Part shown: positions 1 to 64,000 of the stretch, in pieces
How the letters are laid out: every line of letters begins with the position of its first letter
Numbering within the stretch: position 1 is the first letter of the stretch
NCBI GenBank assembly: GCA_965215225.1
Contig: OZ244039.1
Span: 1,725,353-1,789,352, forward strand
Length of the DNA stretch: 64,000 bases
DNA from: Gammaproteobacteria bacterium
GTDB lineage: Bacteria > Pseudomonadota > Gammaproteobacteria > CBDBNL01 > JAAOII01
Direction: 5' to 3'
Position numbers and translations under genes: made by a program
The notes under the pieces: generated by a model
The model's input: only the letters and a program-made list of their open reading frames with translations
Database searches by the model: none
What the model was told of the DNA's origin: nothing

Positions 1-284
1 AGCGCTTCCTCACCTCTCAATAAAAGTTGGTCGGCAACTATTTCTACATTGCCTTTCAGTTGGAGGGTCTCATTTTGGTGGCTGATCTGCTGAACACGGA
101 TACGCAATCCTTCCTCTACTACTGGCACCTCGGCCGCTAGATAACCGCCATGACAATATGGCTTCTCTGGGTCAAACAGGTCCTCAGTCCAGCCAGGCGG
201 CAATTCATCAGCCCAAAGAGAAAATGGCAATGGAAGGAAAGCAAGAAGAAGAGGAAGTCTTTTTATCCTTTTCATCCTCTTCAT
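1..284 (-). CDS. lptD: LptD (LPS-assembly outer-membrane protein), N-terminal part (5' end of gene; continues beyond window start)
   Basis: Translation of the minus strand gives MKRIKRLPLLLAFLPLPFSLWA (signal peptide) followed by an OstA-like N-terminal domain pattern (C..GGY...P.....L.GNV.I..D.L.L) typical of LptD. The gene is divergent from the TolC-like gene. Confidence 0.45.
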   Translation of the reverse strand, partial: MKRMKRIKRLPLLLAFLPLPFSLWADELPPGWTEDLFDPEKPYCHGGYLAAEVPVVEEGLRIRVQQISHQNETLQLKGNVEIVADQLLLRGEEA

Positions 285-383
285 CACTGGAAAGATTTTA
301 TTGGTAACAACATAAAGCAGAGTCTGATAATACAAAGGTTTCTTGTTTAGGTTATAATTCCAACTAATTATAAATTCTCTAAA

Positions 384-1736
384 ATGCATAAATACCTGAT
401 ACTATTCGTTCTTTCATTAACAGTTAGCCTTAGCGCTAAGGCAGAAAAGAATATCATCCAACAGCTATTTGAGGCTGCCAGCCAACATGACGACCAGCTG
501 CAAATAGCCAAGGAACGCTTAGAAGAGACCAAAGGGCAAACGGAGGAATCCTTTGCTAGAATGTTCCCCAGTGTCTCATTTGAGTCATCCCTCAGCAATA
601 CACATATTCATGCTTGTAATCTTGGCCCTGGCTGCCCCGACGATTCCGGCATGGCTCAAAACAGTATCTCACTAAACCAGCCTATCTATAATCCAGCATT
701 ATACCTAGGCTATCAGATAAGCCTCATCCGCAGCGAACAAATGGGCTATGAATATGGGGCTGCCTATCTAGGCTTGTTTGATAGGCTATTAGAACAATAC
801 CTTAATATACTTGCCGAAAGCGATAGGGTCCGAACCATACAGGCTCAAAGAGATACCCTTAACCAACAGCTTAGATCCATTAATGCCAGAGTAGCGGCAG
901 GCGTGGCTTCTCCTATCGACCTAGCTGAGATCTCCGCTAGCCTCCAACAGGCCGAAGTGGATCTGATTCAAAGTCGTATCAACCTGCGCGTCTTTTACGA
1001 AGGCCTCAGTGAATCTACCAAATTGCCCATCAAAAATCTACCGCCTGTGAAGCGCGACCTTGAGATGCCACCCCTTGAGAACTATGATTTGGAATACTGG
1101 AAAGACTTTGCGCTCAGAGAAAACCTTAGCCTCCTAGCAGCCCGTAAGAACCTGGCGGCAGCCATAGAAGAAAGAAAACAGAGCTCGCGTAAATATTATC
1201 CAGTCGTCAATCTCTTCTCCAGCTATAGCGCCAGCGATGAAGGATTACCCGATACCTCTTCCGACCTGACCCAAAGCCAAATAGGCGTCTCACTAAGCAT
1301 CCCTCTGTATACTGGCGGGTCGCGGTCTGGTGAAGCCAAAAAAGAACGCGCCAGAATAGAACAAGCACGCCGTCAAATTAGCCTGTTAGAAACCGAAACC
1401 AAAGTGGTAATACCATCTCTGGTGCGCCTTATCAGTCAAGGGGAGAAATTCATCGATGCCGCCCGCCAATCAATGGAAGCAGCCCAACAGTCTGTCTTGC
1501 GAACTGAAACACTTTATGGGGCAGGCACTAGAACTATCAGTGAGCTATTGGAAGATTATGAAAGAAGGACACAAACCGAACAAGATTACTATGCTACCCT
1601 ATATAGTCATATCAGAAACTATGCCAACTTCTACATTAGAACCGCTCAGCTCGAAGAGGAGCAACTAGCCCACTTCTATCAGGCTGCCGACCTAACTAAC
1701 TTTGATGCAAATACCAATCCGCTTCTGAGTGAGTAG
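384..1736 (+). CDS. TolC-family outer membrane efflux protein
   Basis: 450 aa with a signal peptide. It has two internally repeated OEP-type halves, with leucine-rich coiled-coil segments (for example LNQQLRSINARVAAGVASPIDLAEISASLQQAEVDL) and a C-terminal ...LYGAGTRTISELLEDYE... segment, matching the TolC/OprM architecture. Confidence 0.8.
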   Translation: MHKYLILFVLSLTVSLSAKAEKNIIQQLFEAASQHDDQLQIAKERLEETKGQTEESFARMFPSVSFESSLSNTHIHACNLGPGCPDDSGMAQNSISLNQPIYNPALYLGYQISLIRSEQMGYEYGAAYLGLFDRLLEQYLNILAESDRVRTIQAQRDTLNQQLRSINARVAAGVASPIDLAEISASLQQAEVDLIQSRINLRVFYEGLSESTKLPIKNLPPVKRDLEMPPLENYDLEYWKDFALRENLSLLAARKNLAAAIEERKQSSRKYYPVVNLFSSYSASDEGLPDTSSDLTQSQIGVSLSIPLYTGGSRSGEAKKERARIEQARRQISLLETETKVVIPSLVRLISQGEKFIDAARQSMEAAQQSVLRTETLYGAGTRTISELLEDYERRTQTEQDYYATLYSHIRNYANFYIRTAQLEEEQLAHFYQAADLTNFDANTNPLLSE

Positions 1737-1904
1737 TCATATAATTGAGTTTAAGCATCTACAATAGTAGAAATTTTAGGGAGGCAGATTCCCATCTAAA
1801 CTGCATCACCTGTCATTATAATTGATTCCGCTGAGTTGTTGAAACACCTCAGCGGTCAGCACAACGAGAACGCTGTTGTTGCTTTTTTCACTTATTTGCT
1901 GAGC

Positions 1905-2095
1905 TTGCAAAGACCCGCTATTGTGCTGAATCTTTTGGCTAATAGTAGAAGGACAAGGATCTAAGCGCTGAGCTATAAAGCGCGTGCTCTCCTCTCATCA
2001 TTTTTTCTATCATTGTTCATTCTTTTTTTGAGATTCTTTTTACACGAAACCTCTTTGTTGATTAGAGGTGATGCATTTATAATGTAAATTCACGG
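1905..2095. repeat. roughly 190-bp repeat element (direct copy) immediately upstream of the methyltransferase start; it contains ctaatagtagaaggacaaggatctaagcgctgagctataaagcgc
   Basis: About 85% identical to the reverse complement of 5820-6030. A related hairpin module gagttgttgaaacacctc also occurs at 1821-1844 and 7382-7400. Confidence 0.8.
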
Positions 2096-2102
2096 AAAAC
2101 CA

Positions 2103-2936
2103 ATGATTAAGCTAAACAATATCTATAACGAAAACTGCATAGATACAATGAAATCTATGCCTGACGGTTTTGTGGATATGATAATAACTTCTCCTCCTTA
2201 TGATGATATGAGAAGCTATGAGGGTAACAACCTAATAGAGTTTGAAACAATTGTAACGAGCCTGTATAGAATTACAAAAGAAGGAGGCGTGGTGGTATGG
2301 GTCATAGGCGACCAAACAAAGAACTGGAACGAAAGCGGCACATCATTTAGACATGCCCTATATTTTAAGGAGGTGGGATTTAACCTGTTCGATACTATGA
2401 TCTATCTAAAAAAACCAAGAGGCGCCTGTGGCAATAATCAAAGCTATTGGCAGATTTTTGAGTATATGTTTGTTTTCAGTAAAGGGAAACCGAAAACAAT
2501 AAACCTAATTTGCGATAGAGAAAACAAGGATAGCAGGAAAGGAGATAATGGCACCAAAAGACTACACAATGGCGCGCTACATAACCATAGTAGAGGAGGA
2601 TATGGTAAATTCGGAAGACGAACAAATGTCTGGGAATATAGTATCGGTCGCGGCCATAGCACCAAAGATGATATTGCCTTTAAGCACCCTGCCATTTACC
2701 CAGAAAAACTAGTAGAAGACCATTTAATGTCTTGGAGTAACGAAGGGGACATAGTCTATGACCCATTTATGGGTTCGGGGACTACTGCCAAAGTATGTAA
2801 AATCAAAAAGAGAATCTATATAGGCAGTGAAATAAATCCTCAATATGTTAAATATTCGATGGAGAGGTTGAGTGGTGAATGGAACAATAAAACAACAAAA
2901 CAACAAAGCGCTTCTTTACTTTTGGGAATTACATAG
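2103..2936 (+). CDS. DNA methyltransferase (beta-class N6-adenine or N4-cytosine MTase), apparently orphan
   Basis: Motif IV DMIITSPPY lies N-terminal and motif I (DIVYDPFMGSGTTAKV) near the C-terminus, which is the beta-class order. The local GC is markedly low. No adjacent restriction endonuclease ORF was found. Confidence 0.8.
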   Translation: MIKLNNIYNENCIDTMKSMPDGFVDMIITSPPYDDMRSYEGNNLIEFETIVTSLYRITKEGGVVVWVIGDQTKNWNESGTSFRHALYFKEVGFNLFDTMIYLKKPRGACGNNQSYWQIFEYMFVFSKGKPKTINLICDRENKDSRKGDNGTKRLHNGALHNHSRGGYGKFGRRTNVWEYSIGRGHSTKDDIAFKHPAIYPEKLVEDHLMSWSNEGDIVYDPFMGSGTTAKVCKIKKRIYIGSEINPQYVKYSMERLSGEWNNKTTKQQSASLLLGIT

Positions 2937-3244
2937 TATCTTCCACAAATCCATAAATCCCCTTATTTTTTGCCTTCTTTTTGACGAGCGTCTGTAAAAA
3001 AAATCTGTAAAGCGGTTACTTCGCCTCCTCTATTAGCGGAAGGTCTGACCGTAAATGGTCTCGCTTTTTATAACTTCTTTACTTCGGGGCTCTCCTTTTC
3101 ATAATATTCTCTTTTGTGGAAGATTGGATATAATTCCCTTACTTTTTTTACTTTGAAAGTTGAATTTAGCTTATTCAAGTGAAAGCAGCGAACAAAGCCC
3201 TAGCTTTGCCTCTAAGGAGAAATTAACCAATCTGGCTGGATAGG

Positions 3245-5152
3245 TCAAGCCGAGAGCTCGGCTAGATTGCCCTTTTCTTCAAGCCACTGACGACGCCCCT
3301 CTACTTGCTTACGAGCGAAAAGAGTCCCCATCATGCTTCGTAAATTTGTCTGGTCTTCTAGTTTCAGTTGCACTAATTGTCTGGTTGCTGGCGCCATAGT
3401 GGTTTCCTTCAATTGCAGAGGATTCATCTCCCCTAATCCTTTGAACCTTTGAATAGTGGGAGCTCCCTTCAAGCCTTTTAGTATCCTATCCTTTTCAGCA
3501 TCATCCAATGCATAGAATACCCGCTTGCCATGATCAATACGATAGAGGGGCGGCTGGGCAACATAGACATGCCCTTCTTCAACTAGGGTGGGAAAATGAC
3601 GAACAAAAAGCGCACATAGCAAAGCCGCTATGTGCATTCCATCCGAGTCGGCATCGGCAAGAATACAAATCTTGCCATAACGAAGGCCACTCAAATCATG
3701 ACTTTCAGGTATCACCCCTATGGCTTGGACAATATTCCGCACCTCTTGCGACTCCATAATCTTGCTCTCACTCAGCTCCCAAGTATTGAGTATCTTGCCG
3801 CGCAAAGGCATTACCGCTTGAATTCGTTTATCGCGCGCCTGTTTTGCCGATCCCCCAGCCGAGTCTCCTTCCACTAGGAACAACTCCGTCTCTTCCAGCT
3901 TGCGACTAATACATGCTGCCAACTTGCTTGGCAAAGAACTCCCCAAGAGCTTTTTGCTCTTCTTCGCCAGCTTCAGATGCTCAATGCGCTCACGAGCATT
4001 ATGGATCATCATCCTCGCTAATTTCTCCGCCTGCTGCGAATGTCCGTTCAACCAATTAACAAAATTCTCTTTCGTCTGGGTCGCAACAAATGAAGTCTGT
4101 TCTTGAGATACCAGCCTCTCCTTGGTTTGCCCAGAAAAGTGCGGATTGTTCAACTTAACCGATAAGACATAATTACAATTAGCCCAGATATCTTCCGATG
4201 TCAAGCGAAGGTCCCGTGGCATCAGCTTATGATACTCACAGAACTCCTTCATCGCCTCATAAAGACCGGTGCGAAAATGATTAACATGACTGCCGCCCAA
4301 GCTGGTAGGAATAAGATTCACATAGCTTTCCGCTAGACTTTGATTGCCATCTAGATCCCATACCACTCCCCAACTGAGCTGCTTGTCCTCACTATCCATG
4401 GCAAAATCTATGGGTTGTTGAGGCAAGATATTGGCAGATTTCAAAACATCCAATAGATACTGGTTTATCCCATTTTTATAATGCCACTCCTCTTCCTCTT
4501 TCTTGCCTTGATTGTCATAAACTATGAGCCTTGTCCTCAGCCCTTGACATAGAACCGCCTTGGCCCTCAGGCTGTGTCTTAGATAGGACTCGGAAAACTT
4601 CGCGGTATCAAAATAGCCTGGCTCGGGTGTAAATACAATGCGAGTGCCGCTTGGCCTATCCTTGGCAGTTAGCTTCCTTTCGGTCAAATCGCCCTTCTTC
4701 TTTCCCTGAACAAATTCCATCTCATATTGTTTACCATCTCGCCTCACTTCTACCCTAAGATGAGACGACAATCCATTCACCACTGATACCCCTACTCCAT
4801 GCAAACCACCAGAAAATTTATAACTCTTATCAGAAAATTTAGCGCCCGAATGCAGGCGAGTCAAGATAAGCTCTACCCCTGGCTCACCATATTGCGGATG
4901 AATATCCACTGGCATCCCCCTGCCATCATCGGTAACCGCCAGCGAACCATCTTGATTGACTTCCACTAGAATCTCGCGCGCCTGCCCTATTATAGCCTCA
5001 TCAACACTATTGTCTATCACCTCTTGGGCAAGATGATTGGGGCTGGTAGTATCCGTATACATACCAGGCCGCTTACGCACCGGCTCTAAACCACTTAGAA
5101 CTTCAAGGGCGGCAGAATCGTATTTTTGTTCTGGTTTTGGCTTACTTGGCAT
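3245..5152 (-). CDS. parE: DNA topoisomerase IV subunit B
   Basis: 635 aa. The N-terminus ...LEVLSGLEPVRKRPGMYTDTTSPNHLAQEVIDNSVDEA... is nearly collinear with E. coli ParE. GHKL ATPase and TOPRIM regions are present, and the length matches ParE (about 630 aa) rather than GyrB (about 800 aa). Confidence 0.9.
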   Translation of the reverse strand: MPSKPKPEQKYDSAALEVLSGLEPVRKRPGMYTDTTSPNHLAQEVIDNSVDEAIIGQAREILVEVNQDGSLAVTDDGRGMPVDIHPQYGEPGVELILTRLHSGAKFSDKSYKFSGGLHGVGVSVVNGLSSHLRVEVRRDGKQYEMEFVQGKKKGDLTERKLTAKDRPSGTRIVFTPEPGYFDTAKFSESYLRHSLRAKAVLCQGLRTRLIVYDNQGKKEEEEWHYKNGINQYLLDVLKSANILPQQPIDFAMDSEDKQLSWGVVWDLDGNQSLAESYVNLIPTSLGGSHVNHFRTGLYEAMKEFCEYHKLMPRDLRLTSEDIWANCNYVLSVKLNNPHFSGQTKERLVSQEQTSFVATQTKENFVNWLNGHSQQAEKLARMMIHNARERIEHLKLAKKSKKLLGSSLPSKLAACISRKLEETELFLVEGDSAGGSAKQARDKRIQAVMPLRGKILNTWELSESKIMESQEVRNIVQAIGVIPESHDLSGLRYGKICILADADSDGMHIAALLCALFVRHFPTLVEEGHVYVAQPPLYRIDHGKRVFYALDDAEKDRILKGLKGAPTIQRFKGLGEMNPLQLKETTMAPATRQLVQLKLEDQTNLRSMMGTLFARKQVEGRRQWLEEKGNLAELSA

Positions 5153-5175
5153 GGGGATATTATAGCAACAAAAGA

Positions 5176-5712
5176 TTAGGTGCTTTCCAACATCAGCCGA
5201 TAGATCCTGCGCGCGGTATTAACATTACGAATGGTAAGCTGCCGATAGAGCTTGCTCCCAGCCAGCCTCATCAACCCACTCTTAGTCGTATTCTTCCTAT
5301 CCACCGACCACAAAACCGCCTTAGGAACATAGATAACCCTATCTAGGTTCGGCTTAGCATAATCCTCCACCACCTTTGGATTATCCACCTCATCCCACAA
5401 GAATAGAACATCACTCTTCATCTTCTCATTGTTCTGCCACTCATCTGGCAATGCTTCTATGATGGTCTTCATAGCCTCATAGCTGAGCACCAGAGTTGGA
5501 ATGGATAAGCCAAACTCCTTAGCAATCGCCTCTTCTATCAGTGAGGCTATCTCTTTTTCAGACTGCTCGCCACTAAAGACTAGATTACCAGAGTTGATAT
5601 AGGTGATAACCGACCTCATCCCCAAGTCCTCAACCAACTTCTTTAGACGAGGCATCTCAATCTTGTTCTTTCCTCCAACATTAATGCCCCGCAATAGGGC
5701 CGTATAGATCAT
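5176..5712 (-). CDS. DUF1697 family protein
   Basis: The N-terminus MIYTALLRGINVGGKNKIEMPRLKKLVEDLGMRSVITYINSGNLVF matches the DUF1697 signature (LLRGINVGG...YIQSGN). Confidence 0.6.
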   Translation of the reverse strand: MIYTALLRGINVGGKNKIEMPRLKKLVEDLGMRSVITYINSGNLVFSGEQSEKEIASLIEEAIAKEFGLSIPTLVLSYEAMKTIIEALPDEWQNNEKMKSDVLFLWDEVDNPKVVEDYAKPNLDRVIYVPKAVLWSVDRKNTTKSGLMRLAGSKLYRQLTIRNVNTARRIYRLMLEST

Positions 5713-5819
5713 CTGCTACTTTCTTGTTAGTGCTTTGTTAGTTTTTTATTCGTCTCCTATTAGTTCCTTGTTGGTTTTTGTTAGTCCCTTATTAATCCTC
5801 TGTGAAGCTTTCGTTAGTA

Positions 5820-6030
5820 CGCGAATTTGCATCATAAATGCATCACCTCTTTGACGGGATTATATAATCCCATCCAAGAAAATCAACAAAGAGGTTTCGT
5901 GTAAAAAGCATTATATTTCAAAAAAAGAACGAGCAATGATAGAAAAAATGAGGAGAGAAGGAAAGAGCATGCGCTTTATAGCTCGGCACTTAGATCCTTG
6001 TCCTTCTACTATTAGCCGAGAGATTCAACG
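5820..6030. repeat. inverted copy of the roughly 190-bp repeat element; it contains the palindrome GGGATTATATAATCCC
   Basis: Reverse complement of 1905-2095 at about 85% identity. The palindromic core gggattatataatccc at 5853-5868 recurs at 12642-12657. Confidence 0.8.
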
Positions 6031-6110
6031 CAATAGCGGGAACCGAGGCGGCCGTCATTTACAAGCGCATCAAACGATTCCCAAGCAAGAATGTCCTGTT
6101 TAATTGCCAT
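6012..6110 (-). pseudogene. truncated 5' fragment of the AlkD-like gene (paralog of 12730-13233), fused to the repeat element
   Basis: The minus strand reads MAIKQDILAWE..., the same first 11 codons as the 12730-13233 ORF (MAIRQDILAWD). It then diverges into repeat-element sequence and stops after 32 codons. Confidence 0.7.
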
Positions 6111-6261
6111 CTAAATGAAGTTAGGAAAGGCTCCTCTGTAAGCACTTGTGAGCATGTGTGAGCATTATAGTAAGTTAAGCGAGCCTAAGACAGAAGTTGA
6201 AAAAAGGATACCCCGAGTCTATTAGACCCAGGGTATCCAAGGTTCACCAAATAGGAAGATC

Positions 6262-7206
6262 CTACATCTTCATATCCTGATGATATTTAACAGCTCCCGC
6301 GTGGAAAGGAACGGCTGATTTCTCATCTGCCATGTCAGTTAATGCCGCCGGTAAAAACTCAACCAAGTCAGAATCGGCTGAGAAGATAGCTTCAGTCAAT
6401 GCATAGGCAATATCCTCTGCAAGACGACTGGAGCCTACCAGCTTGACCGCAACCCCAAAAGTCCTAACCGAATGGTCTTGACCCTTATAGGAACCAGCCG
6501 GAATACTAACCCATCTGTAATCTGGATTGCCACCAACTAATCTCCTAACCGGATTGCCGTCTATCCGCACTAACCTAAGCGGGCATAGATCCATCGCAGC
6601 CCTAAGCGCAGAAGCAGGATGATGAACCAGATAGATACCCGCATCTATTTCATTGTCGCAAAGTGCCTGTGTTTGTTGTTGTTGTTCTAGTTCAGACACT
6701 GCGCCAAAAGAGGTTGGCATCCACCTATAACCTATCATTAGTTTTTCCATAATGGCACGCATCTCCGACCCTACCGGACCTAGGTTCATCCGCTTGCCTC
6801 TTAGATCATAAAAAGTATCTACATCCACATCAGCACGGACCAAAACCGTGAAACTATAAGGATGGAAGGAAGCGAGGGTTCTTAGGTCGTGGAAAGCGCC
6901 ATCATCAGCAAAGAGATGAGAACCTTCATAAGCATGAGAGTGCCAGTCAGAACGAATTAGAGCTAGGTCTAATCCACCTGCCTTAAGGCTTTTAACATTA
7001 GCGGCCGTCTCTGCCATGCTATTAATCTCACAACCAATGCTGTGTTCGGCTGTCCTTTGGTTCACTGCTTGGCAAATGGAATCAGCTAGCTGATGATAGG
7101 CAGCTAGGGAATTGCCTGAACCAAGTCTAATGCTCTTTTGATCTGCAGCCATTAACGAAGTCACACTAACAACTGCTAGGATAGTAACGATTATTATTTT
7201 TTTCAT
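6262..7206 (-). CDS. TRAP transporter solute-binding protein, TAXI family (copy 1)
   Basis: 314 aa with a signal peptide. The GLDLALIRSDW motif resembles the TAXI G.D.A.VQSD core. It is about 95% identical to the 13397-14341 copy. Confidence 0.55.
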   Translation of the reverse strand: MKKIIIVTILAVVSVTSLMAADQKSIRLGSGNSLAAYHQLADSICQAVNQRTAEHSIGCEINSMAETAANVKSLKAGGLDLALIRSDWHSHAYEGSHLFADDGAFHDLRTLASFHPYSFTVLVRADVDVDTFYDLRGKRMNLGPVGSEMRAIMEKLMIGYRWMPTSFGAVSELEQQQQTQALCDNEIDAGIYLVHHPASALRAAMDLCPLRLVRIDGNPVRRLVGGNPDYRWVSIPAGSYKGQDHSVRTFGVAVKLVGSSRLAEDIAYALTEAIFSADSDLVEFLPAALTDMADEKSAVPFHAGAVKYHQDMKM

Positions 7207-7675
7207 AATTGCTATTTATTATTTTTAATAAGAAAGTATTATACCACATGAAAACTTTATCAATTAGCAATATTAAAGAAAATTATACAAAAAAAGAAAA
7301 AACATCTATTTCGGCGAAAAATTTAGGGAAGGTGGATTAACATTTAAAATGCAACTGCCAAACTATAATCTTGAGTTGTTGAAACATCTCGAATTCGAGA
7401 CATTTTCGTGGTCGGTGGTTCAATCGGTCAGTCACTTTTCTTATTTTTTGTTCGGTTAGATCTCGTAAGGACATTCCTTTCAGCAGATACTAGCGAACGA
7501 GTCCATTAGTATTTTCAGTAGCACCTCTTTCCTAGCTGTGATAGGCAGTGGCAAAGTGGTTTGCCAAATGAATTTCTCGGCAATCCTTTTACACATTTTG
7601 AAATCCCCCTATTGATTGGTTGCACTTATGATGCAAATTCATGTGATATAAAAGCTAGTAAGCTCAATACTGAGC

Positions 7676-7763
7676 TGGCGGAGAGGGAGGGATTCGAACC
7701 CCCGGACCCAAACGGGTCAACGGTTTTCAAGACCGCCGCATTCGACCACTCTGCCACCTCTCC
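7676..7763 (-). tRNA. tRNA-Ser (anticodon UGA)
   Basis: The reverse complement reads GGAGAGGTGGCAGAGTGGTCGAATGC-GGCGGTCTTGAAAACCGTTG-long variable arm-GGGGGTTCGAATCCCTCCCTCTCCGCCA. It has the TPsiC GTTCGAATC motif, a long extra arm typical of Ser, anticodon loop CTTGAAA and an encoded CCA. Confidence 0.85.
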
Positions 7764-8010
7764 AAAGAACCGCTATTATAGTCCGAGATTGAGCCAGGCT
7801 TCTGCCATCTAATGGACGGCTAATTCTAGTTTATGGCGAATTAAACAGTCTAGCTAATGATTTTGCTTGACTTACGCTACGGGTCTATCATCATTTAATT
7901 GGCGAGTTGAGACTAGTGAGATTAGCTGCTAGTGAGTTATCCTCTTCTTATTCAATCACGAGTTGAAAGTAGTGAGCTTAGCTGCTAGTCAATCCAAGAG
8001 CTTAAGCACT

Positions 8011-9290
8011 CATTCTTTATTCCGCCTCTTCATTCCGTCCCTTTATTCCGCTTCTTTATTCCAGCTCTTTATTCCGCTTCTTCATTCCAGCTCTTTATTC
8101 CGTCCCTTCATCCCACCTCTTTATTTCGCTTCTCTATTCCGTCCCTTCATTCCACCTCTTTATTCTCTTTATTCCCCTCTTCATTCCACCTCTTTATTCC
8201 GTCTCCTTATTCCGCTTCTTCATTCCGCCTCTTTATTCCGCCTCTTTATTCCGCTCCTTTATTCCGTCCCTTTATTCCGCCTCTTTATTCCGTCCCCTTA
8301 TTCCGCTTCTTCATTCCACCTCTTTATTCCGCTTCTTCATTCCAGCTCTTTATTCCGTCCCTTCATTCCACCTCTTTATTCCGCCTCTTCATTCCGTCTC
8401 TTTATTCCGTCCCTTCATTCCACCTCTTTATTTCGCTTCTCTATTCCGTCTCTTTGTTCCGCCTCTTTACTTTGCCTCTCTATTCCGTCTCTTTGTTCCG
8501 CCTCTCTATTCCGTCTCTTTGTTCCGCCTCTTTATTCCACTTCTTCATTCCAGCTCTTTATTCCGCTTCTTCATTCCACCTCTTTATTCCGCCTCTTCAT
8601 TCCGTCCCTTTATTCCGCTTCTTTATTCCAGCTCTTTATTCCGTCCCTTCATTCTACCTCTTTATTTCGTTCCTTCATTCTGCCTCTCTATTCCGTCCCT
8701 TCATTCCGCCTCTTTATTCCCCTCTTCATTTCGCCTCTTTATTCCGCCTCTTTATTCCCCTCTTTATTCGGCCTCTTTATTCGGCCTCTTTATTCGGCCT
8801 CTTTATTCCACCTCTTTATTCCCCTCTTCATTCCGTCTCTTTATTCCGCCTCTTTATTCCGCCTCTTTATTCCGTCCCTTTATTCCGCCTCTTTATTTCG
8901 TCCCCTTATTCCGCTTCTTCATTCCACCTCTTTATTCCGTCCCTTCATCCCACCTCTTTATTTCGCTTCTCTATTCCGTCCCTTCATTCCACCTCTTTAT
9001 TCCGTCTCCCTATTCCGCCTCTTCATTCCGCCTCTTCATTCCGCCTCTTCATTCCGCCTCTTCATTCCGCCTCTTCATTCCGCCTCTTCATTCCGCCTCT
9101 TTATTCCCCTCTTTATTCGGCCTCTTTATTCCACCTCTTTATTTCGCCTCTTTATTCCGCCTCTTTATTCCCCTCTTTATTCGGCCTCTTTATTCCACCT
9201 CTTTATTCCGTCTCCTTATTCCGCTTCTTCATTCCGCCTCTTTATTCCGCCTCTTTATTCCGCTCCTTTATTCCGCCTCTTTATTCCAAT
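8011..9290. repeat. 15-bp tandem repeat array (consensus CTCTTTATTCCGCCT, about 85 degenerate copies)
   Basis: Period-15 repetition is visible directly, with variants such as cttcattccgcct and ctttattcggcct. All three plus-strand frames are open only because the unit lacks stop codons. Confidence 0.9.
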
Positions 9291-9450
9291 TCTTTCGCTG
9301 CGAGTGGAACTTAAGTGCTGATTTTTCATTCCGATTCTTTCGCTGCGAGTGGAACTTAAGTGCTGATCTTTCATTCCGATTCTTTCGCTGCGAGTGGAAC
9401 TTAAGTGCTGATCTTTCACTCCGCCTCTTTCGCTGCGAGTGGATCTCAGC
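9285..9450. repeat. about 53-bp tandem repeat x3 (ttcattccgattctttcgctgcgagtggaacttaagtgctgatc) abutting the clpB 3' end
   Basis: Three near-identical units and a fourth partial unit that overlaps the clpB stop region. Confidence 0.85.
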
Positions 9451-12080
9451 TAGCTCGTCTTCTGTGCTTTTATGGGTTTCTTCTCGGCTACGGGCGACTT
9501 AATAATATAGCGCTTACCATCATAATCCACCAGAAAACTACTGCTGGATTTAAGCTGACCTCCAAGCAACTTTTCTGCCAGCATGTTCTCAACCGACCTC
9601 TGAATAGCACGCTTAAGGGGACGAGCGCCGAAGGCGGGGTCAAAGCCCATGTCCACCAACCCTTCCATCGCCTTATTAGTTAGCTCTAATTGAATTCCAT
9701 ACTCTTGCTCTAACCTATCCTCAAGAAGCTTGAGCTGTAAAGACGCTATATCCTTAACATCCTCTTTAGTGAGGCTGCGAAAGACCACAATTTCATCAAT
9801 GCGATTGATAAATTCAGGACGAAAATAGGAATGAACATGCTGCATCACCATCTCATGAAGAACTGAATAGGACTCGTCCTTGAATTTGTTGATATCCTCC
9901 GACCCAAGATTAGAAGTCATCACTATGACGCAATTACGAAAATCCACCGTCCGCCCCTGACCATCAGTGAGGCGACCATCATCCAAAACCTGTAAGAGCA
10001 CATTAAAGACATCCTTATGTGCCTTTTCCACCTCATCCAACAGGATAAGCGAATAGGGTCGCCGTCTCACCGCTTCGGTTAGCTCGCCCCCTTGCTCATA
10101 ACCGACATAACCAGGCGGGGCACCAATAAATCGAGCGACTGAATGCTTCTCCATATACTCGGACATATCTATTCTCACCATTGCATCACGGCTATCAAAC
10201 AGAAAATCCGCCAATGAGCGACAGAGCTCGGTCTTGCCAACGCCGGTAGGACCAAGAAAAAGGAAAGAGCCGTTGGGGCGGTTGGGGTCACTCAACCCCG
10301 CCCTTGACCTACGGACAGTATTTGATACTGCTTTTATCGCCTCCTTCTGTCCTATGACAGAAGCTGCCAGTTGCTTTTCCATATCCAGTAGCTTACTTCG
10401 CTCACCCGCCAACATTCGTGTTACCGGAATACCAGTCCAAGAAGAAACCACCTCAGCAATCTCATTCTCACTCACCCGACTGCGCACTTCTACTGCCTTG
10501 TCCTTCCTATCCGACTCTATCTTCTGTAAAGATTGATTCAACCGCTTTTCAAGTTCGGGAATGATTCCATATTCCAATTTTGCCACTTTGGTAAGATCTC
10601 CATCGCGATTAGCCGCCTCCTGTTCAATTCTTGTCCTATCCAACTCTGCTTTTATCTCCTGGCTGGTCTGTAATGCCGCCTTCTCTTGTTTGAACTTCTC
10701 ATTCAAGCTGGCAAAGGCCTGTTCTTGCTCGGCTATCTCCTTTTCCAACTGGGACAGCCTCTCTTTAGATGAGGCGTCTTCTTCCTGCTTTAGTGCTTCC
10801 TTCTCTATCTTCATCCGAATGAGCTCTCTTTCTAATTTGTCCAGCTTTTCTGGCTTGGAATCCATTTCCATCCGAATGCGGCTAGCAGCCTCATCCACTA
10901 AATCAATGGCTTTGTCCGGCAGTCGCCTATCACTAATGTATCTATGGGACAAGCGAACCGCTGCCACCAGGGCTGGGTCGGTGATATCTACACCATGGTG
11001 AATCTCGTATTTCTCTTTAAGACCGCGCAGTATGGCAAGCGTATCTGCCTCATCTGGCTCACCAACAAAAACCTTTTGGAAGCGCCGTTCAAGTGCACCA
11101 TCCTTCTCTATGTATTGGCGATACTCATTCAGTGTGGTAGCGCCGACACAATGTAGCTCGCCACGCGCAAGAGCGGGCTTGAGCATATTACTGGCATCCA
11201 TAGCCCCATCTGCCTTGCCCGCCCCCACCAGAGTATGCATCTCATCAATAAAGAGAATGATCTCTCCTTTGAGTTTGCGCAACTCCTTAAGCAGTGCCTT
11301 AAGCCGCTCTTCAAATTCGCCGCGGTATTTGGTGCCCGCAATCAGCATCCCCATATCTAGGGAAAGCACCCGCTTGGACTGCATAGATTGCGGAACTTCA
11401 CGGTTAACTACCCGCTGAGCCAAACCCTCTACTATGGCAGTCTTGCCGACACCCGGCTCGCCTATCAAGACTGGGTTGTTCTTTTGTCGTCTTTGTAGAA
11501 CCTGAATAGTGCGGCGAATCTCATCATCCCTCCCTATGACTGGATCTATCTCCCCCTTTTCAGCGCGTGCAGTCAGGTCTAAAGTATAAAGTGATAGCGC
11601 ATTTTCACCGCTTTCATAAGCGCTGGAATCTACCTTCTGCTCCCCCCTTATATTCTGAATGTCTTCTAGCAGTTTTTCTTTGTCTAGGCCGAGACTACGA
11701 AAAATATCCGCTTCTTTGCCACCAATATCCATGACCCCAGGCAACACCCATTCACCAGAAACATACTTATCGCCATTTTCTTGGGCATATTTTTCTGTCT
11801 TAGTCAATAGCTTAATAAAGGCTCGGCTAGCAGACATTCCAGCCGTCTTGTCGTCCTTCACTTTCGGCAGAGAATCCAATAGCTCCGTCAAGCGAGACTG
11901 AAGTTCCACAATAGAAATCCCCTGTTTGCTAATTAGACGATGAGGGAGACTTTCTTCATTCTCTACCAATGAACTAATAAGGTGCGCCGGCTCCAATTGG
12001 CTATGATCCTTCTCTATGACGAGGGATTGTGCCTGCTGAAGCGCCTCCTTTAGCTTATCGGTAAATTTTTCTACTTGCAT
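9450..12080 (-). CDS. clpB: ATP-dependent chaperone ClpB
   Basis: 876 aa. It has a Clp N-domain, two AAA+ modules (Walker [16 protein letters not shown] and [15 protein letters not shown]) and a long coiled-coil middle domain. Length and architecture are those of ClpB. Confidence 0.95.
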
Positions 12081-12729
12081 AATTCGTTCCTATAAGACTA
12101 TATGGTAATAGATAGCCTAAATACAAGTAATTTCTTGTTGCCTGTGCCTGTGCTTGCTGTGCTTGGCGGATGGTCTAAATAGGAGTGGTTTCACATAGAT
12201 GGGGTTGCGCTGGATAAGGATAGCGCAGACCCTTTTCCTCCATCACAGAAGCGGCCTCTCACAAAGGAAACTGCGTTGGATAATAAGCAATTAATCAACA
12301 ATGAACCGCCAACAAACCAATAATAAACAACAAATCAACAATTATTAGATAAAGATAACACATAAAACAATCATTCCATAACCCCCTAACAGACCATCTA
12401 TGAACAACTTATGAACAACAAATAAACAGAAAGGAAATCACCAAATTAGTTATTTTGGATAGGCTTTGTTTTCAGCTTGCTCATAATAAGCCTGCAACAG
12501 CAATGGAAGAAATTTTTGCTAAGATTTTGTATCACCTGTATCCCCCACAAGACGAGAGTGCGACTAGTTTTACTAGGTCAAATCAGTGCCCTTGTCCCTC
12601 CCCTTTTTGTTTAGACTTAGCGTCCTAGTATAGAGCTGGGATTATATAATCCCATCAAAGAGGTGATGCCATGATAGTGGGAATTTGCCATTAATAATAA
12701 GACCTTGTCCTCACAAGCGGGCCTAGCGG

Positions 12730-13233
12730 CTAGTCCTTGCCAGCCAGAATGCGCCGAATACGCGCCTTGACTGCCGGCGATTCTTCTCTCATGGCAATAG
12801 AGAATAGGTTTTGGGTTTCTTGTTGATATTGAGGATATTGACGGGAAAGTAACCAGAAGCCGTTATAGCTCCAAGCGCGAATAAATTTGTTGTCTTCATC
12901 TAGGCACTGGCGGAAGAAAGCCACTAGTTCCTCTTTGTATTCTTTAGGAATCTGAATAAAGGATAGGGATTGGAGTATGTGCAGTCTTGTTTCCCAATGG
13001 CTCAACTGGGCGAGGAGTTGAAAAAGCATAGTTGTCTCGGCTTGCCCTATTAGTCCTCCTTTGCTAAGATAGGTTTTTAATAGCCAACTGCTTCCTCTTT
13101 GACTTCTCTCTTCTGCCATAAGCCTAAGGATAGTCTTAACAAATCCAGGGTCCTGAGAGTAATTATCATAGATGGTTTGAATCATCTCAAACGATTTGCC
13201 ATCCCAAGCAAGAATGTCTTGTCTAATCGCCAT
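12730..13233 (-). CDS. hypothetical protein, possibly HEAT-repeat DNA alkylation-repair (AlkD-like)
   Basis: 167 aa with predicted helical-repeat character. The assignment is weak and unverified. Confidence 0.25.
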   Translation of the reverse strand: MAIRQDILAWDGKSFEMIQTIYDNYSQDPGFVKTILRLMAEERSQRGSSWLLKTYLSKGGLIGQAETTMLFQLLAQLSHWETRLHILQSLSFIQIPKEYKEELVAFFRQCLDEDNKFIRAWSYNGFWLLSRQYPQYQQETQNLFSIAMREESPAVKARIRRILAGKD

Positions 13234-14460
13234 CTAAATGAAGTTAGGAAAGGCTCCTCTGTAAGCACCTGTGAACATGTGTGAGCATGTGTGAGCATTA
13301 TAGTAAGTTAAGCGAGTCTAAGGACAGAAGTTAAAAAAAAGGATACCCCGAGTCTATTAGACCCAGGGTATCCAAGGTCCACCAAATAAGAAGATCTTAC
13401 ATCTTCATATCCTGATGATATTTAACAGCCCCCGCGTGGAAAGGAACGGCTGATTTCTCATCTGCCATGTCAGTTAATGCCGCTGGTAAAAACTCAACCA
13501 AGTCAGACTCGGCTGAGAAGATAGCTTCAGTCAATGCATAGGCCGTAGCCTCTGTAAGACTACTGGAGCCTACCAGCTTAACCGCAACCCCAAAAGTCCT
13601 AACCGAATGGTCTTGACCCTTATAGGAACCAGCTGGAATACTAACCCATCTGTAATCTGGATTGCCACCAACTAATCTCCTAACCGGATTGCCGTCTATC
13701 CGCACTAACCTAAGCGGGCATAGATCCATCGCAGCCCTAAGCGCAGAAGCAGGATGATGAACCAGATAGATACCCGCATCTATTTCATTGTCGCAAAGTG
13801 CCTGTGTTTGTTGTTGTTGTTCTAGTTCAGACACTGCGCCAAAAGAGGTTGGCATCCATCTATAACCTATCATTAGTTTTTCCATAATGGCACGCATCTC
13901 CGACCCTACCGGACCTAGGTTCATCCGCTTGCCTCTTAGATCATAAAAAGTATCTACATCCACATCAGCACGGGCCAAAACCGTGAAACTATAAGGATGG
14001 AAGGAAGCAAGAGTTCTTAGGTCGTGGAAAGCGCCATCATCAGCAAAGAGATGAGAACCTTCATAAGCATGAGAGTGCCAGTCAGAACGAATTAGAGCTA
14101 GGTCTAATCCACCTGTCTTAAGGCTTTTAACATTAGCGGCCGTCTCTGCCATGCTATTAATCTCACAACTAATGCTGTGTTCGACTGTTTTCTGGTTCAC
14201 TGCTTGGCAAATCAAATCAGCTAACTGATGATAGGCAGCTAGGGAATTGCCCGAACCAAGTCTAATGCTCTTTTGATCTGCAGCCATTAACGAAGTCACA
14301 CTAACAACTGCTATGACAATAACGATTATTATTTTTTTCATAATTGCTATTTATTATTTTTAATAAGAAAGTATTATACCACATGAAAACTTTATCAATT
14401 AGCAATATTAAAGAAAACTATACAAAAAAGAAAAAAACATGCATTTAGGCAAAAAATTTA
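13200..14460. repeat. segmental duplication (parental copy) of the TAXI gene plus flanks; duplicate at about 6075-7330
   Basis: Upstream and downstream flanks (catctaaatgaagttaggaaaggctcctctgtaagcac... and ...aattgctatttattatttttaataagaaagtattataccacatgaaaactttatcaattagcaatattaaagaaaa) are shared by both copies. Confidence 0.85.
13397..14341 (-). CDS. TRAP transporter solute-binding protein, TAXI family (copy 2)
   Basis: 314 aa and about 95% identical to 6262-7206. It lies directly adjacent to dctM. Confidence 0.55.
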   Translation of the reverse strand: MKKIIIVIVIAVVSVTSLMAADQKSIRLGSGNSLAAYHQLADLICQAVNQKTVEHSISCEINSMAETAANVKSLKTGGLDLALIRSDWHSHAYEGSHLFADDGAFHDLRTLASFHPYSFTVLARADVDVDTFYDLRGKRMNLGPVGSEMRAIMEKLMIGYRWMPTSFGAVSELEQQQQTQALCDNEIDAGIYLVHHPASALRAAMDLCPLRLVRIDGNPVRRLVGGNPDYRWVSIPAGSYKGQDHSVRTFGVAVKLVGSSSLTEATAYALTEAIFSAESDLVEFLPAALTDMADEKSAVPFHAGAVKYHQDMKM

Positions 14461-14502
14461 GGGAATTACATACTTGAGTGTATCAATTAATTAACAACAA
14501 AC

Positions 14503-15888
14503 CTAGCCATAGACTCGGTCGGGTAACTCGGTGGCAAGTTCAGGCCACAGCCACAGGATGACAAGCATCAAGAGTTGGAGGAGAATAAAGGGCGCAACGC
14601 CTTTGTATATCTGAATGGTTTTGACTGAAGTTGGCGCGACGCCGCGCAAATAAAAGAGAGAGAAACCGAAAGGTGGTGTGAGAAAAGAAGTCTGCAAATT
14701 AATGGCTATCATCACTCCTAGCCAGACTGGATCCAACCCTAGGGACAGAAGAGCGGGAGCAACCGTTGGAATAACTATAACAGTAATCTCAATAAAATCA
14801 AGGAAAAAGCCGAGCAGGAAGACCAACAGCATCACCAATAGAAAAGCAAATGACACTTCTCCCGGTAGGGAAAGGAGGAAGTCCTCTATTGCCCTATCCC
14901 CTTCATAACCACGAAATACCAACGAGAAGAAAGAGGCGCCAATAAAAATGAAGAATACTTGAACCGTGATAAGAGTAGTAGACCTCACCACCTGAGTCAT
15001 ATTAGCAATGGTTAGTCTGCCTTTATAGGCTGCAATTATCAGGGCGCCGATACAGCCGACTGAAGCCGCCTCGGTGGGAGTAGCATAGCCTGCCAAGATA
15101 GAACCCAAAACCAACAGGATAAGAGTAATAGGCGGAATAAGCACCAGTAGAACCTGAACAAAGAGGCTGCGGTCGCCCAGCATCTCGTCTCTTTGCTCTT
15201 TGGGAATGGCTGGAACAATCTGAGGGCGGAAAAAGCTGACAACCCCTAGATAGAGTAGATATAGAACTACTAGCCCTAGACCAGGTAACAGCGCGCCGAG
15301 AAAGAGGTCGCCTACTGAGACAGTGTCTGGCGAGAATTCGCCCCTCTCCAGCTGGGATTGTTGATAGGCAGAAGAGATGACATCGCCCAATAGGATAAGC
15401 ACTATAGAAGGTGGGATAATCTGACCGAGAGTGCCAGAAGCGCAAATAGTGCCAGTTGCAAGAGAGGAATCATAGTCCCGTTTTAGCATCACAGGTAATG
15501 ACAACAATCCCATGGTAACCACTGTTGCCCCAACTATGCCTGTGCTGGCTGCCATTAGCATCCCGACTACTACAACTGATATTCCTAAGCCGCCATTTAT
15601 GGGGCCGAATAACAATCCCATAGTATCTAGTAATTCTTCGGCGACCCGTGATCTCTGCAAGGTTACTCCCATTAGGACAAAAAGAGGAACTGCCATCAGC
15701 ACCTCATTGCCCATGATGGTATAAAGGCGATTAGGAATCGCTTCTAAAAAGTTTGGATCAAAATGCCCCAACAGAATACCGATAAAAGCGAAAACAAGCG
15801 ATACTCCTGCCAAGGTGAAGGCAACTGGATAGCCCAGTAGCAAGAAGCCGAATATAAACGCAAAAAGGAGAAAGGCAAAAAGTTCCAT
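14503..15888 (-). CDS. dctM: TRAP transporter large permease DctM
   Basis: 461 aa, polytopic membrane protein with about 12 TM segments. The N-terminus MELFAFLLFAFIFGFLLLGYPVAFTLAG is typical of DctM. Confidence 0.8.
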   Translation of the reverse strand: MELFAFLLFAFIFGFLLLGYPVAFTLAGVSLVFAFIGILLGHFDPNFLEAIPNRLYTIMGNEVLMAVPLFVLMGVTLQRSRVAEELLDTMGLLFGPINGGLGISVVVVGMLMAASTGIVGATVVTMGLLSLPVMLKRDYDSSLATGTICASGTLGQIIPPSIVLILLGDVISSAYQQSQLERGEFSPDTVSVGDLFLGALLPGLGLVVLYLLYLGVVSFFRPQIVPAIPKEQRDEMLGDRSLFVQVLLVLIPPITLILLVLGSILAGYATPTEAASVGCIGALIIAAYKGRLTIANMTQVVRSTTLITVQVFFIFIGASFFSLVFRGYEGDRAIEDFLLSLPGEVSFAFLLVMLLVFLLGFFLDFIEITVIVIPTVAPALLSLGLDPVWLGVMIAINLQTSFLTPPFGFSLFYLRGVAPTSVKTIQIYKGVAPFILLQLLMLVILWLWPELATELPDRVYG

Positions 15889-16472
15889 TAGAAGAGGCTC
15901 CCTTTCGCTTCTGCTGCTTTTGTTTCTTCTTGTGCTTTGTAATCAATCCAGCCGCATAGGAAACAACAATGTCGCCAGCCATCAGCAATGGCTTGAAGGA
16001 ACAAAATCGCTGGCATGATTAGCAGAACCGTCTTAAGCGCAAAAACCAAAGGCAATCCAGTTGATTCGCGTGACTTTTCTAAATACTGCCAAGAGCTGAT
16101 GACATACTCCCAAGCTATAAAAAAAGTAAAAATCGTGACTGGGAAAAGGAAAAAGAGGGTGCCTCCTAGATCCACCAAAGCCTGGCGGCGAGTCGACCAG
16201 CTCGAATAGAAGATATCTATGCGAACATGCTGACCCTGTTGCATACAATAGGCGGCAGCAAGCATAAACAATATTCCATGCATATAAAGGGCAGATTCTT
16301 GCAGCCAAATAGCGCCAGTACTAAAGCCATAGCGCAATATCACTACAACAAAAACTGTCAATGCCATTAGCAAGGCAAGCCAGGCAATGCTCAGCCCAAG
16401 AGTGCGATTAAACCTCTCAATCCCATAGCAACAAGCAAATAGGATGCGCCAAACTCGGCCCTTAGGCGCCAT
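15888..16472 (-). CDS. dctQ: TRAP transporter small permease DctQ (start trimmed to the internal Met)
   Basis: The ORF-track entry 15888-16640 has a non-hydrophobic extension of about 56 aa. The protein from MAPKGRVWRILFACCYGIERFNRTLGLSIAWLALLMALTVF has four TM segments, as in DctQ. Its stop overlaps the dctM start. Confidence 0.6.
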   Translation of the reverse strand: MAPKGRVWRILFACCYGIERFNRTLGLSIAWLALLMALTVFVVVILRYGFSTGAIWLQESALYMHGILFMLAAAYCMQQGQHVRIDIFYSSWSTRRQALVDLGGTLFFLFPVTIFTFFIAWEYVISSWQYLEKSRESTGLPLVFALKTVLLIMPAILFLQAIADGWRHCCFLCGWIDYKAQEETKAAEAKGSLF

Positions 16473-16579
16473 CTCCGTAAAGCTAACCTGCTGCCAGTTA
16501 TTTGTCACAGCACTATCATAAGTAGAAAATAAAAAAGAGAGATCCGAAGATCTCTCTTTTAAGAAATTAGCCTCAAAGA

Positions 16580-17707
16580 CTAGCGATCTAGAGCCGCTTT
16601 TCTTGCTTCCATATAGGGAAGTTCTGAAACACCATGCCACTCTATCGCATCATCGCGAAAAGCGCGGAAGGACTCATAGACTTCTCTAAACTGCGCATCC
16701 TCAGCCGCTAGGCTTTCTAGGGCTTGATTGCTGAGAACCGCCAGCTCATTCAAAACGCTCTGCGGGAAGCGGCGAAGTTGAACATTGTGCTCTGTTAATA
16801 ATATCCGCAAGGCGCGGTTATTATTAGCGGTAAACTCTGCCAGCATATCTTGATTTGCTACTCTGGCTGCCGTTCTTACTATCTCCTGCAGATCAGTCGG
16901 CAATGCTTCAAAGGCATCCTTATTAACCATAGCTTCCAAAGTAGTCCCTGGTTCATGCCAACCTGGATAATAGTAATAGCGGGCTGCCTTGTAGAAACCA
17001 AATGCCAGGTCGTTATAAGGACCTACCCATTCGGTTGCATCTATGGCGCCAGATTCCAGGCTTGAGAAAATCTCGCCACCAGGCAAGGCAATTGGGGTGC
17101 CGCCAGCTATTTGTATTATTTCACCTCCTAGGCCGGGGATACGCATCTTCAGACCCCTAATGTCAGCTAGGCTGTTAATTTCCTTATTGAACCAACCGCC
17201 CATTTGGACACCTGTATTACCCGCAGCCATAGGAATAAGATTAAAAGGAGCATAAACCTTCTCCCACAGCTCAAGACCACCGCCATGATAGAGCCAAGCA
17301 TTCATCTCTTGAGCGGTCAAGCCAAAAGGCACGGCCGCAAAGAACTGGACTGCTTCACCTTTGCCACGCCAGTAGTAGGCAGCGCCATGACCCATCTCAG
17401 CCGTGCCACGCGACACTGCATCAAACACTTCAAAAGCGCCTACCAGCTCGCCAGCACCATAGACCTGCACCTTAATACGCCCATTGGACATCTTCTCTAT
17501 CTGCTCGGCCAAAAAGTTAGCGCCGGTTCCAAGCCCCGGAAAATCTTTTGGCCAGGTAGTAACCATCTTCCACTCATATTGTTGAGCAGGTGCGGCCTGC
17601 CCGGCAGGTCTATCGGTTCTTTCGCCGTAACTATCCTCTTGCCTCTGCTGAGTGCAGCCTACAACAAGAAAAACAGCGGCTAGTAATAATAATAGTTTGT
17701 TAACCAT
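16580..17707 (-). CDS. dctP: TRAP transporter substrate-binding protein DctP family
   Basis: 375 aa with a lipoprotein-like signal (LVVGCTQQ). Its size and position in a dctP-dctQ-dctM order fit an extracytoplasmic solute receptor. Confidence 0.65.
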   Translation of the reverse strand: MVNKLLLLLAAVFLVVGCTQQRQEDSYGERTDRPAGQAAPAQQYEWKMVTTWPKDFPGLGTGANFLAEQIEKMSNGRIKVQVYGAGELVGAFEVFDAVSRGTAEMGHGAAYYWRGKGEAVQFFAAVPFGLTAQEMNAWLYHGGGLELWEKVYAPFNLIPMAAGNTGVQMGGWFNKEINSLADIRGLKMRIPGLGGEIIQIAGGTPIALPGGEIFSSLESGAIDATEWVGPYNDLAFGFYKAARYYYYPGWHEPGTTLEAMVNKDAFEALPTDLQEIVRTAARVANQDMLAEFTANNNRALRILLTEHNVQLRRFPQSVLNELAVLSNQALESLAAEDAQFREVYESFRAFRDDAIEWHGVSELPYMEARKAALDR

Positions 17708-17869
17708 ATCAGTTTCCTCATTAATAATAAATAATAGATAATAGATATTCTTATCAAATCCATCTTTTAATTATATCTTTTCTATGGTTTTTAAGTGCTG
17801 GAAACTGGTGAATAACTTCAACCTAAATTGGACTGGTTTTTGGTGAAAGTGCGCCACCATTTTTACTGG

Positions 17870-18148
17870 CGTGAGGGAGGGATGGAGGATAAGGAATGAG
17901 GAACGAAAGATGAGAGATGGAGGGTGAGGGATGAAAGATAAGGAATGAGGAATGAGGAATGGAGGATGAAAGATGAAGGATAGAGGATGAGGAATGAGGG
18001 ATGAGGAATGAGGAATGAGGGATGAGGAATGAGGAATGAGGAATGGAGGATGAAAGATGAAGGATAGAGGATGAGGAATGAGGGACGAAAGATGAGAGAT
18101 GAAGGATGAAGGATGAGAGATGAGAGATGAGAGATGAGAGATGAGAGC
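17870..18148. repeat. 8-bp microsatellite array (GATGARRG, about 35 units), upstream of ATPase copy 1
   Basis: Visible repetition: gatgaggaatgaggaatgagggatgaggaatg...gatgagagatgagagatgagag. Confidence 0.9.
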
Positions 18149-18342
18149 CTTCCCTATCTCAAGTCCGCTGAAGTAATTTCTCTCATTGAGTAGTTTTGCT
18201 TATTTAGTATGTATAATAAATGGCATATATTTTGAATCCATAATGGCGCCTTAATAACGCTTCAATAGGCCTCCTGTTGTGAGATCTTGTGCCTAAGGTC
18301 TGGATTCAAGCTTAAAAATAAACCAATAGCCTCGACAAAATT
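18149..18342 (+). promoter_or_regulatory. conserved roughly 200-bp leader/promoter region of the ATPase cassette (copy 1); contains TTGAGT...TATAAT-like elements
   Basis: The same block (ctctcattgagtagttttgcttatt...tataat(g/a)aatgg...gaatccataatggcgccttaataacgcttcaatagg...ttcaagcttaaaaataaacc) precedes all three ATPase genes. Confidence 0.4.
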
Positions 18343-19458
18343 ATGTTAACACGTTTTGAAGTTTCAAATTATAAGCTTTTCAAAAAGCCCCTCATTTTGA
18401 AACCCCTCCCTCAGATCTTGCTAATCGGAGGGAAAAACAATAATGGGAAAACTAGTATTTTAGAAGCCCTATTCCTAGCTTTCGATCAGTTAGAGCCAGC
18501 TATGCTCTGGAGACATTTTCGATGGAGAGGATTAGCTAAGGTTGATGCAACGTCCTTATTTGAATCGATCTATCACAACTTTGAATTGAATCGGCCCATT
18601 AAGTTTAAGTATACCTTGAATAAAAAAAAGCAAGAGGTGATATATAGATTTCACCGTGCCACTTCCCAATCTTTTGTAGAAAATAAAATCACTGATAAAG
18701 AATTTAGTAGCTTCTCCAATGAAAGTCAAAATCTATACAACCGGATAGTGATTACCGGTCTATCAGAGAACAAAAAAGTTCTAGAAATCCTTCTAATCCA
18801 AACTCAAGATGGTACTTACTTAGATTTTGGAAAAGACATGGGAATTGGAGAAAACATGGAAAAAGCCATAGAATTGATAAAGCAATTTAATCAAAACACC
18901 CGTGTTGGTTTTATCAGTGGAGTCGAATTCATAGCTGCCAAGGAAAATGCCAAGAATTATGACCAGCTAGCAAAGGCAAGGAAAACTGAAAAAATTCTTG
19001 AAGCCCTTCAGATTCTGGAACCAAAGCTAAGCTCTCTAAGCACCATTCAAATGGGGAAAAATTCTGTGATACACGGAGATGTAGAGGGACTCAAATCTTT
19101 GATTCCGTTGCCTTTGATGGGGGAAGGTATAAATCGTCTTATGTCTATTCTTCTGTCTATTTCTAACTTAGAAAATGGAATCCTCTTAATAGATGAGTTG
19201 GAAAATGGATTCCACTGTTCTCTTTTACCAAAGGTCATGAAAGTGATCGCAGAACATGCCCAGTCTAACAAAACACAGGTCATAGCCACCACACACAGTA
19301 GGGAACTGCAGCAAGCAACTCTGGAAAGCTTGCCTCATGATTTGCAAAATAAATTTCGCTATATGCGAATTGACAGAGATGGAGAGGAGTTTAAAATAAG
19401 AAACTATGATTTCGAAATTTTAACAACCGCCATTGAAATCAATTTGGAAACTCGTTAA
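18343..19458 (+). CDS. stand-alone ABC/AAA_21-type ATPase (OLD-family/AbiLi/AriA-like), copy 1
   Basis: Walker A GGKNNNGKTSILEA, an ABC-signature-like LMGEGINRLMSIL, Walker B/D-loop LLIDELENGFH and H-loop IATTHSRE. Confidence 0.75.
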   Translation: MLTRFEVSNYKLFKKPLILKPLPQILLIGGKNNNGKTSILEALFLAFDQLEPAMLWRHFRWRGLAKVDATSLFESIYHNFELNRPIKFKYTLNKKKQEVIYRFHRATSQSFVENKITDKEFSSFSNESQNLYNRIVITGLSENKKVLEILLIQTQDGTYLDFGKDMGIGENMEKAIELIKQFNQNTRVGFISGVEFIAAKENAKNYDQLAKARKTEKILEALQILEPKLSSLSTIQMGKNSVIHGDVEGLKSLIPLPLMGEGINRLMSILLSISNLENGILLIDELENGFHCSLLPKVMKVIAEHAQSNKTQVIATTHSRELQQATLESLPHDLQNKFRYMRIDRDGEEFKIRNYDFEILTTAIEINLETR

Positions 19459-19487
19459 ATATAAGTATCCATATAAAAAATATAGCA

Positions 19488-20141
19488 ATGAGTGACTCAA
19501 CAGAACACGAAAAAACCGAAACGATTGATGAAAAAAAGATTCTCATTGTGGAGGGCAAGGACGAAGAAAATTTTCTAAAAGCTCTATTTAAAATCCTAAA
19601 ACTCGAAAACATTCAAATAAAGTCGACTAGAGGGAAGGACCAAATAAATAGAAAAATAAAAGGATTGGTTCTAACCGAAGGTTGGGATGATGTCGAATCC
19701 ATAGGTCTAATTAGAGATGCAGATAAAAGTGCTAACCGCGCATTTGCTAGTCTTACTGGCGTGCTAAAAAGGAGCCGCCTTCCAATTCCGAATTCACCTG
19801 GCACTTTTTCTAGACAGATGCCAAAAAAAGGCAAACCAAGAACTGGAATTTTTATCATTCCCGATGGAAAAAATCAAGGAGCACTTGAATCCTTGTGCTT
19901 ATCCACAGTGAAGGAGGATAATCCAAAAATTGTGGAATGCATTGATAGCTTTATGAAGTGCAATAAAGATCTGAAAAGCAGATATAAAAAACCCAGAAAC
20001 GAAGATAAAGCCAGATGCAAAGCCTTTCTATCCCTTATGGAAGAGGACACCTCTTCTTTAGGGGTGGCAGCTCAAAAGAATTACTGGGATTGGAAATCAA
20101 ATGGTCTCAAACCCTTAATAGAGTTTTTAAAAGAATTATAA
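19488..20141 (+). CDS. small TOPRIM-like partner protein (AbiLii/RloB/DUF4276- or DUF4435-like), copy 1
   Basis: The N-terminal ILIVEGKDEENFL carries the TOPRIM-type acidic residue and the downstream GLIRDADK is a DxD-like motif. It has a Cys/His cluster (CLSTV...CIDSFMKC...C) and is co-oriented 29 bp after the ATPase. Confidence 0.55.
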   Translation: MSDSTEHEKTETIDEKKILIVEGKDEENFLKALFKILKLENIQIKSTRGKDQINRKIKGLVLTEGWDDVESIGLIRDADKSANRAFASLTGVLKRSRLPIPNSPGTFSRQMPKKGKPRTGIFIIPDGKNQGALESLCLSTVKEDNPKIVECIDSFMKCNKDLKSRYKKPRNEDKARCKAFLSLMEEDTSSLGVAAQKNYWDWKSNGLKPLIEFLKEL

Positions 20142-20174
20142 AACTAGGCTGCCTCTAGCTGAAATCCGATAAGA

Positions 20175-20393
20175 GCCTCCCCTATCTCGAGTCAGCCGAA
20201 ACAATTTCTCTCATTGAGTAGTTTTTGCTTATTCATTAGGTATAATGAATAGATTCTCTCTCATAAGAGGGATGAATATATTTTGAATCCATAATAGCGC
20301 CTTAATAACGCTTCAATAGGTTTCGTGTTGTGAGATCTTGTGCCTAAGGTCTGGATTCAAGCTTAAAAATAAACCAATAGCCTCGACAAAATT
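20175..20393 (+). promoter_or_regulatory. conserved leader/promoter region of the ATPase cassette (copy 2), without an 8-bp array
   Basis: Same conserved block as 18149-18342. Confidence 0.4.
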
Positions 20394-21509
20394 ATGTTAA
20401 CACGTTTTGAAGTTTCAAATTATAAGCTTTTCAAAAAGCCCCTCATTTTGAAACCCATCCCTCAGATCTTGCTAATCGGAGGGAAAAACAATAATGGGAA
20501 GACTAGTATTTTAGAAGCCCTATTCCTAGCTTTCGATCAGTTAGAGCCAGCTATGCTCTGGAGACATTTTCGATGGAGAGGATTAGCTAAGGTTGATGCA
20601 ACGTCCTTATTTGAATCGATCTATCACAACTTTGAATTGAATCGGCCCATTAAGTTTAAGTATACCTTGAATAAAAAAAAGCAAGAGGTGATATATAGAT
20701 TTCACCGTGCCACTTCCCAATCTTTTGTAGAAAATAAAATCACTGATAAAGAATTTAGTAGCTTCTCCAATGAAAGTCAAAATCTATACAACCGGATAGT
20801 GATTACCGGTCTATCAGAGAACAAAAAAGTTCTAGAAATCCTTCTAATCCAAACTCAAGATGGTACTTACTTAGATTTTGGAAAAGACATGGGAATTGGA
20901 GAAAACATGGAAAAAGCCATAGAATTGATAAAGCAATTTAATCAAAACACCCGTGTTGGTTTTATCAGTGGAGTCGAATTCATAGCTGCCAAGGAAAATG
21001 CCAAGAATTATGACCAGCTAGCAAAGGCAAGGAAAACTGAAAAAATTCTTGAAGCCCTTCAAATTCTGGAACCAAAGCTAAGCTCTCTAAGCACCATTCA
21101 AATGGGGAAAAATTCTGTGATACACGGAGATGTAGAGGGACTCAAATCTTTGATTCCGTTGCCTTTGATGGGGGAAGGTATAAATCGTCTTATGTCTATT
21201 CTTCTGTCTATTTCTAACTTAGAAAATGGAATCCTCTTAATAGATGAGTTGGAAAATGGATTCCACTGTTCTCTTTTACCAAAGGTCATGAAAGTGATCG
21301 CAGAACATGCCCAGTCTAACAAAACACAGGTCATAGCCACCACACACAGTAGGGAACTGCAGCAAGCAACTCTGGAAAGCTTGCCTCATGATTTGCAAAA
21401 TAAATTTCGCTATATGCGAATTGACAGAGATGGAGAGGAGTTTAAAATAAGAAACTATGATTTCGAAGTTTTAACAACCGCCATTGAAATCAATTTGGAA
21501 ACTCGCTAA
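20394..21509 (+). CDS. stand-alone ABC/AAA_21-type ATPase, copy 2 (about 99% identical to copy 1)
   Basis: Only a few substitutions relative to copy 1 (KPLPQ to KPIPQ, FEILT to FEVLT). Confidence 0.75.
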   Translation: MLTRFEVSNYKLFKKPLILKPIPQILLIGGKNNNGKTSILEALFLAFDQLEPAMLWRHFRWRGLAKVDATSLFESIYHNFELNRPIKFKYTLNKKKQEVIYRFHRATSQSFVENKITDKEFSSFSNESQNLYNRIVITGLSENKKVLEILLIQTQDGTYLDFGKDMGIGENMEKAIELIKQFNQNTRVGFISGVEFIAAKENAKNYDQLAKARKTEKILEALQILEPKLSSLSTIQMGKNSVIHGDVEGLKSLIPLPLMGEGINRLMSILLSISNLENGILLIDELENGFHCSLLPKVMKVIAEHAQSNKTQVIATTHSRELQQATLESLPHDLQNKFRYMRIDRDGEEFKIRNYDFEVLTTAIEINLETR

Positions 21510-21533
21510 ATATTGGTATATTATGTAAAAAAT

Positions 21534-22205
21534 ATGACAACGAGCAACTCAACAGAACGCGAAAACCTCGAAACGATTGATAAAGAAAAAATTCTCATTG
21601 TGGAAGGCAAAGACGAAGAAAATTTTCTAAAAGCTCTATTTAAGATCCCACAACTTGAACCACAACTCGAAAATATCCAAATAAAGCCACTTGAAGGGAA
21701 GGATCAATTACATAAAAGAATGAAGGCATGGGTTCTAACCTCAGGTTGGGATGATGTCAAATCCATAGGTCTAATTAGAGATGCAGATAAAAGTGCTAAG
21801 AGTGCATTTGATAGTATTGCTGGTGTGCTAAAAAGAAACGGCCTTTCAATTCCAAATTCACCTGGCACCTTTTCTAAACAGATTCCAAAAAAGGGCAAGC
21901 CAAGGACTGGGATCTTTATCATTTCCAATGGAAAAGATCATGGAACACTTGAATCCTTGTGCTTATCTACAGTGAAGGAGAATAATTCGAAAATGGTGAA
22001 ATGCATTGACAGTTTTATGAAATGCAATAAAGACCTGGACACTGAGTATGAAAAACCCAAAAACGAAGATAAAGCCAGATGCAGAGCCTTTCTCTCCCTT
22101 ATGGAAGAGGATACCCCTTCTTTAGGGGTGGCAGCTCAAAAGAATTACTGGAATTGGGAATCAAATAGTCTCAAACCCTTAATAGAGTTTTTAGAACAAT
22201 TATAA
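21534..22205 (+). CDS. small TOPRIM-like partner protein, copy 2 (about 75% aa identity to copy 1)
   Basis: The ORF track starts at 21513 (MVYYVKNM...). The Met at 21534 (MTTSNSTE...) aligns with the copy-1 start. The ILIVEGKDEENFL and IRDADKSAK motifs are conserved. Confidence 0.55.
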   Translation: MTTSNSTERENLETIDKEKILIVEGKDEENFLKALFKIPQLEPQLENIQIKPLEGKDQLHKRMKAWVLTSGWDDVKSIGLIRDADKSAKSAFDSIAGVLKRNGLSIPNSPGTFSKQIPKKGKPRTGIFIISNGKDHGTLESLCLSTVKENNSKMVKCIDSFMKCNKDLDTEYEKPKNEDKARCRAFLSLMEEDTPSLGVAAQKNYWNWESNSLKPLIEFLEQL

Positions 22206-22344
22206 AAACCAAGCTATCTCTAGCTGAAATCCATAGAGGCAATTCACTATATCTTTTCTATAGTTTTAAGTGCTAGAAACTGATGTATAACTTCAATTGG
22301 ACTGGTTTTTGGTGAAAGTGTGCCATCATTTTTGCTGGCGTGAG

Positions 22345-22615
22345 GGAGGGATGACATGATGAAGGATGAGGGATGAAAGATGAAAGATGAAAGATGAAAG
22401 ATGAAAGATGAAAGATGAAAGATGAAAGATGAAAGATGAAAGATGAGAGATGAGAGATGAGAGATGAGAGATGAAGGATGAAGGATGAAGGATGAGAGAT
22501 GAGGGATGACATGATGAAGAATGAGAGATGAAGGATGAAAGATGAAGGGTGAAAGGTGAAGAATGAAGAATGAAGGATGAGGGATGAGGGATGGAGGATG
22601 GAAGATGAAAGATAA
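22345..22615. repeat. 8-bp microsatellite array (GATGAAAG/GATGAGAG), upstream of ATPase copy 3
   Basis: gatgaaagatgaaagatgaaag... shows period 8. It is preceded by the same 60-bp block (ggactggtttttggtgaaagtg...ctggcgtgagggagggatg) as the array at 17870. Confidence 0.9.
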
Positions 22616-22847
22616 GAGACTTCTCTATCTCAAGTCCGTTGCAACAATTTCTCTCATTGAGTAGTTTTGCTTATTCATTAAGTATAATGAATGGCTTCTC
22701 TCTCATAAGAGGGATGAGTGTATTTTGAATCCATAATGATGCCTTAATACAATAACCAATAACGCTTCAATAGGCCTCTTATTGTGAGATGTAGCGTCTA
22801 TGGTTTGGGTTCAAGCTTAAAAATAAACCTATAACCTATACAAACTT
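22616..22847 (+). promoter_or_regulatory. conserved leader/promoter region of the ATPase cassette (copy 3)
   Basis: Same conserved block as at 18149 and 20175, but more diverged. Confidence 0.4.
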
Positions 22848-23951
22848 ATGTTAACACATTTTGAAGTCTCAAATTTCAAGCTTTTCAAAAAGCCCTTCAT
22901 TTTGAAATCCATCCCTCAGATTTTGCTAATTGGAGGGGAAAACAATAGTGGGAAAACTAGTATTTTGGAAGCCCTATTACTACCTTTCGATCAGTTAGAT
23001 TCGGGTATGTTCGTGAAGCATCTTCAATGGCGAGGATTAACCAATATTGAAGTGGAATCTTTATTTGAATTGATATATCACAACCTTGAATCGAATCAGC
23101 CTATTAAGTTTAAATATACCCTTAATGGAAAAAAGCAAGAGGTGACATATACATTTCACCAAGATGACTCCCCGCCTATTACAGAAACAGACGATGATAT
23201 CATTGATATTGGGAGAGAGATTCTTAGCTTATCCAGTGAAACTCAAAAGCTATACGACCGGATAGTTATTTCCTGTCTATCAAAGAACAAAGAAGTTTTT
23301 CAACTCCATCTAATGGACACCCAAGAGGGTATTTACCTAGATTTTGGCAAAAACACAAAAAAAGCTGTCGAATCGATAGCACAATTTAATCAAGATTTCT
23401 ATGTTAGTTTTATCAGTGCAACTCAACCCACATCTTCCAGAGGAAATGCCGAGAGGTTTGACCAGTTAGCAAGGGCAAGGAAAACTGAAAAGCTTCTTGA
23501 AGCCCTTCAAATTATGGAACCAAAGCTAAAATCTCTAAGCACCATTGAAATGGGGGAAGAACCGGTAATATATGGAGATATGGAGAGACTCAAGATTCCG
23601 TTGTCTTTGATGGGTGAGGGTATAAATCGTCTTATGTCCATTCTTCTATCCATTTCTTGCTCAGGAAATGGAATCACCTTAATAGATGAGTTGGAAAATG
23701 GATTCCACTATTCTCTTTTACCGAAGGTCATGAAAGTGATCGCAGAACATGCCCAGTCTAACAGGGCGCAGGTGATAGCCACCACATACAGTAGGGAACT
23801 GCTGCAGGCAACTGTGGAAAGCTTGCCTCAGGATTTACAAGATAAATTTCGCTATATGCGAATTGACAGAGATGGAGATGAGTTTAAAATAAGAAACTAT
23901 GATTTCAAAGTTTTAGCAACCTCCCTTGAAGCCAATTTCGAAACTCGCTGA
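22848..23951 (+). CDS. stand-alone ABC/AAA_21-type ATPase, copy 3 (diverged, about 70% identity; no partner gene downstream)
   Basis: Walker A GGENNSGKTSILEA, LLIDELENGFHYS and IATTYSRE (H-loop His replaced by Tyr). Confidence 0.7.
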   Translation: MLTHFEVSNFKLFKKPFILKSIPQILLIGGENNSGKTSILEALLLPFDQLDSGMFVKHLQWRGLTNIEVESLFELIYHNLESNQPIKFKYTLNGKKQEVTYTFHQDDSPPITETDDDIIDIGREILSLSSETQKLYDRIVISCLSKNKEVFQLHLMDTQEGIYLDFGKNTKKAVESIAQFNQDFYVSFISATQPTSSRGNAERFDQLARARKTEKLLEALQIMEPKLKSLSTIEMGEEPVIYGDMERLKIPLSLMGEGINRLMSILLSISCSGNGITLIDELENGFHYSLLPKVMKVIAEHAQSNRAQVIATTYSRELLQATVESLPQDLQDKFRYMRIDRDGDEFKIRNYDFKVLATSLEANFETR

Positions 23952-24039
23952 ATATCCCATCCATTCTCTTTCTTGATAAGCGCAATTAGTTAGAAGAACT
24001 ATTATTAATGCGTTTTTTAGTGCCCTGTTAGTGATGGCG

Positions 24040-24870
24040 CTAGCCGAGATCATGGGTGGAGGATATTAATGATAGATTTAGTAAGCTAGCAAGAAACTGG
24101 GAAAGAGCTCGGAGCTGGTGAGCTAGGAGGATGGGTGGGGGATATTAATGATAGCAAAAATAGGCTAGCGAGAAATTGGAAATAGCTCGGAGCTGGTGAG
24201 CTAGGATGATGGATGGGACATATTAATCATAGATTTAATAGGCTAGCAAGAAACTGGAAATGGGTCGGAGCTGGTGAGCTAGGATGATGGATGGGGGATA
24301 TTTAGGGGATATTAATGATAGATTTAATAGGCTAGAAAATAGGCTAGCAAGAAACTGGAAATGGGGCGGAGCTGGTGAGCTAGGAGGATGGATGGGAGAT
24401 ATTTAGGGGATATTAATGATAGCAAAAATAGGCTAGAAAATAATCTAGCAATAAATTAGAAATGGGGCGGAGCTGGTGAACTAGGAGGATGGATGGGGGA
24501 TATTTAGGGGATATTAATGATAGCTTTAATAGGCCAGCAATAAATTGGGAATAGCTCGGAGCTGGTGAGCTAGGAGGATGGATGGGGGATATTTAGGGGA
24601 TATTAATGATAGCTTTAATAGGCCAGCAAGAAACTGGGAATAGCTCGGAGCTGGTGAGCTAGGATGATGGATGGGGGATATTTAGGGGATATTAATGATA
24701 GCAAAAATAGGCTAGAAAATAAGCTAGCAATAAATTGGAAATGGGGCGGAGCTGGTGAGCTAGGAGGATGGATGGGGGATGGGAAATATTAATGATAGCA
24801 AAAATAGGCTAGTAAATAGGCTAGTAAGAAATTGGAAATGGGTCGGAGCTGATGAGCTAGGATGGAGGCA
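24040..24870. repeat. about 88-100-bp tandem repeat array (about 9 units: ...ggctagcaagaaactggaaatggggcggagctggtgagctaggaggatggatgggggatatttaggggatattaatgatag...)
   Basis: Visible periodic recurrence of gagctggtgagctagga and atattaatgatag. Confidence 0.85.
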
Positions 24871-26076
24871 CTAGAGTCCGAGTAGGGTCATGCCGGGATA
24901 TTCAAGGAATTCCTTAATATGGACTAGAAATTCAACTGCGGTTTTGCCATCAATCATCCTGTGGTCATAGGACAGAGCGAGATACATCATAGGCAGAATA
25001 ACCACCTCGCCATTAACAGCAACTGGGCGCTCCTGAATCTTATGCATACCGAGGATGCCAGTTTGAGGCGGATTAATGATAGGAGTAGACATTAAGGAGC
25101 CAAAGACGCCACCATTAGAAATAGTAAAGGTGCCTCCTTGTAGGTCTTCCAACGTAAGTTTCGCCTCTTGGGCTTTTTTGCCATAGCTTCTAATAGTCTC
25201 TTCAATCTGTGCCAATGACATAGATTGGGCATCCCTGAGGATAGGAACTACCAGCCCGCGAGGGGAAGAGACCGCAATGCCTATATCTTGATAATTACAA
25301 TAGACTATGTCGGTGCCATCTATATGGGCATTTACCTGCGGAAATTTATAAAGAGCAGAGCAAACTGCTTTGACAAAAAAGGACATGAAGCCCAGCCGAA
25401 CTCCATATTTCTCTTCAAACGGCTTCTTGTATCTAGTGCGCAATTCCATCACAGGTTGCATATTTACCTCGTTGAAAGTAGTGAGTATGGCAGCCTGCCG
25501 TTGTGATTCAACTAGTCTTTTTGCCACGCTCATTCGCAGCCGTGTCATAGGCACTCGCTTCTCAACTCTTTGATGGCCGCCCCTCTGTGCTATGTCCTGT
25601 TTGGTAATGAAAGGGCCTTGATTGTGGGTCTCCACTTCTACCCCGGTCTCAGCTGCCAAGCGCCGAGCGGCCGGACCCATCTTGCCAGCTAGTCTTCCAG
25701 CTAGCTCTGTTTCACTTGTTTTGGCAGCAGTTGTATGGGATGAAAGATTTTCAGTAGCCTCTGGTGGCTCGGCTAGTTTTTCCTGTGGTGCTGATTCAAT
25801 CTCACTTGATTTAGGTGGGGGCTTCTTCGCTGGCTCTTCTTTTGTCTTTTCATAATTGGCTATTACCTGTTGCGCCTTAACTGTGCTGCCTTCGGCGACA
25901 AGTATGCTAGTCATAATGCCCGAACTTGGCGCTGGCACTTCCAACACTATCTTATCGGTTTCCACATCTACTAGGGGTTCATCACGGCGGAAAGACTCGC
26001 CCTCCTTCTTATGCCAACGAGCAATGGTGCCCTCCTCTATTGATTCGGGAAAGACTGGGACTCTTATATCTGTCAT
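24871..26076 (-). CDS. sucB: dihydrolipoyllysine-residue succinyltransferase (2-oxoglutarate dehydrogenase E2)
   Basis: Lipoyl domain ([25 protein letters not shown]...[15 protein letters not shown]), an Ala/Pro-rich linker, a PSBD, and the catalytic domain ending DHRMIDG. The ORF track extends to 26121 ([21 protein letters not shown]) through the 9-bp repeats, so the start is ambiguous. Confidence 0.9.
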
Positions 26077-26079
26077 GCC

Positions 26080-26335
26080 TGCCATATCCGCCATATCCGC
26101 CATATCTGCCAGATACACCACTTCTTCTGTGTCTCTACCATATTTGCTATCTCCTTATATCCGCTATCTCTGCCATATCCGCCATACCCTCGATATCTAC
26201 CATACTCGCCATATCCGCCATAGCTGCCATATCCGCCATACCCTCGATATCTGCCATATCTGACATATCTGCCAGATACACCACTTCTTCTGTATCTCTA
26301 TCATATTTGCCATCTCCTCATATTCGCTATCTCTG
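26080..26335. repeat. 9-bp tandem repeats (GCCATATCC on the plus strand, GGAUAUGGC on the mRNA) in the sucA-sucB intergenic region
   Basis: Runs such as gccatatccgccatatccgccatatctgcc. Two blocks are separated by ccagatacaccacttcttctgt(g/a)tctct. Confidence 0.85.
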
Positions 26336-26361
26336 CTATTTCTCCATCGTCATTATATTCA

Positions 26362-29217
26362 TCACTGACTAAATGCCATATCCAAAAGCCGCAGCTGTTC
26401 TCTTTGGTGCAAAGCAAGGTAACCAGTTGCAGGTGCTGCCGAAGCTGGTCGGCCGGCAAAGGACAGATTAACATTGACAGAACAGTTGCGAGCGGCTATT
26501 TCAAGATGGTGTTTGCTACTATACCAAGCGCCCTGATTCATAGGTTCTTCTTGACACCAGACTAGTTTTTCTAACGAAGGATATTTCTTCAATCTCTCGG
26601 CCAGCTCAGCATGAGGAAAAGGGTAGAGCTGTTCAAGGCGAATGATGGCGGTATCCCAAAGGGATTCATCCTTGCGCTTTTCCTCAAGTTCATAAAAGAC
26701 CTTGCCACTGCATAGGATGACTCGCTTAACTTCTCTAGGCTTGATGCGATGAGACGCCTCTCCTATGACCGGTTTGAACCCCCCCTTAGATAGTCTGGCT
26801 AAAGGAGACGAGGCTTCTTTTTTGCGCAACAGGCTCTTAGGCATCATCACCACCAATGGCATTCTTAGTGGGCGGACTACCTGACGGCGCAACATATGAA
26901 AAACCTGAGCTGCGGTAGATGGTATGCATACCTGCATATTACTACCTGCGCAAAGTTGAAGAAATCGTTCCAACCTTGCTGAAGAATGTTCCGGCCCCTG
27001 CCCCTCATAGCCATGGGGCAAGAATAGGACCAAACCACAAAGCCGCTGCCACTTGGTCTCGCCACTGGAGAGAAACTGGTCTATTACTACTTGAGCGCCA
27101 TTGGCAAAATCGCCGAACTGTGCCTCCCATATTGCTAGGGTATTAGGGCTGGTGGTAGCATAACCATATTCAAACGCCAAAACCGCCTCCTCAGATAAGA
27201 AAGAATCGAACACCTGCACCAGCGGCTGGTCAGCAAAGAAGTTCTTTACATGATAATAGCCTTCCCCGGTCTTTTGGTCATGAATGACTGCATGACGATG
27301 TGAGAAGGTGCCGCGCCGCGAGTCCTGTCCGCTCATCCTCACCATAAATCCTTCATAGGTAAGAGAGCCATAGGCCAGTAGTTCGGCATAACCCCAATCA
27401 ACTGGCTTGTTGCCCAAGCGCATCTGTTTGCGATCTTCTAGTAGTTTCCTAACCTGACGATGAGGAGTAAAGTCAGCGGGAACCTCCTCAAGTTGCTTGC
27501 CTATCTTGGCGAGCGTCTCCTTATTCACCCCAGTTGGATAACGGCTCTTCCACTTATGATTCAAATAAGGAGTCCAATCAACATAGAGCCTAGTGTTTGG
27601 TTTCTCTACCAGACTGCGCGAAACATGGTCTCCTTTATATAGATGGTCGCGATATTCCTCCTTCATCTCGGTGAAGGCCTGCTCGGTTATTATGTCTTCT
27701 CCTATCAGCTTCTTTCCATAGATATCGCAAGGACTAGACAGCCTATTAATCTGCTGATACATCACAGGCTGAGTGATAGAAGGCTCATCCGCCTCATTAT
27801 GCCCATGCTTTCTATAACAAACCATATCCACCACCACATCGGAGTTAAACTTCATCCTATACTCCAATGCAAGCTCGGTGGCGTAAATCAGCGCCTCTGG
27901 ATCATTGCCATTGACATGAAGAATAGGCGCCTCAATAATCTTAGCAACATCAGTAGCATAAAAAGTAGAACGAGCATCGCCAGTTTTGCTAACCGTAAAA
28001 CCTATCTGATTGTTTAAGATGATATGAACAGTTCCCCCAGTCTTATAGCCGCGCAACTGAGACATCTGTAAGGTCTCCATCACTACCCCTTGACCAGAAA
28101 AGGCCGCATCACCATGAATGATAACTGGTAAGACCTCAACCCCTCTTCTATCGCCTCGCCGATCCTGCCGCGCGCGCACCGAACCTTCCACTACTGGCCC
28201 TACTATTTCCAAATGAGATGGGTTAAAGGACAAAGCCAGGTGCACCTCCCCGCCATCAGTTCTAACATTGGAAGAGAACCCCTGGTGGTATTTAACATCG
28301 CCACCGAAGTTCTCGTCATCAAAACTGAACTTGCCTTCAAATTCTTCAAATAACAATGCTGGGTTCTTCCCCAATATATTTACCAACATATTCAACCGCC
28401 CCCGATGCGCCATTCCTATGACCATTTCCTTAATACCCACCAACCCGCTCGCTTGGACTAGGCTATCCATCATAGGTATGAGCGCCTCCCCACCCTCGAG
28501 ACCAAAGCGCTTGGTGCCTGGGTACTTTGTTGCCAGTGAATGTTCGAATCCCTCGGCTGCCACCAATCTCTCTAGGATGCGTAATTTTCTGTCCTTATTA
28601 AAGTTGTAATTCCCTTGAGCGCTTTCAATTTTCTCTTGAAACCACCGCTTCTTACCCGTCTCACTAAGATACATAAACTCAGCGCCTATAGAACCGCAAT
28701 AGGTTTTCTTCAGCCTTCTCAACAGGTCTTCGATACTCAGAACAGAGCTGCCAAAGAAGGTCTTGGAGACATCATAGACCGAAGCCGAATCCTTAAGAGC
28801 CAGCCCATGCTCAACCTGCTCTAAGTCCTTACCGTCATTAATGCTTCTATACTCTAAGGGATTGACATTGGCTTTTTTGTGACCATAGGTGCGATAAGCA
28901 TTAATAAGCGCATTGACTCTCTCTTGATGAAATCCTGGCTGTTCATCCAGGACCTCAGCCAAACCATTGTCATTGCCTCCATTACGCAGCAGATCCTGAA
29001 TATCTTTTTCTACCTCTGGGTAGGAAATCTCTTGCCCATGCCCAAGTCGGTCAAAATAGGCTTGCCAGGACTGCTGCAGTTTCGCCCGCTGGTTAATATA
29101 ATCGCCATAGATAGTTTCCATATAGCCTATATTACCGGCAGCGAGATGAGAGCTGGTGTAGTCTAAATGCTCCTCTTCTTTCTGCTTCTCCGTTCTACTC
29201 CCCTCTTTCTTGGTCAT
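26362..29217 (-). CDS. sucA: 2-oxoglutarate dehydrogenase E1 component
   Basis: 951 aa. The TPP-dependent E1 region (...GHNEADEPS...) and the length fit SucA. It lies immediately upstream of sucB on the same strand. Confidence 0.9.
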   Translation of the reverse strand: MTKKEGSRTEKQKEEEHLDYTSSHLAAGNIGYMETIYGDYINQRAKLQQSWQAYFDRLGHGQEISYPEVEKDIQDLLRNGGNDNGLAEVLDEQPGFHQERVNALINAYRTYGHKKANVNPLEYRSINDGKDLEQVEHGLALKDSASVYDVSKTFFGSSVLSIEDLLRRLKKTYCGSIGAEFMYLSETGKKRWFQEKIESAQGNYNFNKDRKLRILERLVAAEGFEHSLATKYPGTKRFGLEGGEALIPMMDSLVQASGLVGIKEMVIGMAHRGRLNMLVNILGKNPALLFEEFEGKFSFDDENFGGDVKYHQGFSSNVRTDGGEVHLALSFNPSHLEIVGPVVEGSVRARQDRRGDRRGVEVLPVIIHGDAAFSGQGVVMETLQMSQLRGYKTGGTVHIILNNQIGFTVSKTGDARSTFYATDVAKIIEAPILHVNGNDPEALIYATELALEYRMKFNSDVVVDMVCYRKHGHNEADEPSITQPVMYQQINRLSSPCDIYGKKLIGEDIITEQAFTEMKEEYRDHLYKGDHVSRSLVEKPNTRLYVDWTPYLNHKWKSRYPTGVNKETLAKIGKQLEEVPADFTPHRQVRKLLEDRKQMRLGNKPVDWGYAELLAYGSLTYEGFMVRMSGQDSRRGTFSHRHAVIHDQKTGEGYYHVKNFFADQPLVQVFDSFLSEEAVLAFEYGYATTSPNTLAIWEAQFGDFANGAQVVIDQFLSSGETKWQRLCGLVLFLPHGYEGQGPEHSSARLERFLQLCAGSNMQVCIPSTAAQVFHMLRRQVVRPLRMPLVVMMPKSLLRKKEASSPLARLSKGGFKPVIGEASHRIKPREVKRVILCSGKVFYELEEKRKDESLWDTAIIRLEQLYPFPHAELAERLKKYPSLEKLVWCQEEPMNQGAWYSSKHHLEIAARNCSVNVNLSFAGRPASAAPATGYLALHQREQLRLLDMAFSQ

Positions 29218-29222
29218 AAGAA

Positions 29223-29519
29223 TTAATGATAATAGATATATTCACTTCGCGATGCAACTAGATTATCCACTATGGTGACTACAAAGGTATGATCCTTTAT
29301 AACAGTAGAATAAGACCATATTAATTTGGTTCCTCCTATATATGGCTCCTCAACATAGGGCACTCCCAGTAAATCAATCAGTTGTTGTTGTGTCATACCC
29401 ACCTCAACCTCACTTGTTCGTTCAACTGGAAAGAAGGTGCCGCTGGTATGAGTCTCAGTAGTAGCACAAGCGACCAGAAGCCCGCTCAACACCAGGGCTG
29501 CCAATATCCTAGCTGCCAT
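29223..29519 (-). CDS. small putative lipoprotein (98 aa) between sdhB and sucA
   Basis: Signal peptide with lipobox MAARILAALVLSGLLVAC. No recognisable family. Confidence 0.4.
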   Translation of the reverse strand: MAARILAALVLSGLLVACATTETHTSGTFFPVERTSEVEVGMTQQQLIDLLGVPYVEEPYIGGTKLIWSYSTVIKDHTFVVTIVDNLVASRSEYIYYH

Positions 29520-30219
29520 TTTGCAACATCATCTTACGAATATTTCCTATTGCCTTAGTTGGGTTGAGTTCCTTAGGACAGACGCTGACACAATTCATAA
29601 TACCGCGACAGCGAAAAACACTATAAGGATCTGTGAGCTCCTTTAATCTGTCTTGGGTAGCTCTGTCGCGACTGTCAGCAAGAAATCTATAGGCTTGAAG
29701 CAAACCAGCTGGACCAACAAACTTATCTGGATTCCACCAAAATGACGGGCAGGAGGTAGAACAACAGGCACAGAGGATACACTCATAGAGACCGTCCAGC
29801 TTGGCTCGTTCTTCTGGTGATTGCAATCGCTCCATTCCCTCGGTGGGCTCATCATTGATGAGATAGGGTTTCACCTTCTCATACTGACGATAGAAAGGTT
29901 CCATATCTACCACCAGATCTCTCACCACCGGCAAGCCAGGCAATGGTCGGAGAATGAGTTTATTCCTTCTCACTACTCTTGATAAAGGAGTCACACAGGC
30001 AAGGGCATTGGTGCCATTGATATTCATACCATCGGAACCACACACTCCCTCACGACAAGAACGCCGAAAGGCTAGGGAAGGTATTTTATGTTCCTTAATA
30101 AGATGAAGAACATCCAATACCATAAGGTCCTTACCAGCTGGGATCTCCACCTGAATCTTATCCATATAAGGCTTAGCATCCTTCTCTGGATCATAACGAT
30201 AAACTTCTACTTTTAGCAT
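29509..30219 (-). CDS. sdhB: succinate dehydrogenase iron-sulfur subunit
   Basis: 2Fe-2S motif CREGVCGSDGMNINGTNALAC and 4Fe-4S/3Fe-4S clusters (CILCACCSTSCP, C..VCPK). Confidence 0.9.
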   Translation of the reverse strand: MLKVEVYRYDPEKDAKPYMDKIQVEIPAGKDLMVLDVLHLIKEHKIPSLAFRRSCREGVCGSDGMNINGTNALACVTPLSRVVRRNKLILRPLPGLPVVRDLVVDMEPFYRQYEKVKPYLINDEPTEGMERLQSPEERAKLDGLYECILCACCSTSCPSFWWNPDKFVGPAGLLQAYRFLADSRDRATQDRLKELTDPYSVFRCRGIMNCVSVCPKELNPTKAIGNIRKMMLQNGS

Positions 30220-30222
30220 AAT

Positions 30223-31992
30223 TCAATAGGTCCTTGCTTGAGGCTCAAAGGTTTTCATAGTTCGGGGTTTCATATTTACCTCTCTTTTCATTAGTTCATT
30301 CGCATCCTTATAGTATATAGAATGAACCAGCCAATTTATATCATCTCTTTGAGGAAAATCCTCCCGCGCATGAGCGCCGCGACTCTCTGTTCTCTGATAA
30401 GCAGCCTGAGCAGTTGCATAAGCCACCTCAAAGAGATTATCTAGTTCAAGGGCTTCGACCCGAGCGGTGTTGAAGACCCGACTCTTGTCCGCCAATAGAC
30501 ACTTTTCAAGCCGCTCCTTCACCTCTTCAAGTTTCTTTATCCCTTCTGCCATCACATCACCTCGGCGAAAAACACCGAAATGCTTCTGCATCACCTCTTG
30601 CATATCGGCATGAACAGCCGCAGGTGACTCGCCACTAAGCGATTCTTCCCAGCGATTAAAGCGCTTACAGGCTCTGTTCAGATCCTCTTCAGTTGGTTCA
30701 GCCAGCTCGTCTCCCGCTTTCAGTGCTTGTTCAACAAACAGCCCAGTGGCGCGACCAAAGACTATGAGATCCAACAAAGAATTGCCCCCCAAGCGATTGG
30801 CGCCATGAACCGAAACACAAGCGCTCTCTCCTACCGCATAGAGACCAGGGACCACTTCATTAGGTTCTGCTGTAGTAGGCTGTAATGCTTGCCCATGAAT
30901 ATTGGTGGGGATCCCACCCATCATATAGTGGCAGGTAGGCACCACTGGAATAGGCTGCTCAGCCGGATTCACATGGGCGAAGGTCTTAGCCAACTCTACT
31001 ATGCCAGGCAATCTGCTGTGTAAAGTCTCCTCACCAAGATGGTCCAACTTCAACAGAACATGGTCTTTCTTATCGCCTATTCCCCGCCCTTCCATTATCT
31101 CCAGCATCATAGAACGAGAGACCACATCGCGACTTGCCAAATCCTTGGCATTGGGAGCATAGCGCTCCATAAACCTCTCCCCCTCACTATTGAGTAAATA
31201 ACCGCCCTCGCCGCGACAGCCTTCAGTAACCAGAACACCCGCACCATAGATACCGGTCGGATGAAACTGCCACATCTCTATATCCTGTAAAGGAAAGCCA
31301 GCTCTAAGCGCCATGCCCAAGCCATCACCGGTATTGATATGAGCATTAGTAGTGGATTGGTATATACGACCAGCTCCACCAGTTGCAAGTATGACGGCGC
31401 GAGCGCGCACAAAAACCAACTGCCCCGTCTCAAGCACCAGAGCCACGACCCCCACTACTTGCCTATCATGATTTAGCACCAGATCCACCGCGAACCACTC
31501 GTTCAGAAAATTCGTTCCATGTTTGATGTTGTTCTGAAACAGGGTATGTAATAGAGCATGGCCAGTTCTATCGGCGGCGGCGCAGGTGCGAGCCGCTTGT
31601 CCCCCTTTGCCAAAATCTTTGGATTGACCGCCAAAAGGCCGCTGATAGATGCGGCCACTCTCAGTGCGCGAGAAAGGCAGTCCCATATGCTCCATCTCAA
31701 ACACTGAACGAGGACCCTCACTACATAGATACTCTATGGCATCCTGGTCGCCGATATAGTCCGCCCCTTTCACCGTATCAAACATATGCCAGCGCCAATC
31801 ATCATCCGGATCATCACTAGCAATAGCGCAAGTAATGCCTCCCTGAGCCGAAACCGTATGGGAGCGAGTAGGATATACCTTGCTGATGACCGCAGTATTG
31901 AGACCCGAACGAGCCAGCTGCAATGAGGCGCGCAGACCAGAACCGCCTCCACCTATTATCACCGCGTCAAAATTTTCTTTATGAATAGCCAT
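30223..31992 (-). CDS. sdhA: succinate dehydrogenase flavoprotein subunit
   Basis: The FAD-binding segment [17 protein letters not shown] and the R.HT and HPTG motifs are present. The start was trimmed to [11 protein letters not shown]; the ORF track extends to 32076, but that portion overlaps sdhD. Confidence 0.9.
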
Positions 31993-32315
31993 TAGAGTCG
32001 CCAAATTGGATAGGACCAAGCAATAAGAGACAACAACATTACAATAACCAATCCTTGCAATAGTAATCTTAGCCACGACAGCTTAACATAATCGGTAAAG
32101 ACCGTCCATAGACCGACCCAGGCATGGATGCTAAGCGCCAAAACTGTCAAAAAAGAAAATAGCTTCACAAGGTTATTATCAAAGAATTCGCTCCAAACAG
32201 AATAAGAAATCGATGGATTGAGGGCAAAGAAAACCACCATTATCAAAGAATAGACCAGCAGCACTATGGCAGAAAAGCGCTGCAACATCCAATCTCTCAG
32301 TCCAGTCCTATCCAT
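31992..32315 (-). CDS. sdhD: succinate dehydrogenase hydrophobic membrane anchor subunit
   Basis: 107 aa with three TM helices, in the expected position between sdhC and sdhA. Confidence 0.75.
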
Positions 32316-32699
32316 TTAGATTAAATAGAAAAACAATCCAGCCGAGCCCAGCAGGCTGAGCCCCAATAGGACCCAAGCAAGAGAACTACCAGCTGGCAGT
32401 CCCTCACCCACACCCAAATCCATTAGCAAATGTCTGATACCAGCAAGCATATGGTAAAGAAAGCAACTTAAATAAAGCCATAGAGATATCCGAATGGGCA
32501 GGTCTTGTATCAGGGTGACAATGAAAGCAAAGGAACCCGAATCTCTTAATGACAGCTGCCATGCCCAAATAATCAGAGGCAAGCCAAGAAAAAGCACCAC
32601 CCCTGTGATACGATGGATAATGGAAACTATAGCAGTAACCGGAAAATGAAAGGCAAACAAATTGACATTTGCCGTCCCCTTGGCATTATGGCGTGGCAT
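32316..32699 (-). CDS. sdhC: succinate dehydrogenase cytochrome b556 subunit
   Basis: 127 aa with three TM helices and the conserved His in SIIHRITGV. It is the first gene of the sdhCDAB order. Confidence 0.8.
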   Translation of the reverse strand: MPRHNAKGTANVNLFAFHFPVTAIVSIIHRITGVVLFLGLPLIIWAWQLSLRDSGSFAFIVTLIQDLPIRISLWLYLSCFLYHMLAGIRHLLMDLGVGEGLPAGSSLAWVLLGLSLLGSAGLFFYLI

Positions 32700-32846
32700 G
32701 GTCAGACTAGATAAAAGAACATCTTGGTATTATACCTAAAAACTAGGATCCATAGAAAAAAATCATAACCTTATTTTTGGGCTAAATAGGGTAAAACACA
32801 AGCATAGTTAAGCAAATTAGTGAATTTTTACTCACTTTTTCTCATT

Positions 32847-34220
32847 CTAGCCTTGCAAACGAGCAATAAGAGGAGTCAAGACCCTATGGGCAGCCCCATT
32901 TGACATTAGCACCAGGGTATCTCCCTCTTTTGCCTTATCACCAAGATAATCAACCAGATCTTTCGCTTGATTAAATAACTGACTGTCCTTGCCTTTCAAC
33001 TGACGAATGGCTGAAACAGATTTGGCAGGGTTGGATAGAAACCATAAAACCTCATCTGCTTGATTGGCTGCTTCAATCAGGTCGCCATGTGTCCCCATCC
33101 TCATGCTGTGAGAAGCCAAATCCACTATAGCGCGCAGTTTCCCTTTTCTCTTGTATTCGGCAAGAGTAGTTATAGTAGCCTTAATAGAGGTAGGATGGTG
33201 GGCAAAATCACTAATGACCTCAATGCCATTAAACACACCCAGAGTCTGCAGCCTTCTTGCCACGCCGCTGAACTCAGCTGCCGCCAGTTTAATATTGGCT
33301 GGCGAGACTCCAATAGCATAGGCGGTAGCAGCTGCCGCCAAAAGATTAGTGGCATTATGCCTTCCCTTGAGCTGCCAGCTAATTTCTAGGTTCGAATCAG
33401 GTAGATGGATAGTAATTTTTTCTCTGCCCTCCTCCATCAGGTCCCTACTACAGAGAATCTCTCCTTGAGAATAGCCAGAAGAAGCCTCACCCTTATTTAG
33501 CATGACCAGTCTATGCTTGGTTGCCAAACAATCCATATCAATAACCTTCTCTAGCGAACTATTGGCAGAGATGAAAAAGACATCCCCTTTGGCTGGCACT
33601 GTCCGAAGCAGATGGCAAAATTGCTTCTCAACCGCCGCCAGATCCTCATAGATATCAGCGTGATCATATTCAAGGCTGGTAAGTATCAAGCAGTTAGGAC
33701 GATAGTGAATGAATTTAGCGCGCTTATCGAAGAAGGCAGAGTCATATTCATCGGCTTCAAGGACAAATTCGTCGCCTTTTCCTAAGTCGGCTGGCAGAGC
33801 AAAATCGCGCCCAGCACCAGCAATAAGATAGCCCGGCTCACGCCCATCCATGATCAAGAGTTTTGTCAATAAAGCGGTCGTGGTAGTCTTGCCATGAGTT
33901 CCTGCTACAGCTAATACTCTCCTGCCCTTTAGGACATTTTCAGCAAGCCATTGAGGCGCGGATATATAAGGACGATCCTCATTCAATAGCTGCTCTATGA
34001 TTGGCATCCCCCTTGTCATCACATTGCCGACTATATAGAGATCTGCATCGGGCAATTCATCATAGCCATTCAGACACTGAATAGCTTGAGTGGCAAGTAT
34101 CTCACTCATAGGAGGATAGCTATTGCTATCTGAGCCAGTCACCCTATGTCCTTGTTGGCGTGCCAACAAAGCAATACCAGTCATAAAGGTTCCGCCTATA
34201 CCCAAGAGGTGAAGATGCAC
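32847..34220 (-). CDS. mpl: UDP-N-acetylmuramate:L-alanyl-gamma-D-glutamyl-meso-diaminopimelate ligase
   Basis: Mur-ligase motifs (AVAGTHGKTTTTALL) are present. The N-terminus VHLHLLGIGGTFMTGIALLARQQGHRVTGSDSNSYPPMS aligns with E. coli Mpl from a GTG start at 34218-34220. The ORF-track ATG at 34394 would add 58 non-homologous residues. Confidence 0.8.
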   Translation of the reverse strand: MHLHLLGIGGTFMTGIALLARQQGHRVTGSDSNSYPPMSEILATQAIQCLNGYDELPDADLYIVGNVMTRGMPIIEQLLNEDRPYISAPQWLAENVLKGRRVLAVAGTHGKTTTTALLTKLLIMDGREPGYLIAGAGRDFALPADLGKGDEFVLEADEYDSAFFDKRAKFIHYRPNCLILTSLEYDHADIYEDLAAVEKQFCHLLRTVPAKGDVFFISANSSLEKVIDMDCLATKHRLVMLNKGEASSGYSQGEILCSRDLMEEGREKITIHLPDSNLEISWQLKGRHNATNLLAAAATAYAIGVSPANIKLAAAEFSGVARRLQTLGVFNGIEVISDFAHHPTSIKATITTLAEYKRKGKLRAIVDLASHSMRMGTHGDLIEAANQADEVLWFLSNPAKSVSAIRQLKGKDSQLFNQAKDLVDYLGDKAKEGDTLVLMSNGAAHRVLTPLIARLQG

Positions 34221-34224
34221 GAAA

Positions 34225-35214
34225 CTAAGGAATGAGGATAGTAGATGCGGTAGTCTTTCTCGCTGCCAGATCCTTATGTGCCCTGGCAACCTGGGCAAGA
34301 GGATATTCTTGATGAATAGATATTTCCAGTCCGGCGCGGCAAGCAGCAAAAAGACGGGCAGCGCTCTCGCGCCTTTCGCCCTCACTAGCAGCATAGTGCA
34401 TAAGGCTCGGGCGAGTCAAGAAGAGCGAACCCTTTTCCGCCAATAGACTTGGGGCAACCGGAGGCACTGGCCCTGAAGCATTGCCATAGGAAACCATCAT
34501 ACCGCGCGGCCTTAAGGCATCTAAGGACGACATAAATGTATCCTTGCCAATAGAATCATAAACCACATCCACTCCTTTTCCTTTGGTCAATTCTCTGACT
34601 TGCTTTGCCAGGTCCCCTTCACCGTGAATGATTACCTCATCACAACCATAGCTCCTAGCCAATTCAGCCTTTTCCTTTGTGCTAGCAGTTCCTATCACAA
34701 AGACCCCCAGTTGCTTTAACCATTGTAGCGCGATTAGACCCACCCCGCCAGCTATGGCGTGAAAGAGAACCAGATGGTCTCGCTTCACTCGAAAGGTTCG
34801 GTGGATAAGATATTCTGCTGTCATTCCCTTAAGCATCATAGCCGCCGCCTGCTTAGTGCTGATATGAGTTGGCAAGAGAATCAACTGCCCACTAGCTATA
34901 TGCCTCCTCTGACTATAAGAGCCTAGTGATGTGCAATAGGCTACCCTATCGCCTATATGAAAATCCCGAACCCTCTTGCCTACCTCCTCTACTATTCCAG
35001 CAGCCTCCATCCCCAAAACAGCCGGTAAATTAAGCGGATAAAGGCCGGTGCGATGATAGATGTCAATGAAATTAATTCCGACTGCCTCATGTCTGACGAC
35101 AACTTCTTCTTCTCCTAGCTCAGCAGCTAAGGGCGCATATTCCCACCTCAAGCAAGACTCATCGCCAGTCTGATAAAGGAAAATCGCCTTGTTCGATTTG
35201 TTCGCCTTGTTCAT
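34225..35214 (-). CDS. qor: NADPH:quinone oxidoreductase (zinc-type ADH/MDR superfamily)
   Basis: 329 aa with a GroES-like N-domain (VVVRHEAVGINFIDIY) and a Rossmann fold (LFHAIAGGVGLIALQWLKQLG). Confidence 0.8.
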   Translation of the reverse strand: MNKANKSNKAIFLYQTGDESCLRWEYAPLAAELGEEEVVVRHEAVGINFIDIYHRTGLYPLNLPAVLGMEAAGIVEEVGKRVRDFHIGDRVAYCTSLGSYSQRRHIASGQLILLPTHISTKQAAAMMLKGMTAEYLIHRTFRVKRDHLVLFHAIAGGVGLIALQWLKQLGVFVIGTASTKEKAELARSYGCDEVIIHGEGDLAKQVRELTKGKGVDVVYDSIGKDTFMSSLDALRPRGMMVSYGNASGPVPPVAPSLLAEKGSLFLTRPSLMHYAASEGERRESAARLFAACRAGLEISIHQEYPLAQVARAHKDLAARKTTASTILIP

Positions 35215-35575
35215 TTAATCTTAGCGGGTGAAGATGACCAAATGAAATTAACTACCTCTTCCACCGCCTCATGTCTGACGACAACCTCCTCTTCCTTTAG
35301 CTCAGCTGCTAAGGACGCATATTCCCACCTCAAGCAGGACTCATCGCCGGTCTGATGAAGAAAAATTGCCCTATTCATATTGTTCATCTAATCTTATCAG
35401 ATTGTTTGTTTAATCTTATCGGAGAAAGAAAGACCAAGTGTCTTCAACACTCCAACCAGTTCATCTAAAAAGTCAATGAAATTAACTACCACCTTCCACC
35501 GCCTCATGCCTAACACAAACTTCTTCCTCCCCCAGCTCAGCCAAAGGCGCGTCTTCCCATTGCATACAAGACTCA

Positions 35576-36244
35576 TCACCCGACCCCTGAGTAGACTTCC
35601 CACAGCGGGACGAGCCCAACGAGCAACGACCTGGTCCGGTCGAGGAAGGCCGGGGCGTCCGCCGCGACCTCGGCCGGTTCGCAGGTCCGCAGCGCACAGA
35701 GGTGCGGCCCCTCGAGGAAGCTCTCCGCTTTCGTCGCGTCGAGTTGGCGATCGATCTCGCCATACTTCTTGCAGGCGATCAAATCCGTCGAGGCGCCGAG
35801 CCCGACCTCCCGGCCGAGCGTCACGACGCGCGCGGCGTCGCGTCGAAGTGCCGCCGCCATCGGAGCGTCTTCGCTCAGCAGCGGGGGCGGTACATAGAGT
35901 CCGGCCCAGACCCCATCGGGCTGCAATCCGACGAAGAGCTGCGCGTCTTCCTTCTTCCGGCCTTCCCGGTAGAAGAGCGCCAGCATGTTGTTCTTGTAGG
36001 GGCTCTGCCCTCTTGCAAACCGCATGTCCCGATTGATCCGGGTGATGGTCCTGTTGACGTTCGGCCGGATCTCGCAATCGGGAATGTGCTCGCGCAGGGC
36101 CGGCCCGATATCGCCGACAGCGCTGCGCAAGGGACCAAGCAGGTTGCTCTCGTAGCGATCGCGGTTCGCCTCGAACCACGCTTTGTCGCGATGCGCGTTC
36201 AGATCGTCGAGAAAACGGAACGTCTCCGCCGAAAAATACTTCAT
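35576..36244 (-). CDS. DUF2461 (TIGR02453) family protein, on a high-GC horizontally acquired island
   Basis: 222 aa. The N-terminus FSAETFRFLDDLNAHRDKAWFEANRDRYE matches the DUF2461 signature (F.FL..L..NN...WF..N...Y). The local GC is about 66% against about 42% in the flanks. Confidence 0.7.
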   Translation of the reverse strand: MKYFSAETFRFLDDLNAHRDKAWFEANRDRYESNLLGPLRSAVGDIGPALREHIPDCEIRPNVNRTITRINRDMRFARGQSPYKNNMLALFYREGRKKEDAQLFVGLQPDGVWAGLYVPPPLLSEDAPMAAALRRDAARVVTLGREVGLGASTDLIACKKYGEIDRQLDATKAESFLEGPHLCALRTCEPAEVAADAPAFLDRTRSLLVGLVPLWEVYSGVG

Positions 36245-36387
36245 AGTGTCACCTCTTCCTTCGCCTTGTATTTGACGATAACTTCTTCTTCCCCCAACTC
36301 AGCCAAAGTCTCCTCCTTTTCCTCCCACTTCAAGCAAGTCTCATCGCCGGTCTGATAAAGGAAAATCGCCTTGTTCATCTTGTTCAT
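36241..36387 (-). CDS. 48-aa leader ORF derived from the qor N-terminus, translationally coupled to the DUF2461 gene (ATGA overlap)
   Basis: Minus-strand translation gives MNKMNKAIFLYQTGDETCLKWEEKEETLAELGEEEVIVKYKAKEEVTL-stop. Its TGA overlaps the ATG of the DUF2461 gene (ctATGAag). Confidence 0.4.
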   Translation of the reverse strand: MNKMNKAIFLYQTGDETCLKWEEKEETLAELGEEEVIVKYKAKEEVTL

Positions 36388-36849
36388 TTAATCTTATCAA
36401 GTTGTTTGTTTAATTTTATCGGAGAAAGAAAGGCCCAGTGTCTTCAACACTCCATCCAATTCATCCAAATAATCAATGAAATTAACTACCATCTTCCTTC
36501 GCCTCATGTTTGACGATAACTTCTTCTTCCCCCAGCTCAGCCAAAGGCTCCTCCCTCTCCTCCTCCCACTTCAAGCAGGACTCATCGCCGGTCTGATAAA
36601 GGAAAATCGCCTTATTCATATTGTTCATCTAATCTTATCAGGTTGTTTGTTTAATTTTATCGGAGAAAGAAAGACCCAGCGTCTTCAACACTCCATCCAA
36701 TTCTTCTTCTCCTAGCTCAGCAGCTAAGGGCGTATCCTCCCACTTCAAGCAAGTCTCATCGCCGGTCTGATGAAGGAAAACCGCCTTGTTCGATTTGTTC
36801 GCCTTGTTCGCCTTCGCCTTATTCACCTTATTCACCTTATTCATCCTGC

Positions 36850-37722
36850 TCATTTAATCTTATCGGGGGAAGAAAGACCCAGTGTCTTCAACACTCCATC
36901 CAGTTCATCTAAGGAGTTGTAATGAACTACCATCTTTCCTTTACCACTATGGGTATATTGAAACTTAACCTGCACCCCCAATTTGTCGCTAATATCTTCT
37001 TGAAGTGACAGAATATTGACATCCATTTGCCGCCGTTTGCGCGGCCCCTTATGAAAGCGAATAACCAGCTTCTCTGTTTGACGGACGGTTAGTCTCTTGT
37101 TAACAACTTCCTCAGCAGCCCTTATTTGTTCCTTGTCCTCAAGCCCCAATAGCACCTTAGCATGTCCTAGTTCCAATTTGCCAGCCTTAACCATTTCTCC
37201 TACTGGGTCTTCCAACCTTAACAAGCGAATAATATTTGCCACAGCCACGCGCGACATACCTACCATGTCCGCCAGCTGTTTCTGAGTATAGTTGTAATTA
37301 GAGCGTAAGGATTCAAAGGCTTCTGCTTGTTCATAAGCATTAAGGTCATCGCGCTGAACATTCTCAACCAGCGCCAGAACAGCAAGCGACCTGTCATCTA
37401 CTTCACGCACTACCGCAGGCATATGACTTAGACCCACCATTTTTGCCGCCCGCCACCTTCTTTCACCAGCAATCAGCTCATACTCACTTGCTGTCTCCTG
37501 CTTAGGGCGAACTACTATGGGTTGAAGGACTCCCTGTGTCTGAATAGAAGAAGCCAGTTCTCTTAATGAATCGGTTCTAAAGTCATTGCGAGGCTGATAA
37601 GGATTAGGATGAATCTCATTAAGGGAAAGCTCAATAAGACTCTTGTCTTCTACCTTCTCTACATTAATGTCTTCTAAGAGAGCAGACAGATCCTTTCCTA
37701 AGGCTTTTCTTTTCTTTGCCAT
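36850..37722 (-). CDS. parB: chromosome partitioning protein ParB
   Basis: ParB-box residues LIAGERRWRAAKMVGL are present, with an HTH, and parA lies upstream. Confidence 0.9.
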   Translation of the reverse strand: MAKKRKALGKDLSALLEDINVEKVEDKSLIELSLNEIHPNPYQPRNDFRTDSLRELASSIQTQGVLQPIVVRPKQETASEYELIAGERRWRAAKMVGLSHMPAVVREVDDRSLAVLALVENVQRDDLNAYEQAEAFESLRSNYNYTQKQLADMVGMSRVAVANIIRLLRLEDPVGEMVKAGKLELGHAKVLLGLEDKEQIRAAEEVVNKRLTVRQTEKLVIRFHKGPRKRRQMDVNILSLQEDISDKLGVQVKFQYTHSGKGKMVVHYNSLDELDGVLKTLGLSSPDKIK

Positions 37723-37724
37723 AA

Positions 37725-38525
37725 TTATCTTTCCTCATGACGACGGACAAATTCTCCTGCCAGAGCCAAATAGGTAATCGCACCAACCGACCTTCTATCA
37801 TAGCTAACTGCAGGAAGCCCATGGCTGGGTGCTTCCGCCAAGCGCACATTGCGCGGAATAATAACATTGTATACCTCAGAGGCAAAAGATTGAAGTAATT
37901 GATGAGAAACTTCGCGCGCTAACCGATTTCTTTTATCATACATGGTGCGCAATATGCCTTCAAATTCAAGCTTTGAATTAATAGTGGCCTTCACTCCTTC
38001 AACGGTTCTCATTAGTTCGGTCAGGCCGCGCAAAGCAAAATATTCACATTGGATTGGAACAAGAATACTATCGGCGGCGCCCATACTATTGATAGTCAAT
38101 ATATTCAATGATGGGGGGCAATCTATCATTATGTAATTATAGTCAGTTCTTAAAGAAGCCAAAGCACTACGAAGCGCGAAGGGTCTTCTTTTGCCAGTAA
38201 TGAGCTCTATCTCAGCTGCGGTGAGGTCGCGATTAGAAGGCAATAGGTCATATAGGGCGGGTGTGTCAGGCACTATGGCCTGGGTTGGTTTTTTCTTCTT
38301 CATCAGAACATCATAGATGGTCACCGTCCCCATCTTCTTCTCTATGCCGCTGCCGACAGTAGCATTTGCTTGTGGGTCCATATCCACAACCAATACCTTG
38401 CGATTAATTGCCACCAGCCCAGCCGCCAAGTTAATACAGGTTGTTGTCTTTGCCACTCCACCTTTTTGATTGGTAATGGCAACTATATGAGCCTGATGAG
38501 CCGGCTGCTTCAGCTTTTTTGCCAT
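37725..38525 (-). CDS. parA: chromosome partitioning ATPase ParA/Soj
   Basis: Deviant Walker A: IVAITNQKGGVAKTTTCINLA. Confidence 0.9.
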   Translation of the reverse strand: MAKKLKQPAHQAHIVAITNQKGGVAKTTTCINLAAGLVAINRKVLVVDMDPQANATVGSGIEKKMGTVTIYDVLMKKKKPTQAIVPDTPALYDLLPSNRDLTAAEIELITGKRRPFALRSALASLRTDYNYIMIDCPPSLNILTINSMGAADSILVPIQCEYFALRGLTELMRTVEGVKATINSKLEFEGILRTMYDKRNRLAREVSHQLLQSFASEVYNVIIPRNVRLAEAPSHGLPAVSYDRRSVGAITYLALAGEFVRRHEER

Positions 38526-39187
38526 ACCAATACCGAGAGCTTCATTGATTCTTCATTTGCTTTCAAAGGAGGAATAGTTATTTTGTTGATAGTCATTGTC
38601 TGCCAGGGTTCAACTAGGTCGTTCAGTTCAGTTTGGCGAACCTTCCCTTTCATTGCCAATAGCCTGCCACTTCTTTTTAGCAGAGGCCAAGCAAGACGAC
38701 ACAAGACAAGGCAGCTGCCAAGGGCGCGGGCTGTTATTGTTTGAAAGCTGTTCTTCTCCTTAGCATCCTGAGCTAGGTCCTCTGCCCGTTTGTGGACTAT
38801 CCTCAGATTAGACAGTTCCAGCTCGCTTTTAACTCTTAATAGAAAAGATGCCTTTTTGTTGTTCTTCTCTATCAGGGTCCAACTATTCTCGCGCGCCATT
38901 AAAGCAAGTGGAATGGCAGGCAGGCCTGCCCCACTTCCTATATCGGCTAATTGGCTAGGAGCGGAAGGCAGAAAAGAGAACAGGCTGAAACTATCCATAA
39001 TATGCCGCCTCACCCAATCAGATGGTGGAATTGAAGTAAGGCCAACCAGCTTGTTCCACTCTGCCATTAGGTTGAGATAGAGCCACAATTGGTCAATCAG
39101 ATCAACAGCTGGCGGCAATCCCATCAGCTCCACTGCCTTTATCAACTCCCCCTTTGTCCCCTTAGCTAAGCGCATTTGCCAAGCCAT
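38510..39187 (-). CDS. rsmG: 16S rRNA (guanine527-N7)-methyltransferase RsmG (GidB)
   Basis: SAM-MTase motif DIGSGAGLPAIPLAL, 225 aa, in the conserved rsmG-parA-parB arrangement. Confidence 0.85.
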   Translation of the reverse strand: MAWQMRLAKGTKGELIKAVELMGLPPAVDLIDQLWLYLNLMAEWNKLVGLTSIPPSDWVRRHIMDSFSLFSFLPSAPSQLADIGSGAGLPAIPLALMARENSWTLIEKNNKKASFLLRVKSELELSNLRIVHKRAEDLAQDAKEKNSFQTITARALGSCLVLCRLAWPLLKRSGRLLAMKGKVRQTELNDLVEPWQTMTINKITIPPLKANEESMKLSVLVWQKS

Positions 39188-40226
39188 TGAGAAATGAGCG
39201 GTTCTCTTCTGGTAATCCTATGGACACTCTTAGGCAATTAGCCAATAAAGGATGGCTATTATGAAGATTGCGCACCAGGATCTTCTGCTCTTTCAAGAGG
39301 TCAAAAACTTCTTGAGCCGATTTGTTCAAACAACGAAAGAGCAGAAAATTGGTCTGACTAGGATAGACTTCGACGGAAGCCATTGATTGCATATCTTGAT
39401 AGAGCTGCTCCCTTTGCTCGACTATCAATCTTGCCTTAGCGTAAAAATAATCTAACTGGCCTAGTGCCCACTCAACACTGGCAAGGGTTAATGCATTGAT
39501 GTTATAGGGAAGACGAATCTTCTGAAGCTCGCCAATGAGGTAAGGATCGGCCGCCAAGAAACCAAACCGAAGCCCTGCCAGCCCCAACTTAGAAAGAGTC
39601 CTCATTAATACTAGATTATTATGCCGTTTTAGAGATGGCAAGGAAAGGGAATCGGCAAAGAAACAATAGGCTTGATCTACCACTACCAGCCCCTCAGTCG
39701 CTTGAAGGGTCTGTTCTACTAGGTCGGCAGAGAAGAAGTTACCAGTCGGGTTGTTCGGCAGAGAAAGAAAGATGAGTTCTGGTTTATGCTGCCTAACCGC
39801 CTGAACGAATTTTTCTGTTGATAGGGAAAAATCCTCCTCTAAGGAAACACCTATATATGTCGCTCCTACTACACGGGCCAAATGTTCATACATTACAAAA
39901 CTTGGGCTAGGACTGAGTAGTTTTTTGCTGCCGGTTAGAAGCAATAACAACAGAATAAGTTCATCTGAGCCATTCCCCAGCAATAGACTATCAGGCAAAT
40001 CGAAAGAACGGGCAAGAGAACGAAGAAAGTCGCGCTGATGAGAAATAGGATAGCGATTGATTTCCGCTTTCTTCAATGCAGCCAGCCACTTGGATTCTAG
40101 CTCTTCGAGCCCATAAGGACTTTCCATCGCATTGAGGCGAACACTAGCTGGCGAACTGGCGCGTAGAGCCTCATAGGGCGGCAGCTTGCCAAGAGCAAAG
40201 GGGATGAGTTTGCTTAGGTCTGTCAT
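39162..40226 (-). CDS. hisC: histidinol-phosphate aminotransferase
   Basis: Class I/II aminotransferase, 354 aa, with a PLP-site region (...LRTLSKLGLAGLRFGF...). It lies directly downstream of hisD. Confidence 0.75.
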   Translation of the reverse strand: MTDLSKLIPFALGKLPPYEALRASSPASVRLNAMESPYGLEELESKWLAALKKAEINRYPISHQRDFLRSLARSFDLPDSLLLGNGSDELILLLLLLTGSKKLLSPSPSFVMYEHLARVVGATYIGVSLEEDFSLSTEKFVQAVRQHKPELIFLSLPNNPTGNFFSADLVEQTLQATEGLVVVDQAYCFFADSLSLPSLKRHNNLVLMRTLSKLGLAGLRFGFLAADPYLIGELQKIRLPYNINALTLASVEWALGQLDYFYAKARLIVEQREQLYQDMQSMASVEVYPSQTNFLLFRCLNKSAQEVFDLLKEQKILVRNLHNSHPLLANCLRVSIGLPEENRSFLNGLANALS

Positions 40227-40264
40227 CTAAGTTCTTATATTTGGCTAAAAGCTCTCATGCTTGG

Positions 40265-41575
40265 CTAAAGGCTCTTATCTGGCTGAAGGCTCTCTTGGCT
40301 CAGGGCTCTTAATTTAGCCGAGAGAGAATGGGCAAACAGCCCTTCGGTCTCGGCTAGGGTTTGGGCAGGACCTGCCAACTCAGCCGCCGCTTCCTTATTG
40401 AGATTCACTAATGAAACCCTCTTGACAAAATCATAAACTCCTAAGGGAGAAGAGAAAGTACCAGCAGGTGAGGTAGGCAGAATATGGTTGGTGCCAATAC
40501 AGTAATCACCAAAAACAACTGGGCTATGATAGCCGCAAAAAATAGCTGGTGGGCGAGTGAGCAATCTGCTATGCTCCTCGCTGTTTGCTGTCATCAACTG
40601 GGTATGCTCGGCAGCCAACTGATTAACGAGAATTAAGGCTTCTTCTATATCGCGGGTTTTAATGGCAAGACCGCGATTTTCTAATGACTGTTCAATAATC
40701 GAACGGCGAGGTTGACTAGCCACAAGTTCTTTGATACTAAGCGCCACTTCTGCCAATAGGTCTTCATAGGGCGAAAAGAGAAAGGCACCGGCATAGGGAT
40801 CATGTTCTGCTTGAGCACATAGGTCTGCCGCTACCCATTCGGGCGGCGCCTGCTCATCTGCCACTATGGCAACCTCCGAAGGACCAGCTATGAGGTCTAT
40901 GCCTACCTTGCCATAGACCAGCCTCTTTGCTTCGGCAACATAAGAATTGCCCGGCCCCACTATCTTAGCAACAGGTTCAATCGTCTGTGTGCCATAGGCC
41001 ATGGCGGCTATAGCCTGAGCGCCTCCCAAACAATAGAGCCTGGTGATTGCTGGATTCATATGAGCACAAGCGAGAATGATATCGGATGGGCGACCATTGG
41101 TAGCTGGACTGAATACTACTAGCTCCTTAACGCCAGCAAGTTGGGCGGGAATAGCAGCCATCAACAGACTAGAAGGATAACAAGCACTACCGCCAGGAAC
41201 ATAGATTCCCACCCTTTCTAAAGGGAAAACAAGCTGTCGGAGCGAGCCCTTGGTTAGATTGGCGGGAAGCTCTTGACGAGAGTGATAAGCGGTGATATTG
41301 TCAGCAGCCGTCTGTAAGGCAGTCATAATAGCAGGGGGAATTCTCTCGGCCGCCGAGGCAAAAGCCGACCTCTCATATATTAGCTCTTCTACATTCTCAG
41401 CCCTAACGCCATCGTATTTTGCCGCCAATTCTAATAGGGCCCTATCCCCCTTTTGAGACACCGCCTCAAGAATGGCAAGAACCCTCTGAGTCAAAGCTTG
41501 TGGTTGTCTAGCGCGCTCTTGTATCCTAGCCCAGCAAGCAAGAAAGTCCGATTGGTCAGTGCTAAGTGATCTCAT
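40265..41575 (-). CDS. hisD: histidinol dehydrogenase
   Basis: 436 aa with the conserved HisD block IYVPGGSACYPSSLLMAAIPAQLAGV and His/Glu metal ligands (QAEHD). Confidence 0.9.
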   Translation of the reverse strand: MRSLSTDQSDFLACWARIQERARQPQALTQRVLAILEAVSQKGDRALLELAAKYDGVRAENVEELIYERSAFASAAERIPPAIMTALQTAADNITAYHSRQELPANLTKGSLRQLVFPLERVGIYVPGGSACYPSSLLMAAIPAQLAGVKELVVFSPATNGRPSDIILACAHMNPAITRLYCLGGAQAIAAMAYGTQTIEPVAKIVGPGNSYVAEAKRLVYGKVGIDLIAGPSEVAIVADEQAPPEWVAADLCAQAEHDPYAGAFLFSPYEDLLAEVALSIKELVASQPRRSIIEQSLENRGLAIKTRDIEEALILVNQLAAEHTQLMTANSEEHSRLLTRPPAIFCGYHSPVVFGDYCIGTNHILPTSPAGTFSSPLGVYDFVKRVSLVNLNKEAAAELAGPAQTLAETEGLFAHSLSAKLRALSQESLQPDKSL

Positions 41576-41675
41576 AATGAGATTATATGCTTTGTTTAAG
41601 GTTTGCTAATTCAACTGAAAAGATAGCCGATTAAAAGAAGAAGCTATGAGAATTCAGCCGCGCCAGAATTTCTTG

Positions 41676-42479
41676 TTATAGATTTTGGTTGAGGAAATCT
41701 ATGGTTCTTTTATAAGCCAGATTGGCTGCCTCTTGATTATAGCTAGGATTGTCTGGATTGGCAAAACCATGCCCGGCATTAGGATAGATGAAAACCTGAT
41801 GGTCGCCGGCAAGAGTTTTCAGTTTGATCTGAAATTGTTTAACATCACTGACCTTAATGCTTCTGTCCTCTTCACCAAAATGACCTAATATACTCGCCCT
41901 CATCTTATCAAGGTCATCGGCTGGGTTAAATCTACCATAATAGATTACCGAAGCCTTGGCACCTAAATTGTTCTTGGCTATCTGATAAGACCAGCCACCA
42001 CCAAAGCACCAGCCGACCGAAGCGAGCTTATCCGCCTGGACGCGAGGATGTTCTTTCAAATAGGAAAAAGCAGCGCGCAGATTGGCAAAAGCGCCTTCCA
42101 TATTTCCTCTCACTCGCCCAGCAAGTTGGCGAGCCTGAGCTGGTGTGCTACCATACTCACCATCATAAAGATCTACCGCCAGGGCCACATAGCCCTCACT
42201 AGCAAATTGACGCGCCTTAGCACGAATGTCGTCATTTAATCCCCACCATTCATGGATAAGAACAACAGCAGGATAGCTGTTTTGCAAAGCTGGGAAGGCA
42301 AGGTAGCCTTGGACCTTGGCACTTGGGGTGGAATGATAAACCACCTCCGCTGTCTCTATCTTAATTTCTGCAACTTCCGCAATTTCTGCTTCCGCCTTGA
42401 TTAAGGCTAGCGGCAGAAAAGACAAGACAGCAAATAAAATTTTCAAATATGACATTGTCTTCATTTCAACCATTTTCAA
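41676..42479 (-). CDS. dienelactone hydrolase family protein (secreted)
   Basis: Signal peptide, then VVLIHEWWGLNDDIRAKARQFASEGYVALAVDLY and GWCFGG (nucleophile elbow), typical of the DLH fold. Confidence 0.75.
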   Translation of the reverse strand: MKMVEMKTMSYLKILFAVLSFLPLALIKAEAEIAEVAEIKIETAEVVYHSTPSAKVQGYLAFPALQNSYPAVVLIHEWWGLNDDIRAKARQFASEGYVALAVDLYDGEYGSTPAQARQLAGRVRGNMEGAFANLRAAFSYLKEHPRVQADKLASVGWCFGGGWSYQIAKNNLGAKASVIYYGRFNPADDLDKMRASILGHFGEEDRSIKVSDVKQFQIKLKTLAGDHQVFIYPNAGHGFANPDNPSYNQEAANLAYKRTIDFLNQNL

Positions 42480-42656
42480 TTCTTCTCTTTATTATAAAGA
42501 GAAAGGTTTGATTAATTCATTTATTCTAACTAATGAGCGTCTTTGAAGATTGAAATTGAGCGGCCAATCAAAATGAGTCATCTATTTTGAGGAGGGAAGC
42601 AGACTAGCCAAACGGGTTTATTTGGAGTGCCCCTGTCCTAGCCGTTTCGGTTGGAG

Positions 42657-44972
42657 CTAGGGAAACAGCTCGTCTAAACGGGTCTGATTTAGTTCGGGTT
42701 GTCCAGTGCTATTCAAATACCACCAGCTACGCCATTCGGCAGGAGCTATGGGAGTGCATTCAATAGCGGGATACTCATCCGACTCACCAAAATCCCAGAT
42801 AAGATTGGCATCGATGTCTTCACCAGTTTCAATGCTCCCACTATTATCCCTATCACACCAAACAGCTAATGGTTCGTCAATCATACTACCATCGTCAAAC
42901 ACAACTGGGTTCTCGTCCCATTTGACATAAATCCCTGTATAGGGAGTTGGCATCTGAAGTTGACTACTAGTCTTGGCTTCACCATGGTTGCCATCAGCAT
43001 GAGTGACGCCAGTAGCATTGTACCAATAGGAATTAACTCCAGCCCCACTTCCTTCCCCAACCAGCATACGAGTAATACTGCCTGAGACCACATAAGAATA
43101 AGCAACCTTGCTAGAAGAGTCAAATCTTCCCGCCAGACCACCTATCGGATTCAGCCCGCTCAACTCATCCACCACAACCGATGAAGAATAAATCTGAGCC
43201 GATGGACCCCACCCCACCAGACCGCCTATATAAAGACCATTAATCCCACTCACTTCACCCGCCACAACCGAAGATGAAAAAACACGAGCTGAAGCACCAA
43301 ACCCCACCAGACCGCCTATAACATTACCAACCCCTCCCACCGCACCTGCCACAACCGATGAAGAATGAATCAGGCTCCCTTCACCATTCCCTACCAGACC
43401 GCCTATATTACCAGCACCCCCAAACACCATACCCATCACAACCGATGAAGAATAAATCCGAGCGGATTGACCATGGCCCACCAGACCACCCACATTTTGA
43501 GCCCCGGACGTCTCACCCACCACAACTGAAGAAGAATAAATCCGAACGGATTGACCATGGCCCACCAGACTACCTATATGGCTGCCAATACCTCTCACCC
43601 TATCCACCACAACCGAAGCAGAATGAATCCGAGCCGATTCACCATCCCCTACCAAACCGCCTACCCTAATCCTACCTATCACTGCCTCGGCACTAAGAGT
43701 CAAATTACGAATCTCTGAATTATCAGCTATATGGCCAAACAAACCCACACAATCCTCACCTGAACGACTGATATTCAAATCACTAATCATAAAACCATTG
43801 CCTTCAAAGGTCCCACTAAAAGCAGTTCCTTGACATCCGGGACCACTAGCTGTATCATGACCCAAGGGTTGCCAGCCTTTGCCGCCATCGTCATCCGCAT
43901 AGTCCGCAAGACTTATATTCGCAACCAGCTCATAACCAGAACAAGAAGTGATGCCGTCGGCACCACCACAGCCAGTTTGGTCAAGGTTGCCACCCGCCAT
44001 GGAACGATAGCCGCTGCCATCCAGTTGATGACGGACCGCATTTAATTCCTCATGTGTTCTTATCTCTATCAACCCATCCCCATCATCATCTACATCCTCC
44101 ACCGCATCCTCACAACCATCGCCATCTTTGTCGTTGTCAGAGGTAGAGACAAAATTTGAATTTTGACTGGTAGGACATTGGTCTGAATCATCTCTTATAC
44201 CGTCATTATCGTCATCATCACTGGGACCACCTGTTCCCGGATCGCCATTCCCAGGATCAGGCGGGGGCTCCGGCTCCCCAGCTAACTTCTCATCTAAAAA
44301 GTCCGCTATGCCATTGCCATCTCCATCCTCCCCTATGGCTATCCGCCCACGAACCGAACCACCTGTCGTATCATTATAGTCCGCTAAATTCCTCTCTACC
44401 GGCCGCCACGCTATTCCCCTATCACCAACCCGAGCACCATCCGCCAGTGTCTCTTCATAGGAAAAAGTAAATTCATATTCCCTCCCCGACACAAGACCCC
44501 CAAAAATATAACCCGATATCAAATCCTCCAACGAAAGACCTGGACTCATCTCCTGTCCAGTAAGCTTCCCTTCCGCATCATAAGACCTGGCATTAATACG
44601 GACCGCCGTTATGTTCCTACCAGCATAGGCCGCCCCATTTGTCAAAGTAATACTAACCCCGCCATCAAAAGGACTGAACGCTAATACAAAGGGGTCGTCT
44701 TCCGAACTGTCACTCCCCGAACCACCGCCTGAACCTCCACCGCCGCCGCCAGCACAAGCAGTAAAAACAACTGATAAGAAACCCGCCGCAACTAAGAAGA
44801 AGAGAAACCGTCCCAGCCGACTAAGCGGAATCAAGGGGGTATGATCTAGGCACAAGGCCAGATAAGAGAAGTAGAAGCGGAACCTAGCCGCTCCGAATAA
44901 TAAAAATTGGGTTGCTTTTGCCAATTTTACATTTGCCATAATAATTCTTTTTGTCATTTTCATCTTCACCAT
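42657..44972 (-). CDS. surface lipoprotein with thrombospondin type-3 Ca-binding repeats and GLUG repeats (paralog 1, 771 aa)
   Basis: Lipobox (FLSVVFTAC), a poly-Gly/Ser linker, Asp-rich TSP3-like repeats (DDDDNDGIRDDSDQCP...DNDKDGDGCEDAVEDVDDDGDGL), about 10 GLUG units (GGLVG.G.SARI.SSSVV) and a conserved C-terminal domain (AVWCD.DNSGSIE...IWDFGESDEYPAI.CTP.AP..WR.WW). Confidence 0.75.
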   Translation of the reverse strand: MVKMKMTKRIIMANVKLAKATQFLLFGAARFRFYFSYLALCLDHTPLIPLSRLGRFLFFLVAAGFLSVVFTACAGGGGGGSGGGSGSDSSEDDPFVLAFSPFDGGVSITLTNGAAYAGRNITAVRINARSYDAEGKLTGQEMSPGLSLEDLISGYIFGGLVSGREYEFTFSYEETLADGARVGDRGIAWRPVERNLADYNDTTGGSVRGRIAIGEDGDGNGIADFLDEKLAGEPEPPPDPGNGDPGTGGPSDDDDNDGIRDDSDQCPTSQNSNFVSTSDNDKDGDGCEDAVEDVDDDGDGLIEIRTHEELNAVRHQLDGSGYRSMAGGNLDQTGCGGADGITSCSGYELVANISLADYADDDGGKGWQPLGHDTASGPGCQGTAFSGTFEGNGFMISDLNISRSGEDCVGLFGHIADNSEIRNLTLSAEAVIGRIRVGGLVGDGESARIHSASVVVDRVRGIGSHIGSLVGHGQSVRIYSSSVVVGETSGAQNVGGLVGHGQSARIYSSSVVMGMVFGGAGNIGGLVGNGEGSLIHSSSVVAGAVGGVGNVIGGLVGFGASARVFSSSVVAGEVSGINGLYIGGLVGWGPSAQIYSSSVVVDELSGLNPIGGLAGRFDSSSKVAYSYVVSGSITRMLVGEGSGAGVNSYWYNATGVTHADGNHGEAKTSSQLQMPTPYTGIYVKWDENPVVFDDGSMIDEPLAVWCDRDNSGSIETGEDIDANLIWDFGESDEYPAIECTPIAPAEWRSWWYLNSTGQPELNQTRLDELFP

Positions 44973-45334
44973 AATTTGCTATTAATAAAAAAGATTAAAG
45001 TCCTTCAACCAAAGGTAGAATTCATTATACCCCTTTTGGTCTTTTCTTCCATCTTTTTCATCTTTTTTTTTTGCATCTTTCTCGTCTTTTTTTTCATCTT
45101 TTTGTCTTTTTATTTCCAAACGAAAACTAGGTTCATAAGGATAACTGGTTTATCATTATACTCAAATTAAGGCAGCCATAGAACAAATAGCAAGAAATCT
45201 TTGGTTGATTAACAAGAAACCTTTGATTATTCTGACTAATGAAAGCCTTTTGTAGATTGAAATAAAACCACCGGCTATGCCATTCCCCATTCAAATAGCT
45301 GGGGGAGGGTCTAAGTCAAAGTAAGTTGTCAGTT

Positions 45335-46990
45335 TGAGAAGGGAAGAAAAGAAGCAGATTAGCCAAAGGGGGCTAGTTGGAGTGGGCCTGTCCTAGCTGT
45401 TTGGGTTGAGGCTAGGGAAGCAGATTAACCAAAGGGGCTAGTTGGAGTGGGACTGTCCTAGCCGTTTCGGTTGAGGCTAGGGAAGCAGATTAGCCAAAGG
45501 GGGTTAGTTGGAGTGGGCCTGTCCTAGCTGTTTGGGTTGAGGCTAGGGAAGTAAATTAGCCAAAGGGGGCTGGTTGGAATGGGTCTGTCCTAGCCTTTTG
45601 GGTTGAGGCTAGGGAAGTAAATTAGCCAAAGGGGGCTGGTTGGAATGGGTCTGTCCTAGCTGTTTGGGTTGCAGCTAGGGAAGCAAATTAGCCAAAGGGG
45701 GCTAGTTGGAGTGGGTTTGTCCTAGCTGTTTGGGTTGAGGCTAGGGAAGCAAATTAGCCAAAGGGAGCTAGTTGGAGTGGGACTGTCCTAGCCGTTTCGG
45801 TTGAGGCTAGGGAAGTAAATTAGCCAAAGGGGGCTGGTTGGAGTGGGTCTGTCCTAGCCTTTTGGGTTGAGGCTAGGGAAGTAAATTAGCCAAAGGGGGC
45901 TGGTTGGAATGGGTCTGTCCTAGCCTTTTGGGTTGAGGCTAGGGAAGTAAATTAGCCAAAGGGGGCTGGTTGGAATGGGTCTGTCCTAGCTGTTTGGGTT
46001 GAGGCTAGGGAAGCAGATTAGCCAAAGGGGGCTAGTTGGAGTGGGCCTGTCCTAGCCGTTTCGGTTGAGGCTAGGGAAGCAAATTAACCAAAGGGGGCTA
46101 GTTGGAGTGGGACTGTCCTAGCCGTTTCGGTTGAGGCTAGGGAAGCAGATTAACCAAAGGGGGCTAGTTGGAGTGGGACTGTCCTAGCTGTTTGGGTTGA
46201 GGCTAGGGAAGCAAATTAGCCAAAGGAAGCTAGTTGGAGTGGGACTGTCCTAGCTGTTTGGGTTGCAGCTAGGGAAGCAGATTAACCAAAGGGGGCTAGT
46301 TGGAGTGGGCCTGTCCTAGCTGTTTGGGTTGAGGCTAGGAAAGCAAATTAGCCAAAGGGGGCTAGTTGGAGTGGGTCTGTCCTAGCCGTTTGGGTTGAGG
46401 CTAGGAAAGCAGATTAACCAAAGGGGGTTAGTTGGAGTGGGCCTGTCCTGGCCGTTTCGGTTGAGGCTAGGGAAGCAGATTAGCCAAAGGGGTCTAGTTG
46501 GAGTGGGTCTGTCCTAGCTGTTTGGGTTGAGGCTAGGGAAGTAAATTAGCCAAAGGGGGCTAGTTGGAGTGGGACTGTCCTAGCTGTTTGGGTTGAGGCT
46601 AGGGAAGCAAATTAGCCAAAGGGGGCTAGTTGGAGTGGGCCTGTCCTAGCTGTTTGAGTTGAGGCTAGGGAAGCAGATTAGCCAAAGGGGGCTAGTTGGA
46701 GTGGGCCTGTCCTAGCTGTTTGAGTTGAGGCTAGGGAAGCAAATTAACCAAAGGGGGCTAGTTGGAGTGGGCCTGTCCTAGCTGTTTGGGTTGCAGCTAG
46801 GGAAGCAAATTAGCCAAAGGGGGTTAGTTGGAGTGGGTCTGTCCTAGCCGTTTCGGTTGAGGCTAGGGAAGCAAATTAACCAAAGGGGGCTAGTTGGAGT
46901 GGGTCTGTCCTAGCTGTTTGGGTTGAAGCTAGGGAAGCAGACTAGCCAAACGGGTTTATTTGGAGTGCCCCTGTCCTAGCCGTTTCGGTT
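45335..46990. repeat. 66-bp tandem repeat array (about 25 units; consensus GGCTAGGGAAGCAGATTAGCCAAAGGGGGCTAGTTGGAGTGGGCCTGTCCTAGCTGTTTGGGTTGA)
   Basis: Visible periodicity. Each unit has inverted elements gctaggg/cctagc and derives from the 3'-terminal coding sequence of the adjacent GLUG gene. Confidence 0.9.
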
Positions 46991-46994
46991 GGAG

Positions 46995-48929
46995 CTATTG
47001 AAGCAGATCGTCCAAACGAGCCCGGTCTAGTTCGGGTTTGCCACTCGCATTCAAAGACCACCAATCACGCCAATCGTCAGGAGCTAGCGGAGTGCAGCGA
47101 ATGGCGGGATATTGACTTGAAGTGCCGAAGTTCCAGATGAGATTGCCAGGGGTTTGTTCATCTGACTCTATGCTCCCACTGTTATCTTCATCACACCAGA
47201 CCGCCAATGGCACGTTCCCATCACCAAACAGATCTGTGTTATCGTCCCAAGTGGCATAAATATCTGTATAGTTAGTTGGACTGCGGAGATCGCTAGTGGT
47301 CTTGGCTTCACCATGATTGCCATTAGTGACGCCACTAGTATCACTGTCCCAATAGGAAGCAACTCCAGTCCCACTTCCTTGCCCAACCAGCGGCATAGTA
47401 GCACTGCCTGAGACCATGTAAGAATAAGCAACCCGACCAGCAGCAAAATCTCCCACCAGACCACCCGTAGGAATACCCCCTCTCACCTCACCCACCACAA
47501 CCGAAGAAGAATGAATTCGAGCACCTAGACCAGCCCCCACCAGACCACCTGTACTACTCTGTCCACTCACCTGAGCCGCTATAGCCGAAGAAGAAAAAAT
47601 GCTAGCATTTTGACCAAATCCTACCAGTCCGCCTGAATAAATACCAGCTACATCTGACGCTCTCACCTCAGCTGCCACAACCGAAGAAGAATAAATTCGA
47701 GCATTTGAACCATCCCCCACCAGACCACCTATAGTACTACTCCCGCTCACCTCAGCTGCCACCACCGAAGAAGAAACAATCCGAGCCGAGTTACCATCCC
47801 CCACCAGACCACCTACCCCAAACTTACCTATCACTGCCTCGGCACGAAGAATCAAATTGCGAATGGTTGCACCAGGGGCAAGATGCCCAAATAAACCCAC
47901 ACAATCTTCACCTGAACGACTAATGCTCAAATTGCTAATCATAAAACCATTGCCTTCAAAGGTCCCACTAAAAGCAGTTCCTTGACATCCTCTGGCAACT
48001 CTATCTGTATCTTGACCCAAGGGCTGCCAGCCTTTGCCGCTATCATAATCCACATAGTCTGCCAGACTTATATTATCAACCAGCTCATAACCAGAACAAG
48101 AAGTGATGCCGCCGGTACCACCACAGCCAGTGGTGTCGGCCGCCCCAGTATCCAATAGCTTGCGCCCGCTACCATCCAGTTGATGACGCACCGCATTTAA
48201 TTCCTCATGTGTTCTTATCTCTATCAACCCATCCCCATCATCATCTACATCAACATCATCTAGATAGGCATCATTATCATCATTATCATCTACACTATCC
48301 GCTCGCCTATCTCCATCCGTATCCAGCCCCGACCGAATACCGTCCCCGGCGTGATCATCATGATTCTCAGGCCAAACAAAAACTATATTCACCTCCTGCT
48401 CCCTGCTATCGCTAAGAATCCCAGTAATCTGAAACTTCCAATCTCGGTCAGCTAGCCCAGTAAAATCATAGCTGTCATTAGCAAATTCGTCTATGTTGAT
48501 ACTTCTCTCTACAACCTCGCTTCCACTAGTTGCCGTAATCTTCAAAGAAGTGAAACTGCTAAAGTCCGATTGGCTGCCTATTTGAAACCCACCCCTTATA
48601 GGAGCAAAAGTGAGACTCGCGTTAAAAACTCCCAGAACCATCGCGCCGTTTCCTGGACCATTGCCATCCATCGAACTATTGTTTACCGGACCACCATCAC
48701 CCGAACTGCCACCACCCCCGCCGCCAGCACAAGCAGTAAGAACAACTGATAAGAAACCAGCCGCAACTAAGAAGAAGAGGAACCGTCCCAGCCTACTAAG
48801 CAGAGTCAGGGGGGCATGATAAGAGAAATAGAAGCAGAACCTAGCCGCTCCGAATAATAAGAATTGGGTTGCTTTTGCCATTTTTATATTTGCCATAATA
48901 GTTCCTTTTACCATTTTTACATTCTCCAT
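46995..48929 (-). CDS. surface lipoprotein with TSP3-like and GLUG repeats (paralog 2, 644 aa)
   Basis: Same N-terminal region, lipobox LTAC and conserved C-terminal domain as paralog 1, with a different central region. It has Asp-rich DDNDDNDAYLDDVDVDDDGDGL and GLUG units. Confidence 0.75.
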   Translation of the reverse strand: MENVKMVKGTIMANIKMAKATQFLLFGAARFCFYFSYHAPLTLLSRLGRFLFFLVAAGFLSVVLTACAGGGGGGSSGDGGPVNNSSMDGNGPGNGAMVLGVFNASLTFAPIRGGFQIGSQSDFSSFTSLKITATSGSEVVERSINIDEFANDSYDFTGLADRDWKFQITGILSDSREQEVNIVFVWPENHDDHAGDGIRSGLDTDGDRRADSVDDNDDNDAYLDDVDVDDDGDGLIEIRTHEELNAVRHQLDGSGRKLLDTGAADTTGCGGTGGITSCSGYELVDNISLADYVDYDSGKGWQPLGQDTDRVARGCQGTAFSGTFEGNGFMISNLSISRSGEDCVGLFGHLAPGATIRNLILRAEAVIGKFGVGGLVGDGNSARIVSSSVVAAEVSGSSTIGGLVGDGSNARIYSSSVVAAEVRASDVAGIYSGGLVGFGQNASIFSSSAIAAQVSGQSSTGGLVGAGLGARIHSSSVVVGEVRGGIPTGGLVGDFAAGRVAYSYMVSGSATMPLVGQGSGTGVASYWDSDTSGVTNGNHGEAKTTSDLRSPTNYTDIYATWDDNTDLFGDGNVPLAVWCDEDNSGSIESDEQTPGNLIWNFGTSSQYPAIRCTPLAPDDWRDWWSLNASGKPELDRARLDDLLQ

Positions 48930-49319
48930 AATTGGTTTTAATAAAAAAATCCTTCAACTAAAGGTGGAATTTATTATACCCTTTTTTGTCTTCTTTTCGT
49001 CTTTTCTGTCTTTTTTTTCAACTTTTTTGCTTTTTTTCCATCTTTTTGTTCTCTTTTGGTCTTTTTTTCATCTTTTTGTTTTTTTTTTCCAAACGAAAAC
49101 TAGGTTCATAAGGATAACTGGTTTATCATTATACTCAAATTAAGGCAGCCATAGAACAAATAGCAAGAAATCTTTGGTTGATTAACAAGAAACCTTTGAT
49201 TATTCTGACTAATGAAAGCCTTTTGTAGATTGAAATAAAACCACCGGCTATGCCATTCCCCATTCAAATAGCTGGGGGAGGGTCTAAGTCAAAGTAAGTT
49301 GTCAGTTTGAGAAGGGAAG

Positions 49320-50900
49320 AAAAGAAGCAGATTAGCCAAAGGGGGCTAGTTGGAGTGGGTCTGTCCTAGCTGTTTGGGTTGAAGCTAGGGAAGCAAATTA
49401 GCCAAAGGGGGCTAGTTGGAGTGGGCCTGTCCTAGCTGTTTGGGTTGAGGCTAGGGAAGCAGATTAACCAAAGGGGCTAGTTGGAGTGGGACTGTCCTAG
49501 CCGTTTCGGTTGAGGCTAGGGAAGCAGATTAGCCAAAGGGGGTTAGTTGGAGTGGGTCTGTCCTAGCTGTTTGGGTTGCAGCTAGGGAAGCAGATTAACC
49601 AAAGGGGGCTAGTTGAAGTGGGCATGTCCTAGCTGTTTGGGTTGAAGCTAGGGAAGCAAATTAACCAAAGGGGGCTAGTTGGAGTGGGTCTGTCCTAGCC
49701 TTTTGGGTTGAGGCTAGGGAAGTAAATTAGCCAAAGGGGGCTAGTTGGAGTGGGTCTGTCCTAGCTGTTTGGGTTGCAGCTAGGGAAGCAAATTAGCCAA
49801 AGGGGGCTAGTTGGAGTGGGTCTGTCCTAGCTGTTTGGGTTGCAGCTAGGGAAGCAGATTAGCCAAAGGGGGCTGGTTGGAGTGGGTCTGTCCTAGCCGT
49901 TTGGGTTGCAGCTAGGGAAGCAAATTAGCCAAAGGGAGCTAGTTGGGGTGGGGCTGTCCTAGCTGTTTGGGTTGCAGCTAGGGAAGCAAATTAGCCAAAG
50001 GGGGCTAGTTGGAGTGGGCCTGTCCTAGCTGTTTGGGTTGAGGCTAGGGAAGCAAATTAGCCAAAGGGGGCTAGTTGAAGTGGGCATGTCCTAGCTGTTT
50101 GGGTTGAAGCTAGGGAAGCAAATTAACCAAAGGGGGCTAGTTGGAGTGGGCCTGTCCTAGCTGTTTCGGTTGAAGTTGAGGGTCTCAGCCAAAGCAAGTT
50201 GTCAGTTTGAGAAGGGAAGAAAAGAAGCAGACTAGCCAAAGGGGGCTAGTTGGAGTGGGTCTGTCCTAGCTGTTTGGGTTGCAGCTAGGGAAGCAAATTA
50301 GCCAAAGGGGGCTAGTTGGAGTGGGACTGTCCTAGCCGTTTCGGTTGAGGCTAGGGAAGCAGATTAGCCAAAGGGGGCTAGTTGGAGTGGGTCTGTCCTA
50401 GCTGTTTGGGTTGAAGCTAGGGAAGCAAATTAGCCAAAGGGGGCTAGTTGGAGTGGGTCTGTCCTAGCTGTTTGGGTTGCAGCTAGGGAAGTAAATTAAC
50501 CAAAGGGGGTTAGTTGGAGTGGGCCTGTCCTAGGTGTTTAGGTTGAGGCTAGGGAAGCGAATTAGCCAAAGGGAGCTAGTTGGAGTGAGTCTGTCCTAGC
50601 TGTTTGGGTTGAGGCTAGGGAAGCAAATTAACCAAAGGGGGTTAGTTGGAGTGGGCCTGTCCTAGCTGTTTGGGTTGAAGTTGAGGGTCTAAGTCGAAGC
50701 AAGTTGTCAGTTTGAGAAGGGAAGAAAAGAAGCAGACTAGCCAAAGGGGGCTAGTTGGAGTGGGTCTGTCCTAGCTGTTTCGGTTGAAGTTGAGGGTCTA
50801 AGCCAAAGCAAGTTGTCAGTTTGAGAAGGGAAGAAAAGAAGCAGACTAGCCAAATGGGGCTAGTTGGAGTGGGTCTGTCCTAGCCGTTTGGGTTGAGGCT
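49320..50900. repeat. 66-bp tandem repeat array, second copy (about 24 units in 3-4 sub-arrays)
   Basis: Same unit as 45335-46990. Sub-array boundaries are marked by gttgtcagtttgagaagggaagaaaagaagcag. Confidence 0.9.
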
Positions 50901-53061
50901 AGGGAAGTAGATTGTCTAAACGGTCCCAGTTTAATCTGGGTTTGGCAGGCGTCCCCTCCAAAGACCACCAGTCACGCCAGTCTTCGGGATCTAGCGGAGT
51001 GCAGCGAATGGCGGGATATTCATCCGACTCGCCGAAATCCCAGATGAGATTGTCATTGGTTCGTTCATCTGATTCTATACTCCCACTATTATCCTTATCA
51101 CACCAGACCGCCAGTGGCTCATCACTCATCCCATCGTTAAATATATTTATGTCATCGTCCCACTCTTCATAAATCCCTGTATAGTCAGTTGGCTCGCGAA
51201 GATCATTGCTGGTCTTGGCTTCACCATAATTGCCATTAGTGACGCCACTAGTCTCACTGTCCCAATAAGAAGCAACTCCAGTCCCACTTCCTCTCCCAAC
51301 CAGCATAGAAGTCATACTGCCTGAGACCACATAAGAATAAGCAACCTGGCTAAAGGTCAATGCTCCCACCAAACCGCCTAGATCAATACTCCCTTCTAGC
51401 TCACCCACCACAACCGAAGAAGAAACAATCTGAGTACCACTACCAGATCCTATCAGACCGCCTAGCTGACCAGTTCCTCTCACCTCGCCTGCCACAACTG
51501 AAGAAGAAGCAATCCGAGCCGATGTACCATCCCCTACCAAACCCCCTATAGACTGACCCCCTCTCAGACTACCCAGCACAACCGAAGAAGAAGCAATCCA
51601 AACTGATGTACCAGACCCTACCAGACCGCCTATACTAAGTTTAAAATTATCAATCTCGCTCACCACCCCAGCTGCCACAACCGAAGAAGAAGCAATCCGA
51701 GCCGATGAACCCAACCCCACCAAACCCCCTACAGCATTATCCCCTTTCACCTCACCCACCATAACCGAAGAAGAAACAATCCGAGATCCTGAACCATCCC
51801 CCACCAGAGTGCCTACTCTATTCCTAGCTGTCACTGCCTCGGCACTAAGAGTCAGATTGCGAATCTCTGAACTCGCGGTTATATGACCAAACAGACCTAC
51901 ACAATCCTCATCTGAACGACTAATATTCAAATCACTAATCGTCCAGCCATTGCCTTCAAAAATCCCATCAAAAGCATCTCCTTGACATCCAATGGTGCCA
52001 CTAGCTGTGTCATGACCCAAGGGTTGCCAGCCTTTGCCTCCATCAGCGCTCATATAGGTTGCAAGACTGATATTTGCAACCAGCTCATAGCCAGAACAAG
52101 AAGCAGTAGTGCCATTGCCACAGCCAGTGGAGTCGAGCGCCTCGCTCGCCGTTAGCTTCCTCCCTACGCCATTCAAAGCATAACGCACCGCATCCAGCTG
52201 CGCCGCTGTGGCTATCTCTATCAACCCATCGCCATCATCATCTATGTCCGTTCCATCCATCGAATTGTCATTATCGCAATCGTTATCCTGGACACATTCA
52301 GCTGCTGCCTCATCTCCATCGCGGACATGATCATCATCGCAATCGGCTTTCATTACACAGGCTGCCGCTACTTCATCCCCATCGCGGACATGATCATCGT
52401 CGCAATCGGCTTTTATCACACAGGCTGCCGCTACTTCATCCCCATCGCGGACATGATCATCGTCGCAATCGGCTTTTATCACACAGGCTGCCGCTACTTC
52501 ATCTATATCCATGACACTATCCCCATCGCAATCCACCAACAGCGAACATCTCACCTCATCTGAATTAGTCTGTCGCTCTCTCTCATCAACATCATCCAAC
52601 CCATCATTATCATCATCCTCATCACAAACATCGCCCTCACCATCCTTATCTGTATTAGTCTGGTCGGGATTTGCAACAAGCGGACAATTATCCATAGCAT
52701 TCTCCATGCCATCATTATCATCATCACTGGAAGCATCGCTTCCCGAACCATTGTCGCCCGAACCATTGTCGCCCGGACCACTGTCTCCCGAACCATCGGT
52801 CATCGAACCATTGCCTATTAAACCGATGCTGCTTGAACTGCCGCCAGCACAAGCAGTGAGAACAGCTGATAAGAAACCAGCCGCAACTAAGAAGAAGAGG
52901 AACCGTCCCAGCCTACTAAGCAGAGTCAGGGGGGCATGATCTAGGCTCGGGGCTAGATAAGGGGCCAGATAAGAAAAATAGCAGCGAAACCTAGCCGCCC
53001 CGAATAAAAATCGATTTACATCTGTCATATTTACATTTGTCATAATAATTCCCTCCCGCAT
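50899..53061 (-). CDS. surface lipoprotein with TSP3-like and GLUG repeats (paralog 3, 720 aa)
   Basis: Canonical TSP3 repeats (DDDNDGMENAMDNCPLVANPDQTNTDKDGEGDVCDEDDDNDGLDD), a 20-aa x3 internal repeat (CVIKADCDDDHVRDGDEVAAA), GLUG units and the conserved C-terminal domain. Confidence 0.75.
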   Translation of the reverse strand: MREGIIMTNVNMTDVNRFLFGAARFRCYFSYLAPYLAPSLDHAPLTLLSRLGRFLFFLVAAGFLSAVLTACAGGSSSSIGLIGNGSMTDGSGDSGPGDNGSGDNGSGSDASSDDDNDGMENAMDNCPLVANPDQTNTDKDGEGDVCDEDDDNDGLDDVDERERQTNSDEVRCSLLVDCDGDSVMDIDEVAAACVIKADCDDDHVRDGDEVAAACVIKADCDDDHVRDGDEVAAACVMKADCDDDHVRDGDEAAAECVQDNDCDNDNSMDGTDIDDDGDGLIEIATAAQLDAVRYALNGVGRKLTASEALDSTGCGNGTTASCSGYELVANISLATYMSADGGKGWQPLGHDTASGTIGCQGDAFDGIFEGNGWTISDLNISRSDEDCVGLFGHITASSEIRNLTLSAEAVTARNRVGTLVGDGSGSRIVSSSVMVGEVKGDNAVGGLVGLGSSARIASSSVVAAGVVSEIDNFKLSIGGLVGSGTSVWIASSSVVLGSLRGGQSIGGLVGDGTSARIASSSVVAGEVRGTGQLGGLIGSGSGTQIVSSSVVVGELEGSIDLGGLVGALTFSQVAYSYVVSGSMTSMLVGRGSGTGVASYWDSETSGVTNGNYGEAKTSNDLREPTDYTGIYEEWDDDINIFNDGMSDEPLAVWCDKDNSGSIESDERTNDNLIWDFGESDEYPAIRCTPLDPEDWRDWWSLEGTPAKPRLNWDRLDNLLP

Positions 53062-53270
53062 TCAAAGAAGAACAAGTCCCTCTTGACTACAAAATAGGGA
53101 CAAAAACAACAAAAATGCGACTTAGATGCCCCCAATCAACACTCAATTCCAACCTCTAAAAACGCCTTTATTAGTTAGAATAGACTAATTAAGGGCTTCA
53201 AAGAAAATTAGTATTAGTAGCCTTTAAAGACCTATTGACTTCATAAAATAGAAAGCAATGATAAGAAATA

Positions 53271-54173
53271 ATGATGAGTGAAAAGAATCAAACCATTCAA
53301 GGAAGCATGGTTGCTTTGGTAACTCCCATGCTAGCCGAAAGTCATGAGATTGATTGGCAAACCTTAGAACAACTAATAGACTGGCATATCGAACAGGGAA
53401 CTGATGCCATCATCGCGGTGGGGACTACTGGCGAGTCTTCTACCCTAAGCCATAGGGAACACATAGCAATAGTAGCAAAGATAGTCAAGCAAGCAGATGG
53501 CAAGATACCCATCATCGCTGGGACAGGTTCGAACTCTACCCGTGAAGCCATCGACCTGACCAAAGCCGCCGAACAAGCAGGGGCAGACGCTGCCCTCTTG
53601 ATGGTGCCCTATTACAACAAGCCGCCCCAGCAGGGACTCATAAGGCATTTTCTCGCGATTGCTGATGCGGTTGATATGCGGCAGATTATCTATAATGTTC
53701 CAAGTCGCACCATTACCGACATACTACCAGAAACTCTGGCGGAGACAAGCCATCATCCCAATATTATCGGCATCAAGGAAGCTACTGGCGATATTAGCCG
53801 CGTAGAAAAAATACATCGGTTATGTGGGGAAGGTTTCCTCATCTATTCGGGAGATGACGCCAGTTGTGTAGAACTAATGCTTGCTGGTGGCAAAGGATGT
53901 ATTTCGGTAACTGCCAATGTTGTCCCAGCACTGATGCACCAACTATGTCAATTAGCCATTGAAGGAGAAGCAGACAAGGCAAGGCAGTTGAACGAAACCC
54001 TGAGTGCGCTGCACTCGGTTCTCTTTGTTGAGTCAAATCCCATCCCAGTCAAATATGCCCTCTATCTATGTAAGAGAATACAAAACGCCATTCGCTTGCC
54101 CCTGTTGCCGCTATTGTCCAGTCATCATCCACAACTCAAAGCAATATTAAAAGAACTCTCTTTACTTCATTAA
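53271..54173 (+). CDS. dapA: 4-hydroxy-tetrahydrodipicolinate synthase
   Basis: VALVTPM...GTDAIIAVGTTGESSTLSHREH...YNVPSRT... matches the DapA motifs, and a Lys occurs at the expected catalytic position (IKEATGD). Confidence 0.9.
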   Translation: MMSEKNQTIQGSMVALVTPMLAESHEIDWQTLEQLIDWHIEQGTDAIIAVGTTGESSTLSHREHIAIVAKIVKQADGKIPIIAGTGSNSTREAIDLTKAAEQAGADAALLMVPYYNKPPQQGLIRHFLAIADAVDMRQIIYNVPSRTITDILPETLAETSHHPNIIGIKEATGDISRVEKIHRLCGEGFLIYSGDDASCVELMLAGGKGCISVTANVVPALMHQLCQLAIEGEADKARQLNETLSALHSVLFVESNPIPVKYALYLCKRIQNAIRLPLLPLLSSHHPQLKAILKELSLLH

Positions 54174-54721
54174 TGTCAATCAGGCTAGGTGCTATCTTTG
54201 TCTGCCTCATCTATAGCTTCATCTATATAGGATGCAGTGCCAAGAAAGACGGCTTCTTAGCCGCTAGGGATGGTAGGCAAGACTTTAGCCTGCCTAATCA
54301 AACGCTTTCTTCTCTTTATCCAGTGCCCGCTTTGAATGGATCCGCGCCAGCTCCGATAGATTTCGTCAGACGGCCGCGACCTCAGGCTAGTTTTATTGGC
54401 CGGCCGCCATCACCCTATCTAGAGGAAACGACTCGCTTGGAAGAAGAGCGCCTGCTGTTATTTAAGTTAGGATACAACACCAACCGAGATGCTGCCCTAT
54501 TCATTGAACCCTACCAGCAGGAGGACCTTGTCATTCTAGAGAAGCTATTGGGCGAGTTTGGCTTTAGGAAACAAGAAGAATCCCTCTATGTGGCGGCAGA
54601 GACTTCTATCCAACTGGGCTTTTATCCTTCTGCCCTTCTACTGAGTCTGATTGCTACTGGCCAAACTGAGGATAGCTTTGCTCTGTTAGACCAGATGAGA
54701 AGGGCTTGGCAAGAACTATGA
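54173..54721 (+). CDS. lipoprotein, possibly a BamC/NlpB-like fragment (by synteny between dapA and purC)
   Basis: Lipobox YIGCS, 182 aa. In E. coli the dapA-bamC-purC neighbourhood is conserved, but this protein is only half the BamC length. Confidence 0.35.
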   Translation: MSIRLGAIFVCLIYSFIYIGCSAKKDGFLAARDGRQDFSLPNQTLSSLYPVPALNGSAPAPIDFVRRPRPQASFIGRPPSPYLEETTRLEEERLLLFKLGYNTNRDAALFIEPYQQEDLVILEKLLGEFGFRKQEESLYVAAETSIQLGFYPSALLLSLIATGQTEDSFALLDQMRRAWQEL

Positions 54722-54739
54722 TGCACCTATGAAACTCCT

Positions 54740-55447
54740 ATGAAGCAGCAAGAGCACCTCTATTCTGGTAAGGCAAAGAGTCTCTTTAAGACTAATGACC
54801 CTAATCGGCTCATCATGCAATTTCGCGACCAGCTAACTGCCTTTGATGGCAAGAAAAAATCTGACTGTGCTGGCAAGGGAATCTATAACAACAAGATTAA
54901 CGCCCATCTGATGTCCCACCTTCAAAATAAGAAGATCAGAGTTCATTTCATTGAGAAGCTAGACGACCGAAGATCCCTAGTCCATAGCTTGTCAATGATT
55001 AAATTAGAGTTCATTTTGCGTAATCGGGCAGCTGGCAGCATTTGTTCCCGACTGGGCTTGCCCAAAGGACAGAATTTCTCTCAACCTGTTTTTGAGATCT
55101 GTCTGAAGAGCGATGAGCTGGGCGACCCTCTGATTAATGACTCTCATATTGAGCTGCTCGACTACTCGTTGCAACTGGTTGATGATGCAAGAAAAATAGC
55201 ACTCAGCATCAATAGCCATTTGATTAAATTGTTTGATAAAGCAGGAATAGAACTAGTCGACCTGAAGCTTGAGTTTGGTCTAGACCATAAGAAGCAGCTG
55301 TGTCTTGGCGATGAAATATCACCAGATAGCTGTCGCCTGTGGGATAAGAATTCCCACACTCCTCTTGATAAGGATCTATTCCGCTTTGATTTGGGAGACC
55401 TGCTTGATGGCTATAAACTGGTTGCCGAAAGACTAGGCATTGCCTAA
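54740..55447 (+). CDS. purC: phosphoribosylaminoimidazole-succinocarboxamide synthase
   Basis: 235 aa with an N-terminus LYSGKAKSLF.T.DP...M.FRD..TAFDG.KK typical of PurC (SAICAR synthetase). Confidence 0.85.
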   Translation: MKQQEHLYSGKAKSLFKTNDPNRLIMQFRDQLTAFDGKKKSDCAGKGIYNNKINAHLMSHLQNKKIRVHFIEKLDDRRSLVHSLSMIKLEFILRNRAAGSICSRLGLPKGQNFSQPVFEICLKSDELGDPLINDSHIELLDYSLQLVDDARKIALSINSHLIKLFDKAGIELVDLKLEFGLDHKKQLCLGDEISPDSCRLWDKNSHTPLDKDLFRFDLGDLLDGYKLVAERLGIA

Positions 55448-56521
55448 GAGCCGCCGAACAAAACTTCTATCAAGATAGTTTTTCCAATACCACACCCAAT
55501 AGCCAGTAAAAGAGAAGCTGCCCCTTTGCCCTAAGGCAGCCTTGTTTCCTAAGGATAGTAGGGTGAGGAATTCCTGCTGAGGATGATAAGAGTTCAATTC
55601 CTTTTCCGCTGCCATGGCCAAGAGGTTATGGCCAAGACAGGGAGCCTGCCGAACGGCAAAGACCCCTGCTTTTGGTAAATTATGTCCTGTCAGACTAGCT
55701 ATATCCCCAGCCGCAAAAATATTAGGATGAGAAAGAGATTGTAAGCGGTCATTTACCTTGACAAAACCGTCTTCATCAAGCTGTAAAGGGCTCTCTTTAA
55801 GCCAATGAGGAGGAACCCCATTGGTTGCCCAAAAGACATAGTCTGCCGCCACTCTGGTCTCAGTAGAATCAGCCGACCGAATCAGCAGACTCTTATCTTG
55901 CCATGCCATGACCCAGCTTTGTTCTCTCAGTTGAACATTTGCATCGCTCAACTTTTGTCTAGCCAGCTTGACTAGTCGCTCAGCATAACCGGGCAATAGG
56001 TTATCGGCTGTAATTAAGCTCAGCTGGCAGTCTTTGCGCCGCCAAGCAAGTGCCAGGGCAACCTCCAGGCTAGCCGCCCCACCGCCCACTACAGCAAGAT
56101 GCATCCGACCTTTATGCTCAAGTAGGGATTCCCACTTTGAGATAAATTCAGTGACCGGTTTGAGTGGCAAGGAATCTTCTGTTTGGGTATTGGCAGGCAA
56201 GGAAGAAGACACACCCAGATTAAGCGAGGCAATATCAAAACCCAGCGCCCCCCTATCCGTGATAATGGAATCATCATTAATAGCCTCGACCCTAGCAAGG
56301 AAAAACTCAACCCCGACTTTCTGACAGAGTCGCGGCAGGCTGATACTGATGTCTTCTATCCCATAGTGACCGGCGATGAAGCCAGGTAGCATGCCAGTAT
56401 AAAGCAGCGCCTGGGATTCGCTAACCAGAGTAATATGGTGAGCACAGGGTTTGAGAGCTCTTAATACCAGTGCATGGGTATGGCCGCCGCCAAGAAGGAC
56501 TATCTTTTTCTTTGTCATCAA
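55433..56521 (-). CDS. FAD-dependent pyridine nucleotide-disulfide oxidoreductase family protein (SQR/NDH-2-like)
   Basis: An N-terminal dinucleotide-binding fingerprint KKIVLLGGGHTHALVL and a second motif HLAVVGGGAASLEVALAL, 362 aa. Confidence 0.5.
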   Translation of the reverse strand: MMTKKKIVLLGGGHTHALVLRALKPCAHHITLVSESQALLYTGMLPGFIAGHYGIEDISISLPRLCQKVGVEFFLARVEAINDDSIITDRGALGFDIASLNLGVSSSLPANTQTEDSLPLKPVTEFISKWESLLEHKGRMHLAVVGGGAASLEVALALAWRRKDCQLSLITADNLLPGYAERLVKLARQKLSDANVQLREQSWVMAWQDKSLLIRSADSTETRVAADYVFWATNGVPPHWLKESPLQLDEDGFVKVNDRLQSLSHPNIFAAGDIASLTGHNLPKAGVFAVRQAPCLGHNLLAMAAEKELNSYHPQQEFLTLLSLGNKAALGQRGSFSFTGYWVWYWKNYLDRSFVRRLLGNA

Positions 56522-57055
56522 TAGGCTATTTAATCCGCAAATGATAATATCATATGGCTAAAAATTATTAAACTTAGCATTTAATTATGACAAGAAAATG
56601 GCAAGGATCTGCAATACCAGTGCATGGTTATGGCCGCCGCCAAGAAGGACTATCTTTTTCTTTATCATCAATAGGCTATTTAATCCGCAAATGATAATAT
56701 CATATGGCTAAAAATTATTAAACTTAGCATTTAATTATGACAAGAAAATGGCAAGGATCTGCAATACCAGTGCATGGGTATGACCGCCGCCAAGAAGGAC
56801 TATCTTTTTCTTTGTCATCAACAGGCTATTTAATCCGCAAATGATAATATCATATGGCTAAAAATTATTAAACTTAGCATTTAATTATGACAAGAAAATG
56901 GCAAGGATCTGCAATACCAGTGCATGGGTATGGCCGCCGCCAAGAAGGACTATCTTTTTCTTTATCATCAATAGGCTATTTAATCCGCAAATGATAATAT
57001 CATATGGCTAAAAATTATTAAACTTAGCATTTAATTATGACAAGAAAATGGCAAG
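56455..57055. repeat. 150-bp tandem repeat x4 spanning the divergent promoter region and the first codons of both flanking genes
   Basis: The unit ...caataccagtgcatgggtatggccgccgccaagaaggactatctttttctttgtcatcaataggctatttaatccgcaaatgataatatcatatggctaaaaattattaaacttagcatttaattatgacaagaaaatggcaaggatctg recurs at 56461, 56611, 56761 and 56911. Confidence 0.9.
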
Positions 57056-58064
57056 GATCTGCGCTTTAATCACTGGCGGCACCATTGGGATGATAACCAG
57101 AGGCAACTCCAGTCTTATGCCAGCCCAGCCTCTAGACTATAGCAGGTTCTTCCCCCATCTTGCTGAGCTGGCTGAAATAGACTATCATCTGGTCTTCTAT
57201 TTAGACAGCAGTGCAGTCGGCGCGCCTCAATGGCGCGAGCTAGCGACGGCTATAGAGAAACGGCTGGATAAATATGATGGCTTTGTGGTCTGTCATGGGA
57301 CGGATACCATGGCATACTCGGCTTCTGCCTTGGCCTATGCCTTTGGCAGCTGTCTTAATCATCCTATAGTTTTTACTGGCTCCCAGCGAACGCCTGATTC
57401 GCCAGCTAGTGATGCCCAAGCCAACCTAGTTGCTTCTATCAAGTTGGCTTCGAGCCAGCTAGCGGAAGTGGCTATAGCCTTTGACAAGCTAGCCTGGCGA
57501 GCCTGCCGCACCATTAAGGTATCTAACTCTCAAGACGCTGCCTTCGTCTCCCCCAAGACACCACCTCTAGCCCGGCTGGATACAAGATGCACCTTGACTT
57601 TAACCCCAACGGCTAGAAGACAATCTCCCCAGCAAAAGACTGGCAAGCCAATCAGCGATTTCAGCAATCGCTTAGCCTTCTTCTATGCCGTCCCTTCTCA
57701 TGAACCAACCAGTTTAATTCAGCAGGCGAAGAGCGCCAGCTGGCAAGTAGGATTAGTAGTGGGTTTAGGCAATGGTAATCTTCCCCCGCGATTTCTGTCC
57801 TTCATTCGAGCAGCAAAAGAACATCATAAGCAGATCATCATCGCCTCAGCAAATTGTGACCCATCTCCCACTTCCTATCCACCATTAAGAGAAGCACTAG
57901 AACAGGGCGCTATCTATGCTGGCGGCTATAGCCTGCCGGGCCTATGGACGAAACTTTGCTGGCTGATACCCCAAAGTGAAAAGCTCAAAAACAACCAACA
58001 AGAAGCCTTCTTCAAAGCGGCATTGGCAAAATCCTATGTAGGAGAATTAGAAATAGAACCTTAA
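57048..58064 (+). CDS. L-asparaginase (type I, AnsA-like)
   Basis: The LITGGTIGM threonine motif and the HGTDTMAYSASAL signature are collinear with E. coli AnsA, at 338 aa. Confidence 0.75.
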   Translation: MARICALITGGTIGMITRGNSSLMPAQPLDYSRFFPHLAELAEIDYHLVFYLDSSAVGAPQWRELATAIEKRLDKYDGFVVCHGTDTMAYSASALAYAFGSCLNHPIVFTGSQRTPDSPASDAQANLVASIKLASSQLAEVAIAFDKLAWRACRTIKVSNSQDAAFVSPKTPPLARLDTRCTLTLTPTARRQSPQQKTGKPISDFSNRLAFFYAVPSHEPTSLIQQAKSASWQVGLVVGLGNGNLPPRFLSFIRAAKEHHKQIIIASANCDPSPTSYPPLREALEQGAIYAGGYSLPGLWTKLCWLIPQSEKLKNNQQEAFFKAALAKSYVGELEIEP

Positions 58065-58187
58065 TAATGCTTAAGAATAAGGCTTAAGTTAAGCTATAAT
58101 AGCTGATAATTTACTGCGTATAGTCAATCATACAAATAGCATGAAAGAAATAGAACACTCAATATTTATCAAACTTGAAATATTCAT

Positions 58188-59387
58188 ATGAAGAAGATCT
58201 TAATTAGCTGCTTATGCTCGCTAGTTCTTCTCACTAGCTACGCTCAAGTAGTTGCAGAGGACTGGCAAGAAACATTAACCAAAGCCAAAGGACAGACAGT
58301 CTATTGGCACGCTTGGGGCGGAAGTCCGACCATCAATAGTTATATAGCCTGGATAGGAGAGGAAGTCGATAAGCTTTATGGCATAAAACTACATCACGCT
58401 AAGGTGGTGGATATCGCCCATGTGGTCTCCAAGGTCTTAGCGGAAAAGACGGCCGGCAAAGATACTCAAGGCTCAGTTGATCTAGTATGGATCAATGGTG
58501 AGAATTTTAGGTCTATGAAAGAAAATGGCCTACTCTTCGGCCCCTTTGCTCAAAGGCTGCCAAACTTCTCCTATGTAGATACAGAAAACAAGCCCACTAC
58601 CCTAGTAGACTTCACTATTCCTACCGACGGATATGAATCTCCTTGGGGAATGGCATATCTGAATTTTATTTACGACAGCGCCAGGCTACCAATCCCTCCA
58701 CAGTCGATCCAATCTTGGCTTGCCTATGCCCGAAATAACCCTGGTCGCTTGACCTATCCCGCGCCGCCAGACTTCATAGGTAGCACCTTTCTCAAACAGG
58801 TTCTTTATGCCACTATTGACAACCCAGCCGACCTACAACAACCGCCGCAAGAAGGAAATCTGGCTCAGAACCTAGCCAGCCTTTTTGCTTATCTCGATCA
58901 ACTCAATCCTTATCTGTGGCAGCAGGGGAAGAATTATCCTAAGAATCTAACCGAATTGGAGAGGCTGCTTGGCGACAGAGAGGTAGATATAGCCATTAGC
59001 TTCAATCCCGGCCAGGCCTCAGAGGCAATTAACAATGGCAGACTCCCTGCTTCAGTTCGCACCTATGTGATGGAGGAAGGGGCGATAGGCAATAGTCATT
59101 TCGTTGCCATCCCTTATAACGCCAAGGCAAAAGAAGCCGCTCAGGTAGTGGCTAATTTCTTGTTGTCGCCAGCTGCCCAGTTACGTAAGAGTGACCCAAC
59201 TATCTGGGGAGATCCAACTGTCCTTGCAATTGACAAGCTGCCAGCAGCAGATCAAAGGGCTTTTGCCAATCTAGATATGGGACCTGCTGGGCTCTCACCC
59301 AAAGACATCAAGCGGATATTACCCGAACCCCATCCTCTCTGGATGGAAGCAATTGAGGAGAGGTGGTTGCAAAAATATGCGCGATGA
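58188..59387 (+). CDS. periplasmic ABC-transporter substrate-binding protein (YnjB-like)
   Basis: 399 aa with a signal peptide. Its size and composition suit an SBP. The specific family is uncertain. Confidence 0.4.
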   Translation: MKKILISCLCSLVLLTSYAQVVAEDWQETLTKAKGQTVYWHAWGGSPTINSYIAWIGEEVDKLYGIKLHHAKVVDIAHVVSKVLAEKTAGKDTQGSVDLVWINGENFRSMKENGLLFGPFAQRLPNFSYVDTENKPTTLVDFTIPTDGYESPWGMAYLNFIYDSARLPIPPQSIQSWLAYARNNPGRLTYPAPPDFIGSTFLKQVLYATIDNPADLQQPPQEGNLAQNLASLFAYLDQLNPYLWQQGKNYPKNLTELERLLGDREVDIAISFNPGQASEAINNGRLPASVRTYVMEEGAIGNSHFVAIPYNAKAKEAAQVVANFLLSPAAQLRKSDPTIWGDPTVLAIDKLPAADQRAFANLDMGPAGLSPKDIKRILPEPHPLWMEAIEERWLQKYAR

Positions 59388-61084
59388 AAAGAAATATCCT
59401 TCGTCGCTGCCAAGATTTTAGTAAGAGCCATTTCACCAGTGACCTGCCCAAACTAATAGAAAGGGTTCTCATAGGTCGCGACATATATAGTGATAAGGAA
59501 ATAGACTTCAGCCTTGCTGGTCTGCCTTCCCCTACTTCTCCCAATGGATTAAAAGATATAGACAAGGCGGCTGCTCTGCTTGCCGATGCTATCATTAATA
59601 AAACAAAGATTGTCATAGTCGCCGATTATGATGTTGATGGCGCTTGCTCGGCCACTTTGGCTATGAAGGTTTTAGCGAAGATGCAAGCGGAGAATCTAAG
59701 GCTCGTCATGCCATCTCGCGCTGATGATGGCTATGGACTTAGTGAGAAACTGGCGCGCAAGGCTATTCTCCCCGAATTACCGGCTCTGGTGATGACAGTG
59801 GATAATGGTATTAAGAGTCATGCAGCTGTCCAACTAATCAAAGATGCCGGCTCACAGGTTCTTATCACAGATCATCACCAGGCGGGTGATAGTCTGCCGC
59901 CAGCCGATGCAATAGTTAATCCCAATCGATTGGACTGCTCCTTCCCAGCAGTTCATTTGGCTGGCGTGGGGGTATGCTTCTATCTCTTATGTCAGCTGCG
60001 TAATCACTTGGTTAAGAAGAACTACTTTCTCTTTCAAGGCATGCTTCCCCCTAAATTAGCAGATTTCTTGGATCTAGTAGCCTTAGGAACAATCGCTGAT
60101 GTGGTGTCAATGGACCGAACCAATCGCATACTGACTGAGCAGGGCTTGCGCCGAATCAGAAGACGGAAGACCTCGGCCGGTATCCTGGCTTTAATTAAAC
60201 AAAAGGACCTTGCCCAGCTTAGCACCGAGGATCTCGCTTTCGGTATCATTCCCTGCCTCAACGCGGTAGGAAGACTAGGCAATATGGAACTAGCTGTTAA
60301 ATGCCTCCTTGCTGAAACAGAAGAAGAAGCCAAAGAGCTGGCAAAAGAAATCTTTGCCTTGAATGAAAGGCGCAAAAAGATAGCAGCCCAAATGAGAGAA
60401 AGCGCAAGAGCACTAGCACAAGAGGATATGGAACAGCCAGCCCTTTGCCTTTATGATGAGAGCTGGCAACTAGGACTAATAGGCCCTCTGGCCGGCTCAC
60501 TTAGAGACATGACGAATCGGCCGGTTATCCTATTTGCCAAGTCCCAAGCGGATATGCTAACTGGTTCAGGCAGATCCTTAGATGGCATATGCATGCATAG
60601 TTTGATACAACAGCTAGAACAAGAAAGACCGGGTCTCATCATAAGATTTGGCGGCCATAGTCGCGCGGTTGGCTTAACCATTGCCGCCAATCACTTTGAC
60701 GAGTTTAAGAAGCTCTATCTTGGTCTGATTGGCAAAGCGCAAATACACCAACCTGAATATCTCACTGACGGCGAACTCAGTCCTGAAGAACTAAATAGCC
60801 AGACCGCTAATTTGCTGGTTAATTTTGCCCCTTGGGGTAAGGACTTCCCCCCGCCTCTCTTTGATGGCGAATTCCAAATAGTCCATCAAAGCATAACACC
60901 CTCCCTGCATCTCAAACTTCAACTAAGATACCGGGATTTTGAACCGCTACTCATCGGATTCAAGTTCCATCACGGCAACTATCCGCTTGACAACCAGCAT
61001 ATTAAACTAGTCTATCGTCTAGCCACCTATCCCCATTCAAATGATTCCTTCTATCTAAAAATAGAACATCTTCAACCTCTATGA
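59384..61084 (+). CDS. recJ: single-stranded-DNA-specific exonuclease RecJ
   Basis: DHH motifs (IVIVADYDVDGACS, DNGIKSHAAV, ITDHHQAGD) and the DHHA1 domain are collinear with E. coli RecJ. The likely start is at 59384 (ATGA overlap with the preceding stop); the ORF track begins at 59363. Confidence 0.85.
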   Translation: MKRNILRRCQDFSKSHFTSDLPKLIERVLIGRDIYSDKEIDFSLAGLPSPTSPNGLKDIDKAAALLADAIINKTKIVIVADYDVDGACSATLAMKVLAKMQAENLRLVMPSRADDGYGLSEKLARKAILPELPALVMTVDNGIKSHAAVQLIKDAGSQVLITDHHQAGDSLPPADAIVNPNRLDCSFPAVHLAGVGVCFYLLCQLRNHLVKKNYFLFQGMLPPKLADFLDLVALGTIADVVSMDRTNRILTEQGLRRIRRRKTSAGILALIKQKDLAQLSTEDLAFGIIPCLNAVGRLGNMELAVKCLLAETEEEAKELAKEIFALNERRKKIAAQMRESARALAQEDMEQPALCLYDESWQLGLIGPLAGSLRDMTNRPVILFAKSQADMLTGSGRSLDGICMHSLIQQLEQERPGLIIRFGGHSRAVGLTIAANHFDEFKKLYLGLIGKAQIHQPEYLTDGELSPEELNSQTANLLVNFAPWGKDFPPPLFDGEFQIVHQSITPSLHLKLQLRYRDFEPLLIGFKFHHGNYPLDNQHIKLVYRLATYPHSNDSFYLKIEHLQPL

Positions 61085-61536
61085 GTTCCTATCGCCCATG
61101 TGTAGCAATGTTGATAATCCACCAAGGAAGGACTCTATTGTTTGAACGAAAAGACCTACCTAACAACTGGCAGTTTCCTCAGGGAGGTATTGAAAGCAAC
61201 GAAACCCCCGAGCAGGCTATGAAAAGAGAACTAGAAGAAGAGATTGGCATTTCAGCAGTCCGCATAATCGCAACCACCAAAGATTTTTTATACTATAGGA
61301 TCCCCCCACAGTATCAACGCTCCCGCCAAAAATATATTGGCCAAAAGCAAAAATGGTTTCTCCTTGCTATGAATGAACCCTTAAGTTCCATTAAATTGGA
61401 TGAAACAAGAGAATTTAGTAACTGGGCTAGGGTCTCCTATTGGCATCCTTTGACCCAAATAGTATCCTTTAAGCAAGAAGTCTATCGCCAGGCACTGGTT
61501 GAACTATTGCCCGCATCCCTCAAAGCTGGCATATGA
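61081..61536 (+). CDS. rppH: RNA pyrophosphohydrolase (Nudix hydrolase, RppH/NudH-like)
   Basis: Nudix box GGIESNETPEQAMKRELEEEIGI (GX5EX7REUXEEXGU), 151 aa. Confidence 0.8.
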   Translation: MSSYRPCVAMLIIHQGRTLLFERKDLPNNWQFPQGGIESNETPEQAMKRELEEEIGISAVRIIATTKDFLYYRIPPQYQRSRQKYIGQKQKWFLLAMNEPLSSIKLDETREFSNWARVSYWHPLTQIVSFKQEVYRQALVELLPASLKAGI

Positions 61537-62127
61537 TTAGCTAGCCAATTTCAATAGACCAAAATAGGTCTGCCCTCTTTTACTCTCTTTATGAAAAACA
61601 AACTGACTGGGTTCTAGTTTCGCCGCCCTCTTAGCATGGGTTTCATAATAGATTAGGGTATTCTCATCAATCAGGGGTTGAGGCAAGTCTTTACTCATAT
61701 AGAGCAGCTCTAAACTCTGGGTCAGATAGTCTAGACTATAGGGTGGGTCTATAAATATCAGGTCCATCTTATGATGCTCCTCGGCTCTTCTCAACCACTT
61801 GAAGGCATCAACACAGAAGATGGCTATTCTATCTTCTAATGATCTTTGGGCATCCCCCAGTGTTTTGAACTGCTTCGACAGATTTGAGCAGGTGCGCCGA
61901 TTCTTTTCTATCAAATAGATTCTTTCAGCACCGCGCGACAATGCTTCCCATCCCAATATACCACTGCCAGCAAAGAGGTCCAAACAATAGCAGCCGCTCA
62001 AATCATTGCCTAACCAGTTGAAGAGAACATCTCTCACTATGGCCGCCGTGGGTCTTATAGGATGATTGCCATCAAACCATATTTTTTTCCGCTGCAGCAT
62101 TCCCCCTTGAACCCGAACATAGGACAT
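61537..62127 (-). CDS. rsmD: 16S rRNA (guanine966-N2)-methyltransferase RsmD
   Basis: LDLFAGSGILGWEALSRGA (SAM binding) and FIDPPY (the DPPY catalytic motif), 196 aa. Confidence 0.8.
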   Translation of the reverse strand: MSYVRVQGGMLQRKKIWFDGNHPIRPTAAIVRDVLFNWLGNDLSGCYCLDLFAGSGILGWEALSRGAERIYLIEKNRRTCSNLSKQFKTLGDAQRSLEDRIAIFCVDAFKWLRRAEEHHKMDLIFIDPPYSLDYLTQSLELLYMSKDLPQPLIDENTLIYYETHAKRAAKLEPSQFVFHKESKRGQTYFGLLKLAS

Positions 62128-62273
62128 GGATTTATATGTTCATATTGGAAATGCCCGGCTAGCAGCCTTCACACACAAACCATAGAACCATAGGTTAAAC
62201 AGAAAACCGGCATTACGCCGGTCTTCCTATCCTGGTCATGAAAGCTGCTTTAATATGTCAATATATCAATATA

Positions 62274-62849
62274 CTAATATATCACCACAGCTCGCCTATT
62301 TTTAGCCCAGGCTTCCTCATTCGCTGCTGGATCAACTGGATCCCACTCTCCATAGCTCACTGTCTCTATGCTATCAGCTGGGATACCCTGCACTCTTAAA
62401 TAGCGACTCACGGCCTCAGCCCGTCTTTGACCCAAAGCATCATTGTATTCAGCTGAGCCTCTTTCATCACAATGTCCCTCAATAATGACAAACACACTGG
62501 GATCGGCTGCTATGGCTTGTTTGATTACTTCAGCATGCTGATCCAGAGCAATATAGGCTTGAGGCATGATAGTGGACTTATCAAAATCAAAGTAGAAAAC
62601 ACTATCAATATCAGGCACTACTGGTTCTAGCGGCACTGGATTTGGAATAAGAACGGCTATAGGCTCTATATCAGGAACCTCAGGTTCTTCAACTACAGGC
62701 TCTGGCTCAGGCTCTGGCTCCACTACGGCAACAGGCTCTGGCTCAGGCTCTGGCTGATCTGGTTCTTCCACTTGTTGTGGCGTAGTTCCGCAAGCAACAA
62801 GAAAGAATAACGAGAACAACAGAACATAAAAAGAATATATTTTTTTCAT
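62274..62849 (-). CDS. OmpA-family peptidoglycan-associated lipoprotein (Pal-like) with a Pro/Glu-rich linker
   Basis: Lipobox LVAC, an EPEPEP linker and a C-terminal OmpA domain (IEGHCDERGSAEYNDALGQRRAEAV). Confidence 0.8.
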   Translation of the reverse strand: MKKIYSFYVLLFSLFFLVACGTTPQQVEEPDQPEPEPEPVAVVEPEPEPEPVVEEPEVPDIEPIAVLIPNPVPLEPVVPDIDSVFYFDFDKSTIMPQAYIALDQHAEVIKQAIAADPSVFVIIEGHCDERGSAEYNDALGQRRAEAVSRYLRVQGIPADSIETVSYGEWDPVDPAANEEAWAKNRRAVVIY

Positions 62850-62968
62850 GGATTACTCCTCATAATTCACATCTATAACATTAATTTATCATCTACACTA
62901 GGCAGATAACTATTATTATAAGGAATTTTGACAAAAAATAAAGTTTTTTTGCCAAAAAAACACATAAA

Positions 62969-63622
62969 TTAATAGTTTATTTCTACCCTTCTATTCTCCT
63001 GCCAGGCTATCTCACCAGACCCTGAACTGGCTGGACGAGTTTCACCATAGCTTATTGATTCAAGTTGTGTAGCTGCAATCCCTTGTAATATCATATAACG
63101 AGTGACACTATCTGCCCTTCTTTGTCCTAGCGCCAGATTATACTCATTACTGCCCCTCTCATCTGTATGTCCCTCAACCCGAATATTAAGAATCTCATTA
63201 GTCAGCGCTAATTCATCCTTAATATCGGCAATAATCCGGTCCAGCGTTGTCCGTCCATCTAGAGCCAAGAATGCACTATCAAAATCAAAATAAATGACTA
63301 TTCGTGACTCTCTATTCCTACCTAGATAACTACTAATCACACTTTGCTCAGCCGCCCTGATAAATGGATCATCAAAATCTTCAAAATCATCCAGCGTCTC
63401 TACTTCTTCTTCGCTCACTGGGGTTGCTGATTCTTCTATGATAGTTACCAATCCTTCTTCCTCAACATCTGCCTCTTCACTAACTTCTTCAACAGCATCT
63501 GCAGAATCTGGAGAATCTGGAGATCCTGGAGATTCTGAAGGAGTAGAGGCACAGGAAACATATAGGGTGGAAATTCCTATAACCAACACCAGCTTGATAA
63601 ATAAATCATCAATCATAAGCAT
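62969..63622 (-). CDS. OmpA-family lipoprotein (second Pal-like paralog)
   Basis: Lipobox YVSC, an acidic linker and an OmpA domain (VEGHTDERGSNEYNLALGQRRADSV). Confidence 0.8.
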   Translation of the reverse strand: MLMIDDLFIKLVLVIGISTLYVSCASTPSESPGSPDSPDSADAVEEVSEEADVEEEGLVTIIEESATPVSEEEVETLDDFEDFDDPFIRAAEQSVISSYLGRNRESRIVIYFDFDSAFLALDGRTTLDRIIADIKDELALTNEILNIRVEGHTDERGSNEYNLALGQRRADSVTRYMILQGIAATQLESISYGETRPASSGSGEIAWQENRRVEINY

Positions 63623-63779
63623 TATTCTATATTAAATATTATTACACGAAGCCTTAACTTTCAACAGCTTTCTACAAAGAATTATATAGATAACTTAGCA
63701 AAATACCAGCAAAATAGAATAGATTATTTGGCAAATTCCTATATCCAACTCTCATAAATTTCGCTTATAGAATTCAGTC

Positions 63780-64000
63780 AAAGCAAGTCATCAGCTGTCA
63801 GTTGTCAATTTAAGGAGGGAAGCGGCTCTTCTAAACATCAACAAATCAAACAAAGAACTAAGTTGTCAGTTTAAGGAGGGAAGCAGCTCTTCTAAACAGA
63901 AGCTGGCCCAAGCCAATACTAGCGTCATCAGTTTGTGGGGGAAAGCAGCTGGTCTAAATGGGCTTGGTTTAGTTGGGGTTTGCCATTAACCAAAGACCAC
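63780..64000. repeat. beginning of another array of the 66-bp repeat family plus the 3' end of a fourth GLUG-lipoprotein paralog (minus strand), running off the window
   Basis: gttgtcagtttaaggagggaagcagctcttctaaaca units. The terminal ...ggtttgccattaaccaaagaccac matches the reverse complement of the C-terminal coding sequence seen at 46996-47060. Confidence 0.6.

Follow-up and report, generated by a model that had tools for sequence, protein, structure and literature searches.

Two long tandem arrays of a 66-bp unit (A1 and A2) lie between three paralogous surface-lipoprotein genes (g1, g2 and g3) of an uncultured gammaproteobacterium in the window, by which we mean the whole 64,000-nt stretch of DNA analyzed here, and they raise the question of where such repeats come from and whether they do anything for the genes that they separate. 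Bacteria rarely carry long non-coding satellites, and those of this locus are dense, strain-variable and anchored at stop codons. The answer that we favor, with moderate confidence, is that the arrays are hypervariable non-coding VNTR minisatellites that began as a duplication straddling a stop codon, grew by slippage and unequal recombination, and most likely have no sequence-specific function.

Tandem Repeats Finder resolved A1 (45351–47005) into 25.1 copies with a period of 66, 91% matches and 0 indels, and A2 (49324–50896) into 12.9 + 6.9 copies of the 66-bp unit together with 2.5 copies of a 109-bp variant. The two ~1.6-kb arrays described in a first-pass annotation of this DNA are real. 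For the figure of about 25 units per array given there, unit parsing gave 25 in A1 and 22 in A2, three of the latter being 109-bp variants; A2 is broken three times by a 43-bp insert that is a copy of its own distal flank. The units run head to tail, with a length within the ~10–100+ bp of bacterial VNTRs, differ from each other at ~8% of positions and share the conserved core GCTAGGACAG. Searching the window with a 23-nt unit core at ≤3 mismatches returned 46 matches, all on the minus strand and all within A1 and A2, compared with 0 in shuffled sequences. A1 opens with a degenerate unit that is identical to the single unit following g1, and the final units are common to A1 and A2 and include the same 65-bp unit, second-last in A1. 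All three genes and both arrays are on the minus strand, which corrects the earlier annotation (Table 1), and unit 1 of each array supplies or abuts the TAG of its gene, so that the first unit is indeed continuous with the gene end, as had been proposed.

A regular ~66-bp period with one palindromic element per unit is reminiscent of CRISPR. However, the whole 66 bp repeats at 91–92% identity with no unique segments, and Pfam scans of neighboring genes detected no cas genes, in agreement with the earlier view that these are not CRISPR arrays. Iteron and integron readings were rejected together with CRISPR on anatomy, there being no spacers and nothing between units. The richness of the units in CTAG was uninformative, as this tetranucleotide has an observed/expected ratio of 0.99 in the rest of the window, i.e. 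it is not avoided.

Table 1 Features of the paralog cluster and its repeats (positions in the window)
Feature	Position	Strand	Description
g1	42657–44972	minus	GLUG-family lipoprotein paralog, 771 aa, protein end ...LNQTRLDELFP then stop
g2	46995–48929	minus	paralog, 644 aa, between A1 and A2
g3	50899–53061	minus	paralog, 720 aa
Single diverged unit	42596–42661	minus	immediately after g1 TAG; nhmmer E = 1.4e−14
Array A1	45351–47005	minus	25 units of 66 bp; from g2 TAG stop to g1 promoter region
Array A2	49324–50901	minus	22 units; from g3 TAG stop to g2 promoter region
109-bp variant units of A2	~50883–50775, 50774–50666, 50269–50161	minus	each with 43-bp copy of distal flank
Module P1	44734–45350	minus	from A1 distal flank into first ~240 nt of g1
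Module P2	48709–49323	minus	same module as P1, upstream of g2 and running into g2
Inverted-repeat arm	42512–42549		38 nt, 74% complementary to partner; pair brackets whole paralog cluster
Partner inverted-repeat arm	53155–53192		upstream of g3
g4 truncated-paralog end and repeats	63800–63960	minus	stop TGA 63928–63930; last 38 nt and two more copies

Between each array and the next start codon lie ~380 bp of promoter region, which belong to a module present twice in the window (P1 and P2, 86.8% identical). P1 comprises the distal flank of the array, a degenerate coding relic (...AEWRSWWFLN), an A-rich repeat, a −10-like TATAAT and the start of g1. The inverted-repeat pair that brackets the cluster was also found at the corresponding locus of a second strain (L028) and was not detected in that of a third (L001), and terminal inverted repeats around single paralogs were not consistent at other paralog loci. 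The name GLUG, which the genes had been given on first reading, is justified for the family, with a PF07581 match in 5/13 relatives, but g1, g2 and g3 on their own have no match. A degenerate unit noticed at 42560–42660 proved to be a single unit straight after the g1 stop, whereas the further units reported at 63780–64000 are not the 66-bp unit at all: there, the last 38 nt of g4 are followed by two extra copies at 61–62-bp spacing. This is an independent small 3′-end duplication, the same phenomenon with a different unit.

Both arrays are non-coding, as intergenic VNTRs are, with stops in all six frames and a longest open stretch of 43 codons. An alternative would be translation of the arrays as a 22-residue C-terminal repeat (PQPKQLGQTHSNQPPLANLLP-type peptides) by read-through or reassignment of TAG, for which one can cite the period of 22 codons, the presence of TAG as the only stops of most units in the gene's frame, and CAG in some units where others have TAG. 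Yet TAG is a normal stop in this DNA and the commonest in the window (16/38 long ORFs, hisD among them), an in-frame TAA occurs 12 codons into the first unit after g1 and g2, several units have TAA at the second position, the 65-bp unit shifts the frame in both arrays, no suppressor tRNA was found in the window, and members of the family terminate at ...LLP. TAG recoding was rejected on these grounds, and we regard translated arrays as scarcely credible.

As suggested at first sight, the 66-bp unit derives from the 3′ coding end of a GLUG-family gene, whose final 22 codons and stop it repeats in diverged form: gene end and unit are homologous at a 66-nt offset with local-alignment z scores of up to 8.5, and 66 nt was the best ungapped self-offset, at which g1 gave 34/69 identities where the null was 17.3 ± 3.8 (maximum 30 in 2000). 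The homology is firm over the last 8–11 codons and weaker upstream. Other paralogs have comparable duplications, namely a 124-bp × 4.3 array that plainly includes 31 C-terminal codons, a 71-bp × 2.4 repeat beginning at the stop (L002) and a 3′-end duplication that is in frame (P0081). Gene-end/unit mismatches involve all four bases, not adenines only as in a diversity-generating retroelement, and no reverse transcriptase was found among the neighboring genes scanned (part of the window ORFs). An origin from a phage, plasmid or mobile element was rejected after the unit pattern proved absent from IMG/VR and blastn against PLSDB returned no match. These observations suggest that a stop-straddling tandem duplication in an ancestral gene of the family copied its last ~22 codons and stop, leaving the reading frame intact, and that many paralogs then inherited a single 66-nt pseudo-3′-end after their stop. 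At this locus, replication slippage and unequal homologous recombination then probably expanded the 1.3-copy direct repeat to 15–25 copies. The locus would thus offer a clean natural example of a satellite born from a gene's own 3′ end, and also of one carried along during the expansion of a gene family.

The distribution of the unit is consistent with such a history. All matches in the ~374 kb examined are associated with GLUG paralogs, the majority sitting immediately at the stop codon and the rest no more than ~330 nt beyond it, which upholds the proposed link to these genes over a dispersed repeat. Many other paralogs carry a single unit after the stop, the single-copy state being the one behind most paralogs, and in one cluster (L026) the unit is absent or strongly diverged. 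No exact match to the unit was found in 185,579 GTDB representative genomes; relatives of the protein family in these representatives are only 26–36% identical and come from one Gammaproteobacteria MAG, and JGI metagenomes contain distant relatives only, so the source species is missing from these collections. Among 8 non-orthologous paralogs, the 66 nt after the stop are 73.0% identical, compared with 74.4% for the last 66 coding nt and 53.4% for the next 66 nt. Decay would be expected of a purely neutral relic, so this conservation of the single unit speaks against neutrality and implies constraint, or else gene conversion reaching exactly to the end of the unit. If it reflects function, it would provide a handle on the regulation or diversification of a very large surface-protein family.

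Comparison of the three strains indicated that the arrays vary as VNTRs do between close relatives, with 25 + 22 units in the window, 15 in L001 and 20 in L028, and flanks ~97.5% identical. Where the window has three genes and two arrays, L001 and L028 each have two genes and a single array. The order in L028 is g3–array–g1 (98.4% and 95.5% DNA identity to g3 and g1 of the window), without the 3973-bp period formed by array, promoter module and g2, so that g2 is absent from the syntenic locus. An array follows the stop of the L028 g3 ortholog as well, and each of the three strains keeps one after this gene, which counts against the functionless reading. Units 4–10 of L028 are collinear with units 5–11 of A1 (0–3 mismatches, four units identical), and units 1–3 equal units 1–3 of L001; the L028 array is therefore a mosaic, which stands behind g3 like A2 and yet contains a 7-unit block in common with A1, the other array of the window. 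Gene B of L001 is chimeric, part g2-like and part g3-like. Tandem repeats of 1.6 kb are difficult for short-read assembly, and collapsed or inflated repeats had to be considered, but an array of the same unit stands at the same place in three independent assemblies, on contigs of 48.7 kb to 2.3 Mb, with blocks of unit variants in the same order, and the ~8% divergence between units anchors the assembly. This makes an artefact extremely improbable, although the arrays do call for caution with short-read assemblies of this lineage, and they could be used as markers for strain typing.

The earlier proposal of a recombination substrate fits the strain comparison: the segment gained or lost with g2 is precisely the one bounded by the arrays, and one array is mosaic. 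The 1.5-kb direct-repeat tracts flanking g2 would let recombination add or delete a whole paralog with its promoter module and reshuffle the arrays, and would act as break-and-join points for gain and loss of entire lipoprotein genes between strains this similar. The main consequence of the arrays is probably structural, and they most likely have no sequence-specific function; in the best reading, gain, loss and shuffling of paralogs are a by-product of the arrays.

Arrays of this kind are not restricted to the lipoprotein genes, a point that the first-pass annotation had overlooked. Long tandem arrays also stand at the stop codons of clpB, sucB and hisD, which are unrelated genes of the window, and because of these the stop-codon arrays are a genome-wide trait, not a device specific to GLUG genes. 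At hisD, the three strains carry 4, about 15 and 31 copies, and non-coding arrays number at least 10 across the 64 kb of the window, of which three reach 1.4 kb or more. By contrast, a survey of prokaryotic satellites found a median of 0–3 per Mb, with 2.7% of bacterial ones exceeding 1.5 kb and most long-unit satellites located inside genes (Subirana & Messeguer 2019; PMC6749651). The arrays share with the surveyed satellites a head-to-tail arrangement and a period that is a multiple of three, reflecting coding origin. They belong to the known class of bacterial VNTRs and look like one case of genome-wide satellite growth, not a new molecular device. Separately, we observed that relatives of HisD outside the clade are ≤51% identical, the named ones being labelled only as Gammaproteobacteria, as Pseudomonadales or as one of a few further MAG taxa.

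The passive recombination preferred above has a more purposeful counterpart, in which gene end and post-stop unit serve as a dedicated anchor for conversion or cassette exchange among >100 paralogs, producing programmed surface variation, and the arrays raise the local rate of exchange. The family is huge (567 matches, dozens on single contigs), its proteins combine a lipobox with long repeat regions in the manner of variable surface proteins, the conserved block stops exactly at the end of the unit, and the intergenic DNA between paralogs is built from pseudo-3′-ends; the chimeric gene B, the mosaic array and the gain or loss of g2 point the same way. In Neisseria pil genes (Sma/Cla repeat) and Borrelia hermsii (DHS), a short conserved sequence is likewise reported to lie at or just past the 3′ end of every paralog, and expression there relies on one site, supplied from silent cassettes by dedicated initiation mechanisms. 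The likeness extends to a 3′-end element of surface-protein paralogs that is conserved among them, and to recombination between paralogs that yields mosaics. Unlike those systems, every full-length paralog examined here has its own start codon, signal peptide and lipobox, with conserved upstream promoter-like regions at g1, g2 and the L026 cluster, so the paralogs look independently expressible; no single expression locus with promoterless silent cassettes was seen among them, the element is amplified into pure arrays, and neither a recombinase nor a G4-like initiator was seen in the window. Moreover, housekeeping genes, for which one would not expect a variation system, are followed by the same kind of array, and any long direct repeat would passively cause the recombination seen. 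We consider a dedicated anchor unlikely. Equally doubtful is the broader proposition of a purpose-built 3′ anchor for >100 lipoproteins, with the arrays as a contingency locus and lineage-specific seeding of stop-codon satellites genome-wide; if it were true, whole paralogs and promoters would be gained, lost and swapped at high frequency, and the satellite-seeding mechanism would belong to a deep-branching gammaproteobacterial lineage.

Each unit also has features of an RNA element. The inverted pair CCTAGC...GCTAGG pointed out previously is present in nearly every unit (stem pairs 1–6 kept in 55–62 of 62 distinct units), two sense-strand hairpins are possible in each unit, and all stem-extending variants make Watson-Crick pairs (TG..CA, CT..AG, C..G, T..A); selection for a hairpin could account for these variants, and template-switch correction explains them too. 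The post-stop element might thus be a 3′-UTR module, a weak terminator or RNA-stability hairpin, whose amplification created a multi-terminator insulator that leaves each paralog to its own promoter. Single units fold modestly better than expected (z −1.9 to −3.4), terminator-like sites number 25 in the region compared with 12.5 ± 4.1 in shuffled sequence, paralogs conserve the unit to the same degree as coding sequence, and the arrays are placed between same-strand genes. Two-unit folds are unexceptional, however (z ~ −0.9). Paired cells amounted to 87.8% in the arrays compared with 87.6 ± 0.3 in column shuffles, and the covariation score was 0.078 compared with 0.078; both values thus equal those of the shuffles (157/500 and 231/500). 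No covariation beyond shuffles was found in the arrays, and 9 paralog units share only a 7-bp stop-codon hairpin of −6.6 kcal/mol with a covariation term of −0.1 kcal/mol. No Rfam family matched the window at the gathering score, and a SAM_alpha match in A1 in a relaxed scan (E = 0.22) was dismissed as chance. The structured 3′ UTR put forward at first was therefore not supported.

For termination or insulation, also suggested earlier, the variant ACTAGCC-CCCTTT-GGCTAGT followed by CTGCTTCTTTTCTT scored as terminator-like at 50864, 50755 and 50250. A 7-bp stem followed by CTGCTTCTTTTCTT occurs only in 109-bp variant or terminal units, whereas ordinary units have a 5-bp stem and then ATTTGCTTCC, a poor U-tract. 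Most paralogs, furthermore, have one unit or none, copy number ranges from 15 to 25 and is not conserved, and clpB, sucB and hisD are followed by similar arrays of unrelated sequence. Only the 109-bp variant units look terminator-like, and we think a 3′-UTR module improbable, although the arrays may contribute to termination, insulation or RNA stability.

Among described repeats, the arrays resemble REP/BIME elements in being short imperfect palindromes just past stops with possible effects on mRNA 3′ ends. REPs are dispersed genome-wide, form clusters of alternating orientation and are mobilized by RAYT transposases. Here, by contrast, copies are strictly direct, head to tail and tied to the 3′ ends of one family; no dispersal of the unit was found in ~374 kb, the 38-nt inverted repeat brackets the cluster and not the units, and no transposase lies in the cluster or nearby.

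A close parallel to minisatellites of the kind that we favor is MIRU-VNTR of Mycobacterium tuberculosis, which likewise consists of intergenic 40–100 bp tandem repeats between same-strand genes with a copy number that varies between isolates. Candidate roles put forward for MIRU-VNTR are regulation, differential translation and the structure of the chromosome (PMC2734929). MIRUs have no sequence relation to the 66-bp unit and are dispersed at 41 unrelated loci, usually in few copies, whereas dispersal of our unit at many unrelated intergenic loci was not seen in ~374 kb. Supply et al. (1997) reportedly described an overlap of MIRUs with the stop of the gene upstream. Unit 1 of our arrays overlaps the stop only; there is no unit ORF spanning an upstream stop and a downstream start, nor any ORF through the array units, so no small ORF couples an array to the start of the next gene. 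Unlike MIRUs, the unit stems from the 3′ end of one gene family, is found behind members of that family only and reaches up to 25 copies (1.6 kb).

The first-pass annotation described two arrays of a 66-bp repeat at this locus, and both were confirmed with small corrections. They belong to tandem paralogs (g1, g2 and g3) of a GLUG-family lipoprotein, and because these genes lie on the minus strand, each array begins in gene direction at the TAG of g2 (array A1) or g3 (array A2) and ends at the next gene's promoter region. Parsing resolved A1 into 25 units and A2 into 22, of which three are 109 bp long because each contains a 43-bp copy of A2's own distal flank. A 23-nt unit core had 46 matches at ≤3 mismatches, all on the minus strand and within A1 or A2, versus 0 in 100 shuffles. 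Exactly one diverged unit (42596-42661) lies behind g1. Near the window end, the last 38 nt of a truncated fourth paralog (g4, stop at 63928-63930) recur in two further copies at 61-62-bp spacing, a related phenomenon distinct from the 66-bp unit.

Coordinates of the arrays, the large paralog ORFs and the units lying outside the arrays
Feature	Location	Strand	Description
A1	window 45351-47005	minus	period 66, 25.1 copies, 91% matches, 0 indels (Tandem Repeats Finder)
A2, main part	window 49324-50175	minus	A1's 66-bp unit, 12.9 copies (Tandem Repeats Finder)
A2, second part	window 50224-50680	minus	A1's 66-bp unit, 6.9 copies (Tandem Repeats Finder)
A2, variant part	window 50620-50896	minus	109-bp period (Tandem Repeats Finder)
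g1	window 42657-44972	minus	large ORF
g2	window 46995-48929	minus	large ORF
g3	window 50899-53061	minus	large ORF
Non-array unit	window 42596-42661		at or just past GLUG paralog stop (nhmmer)
Non-array unit	L001 12215-12276		at or just past GLUG paralog stop (nhmmer)
Non-array units	L027 12075-12140, 21156-21217		at or just past GLUG paralog stop (nhmmer)
Non-array unit	L029 19118-19170		at or just past GLUG paralog stop (nhmmer)
Non-array unit	L030 11910-11973		at or just past GLUG paralog stop (nhmmer)
Non-array units	L031 9553-9612, 9831-9886		at or just past GLUG paralog stop (nhmmer)

Family members carry a lipoprotein signal (LTAC...), Asp-rich TSP3-like repeats, ~28-residue VGGLVG...SSSV repeats and a conserved C-terminal end (...YPAIRCTP..WRSWW.L....P.LN.TRLD.LLP). 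Among 13 members, five matched PF07581 (GLUG) and four TSP_3; g1, g2 and g3 alone fell below Pfam thresholds. In all, 567 members could be detected, dozens of them on individual contigs of 2.3 and 1.8 Mb, and the family is hugely expanded: ~60 of the top 120 matches lie on one 2,317,988-bp contig, and another contig measures 1,806,920 bp. Insertions of single paralogs or of paralog clusters lie between housekeeping genes (L026, L027, L029-L031). The only relatives found in GTDB genomes were 26-36% identical, and HisD outside the source clade reaches ≤51% identity to any database entry; the source is an uncultured gammaproteobacterium with no close sequenced relatives.

We used 46 units to build an nhmmer profile and searched ~374 kb with it, ~220 kb of that from the source clade; every match outside the arrays fell at or just downstream of a GLUG paralog stop, bearing out the proposed tie between unit and gene family. 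In another genome, a cluster of at least five tandem paralogs (L026) lacked arrays and carried just strongly degenerate relics of the unit, and the unit pattern was not found in GTDB representative genomes, IMG/VR or PLSDB. The annotation had also been correct that the arrays are not CRISPR. Identity across eight non-orthologous paralogs was 73.0% for the 66 post-stop nt, on a par with 74.4% for the last 66 coding nt, and 53.4% for the following 66 nt, a pattern that points to constraint or homogenisation.

Behind nearly every paralog, the stretch beginning at the stop codon aligns best, without gaps, to the coding sequence before it when offset by 65-71 nt. In g1 this gave 34/69 identities at offset 66 (null 17.3 ± 3.8, maximum 30 in 2000), and aligning gene tails locally to the g1 unit, which is less derived, gave z-scores up to 8.5, so that the suggested derivation of the unit from the gene's 3' end holds. 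Homology is firm over ACCCGTTTrGAC...CTGCTTCCC (TRLDxLLP) and weaker farther upstream. The offset match argues that the single-unit state is probably a 1.3-copy tandem duplication of a stop-straddling 66-bp segment. Comparable 3'-end duplications arose independently in other paralogs: a 124-bp x 4.3 array behind one of them (L027 21225-21756) contains 31 C-terminal codons (tblastn, 59-68% identity), a distant member from a JGI metagenome (L002) has a 71-bp x 2.4 repeat beginning at its TAA, and P0081 carries the duplication in frame.

The DNA just past each array (ggggaatggcatagccggtggttttatttcaat; window 45250-45300, 49220-49270) is a degenerate copy of coding '...AEWRSWWFLN', so relics of GLUG 3' ends make up the intergenic regions. 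An inverted repeat of 37-38 nt (74-81% complementary) flanks the entire cluster (window 42512-42549 and 53155-53192; L028 5474-5510 and 12457-12493); its downstream-type arm is part of a 57-nt flank element that also follows both A1 and A2 and several further paralogs.

In the gene frame the unit reads stop-PQPKQLGQTHSN-stop-PPLANLLP. Both arrays have stop codons in 6/6 frames, with a longest open stretch of 43 codons, and most of these stops are TAG, which terminates 16 of the 38 long ORFs in the window, hisD among them, and is therefore an ordinary stop here. Considering in addition that TAA occurs at the second stop position in some units and twelve codons on in the first unit behind g1 and g2, that a 65-bp unit is present in both arrays, and that the sole tRNA in the window is tRNA-Ser, translation of the arrays by read-through of TAG was rejected as essentially excluded.

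Single units form two small hairpins, CCTAGC-N13-GCTAGG and TAGCC-N6-GGCTA (z = -1.9 to -3.4), while folding of two-unit stretches was unexceptional on both strands (z = -0.9) and Rfam gave no match. Across 62 distinct units the named structure was paired in 87.8% of cells versus 87.6 ± 0.3 in column shuffles, 157 of 500 of which equalled or exceeded the observed value, and the covariation score was 0.078 in both units and shuffles. RNAalifold on nine diverged paralog units kept nothing beyond a 7-bp hairpin containing the stop codon (-6.6 kcal/mol, covariation term -0.1). Variants lengthening the first stem (TG..CA, CT..AG, C..G, T..A) all make pairs, in few independent events; template-switch correction of a quasi-palindrome also yields such pair-making variants. 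Terminator-like sites were enriched in the region (25 versus 12.5 ± 4.1), the convincing ones being the 109-bp variant units, with a 7-bp stem followed by CTGCTTCTTTTCTT; in ordinary units the stem has 5 bp and the tail is poor. A functional 3' terminator or insulator module, which this enrichment would favour and the pairing and covariation results do not, appears unlikely.

The syntenic locus (dapA - GLUG genes - DLH gene - hisD - gidB - parA - parB) was found in assemblies of two other strains, L001 and L028, with flanks 97.5-97.6% identical to the window. With P denoting a module of array-distal flank, promoter region and gene start, the window reads g3 - A2 - P - g2 - A1 - P - g1 - one unit, L028 reads g3 ortholog (98.4%) - one array of 20 units - P - g1 ortholog (95.5%), and L001 reads g3 ortholog - one array of 15 units - duplicated dapA 5' fragment and promoter - chimeric paralog - one unit. 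An additional 3973-bp period of array, P and g2 is thus present in the window. Its two P modules, each comprising the array end, the promoter and the gene's first ~240 nt, share 86.8% identity, and A1 and A2 have their last units in common, the same 65-bp unit included. Units 1-3 agree between L028 and L001 (0-1 mismatch), units 4-10 of L028 are collinear with A1 units 5-11 (0-3 mismatches, four identical), and A2 unit 13 recurs unchanged as unit 15 of L028. One unit block thus lies behind g2 in the window and behind g3 in L028, which essentially excludes the arrays as assembly artefacts; unequal exchange or deletion between A1 and A2 would give such a shift.

Of the roles proposed earlier, recombination is thus supported by the strain comparison and shared unit blocks, which do not distinguish passive consequence from purpose; termination or insulation and a structured 3' UTR found no evidence. 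It seems improbable that the arrays serve a surface-variation system as its dedicated recombination anchor, a role to which the same exchanges would also conform. Our best explanation, held with moderate confidence, is a hypervariable, probably functionless minisatellite, which would have been born by duplication across the stop codon of a GLUG gene and grown by slippage and unequal recombination, and which may, as a side effect, mediate gain, loss and reshuffling of the lipoprotein paralogs. Among known kinds, the bacterial intergenic VNTR comes closest, MIRU being its best-known example (PMC2734929); the arrays fall outside the MIRU family because they lack a coupling ORF and, in the ~374 kb searched, dispersal to unrelated loci.

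After the array in L001, a duplicated dapA 5'-end fragment with the g3 upstream region (9298-9854) is 95.9% identical to window 53121-53674, and the next paralog is a chimera, g2-like in its 5' part (86%) and g3-like in the remainder (79%). Upstream of the g3 ortholog there is a second VNTR, again of 66-bp period but unrelated in sequence, with 7.6 copies in L028 (5498-5997), one in the window (about 53130-53170) and two in L001 (about 9830-9920).

At least 10 non-coding tandem arrays occur in the window, several abutting or overlapping stops of unrelated housekeeping genes. Behind clpB (minus, 9450-12080), a 1.4-kb array (8014-9443) begins 8 nt past the TAG with 45-bp x 3.7 and continues as 13-bp x 98.8 (TCTTTATTCCGCC on the plus strand), a period that leaves three plus-strand frames open and so creates spurious ORFs of 286-452 aa. 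Behind a sucB-like 2-oxoacid dehydrogenase E2 gene (minus, 24871-26121), a CTAG-rich array of ~0.8 kb (24048-24862; period 78-101 bp, near 90) also begins 8 nt past the stop. The last codons and stop of hisD come from an overlapping 18-bp (6-codon) repeat with 4 copies in the window (40238-40311), 30.8 in L001 (14649-15197) and ~15 in L028 (14710-14978), so that the HisD C-terminus and stop position differ among strains. Set against a survey of 119 bacterial genomes, with a median of 0-3 satellites per Mb and just 2.7% of them longer than 1.5 kb (PMC6749651), this lineage is exceptionally rich in satellites, the GLUG arrays being one case. We infer that arrays are anchored on stops because a stop-straddling duplication would leave the protein unchanged and be the class most likely to survive.

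Units of the sucB array start with CCTAGCTCACC and somewhat resemble the GLUG unit's CCTAGCCTCAACC. Three tandem AAA_15/AAA_21 (AbiEii-like) ATPase paralogs (18343-19458, 20394-21509, 22848-23951) occupy a low-GC (37%) stretch, with 7-bp microsatellites, GAGGGAT x 38 and GATGAAA x 36, flanking them (17877-18145, 22358-22613). In L029, a GLUG paralog and a type ISP restriction-modification gene have between them a 1.6-kb non-coding array (2802-4465; 11/23-bp period, ~140 copies, TGATTGGGAGCTGATTAGGGAAT). Unlike the other arrays, a 150-bp repeat with 98% identical copies, located between divergent Pyr_redox_2 and asparaginase genes and overlapping both 5' ends, has 4.0 copies in all three strains (window 56463-57062, L001 1911-2510, L028 1594-2193).

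Follow-up and report, generated by a model that had tools for sequence, protein, structure and literature searches.

A Four-Copy Tandem Array of a Putative Divergent Promoter Region That Includes the Starts of Both Flanking Genes

An oxidoreductase gene and an asparaginase-like gene, transcribed divergently, are separated by four head-to-tail copies of a 150-bp unit, each of which contains the beginnings of both genes and all of the DNA that lies between them. The array was found in a 64-kb stretch of DNA from an uncultured gammaproteobacterium, all of which was analysed and is referred to here as the window. It is apparently a young, species-specific tandem amplification, from one copy to four, of a native divergent-promoter cassette, since the conspecific strains have the array and more distant lineages have a single copy. 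In kind, it is an ordinary tandem duplication in a genome very rich in repeats, and can be classed as a minisatellite of a promoter region or as a tandem promoter duplication. The full explanation that we favor, to which we give a probability of about 0.6, is that native sequence was amplified recently, that each unit acts as a bidirectional promoter, and that each of the two genes now has four promoters.

Structure of the Array

Tandem Repeats Finder (TRF) reported only one array at this locus, with a period of 150 bp, 4.0 copies, 98% matches, 0% indels and a score of 1165, and a second repeat search of the window returned an identical register (Table 1). Head-to-tail units of tens to hundreds of bp are the hallmark of minisatellites, or VNTRs, and 4.0 units of 150 bp fall within this range. 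A 50-nt piece of the unit occurs four times in the 64-kb window, compared to zero times in 100 shuffles. The unit was not found anywhere else in the window, and in this respect does not behave as a member of a dispersed repeat family such as the MIRUs.

Positions 1–56 of the unit are the head of the minus-strand oxidoreductase gene (MTKKKIVLLGGGHTHALV, reverse complement, as read from the sequence), which encodes the GGGHTH dinucleotide-binding motif and amounts to 18 complete codons and 2 nt. Positions 57–135 are the entire AT-rich intergenic region of 79 nt, 19 of which are G or C. The remaining 15 nt, positions 136–150, are ATGGCAAGGATCTGC (MARIC), the ATG and four further codons of the asparaginase-like gene. 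Any two copies in the window differ from each other at 1–4 positions.

The original prediction for this locus, a 150-bp tandem quadruplication of a divergent promoter region, is confirmed by these results, as is its description of a unit that takes in the whole AT-rich intergenic region and the asparaginase-like ATG plus four codons. It had located the correct array, although the coordinates that it gave, 56455–57055, are shifted by 7–8 nt, and its figure of about 12 oxidoreductase codons per unit was too low. As it had proposed, both promoters and both start sites are present four times at the sequence level, in that the hexamers, both ATGs and the stub ORFs described below occur in each unit.

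Table 1. Positions of the array, its copies, the promoter-like and palindromic sites, the stub ORFs and the flanking genes in the window
Feature	Position	Strand	Remarks
Whole tandem array, 4.0 x 150 bp	56463..57062		TRF and repeat search; array also in L081 and L084
Copy 1	56463..56612		Provides the real start of the oxidoreductase gene; equals the consensus and is identical across the three strains
Copy 2	56613..56762		Window variants T16 and A52
Copy 3	56763..56912		Window variants A21 and C60
Copy 4	56913..57062		Window variant A52; provides the real start of the asparaginase-like gene
13-bp perfect palindrome ATGATAATATCAT	56541..56553; again at +150, +300 and +450 (56691, 56841, 56991)		
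Promoter-like TTGTCA-18-AATAAT (10/12)	56564..56593; 56714-56743, 56864-56893, 57014-57043	-	Consensus match only
Promoter-like TTAATA-16-TATTAT with upstream TG	56544..56571, in each copy	-	Consensus match only
Stub ORF from copy 2, 27 aa, M(T/I)KKKIVLLGGGH(T/N)HALVLQILAIFLS	56585..56668	-	
Equivalent 27-aa stub ORFs	56735-56818, 56885-56968	-	
Stub ORF from the copy-1 asparaginase start, 37 aa, MARICNTSAW...	56598..56711; equivalent 56898-57011	+	
FAD-dependent pyridine nucleotide-disulfide oxidoreductase gene, 361 aa, TIGR03169 'Nterm_to_SelD' family	55433..56518	-	First 56 nt inside copy 1
Asparaginase-like gene, 338 aa	57048..58064	+	First 15 nt inside copy 4

The Flanking Genes

The product of the minus-strand gene is, judging from its family matches, a FAD-dependent pyridine nucleotide-disulfide oxidoreductase. 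The name follows from a match to Pfam PF07992 (Pyr_redox_2) and from a score of 338.3 bits against NCBIfam TIGR03169, which passes the cut-off of 310. The plus-strand product contains an asparaginase N-terminal domain (Pfam PF00710, 160.7 bits against a cut-off of 22.5). However, it scores only 145.9 bits against the type I asparaginase model TIGR00519, below the NCBIfam cut-off of 260.5, and is for that reason referred to as asparaginase-like.

Two observations support 57048 as the start of the asparaginase-like gene: its N-terminus, MARICALITGGTIGM, agrees with that of homologues, and the motif ICxLxTGGTIGM is conserved in relatives. In the public assemblies of the two conspecific strains described below, the gene callers put the start at an internal ATG (MITRGN...), which drops the conserved TGGTIGM motif from the protein. 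Exact protein look-up found the oxidoreductase, but returned no record for the full-length asparaginase-like protein, PurC or the 37-aa stub ORF. For the asparaginase-like protein, the absence of an exact record is due to the internal ATG annotated as its start in both strains. In practical terms, the array locus is accompanied by a mis-called asparaginase-like start in both conspecific assemblies.

The Array in Conspecific Strains

Two conspecific contigs were recovered through a search with the oxidoreductase and exact look-ups, which, together with the window, makes three strains. L081 (ENA ERZ25070786, ctg147362l, 48.7 kb) and L084 (ENA ERZ25070776, contig_12, 1.81 Mb) both contain the array as 4.0 units of 150 bp, with the same boundaries as in the window. 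The strains are 1.5–2% apart overall. Over about 7 kb, there are 165 differences between L084 and the window, and both L081 and L084 differ from the window by 1.5% inside the array and by 0.4–4.5% in the neighbouring genes. The 12 copies (four in each of three strains) vary at nine positions of the unit (16, 21, 27, 33, 52, 60, 102, 144 and 147), and the pattern of copy-specific variants is private to each strain.

These data bear directly on whether an assembler might have wrongly expanded a single-copy region, the scenario by which the original prediction would have fallen. Apart from the general risk that is attached to repeats, nothing speaks for such an expansion. Three assemblies of three distinct strains agree on the number and boundaries of the copies, and each copy has its own SNPs, which differ among the strains, making an artefact very unlikely. 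The contigs also follow two naming styles, which, by our own reading of the names, suggests different assemblers, and metagenome contigs of 1.8–2.3 Mb presumably reflect long reads capable of spanning 600 bp. An assembly artefact can thus be given next to no credence, and it is close to certain that native sequence has really been amplified.

The same comparison of strains, which the original prediction had called for, does not support its suggestion of a hotspot for copy-number variation, as all three strains have 4.0 copies. An internal control is provided by a 66-bp array located 3.3 kb away, between dapA and the gene for a 720-aa TSP3-repeat protein, whose copy number ranges from about 0.6 in the window through 1.6 in L084 to 7.6 in L081. 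The variability in copy number that is typical of VNTRs was not seen among the window, L081 and L084, which are three strains only, and the 150-bp array is probably fixed rather than hypervariable.

A phase-variable contingency locus, in which units would often be gained and lost within populations and expression of both genes thereby switched or tuned, is hard to reconcile with the data and is considered highly improbable. The repeat is placed in a promoter region, and there is a precedent in the VNTR upstream of Mycobacterium tuberculosis lpdA, the copy number of which is linked to expression according to PMC9213004. The shared variants A52 and A21 occupy different copies in different strains, which suggests exchange between copies, but could be explained equally well by recurrent G-to-A changes. 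However, contingency loci are characterized by a hypermutable tract and by length switching, and no change in length was found among the three strains, while the nearby 66-bp array varies eight-fold or more in the same strains. At 150 bp, the unit is also far longer than typical simple-sequence contingency repeats, and there are merely four copies of it.

Single-Copy Relatives and the Origin of the Array

Five more distant lineages, represented by six contigs, were examined: L082, L083, L099, L100/L101 and L102, in which the oxidoreductase is 85%, 71%, 56%, 53% and 49% identical, respectively, to that of the window. The gene order is the same in all five, with dapA, a lipoprotein gene, purC and the oxidoreductase gene on one side and the divergent asparaginase gene, SBP and recJ on the other, and in all five the intergenic region is a single copy of 23–96 nt without a repeat. 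When the array in the window is collapsed to one unit, the locus aligns collinearly with L082 and L083, with nothing inserted, showing that the unit is purely native sequence. The identity between the window and L082 is 89.9% in the intergenic region and 84–85% in the adjacent coding sequence. No match to the unit was found in plasmid or phage collections, and an origin from a mobile element was rejected on the basis of this result and the collinearity with the single-copy relatives.

The junction between units (…ATCTGC|AATACC…) has no terminal microhomology with the flanks: the base preceding the array is T, versus a C at the end of the unit, and the base following the array is G, versus an A at the start of the unit. 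A TTAAT motif is present near both breakpoints, but is 5 nt out of register, and junction microhomology was therefore also rejected. The founding duplication was presumably an illegitimate (non-homologous) event, and later expansion and exchange between copies would have made use of the 150-bp homology.

Within a strain, the copies (paralogues) are 1.3–2.0% divergent, while orthologous copies in different strains are 1.0–1.5% divergent. This similarity points to an amplification that would date from about the time of the strain radiation, after the lineage of L082 had split off. The finding of A52 and A21 in different copies in different strains may be due either to copies exchanging sequence or to repeated G-to-A mutation. 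There is a weak period-300 signal in the window (99% versus 98%), where A52 is found in copies 2 and 4, as might be expected from a two-step doubling (1 to 2 to 4). Neither L081 nor L084, however, shows this pattern.

The search for additional relatives covered two collections. With the asparaginase-like protein as the query, GTDB-representative contigs gave distant matches only, with a best-segment identity of at most 43%, from which it follows that the species is not among the GTDB representatives. In metagenome contigs, a degenerate 34-nt intergenic pattern had no matches, and the oxidoreductase protein retrieved only relatives with at most 43% identity and no further strains.

Promoter-Like Sites, Palindrome and Stub ORFs

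Each unit contains a 13-bp perfect palindrome (Table 1). It has eight matches in the 64-kb window, versus 0.16 expected, all of them within the array. The palindrome is unchanged in all 12 copies of the three strains and is conserved in L082. It is partly conserved in L083 and has no recognisable form in L099–L102. It holds GATAAT on the plus strand (56543–56548) and TATTAT on the minus strand (56549–56544, in the context TGnTATTAT), offset by 1 bp. Overlapping −10 hexamers on opposite strands, with pairing between positions 2 and 6, are the defining feature of the 18-bp class of symmetric bidirectional promoters, as set out in the literature cited below, and this is the geometry found here.

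On the minus strand, a consensus scan yielded two promoter-like matches per unit. On the plus strand, no −35 match passed the scan, and there are −10 or extended −10 candidates only, picked by eye. No terminator-like sites were predicted between 56300 and 57200. The copies thus follow each other without a predicted terminator, as in a tandem promoter duplication. At the sequence level, the array appears to match the definitions of both a tandem promoter duplication and a symmetric bidirectional promoter.

A structured RNA, such as a riboswitch or sRNA, was also considered as a function for the unit. Rfam gave no match in the array at E ≤ 1, and the RNA folds of the unit and of its intergenic part were no more stable than those of shuffles, with z-scores that were all positive (+0.06 to +1.47), and this candidate was rejected.

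Through the repetition of the gene heads, the array contains short ORFs that begin at the duplicated start codons. The three internal minus-strand stub ORFs are all intact at 27 aa. Among the plus-strand stubs, that starting at 56748 is shortened to 11 aa by A21, which creates a TGA. The stubs have acquired both nonsynonymous changes and a stop codon, which gives no indication of a conserved function for the peptides.

Predicted Effect on Expression

In the proposed mechanism, each unit would be a self-contained bidirectional promoter centred on the palindromic −10 region. Each gene would then be preceded by four promoters in the same direction, spaced 150 bp apart, with no predicted terminator between them. 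Transcription that begins in a distal copy would continue into the real gene, giving leaders of 150–450 nt that carry the 27-aa or 11–37-aa stub ORFs. Neighbouring copies would at the same time constitute convergent promoter pairs, three of them within the array, which may lead to head-on interference between polymerases. Because neighbouring bidirectional units form such pairs, the output is expected to be changed, but by less than the sum of the promoters.

On this evidence, it is plausible that each gene has four promoters in tandem and that convergent pairs are formed within the array. The original prediction had considered that expression may be amplified or altered; that the array would have a measurable effect on the expression of at least one of the genes is somewhat better than an even bet, while the net direction and size of such an effect are beyond sequence-based prediction.

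Selection, Neutrality and Other Explanations

Copy 1 equals the consensus in all three strains, as expected of a functional gene head. Variable positions are found at 2 of 79 intergenic positions and 7 of 71 positions in the stub parts of the unit, a difference that is not significant (Fisher p = 0.085). Moreover, six of the seven substitutions in the stub parts fall on a G or C, so that base composition confounds the comparison (p = 0.077 when restricted to G/C sites). On both grounds, the extra promoter copies were not taken to be under constraint. Between the window and L084, the asparaginase-like gene has 23 synonymous and 18 nonsynonymous codons, an unusually high nonsynonymous share, compared to 21 and 3 in dapA, 12 and 1 in purC, and 5 and 0 in the oxidoreductase gene. 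In L081, the asparaginase-like gene has a 1-nt deletion at an A-run (at about 57,815 in window coordinates) that causes a frameshift and a truncated product, which may be a sequencing error. The nonsynonymous excess and the L081 frameshift do not suggest strong selection on expression of the asparaginase-like gene, and it is unlikely that the array as such is maintained by selection. A more specific proposal is that selection keeps exactly four units as a promoter multiplier, which would raise and couple the expression of both genes, while the convergent pairs would add interference that shapes noise or mutual dependence. This version is rather improbable.

It is possible, although the odds are clearly below even, that the array is real but a neutral by-product, one more tandem duplication in a repeat-prone genome, with internal promoters that are silent or leaders that are terminated or degraded, and that it persists only through its youth and the rarity of recombination between 150-bp units. 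The window gave 42 TRF rows, compared to one array in 13 kb of the sister species L082, and in a genome so densely populated by tandem arrays, a neutral origin would call for no special explanation. The divergence of the paralogues, being about that between strains, requires no long persistence, the promoter part lacks a significant excess of conservation, and the stub ORFs have acquired nonsynonymous changes and a stop codon. On the other hand, the other arrays in the window consist of dispersed, satellite-type units. No promoter-like sites were found in the 66-bp satellites, which makes them a different kind of repeat, and while the 66-bp array 3.3 kb away went from 0.6 to 7.6 copies, the 150-bp array stayed constant at four in the same strains. 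The palindrome and the promoter-like hexamers are also intact in every extra copy. The intact palindrome might alternatively mean that the selected feature is a set of four regulator sites, acting through cooperative repression, looping or titration, rather than the promoters. As noted above, the palindrome is perfect, invariant in 12 of 12 copies and conserved in L082. However, it is found nowhere else in the 64 kb, so that no regulon is visible, and it decays from L083 to L099–L102. Compared by eye, its spacing departs from that of the Fur 7-1-7, FNR and Zur boxes, and a −10 region of this type would be expected to look palindrome-like anyway. Such an operator array would be a most improbable explanation.

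Comparison with Known Systems

Among known systems, the array comes closest to minisatellites in promoter regions, for example VNTR3690, located upstream of lpdA (Rv3303c) in M. tuberculosis. The copy number and promoter sequence of this repeat are linked to lpdA expression according to PMC9213004, which refers to Akhtar 2009, Perez-Lago 2013 and Zheng 2008. Both are tandem minisatellites, and in both cases the promoter region concerned belongs to a flavoprotein pyridine-nucleotide oxidoreductase. The MIRU-VNTR loci, including VNTR3690, are polymorphic between strains and belong to dispersed families, whereas the 150-bp array is made from a unique local unit and has four copies in all three strains. 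Unlike the VNTR3690/MIRU-VNTR units, the 150-bp unit includes the start codons of both genes.

In the commonest class of symmetric bidirectional promoters, positions 2 and 6 of the −10 elements pair and the divergent starts are 18 bp apart, according to Warman et al. (bioRxiv 10.1101/2020.01.31.928960); a later study (NAR 2026, PMC12825309) also deals with such promoters. The array resembles the promoters of these accounts in its overlapping −10 elements on opposite strands, in the 2/6 pairing, in its location between divergent genes and in a predicted start spacing of about 18 bp. It differs from them in being a four-fold head-to-tail array, which is not among the arrangements covered in the cited parts of the two studies, and the likeness here is one of sequence geometry only.

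In E. coli, the outputs of tandem promoters more than 35 bp apart add up, apart from losses that arise when the downstream promoter is occupied or RNAPs collide (PMC8830795, PMC11339919). Like these native and synthetic tandem promoters, each gene here has several promoter-like sites in the same direction that are more than 35 bp apart. Unlike them, the sites are identical amplified copies that appear to be bidirectional, with three predicted convergent pairs and with leaders that would carry stub ORFs. A further likeness is found in the TR34 and TR46 alleles of Aspergillus fumigatus cyp51A, in which duplication of a promoter segment is a mutational route to altered expression. These differ from the array in that they occur in a eukaryote, duplicate transcription-factor sites only, are clearly selected (for azole resistance) and include no gene heads.

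Implications

If selection does keep the four units as a promoter multiplier, the array would be the natural equivalent of the tandem-repeat promoters that have been built synthetically. We know of no description of such a regulatory architecture, a natural multiplier made from bidirectional units, for bacteria. More generally, if the internal copies fire, the locus would constitute a clean natural experiment on the multiplication of a bidirectional promoter in its native place, for which the single-copy sister species would serve as built-in controls.

Tandem repeats

The 66-bp unit CTGAGGTTGAAATTGAGTGTTGATTGGGGGTATCTAAGGCAAAGACCCTTAACTTACTTTTAGCGG forms an intergenic array between a gene of 720 aa and dapA, and its copy number differs among the three strains compared, from about 0.6 in the window to 1.6 in L084 (a conspecific contig, ERZ25070776 contig_12) and 7.6 in L081 (a second conspecific contig, ERZ25070786). 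This array is a true variable-number tandem repeat (VNTR).

Two large satellites in the window are built from a different 66-bp unit and occupy the intergenic space upstream of large repetitive genes with a surface-protein-like character. Satellite 1 contains about 25 copies of its unit, while satellite 2 consists of about 13 + 7 copies together with a 109-bp variant. The unit of these satellites includes the hairpin TAGCCCCCTTTGGCTA; no sigma-70-like sites were found in it.

Other long arrays have units of 7 to 101 bp (see the table). The 18–24 kb region of the window is low in G+C (0.37) and contains three ORFs of similar size (367–371 aa). In the sister species L082, tandem repeats are almost absent from the 13 kb examined.

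Repeats and associated genes (strand in brackets where assigned)
Feature	Window	L081	L084
13 bp x 99 array	8014-9287		
7 bp x 38 array (GAGGGAT)	17877-18145		
7 bp x 36 array (GATGAAA)	22358-22613		
Nested 78/89/101-bp arrays	24048-24862		
241-bp x 1.9 direct repeat, downstream of ParB-like gene	within 35200-36860		
G+C-rich ORF, 222 aa	35576-36244		
ParB-like gene (-)	36850-37722		
Large repetitive surface-protein-like genes, downstream of satellites	42657-44972, 46995-48929		
66-bp satellite 1	45351-47005		
66-bp satellite 2	49324-50896		
720-aa gene	50899-53061		
66-bp CTGAGGTTGAAATTGAGTGTTGATTGGGGGTATCTAAGGCAAAGACCCTTAACTTACTTTTAGCGG array	53100-53170	9361-9860	about 6390-6460
dapA	53271-54173		
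purC (+)/oxidoreductase (-) overlap	55433-55447		
Asparaginase-like gene (public calls in L081, L084)	57048-58064	4632-5429	1455-2429

The ParB-like gene

The C-terminal tail of the ParB-like protein (...LDGVLKTLGLSFSDKIKQT) recurs in small ORFs within the interval that holds the 241-bp direct repeat, and these ORFs flank the G+C-rich ORF. The interval looks like an insertion with duplicated gene-end sequence at its borders.

dapA, purC and the asparaginase-like gene

Besides the full-length DapA, the 1.81 Mb source contig of L084 encodes another DapA-like product, a partial one of 134 aa (P0247). The convergent purC and oxidoreductase genes overlap by 15 nt at their 3' ends, an arrangement also found in L081, L082 and L084.

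In the public gene calls of L081 and L084, the asparaginase-like gene starts at an internal ATG (MITRGN...), 14 codons past the conserved start, and the TGGTIGM motif is thereby lost from the protein; it is because of this internal start that the full-length protein has no exact database match. Near window position 57815, an A-run of the L081 gene carries a 1-nt deletion, cutting the product to 279 aa; this deletion is either a homopolymer error or a genuine frameshift. Within the species the gene evolves fast: the window and L084 versions differ at 18 nonsynonymous and 23 synonymous codons.
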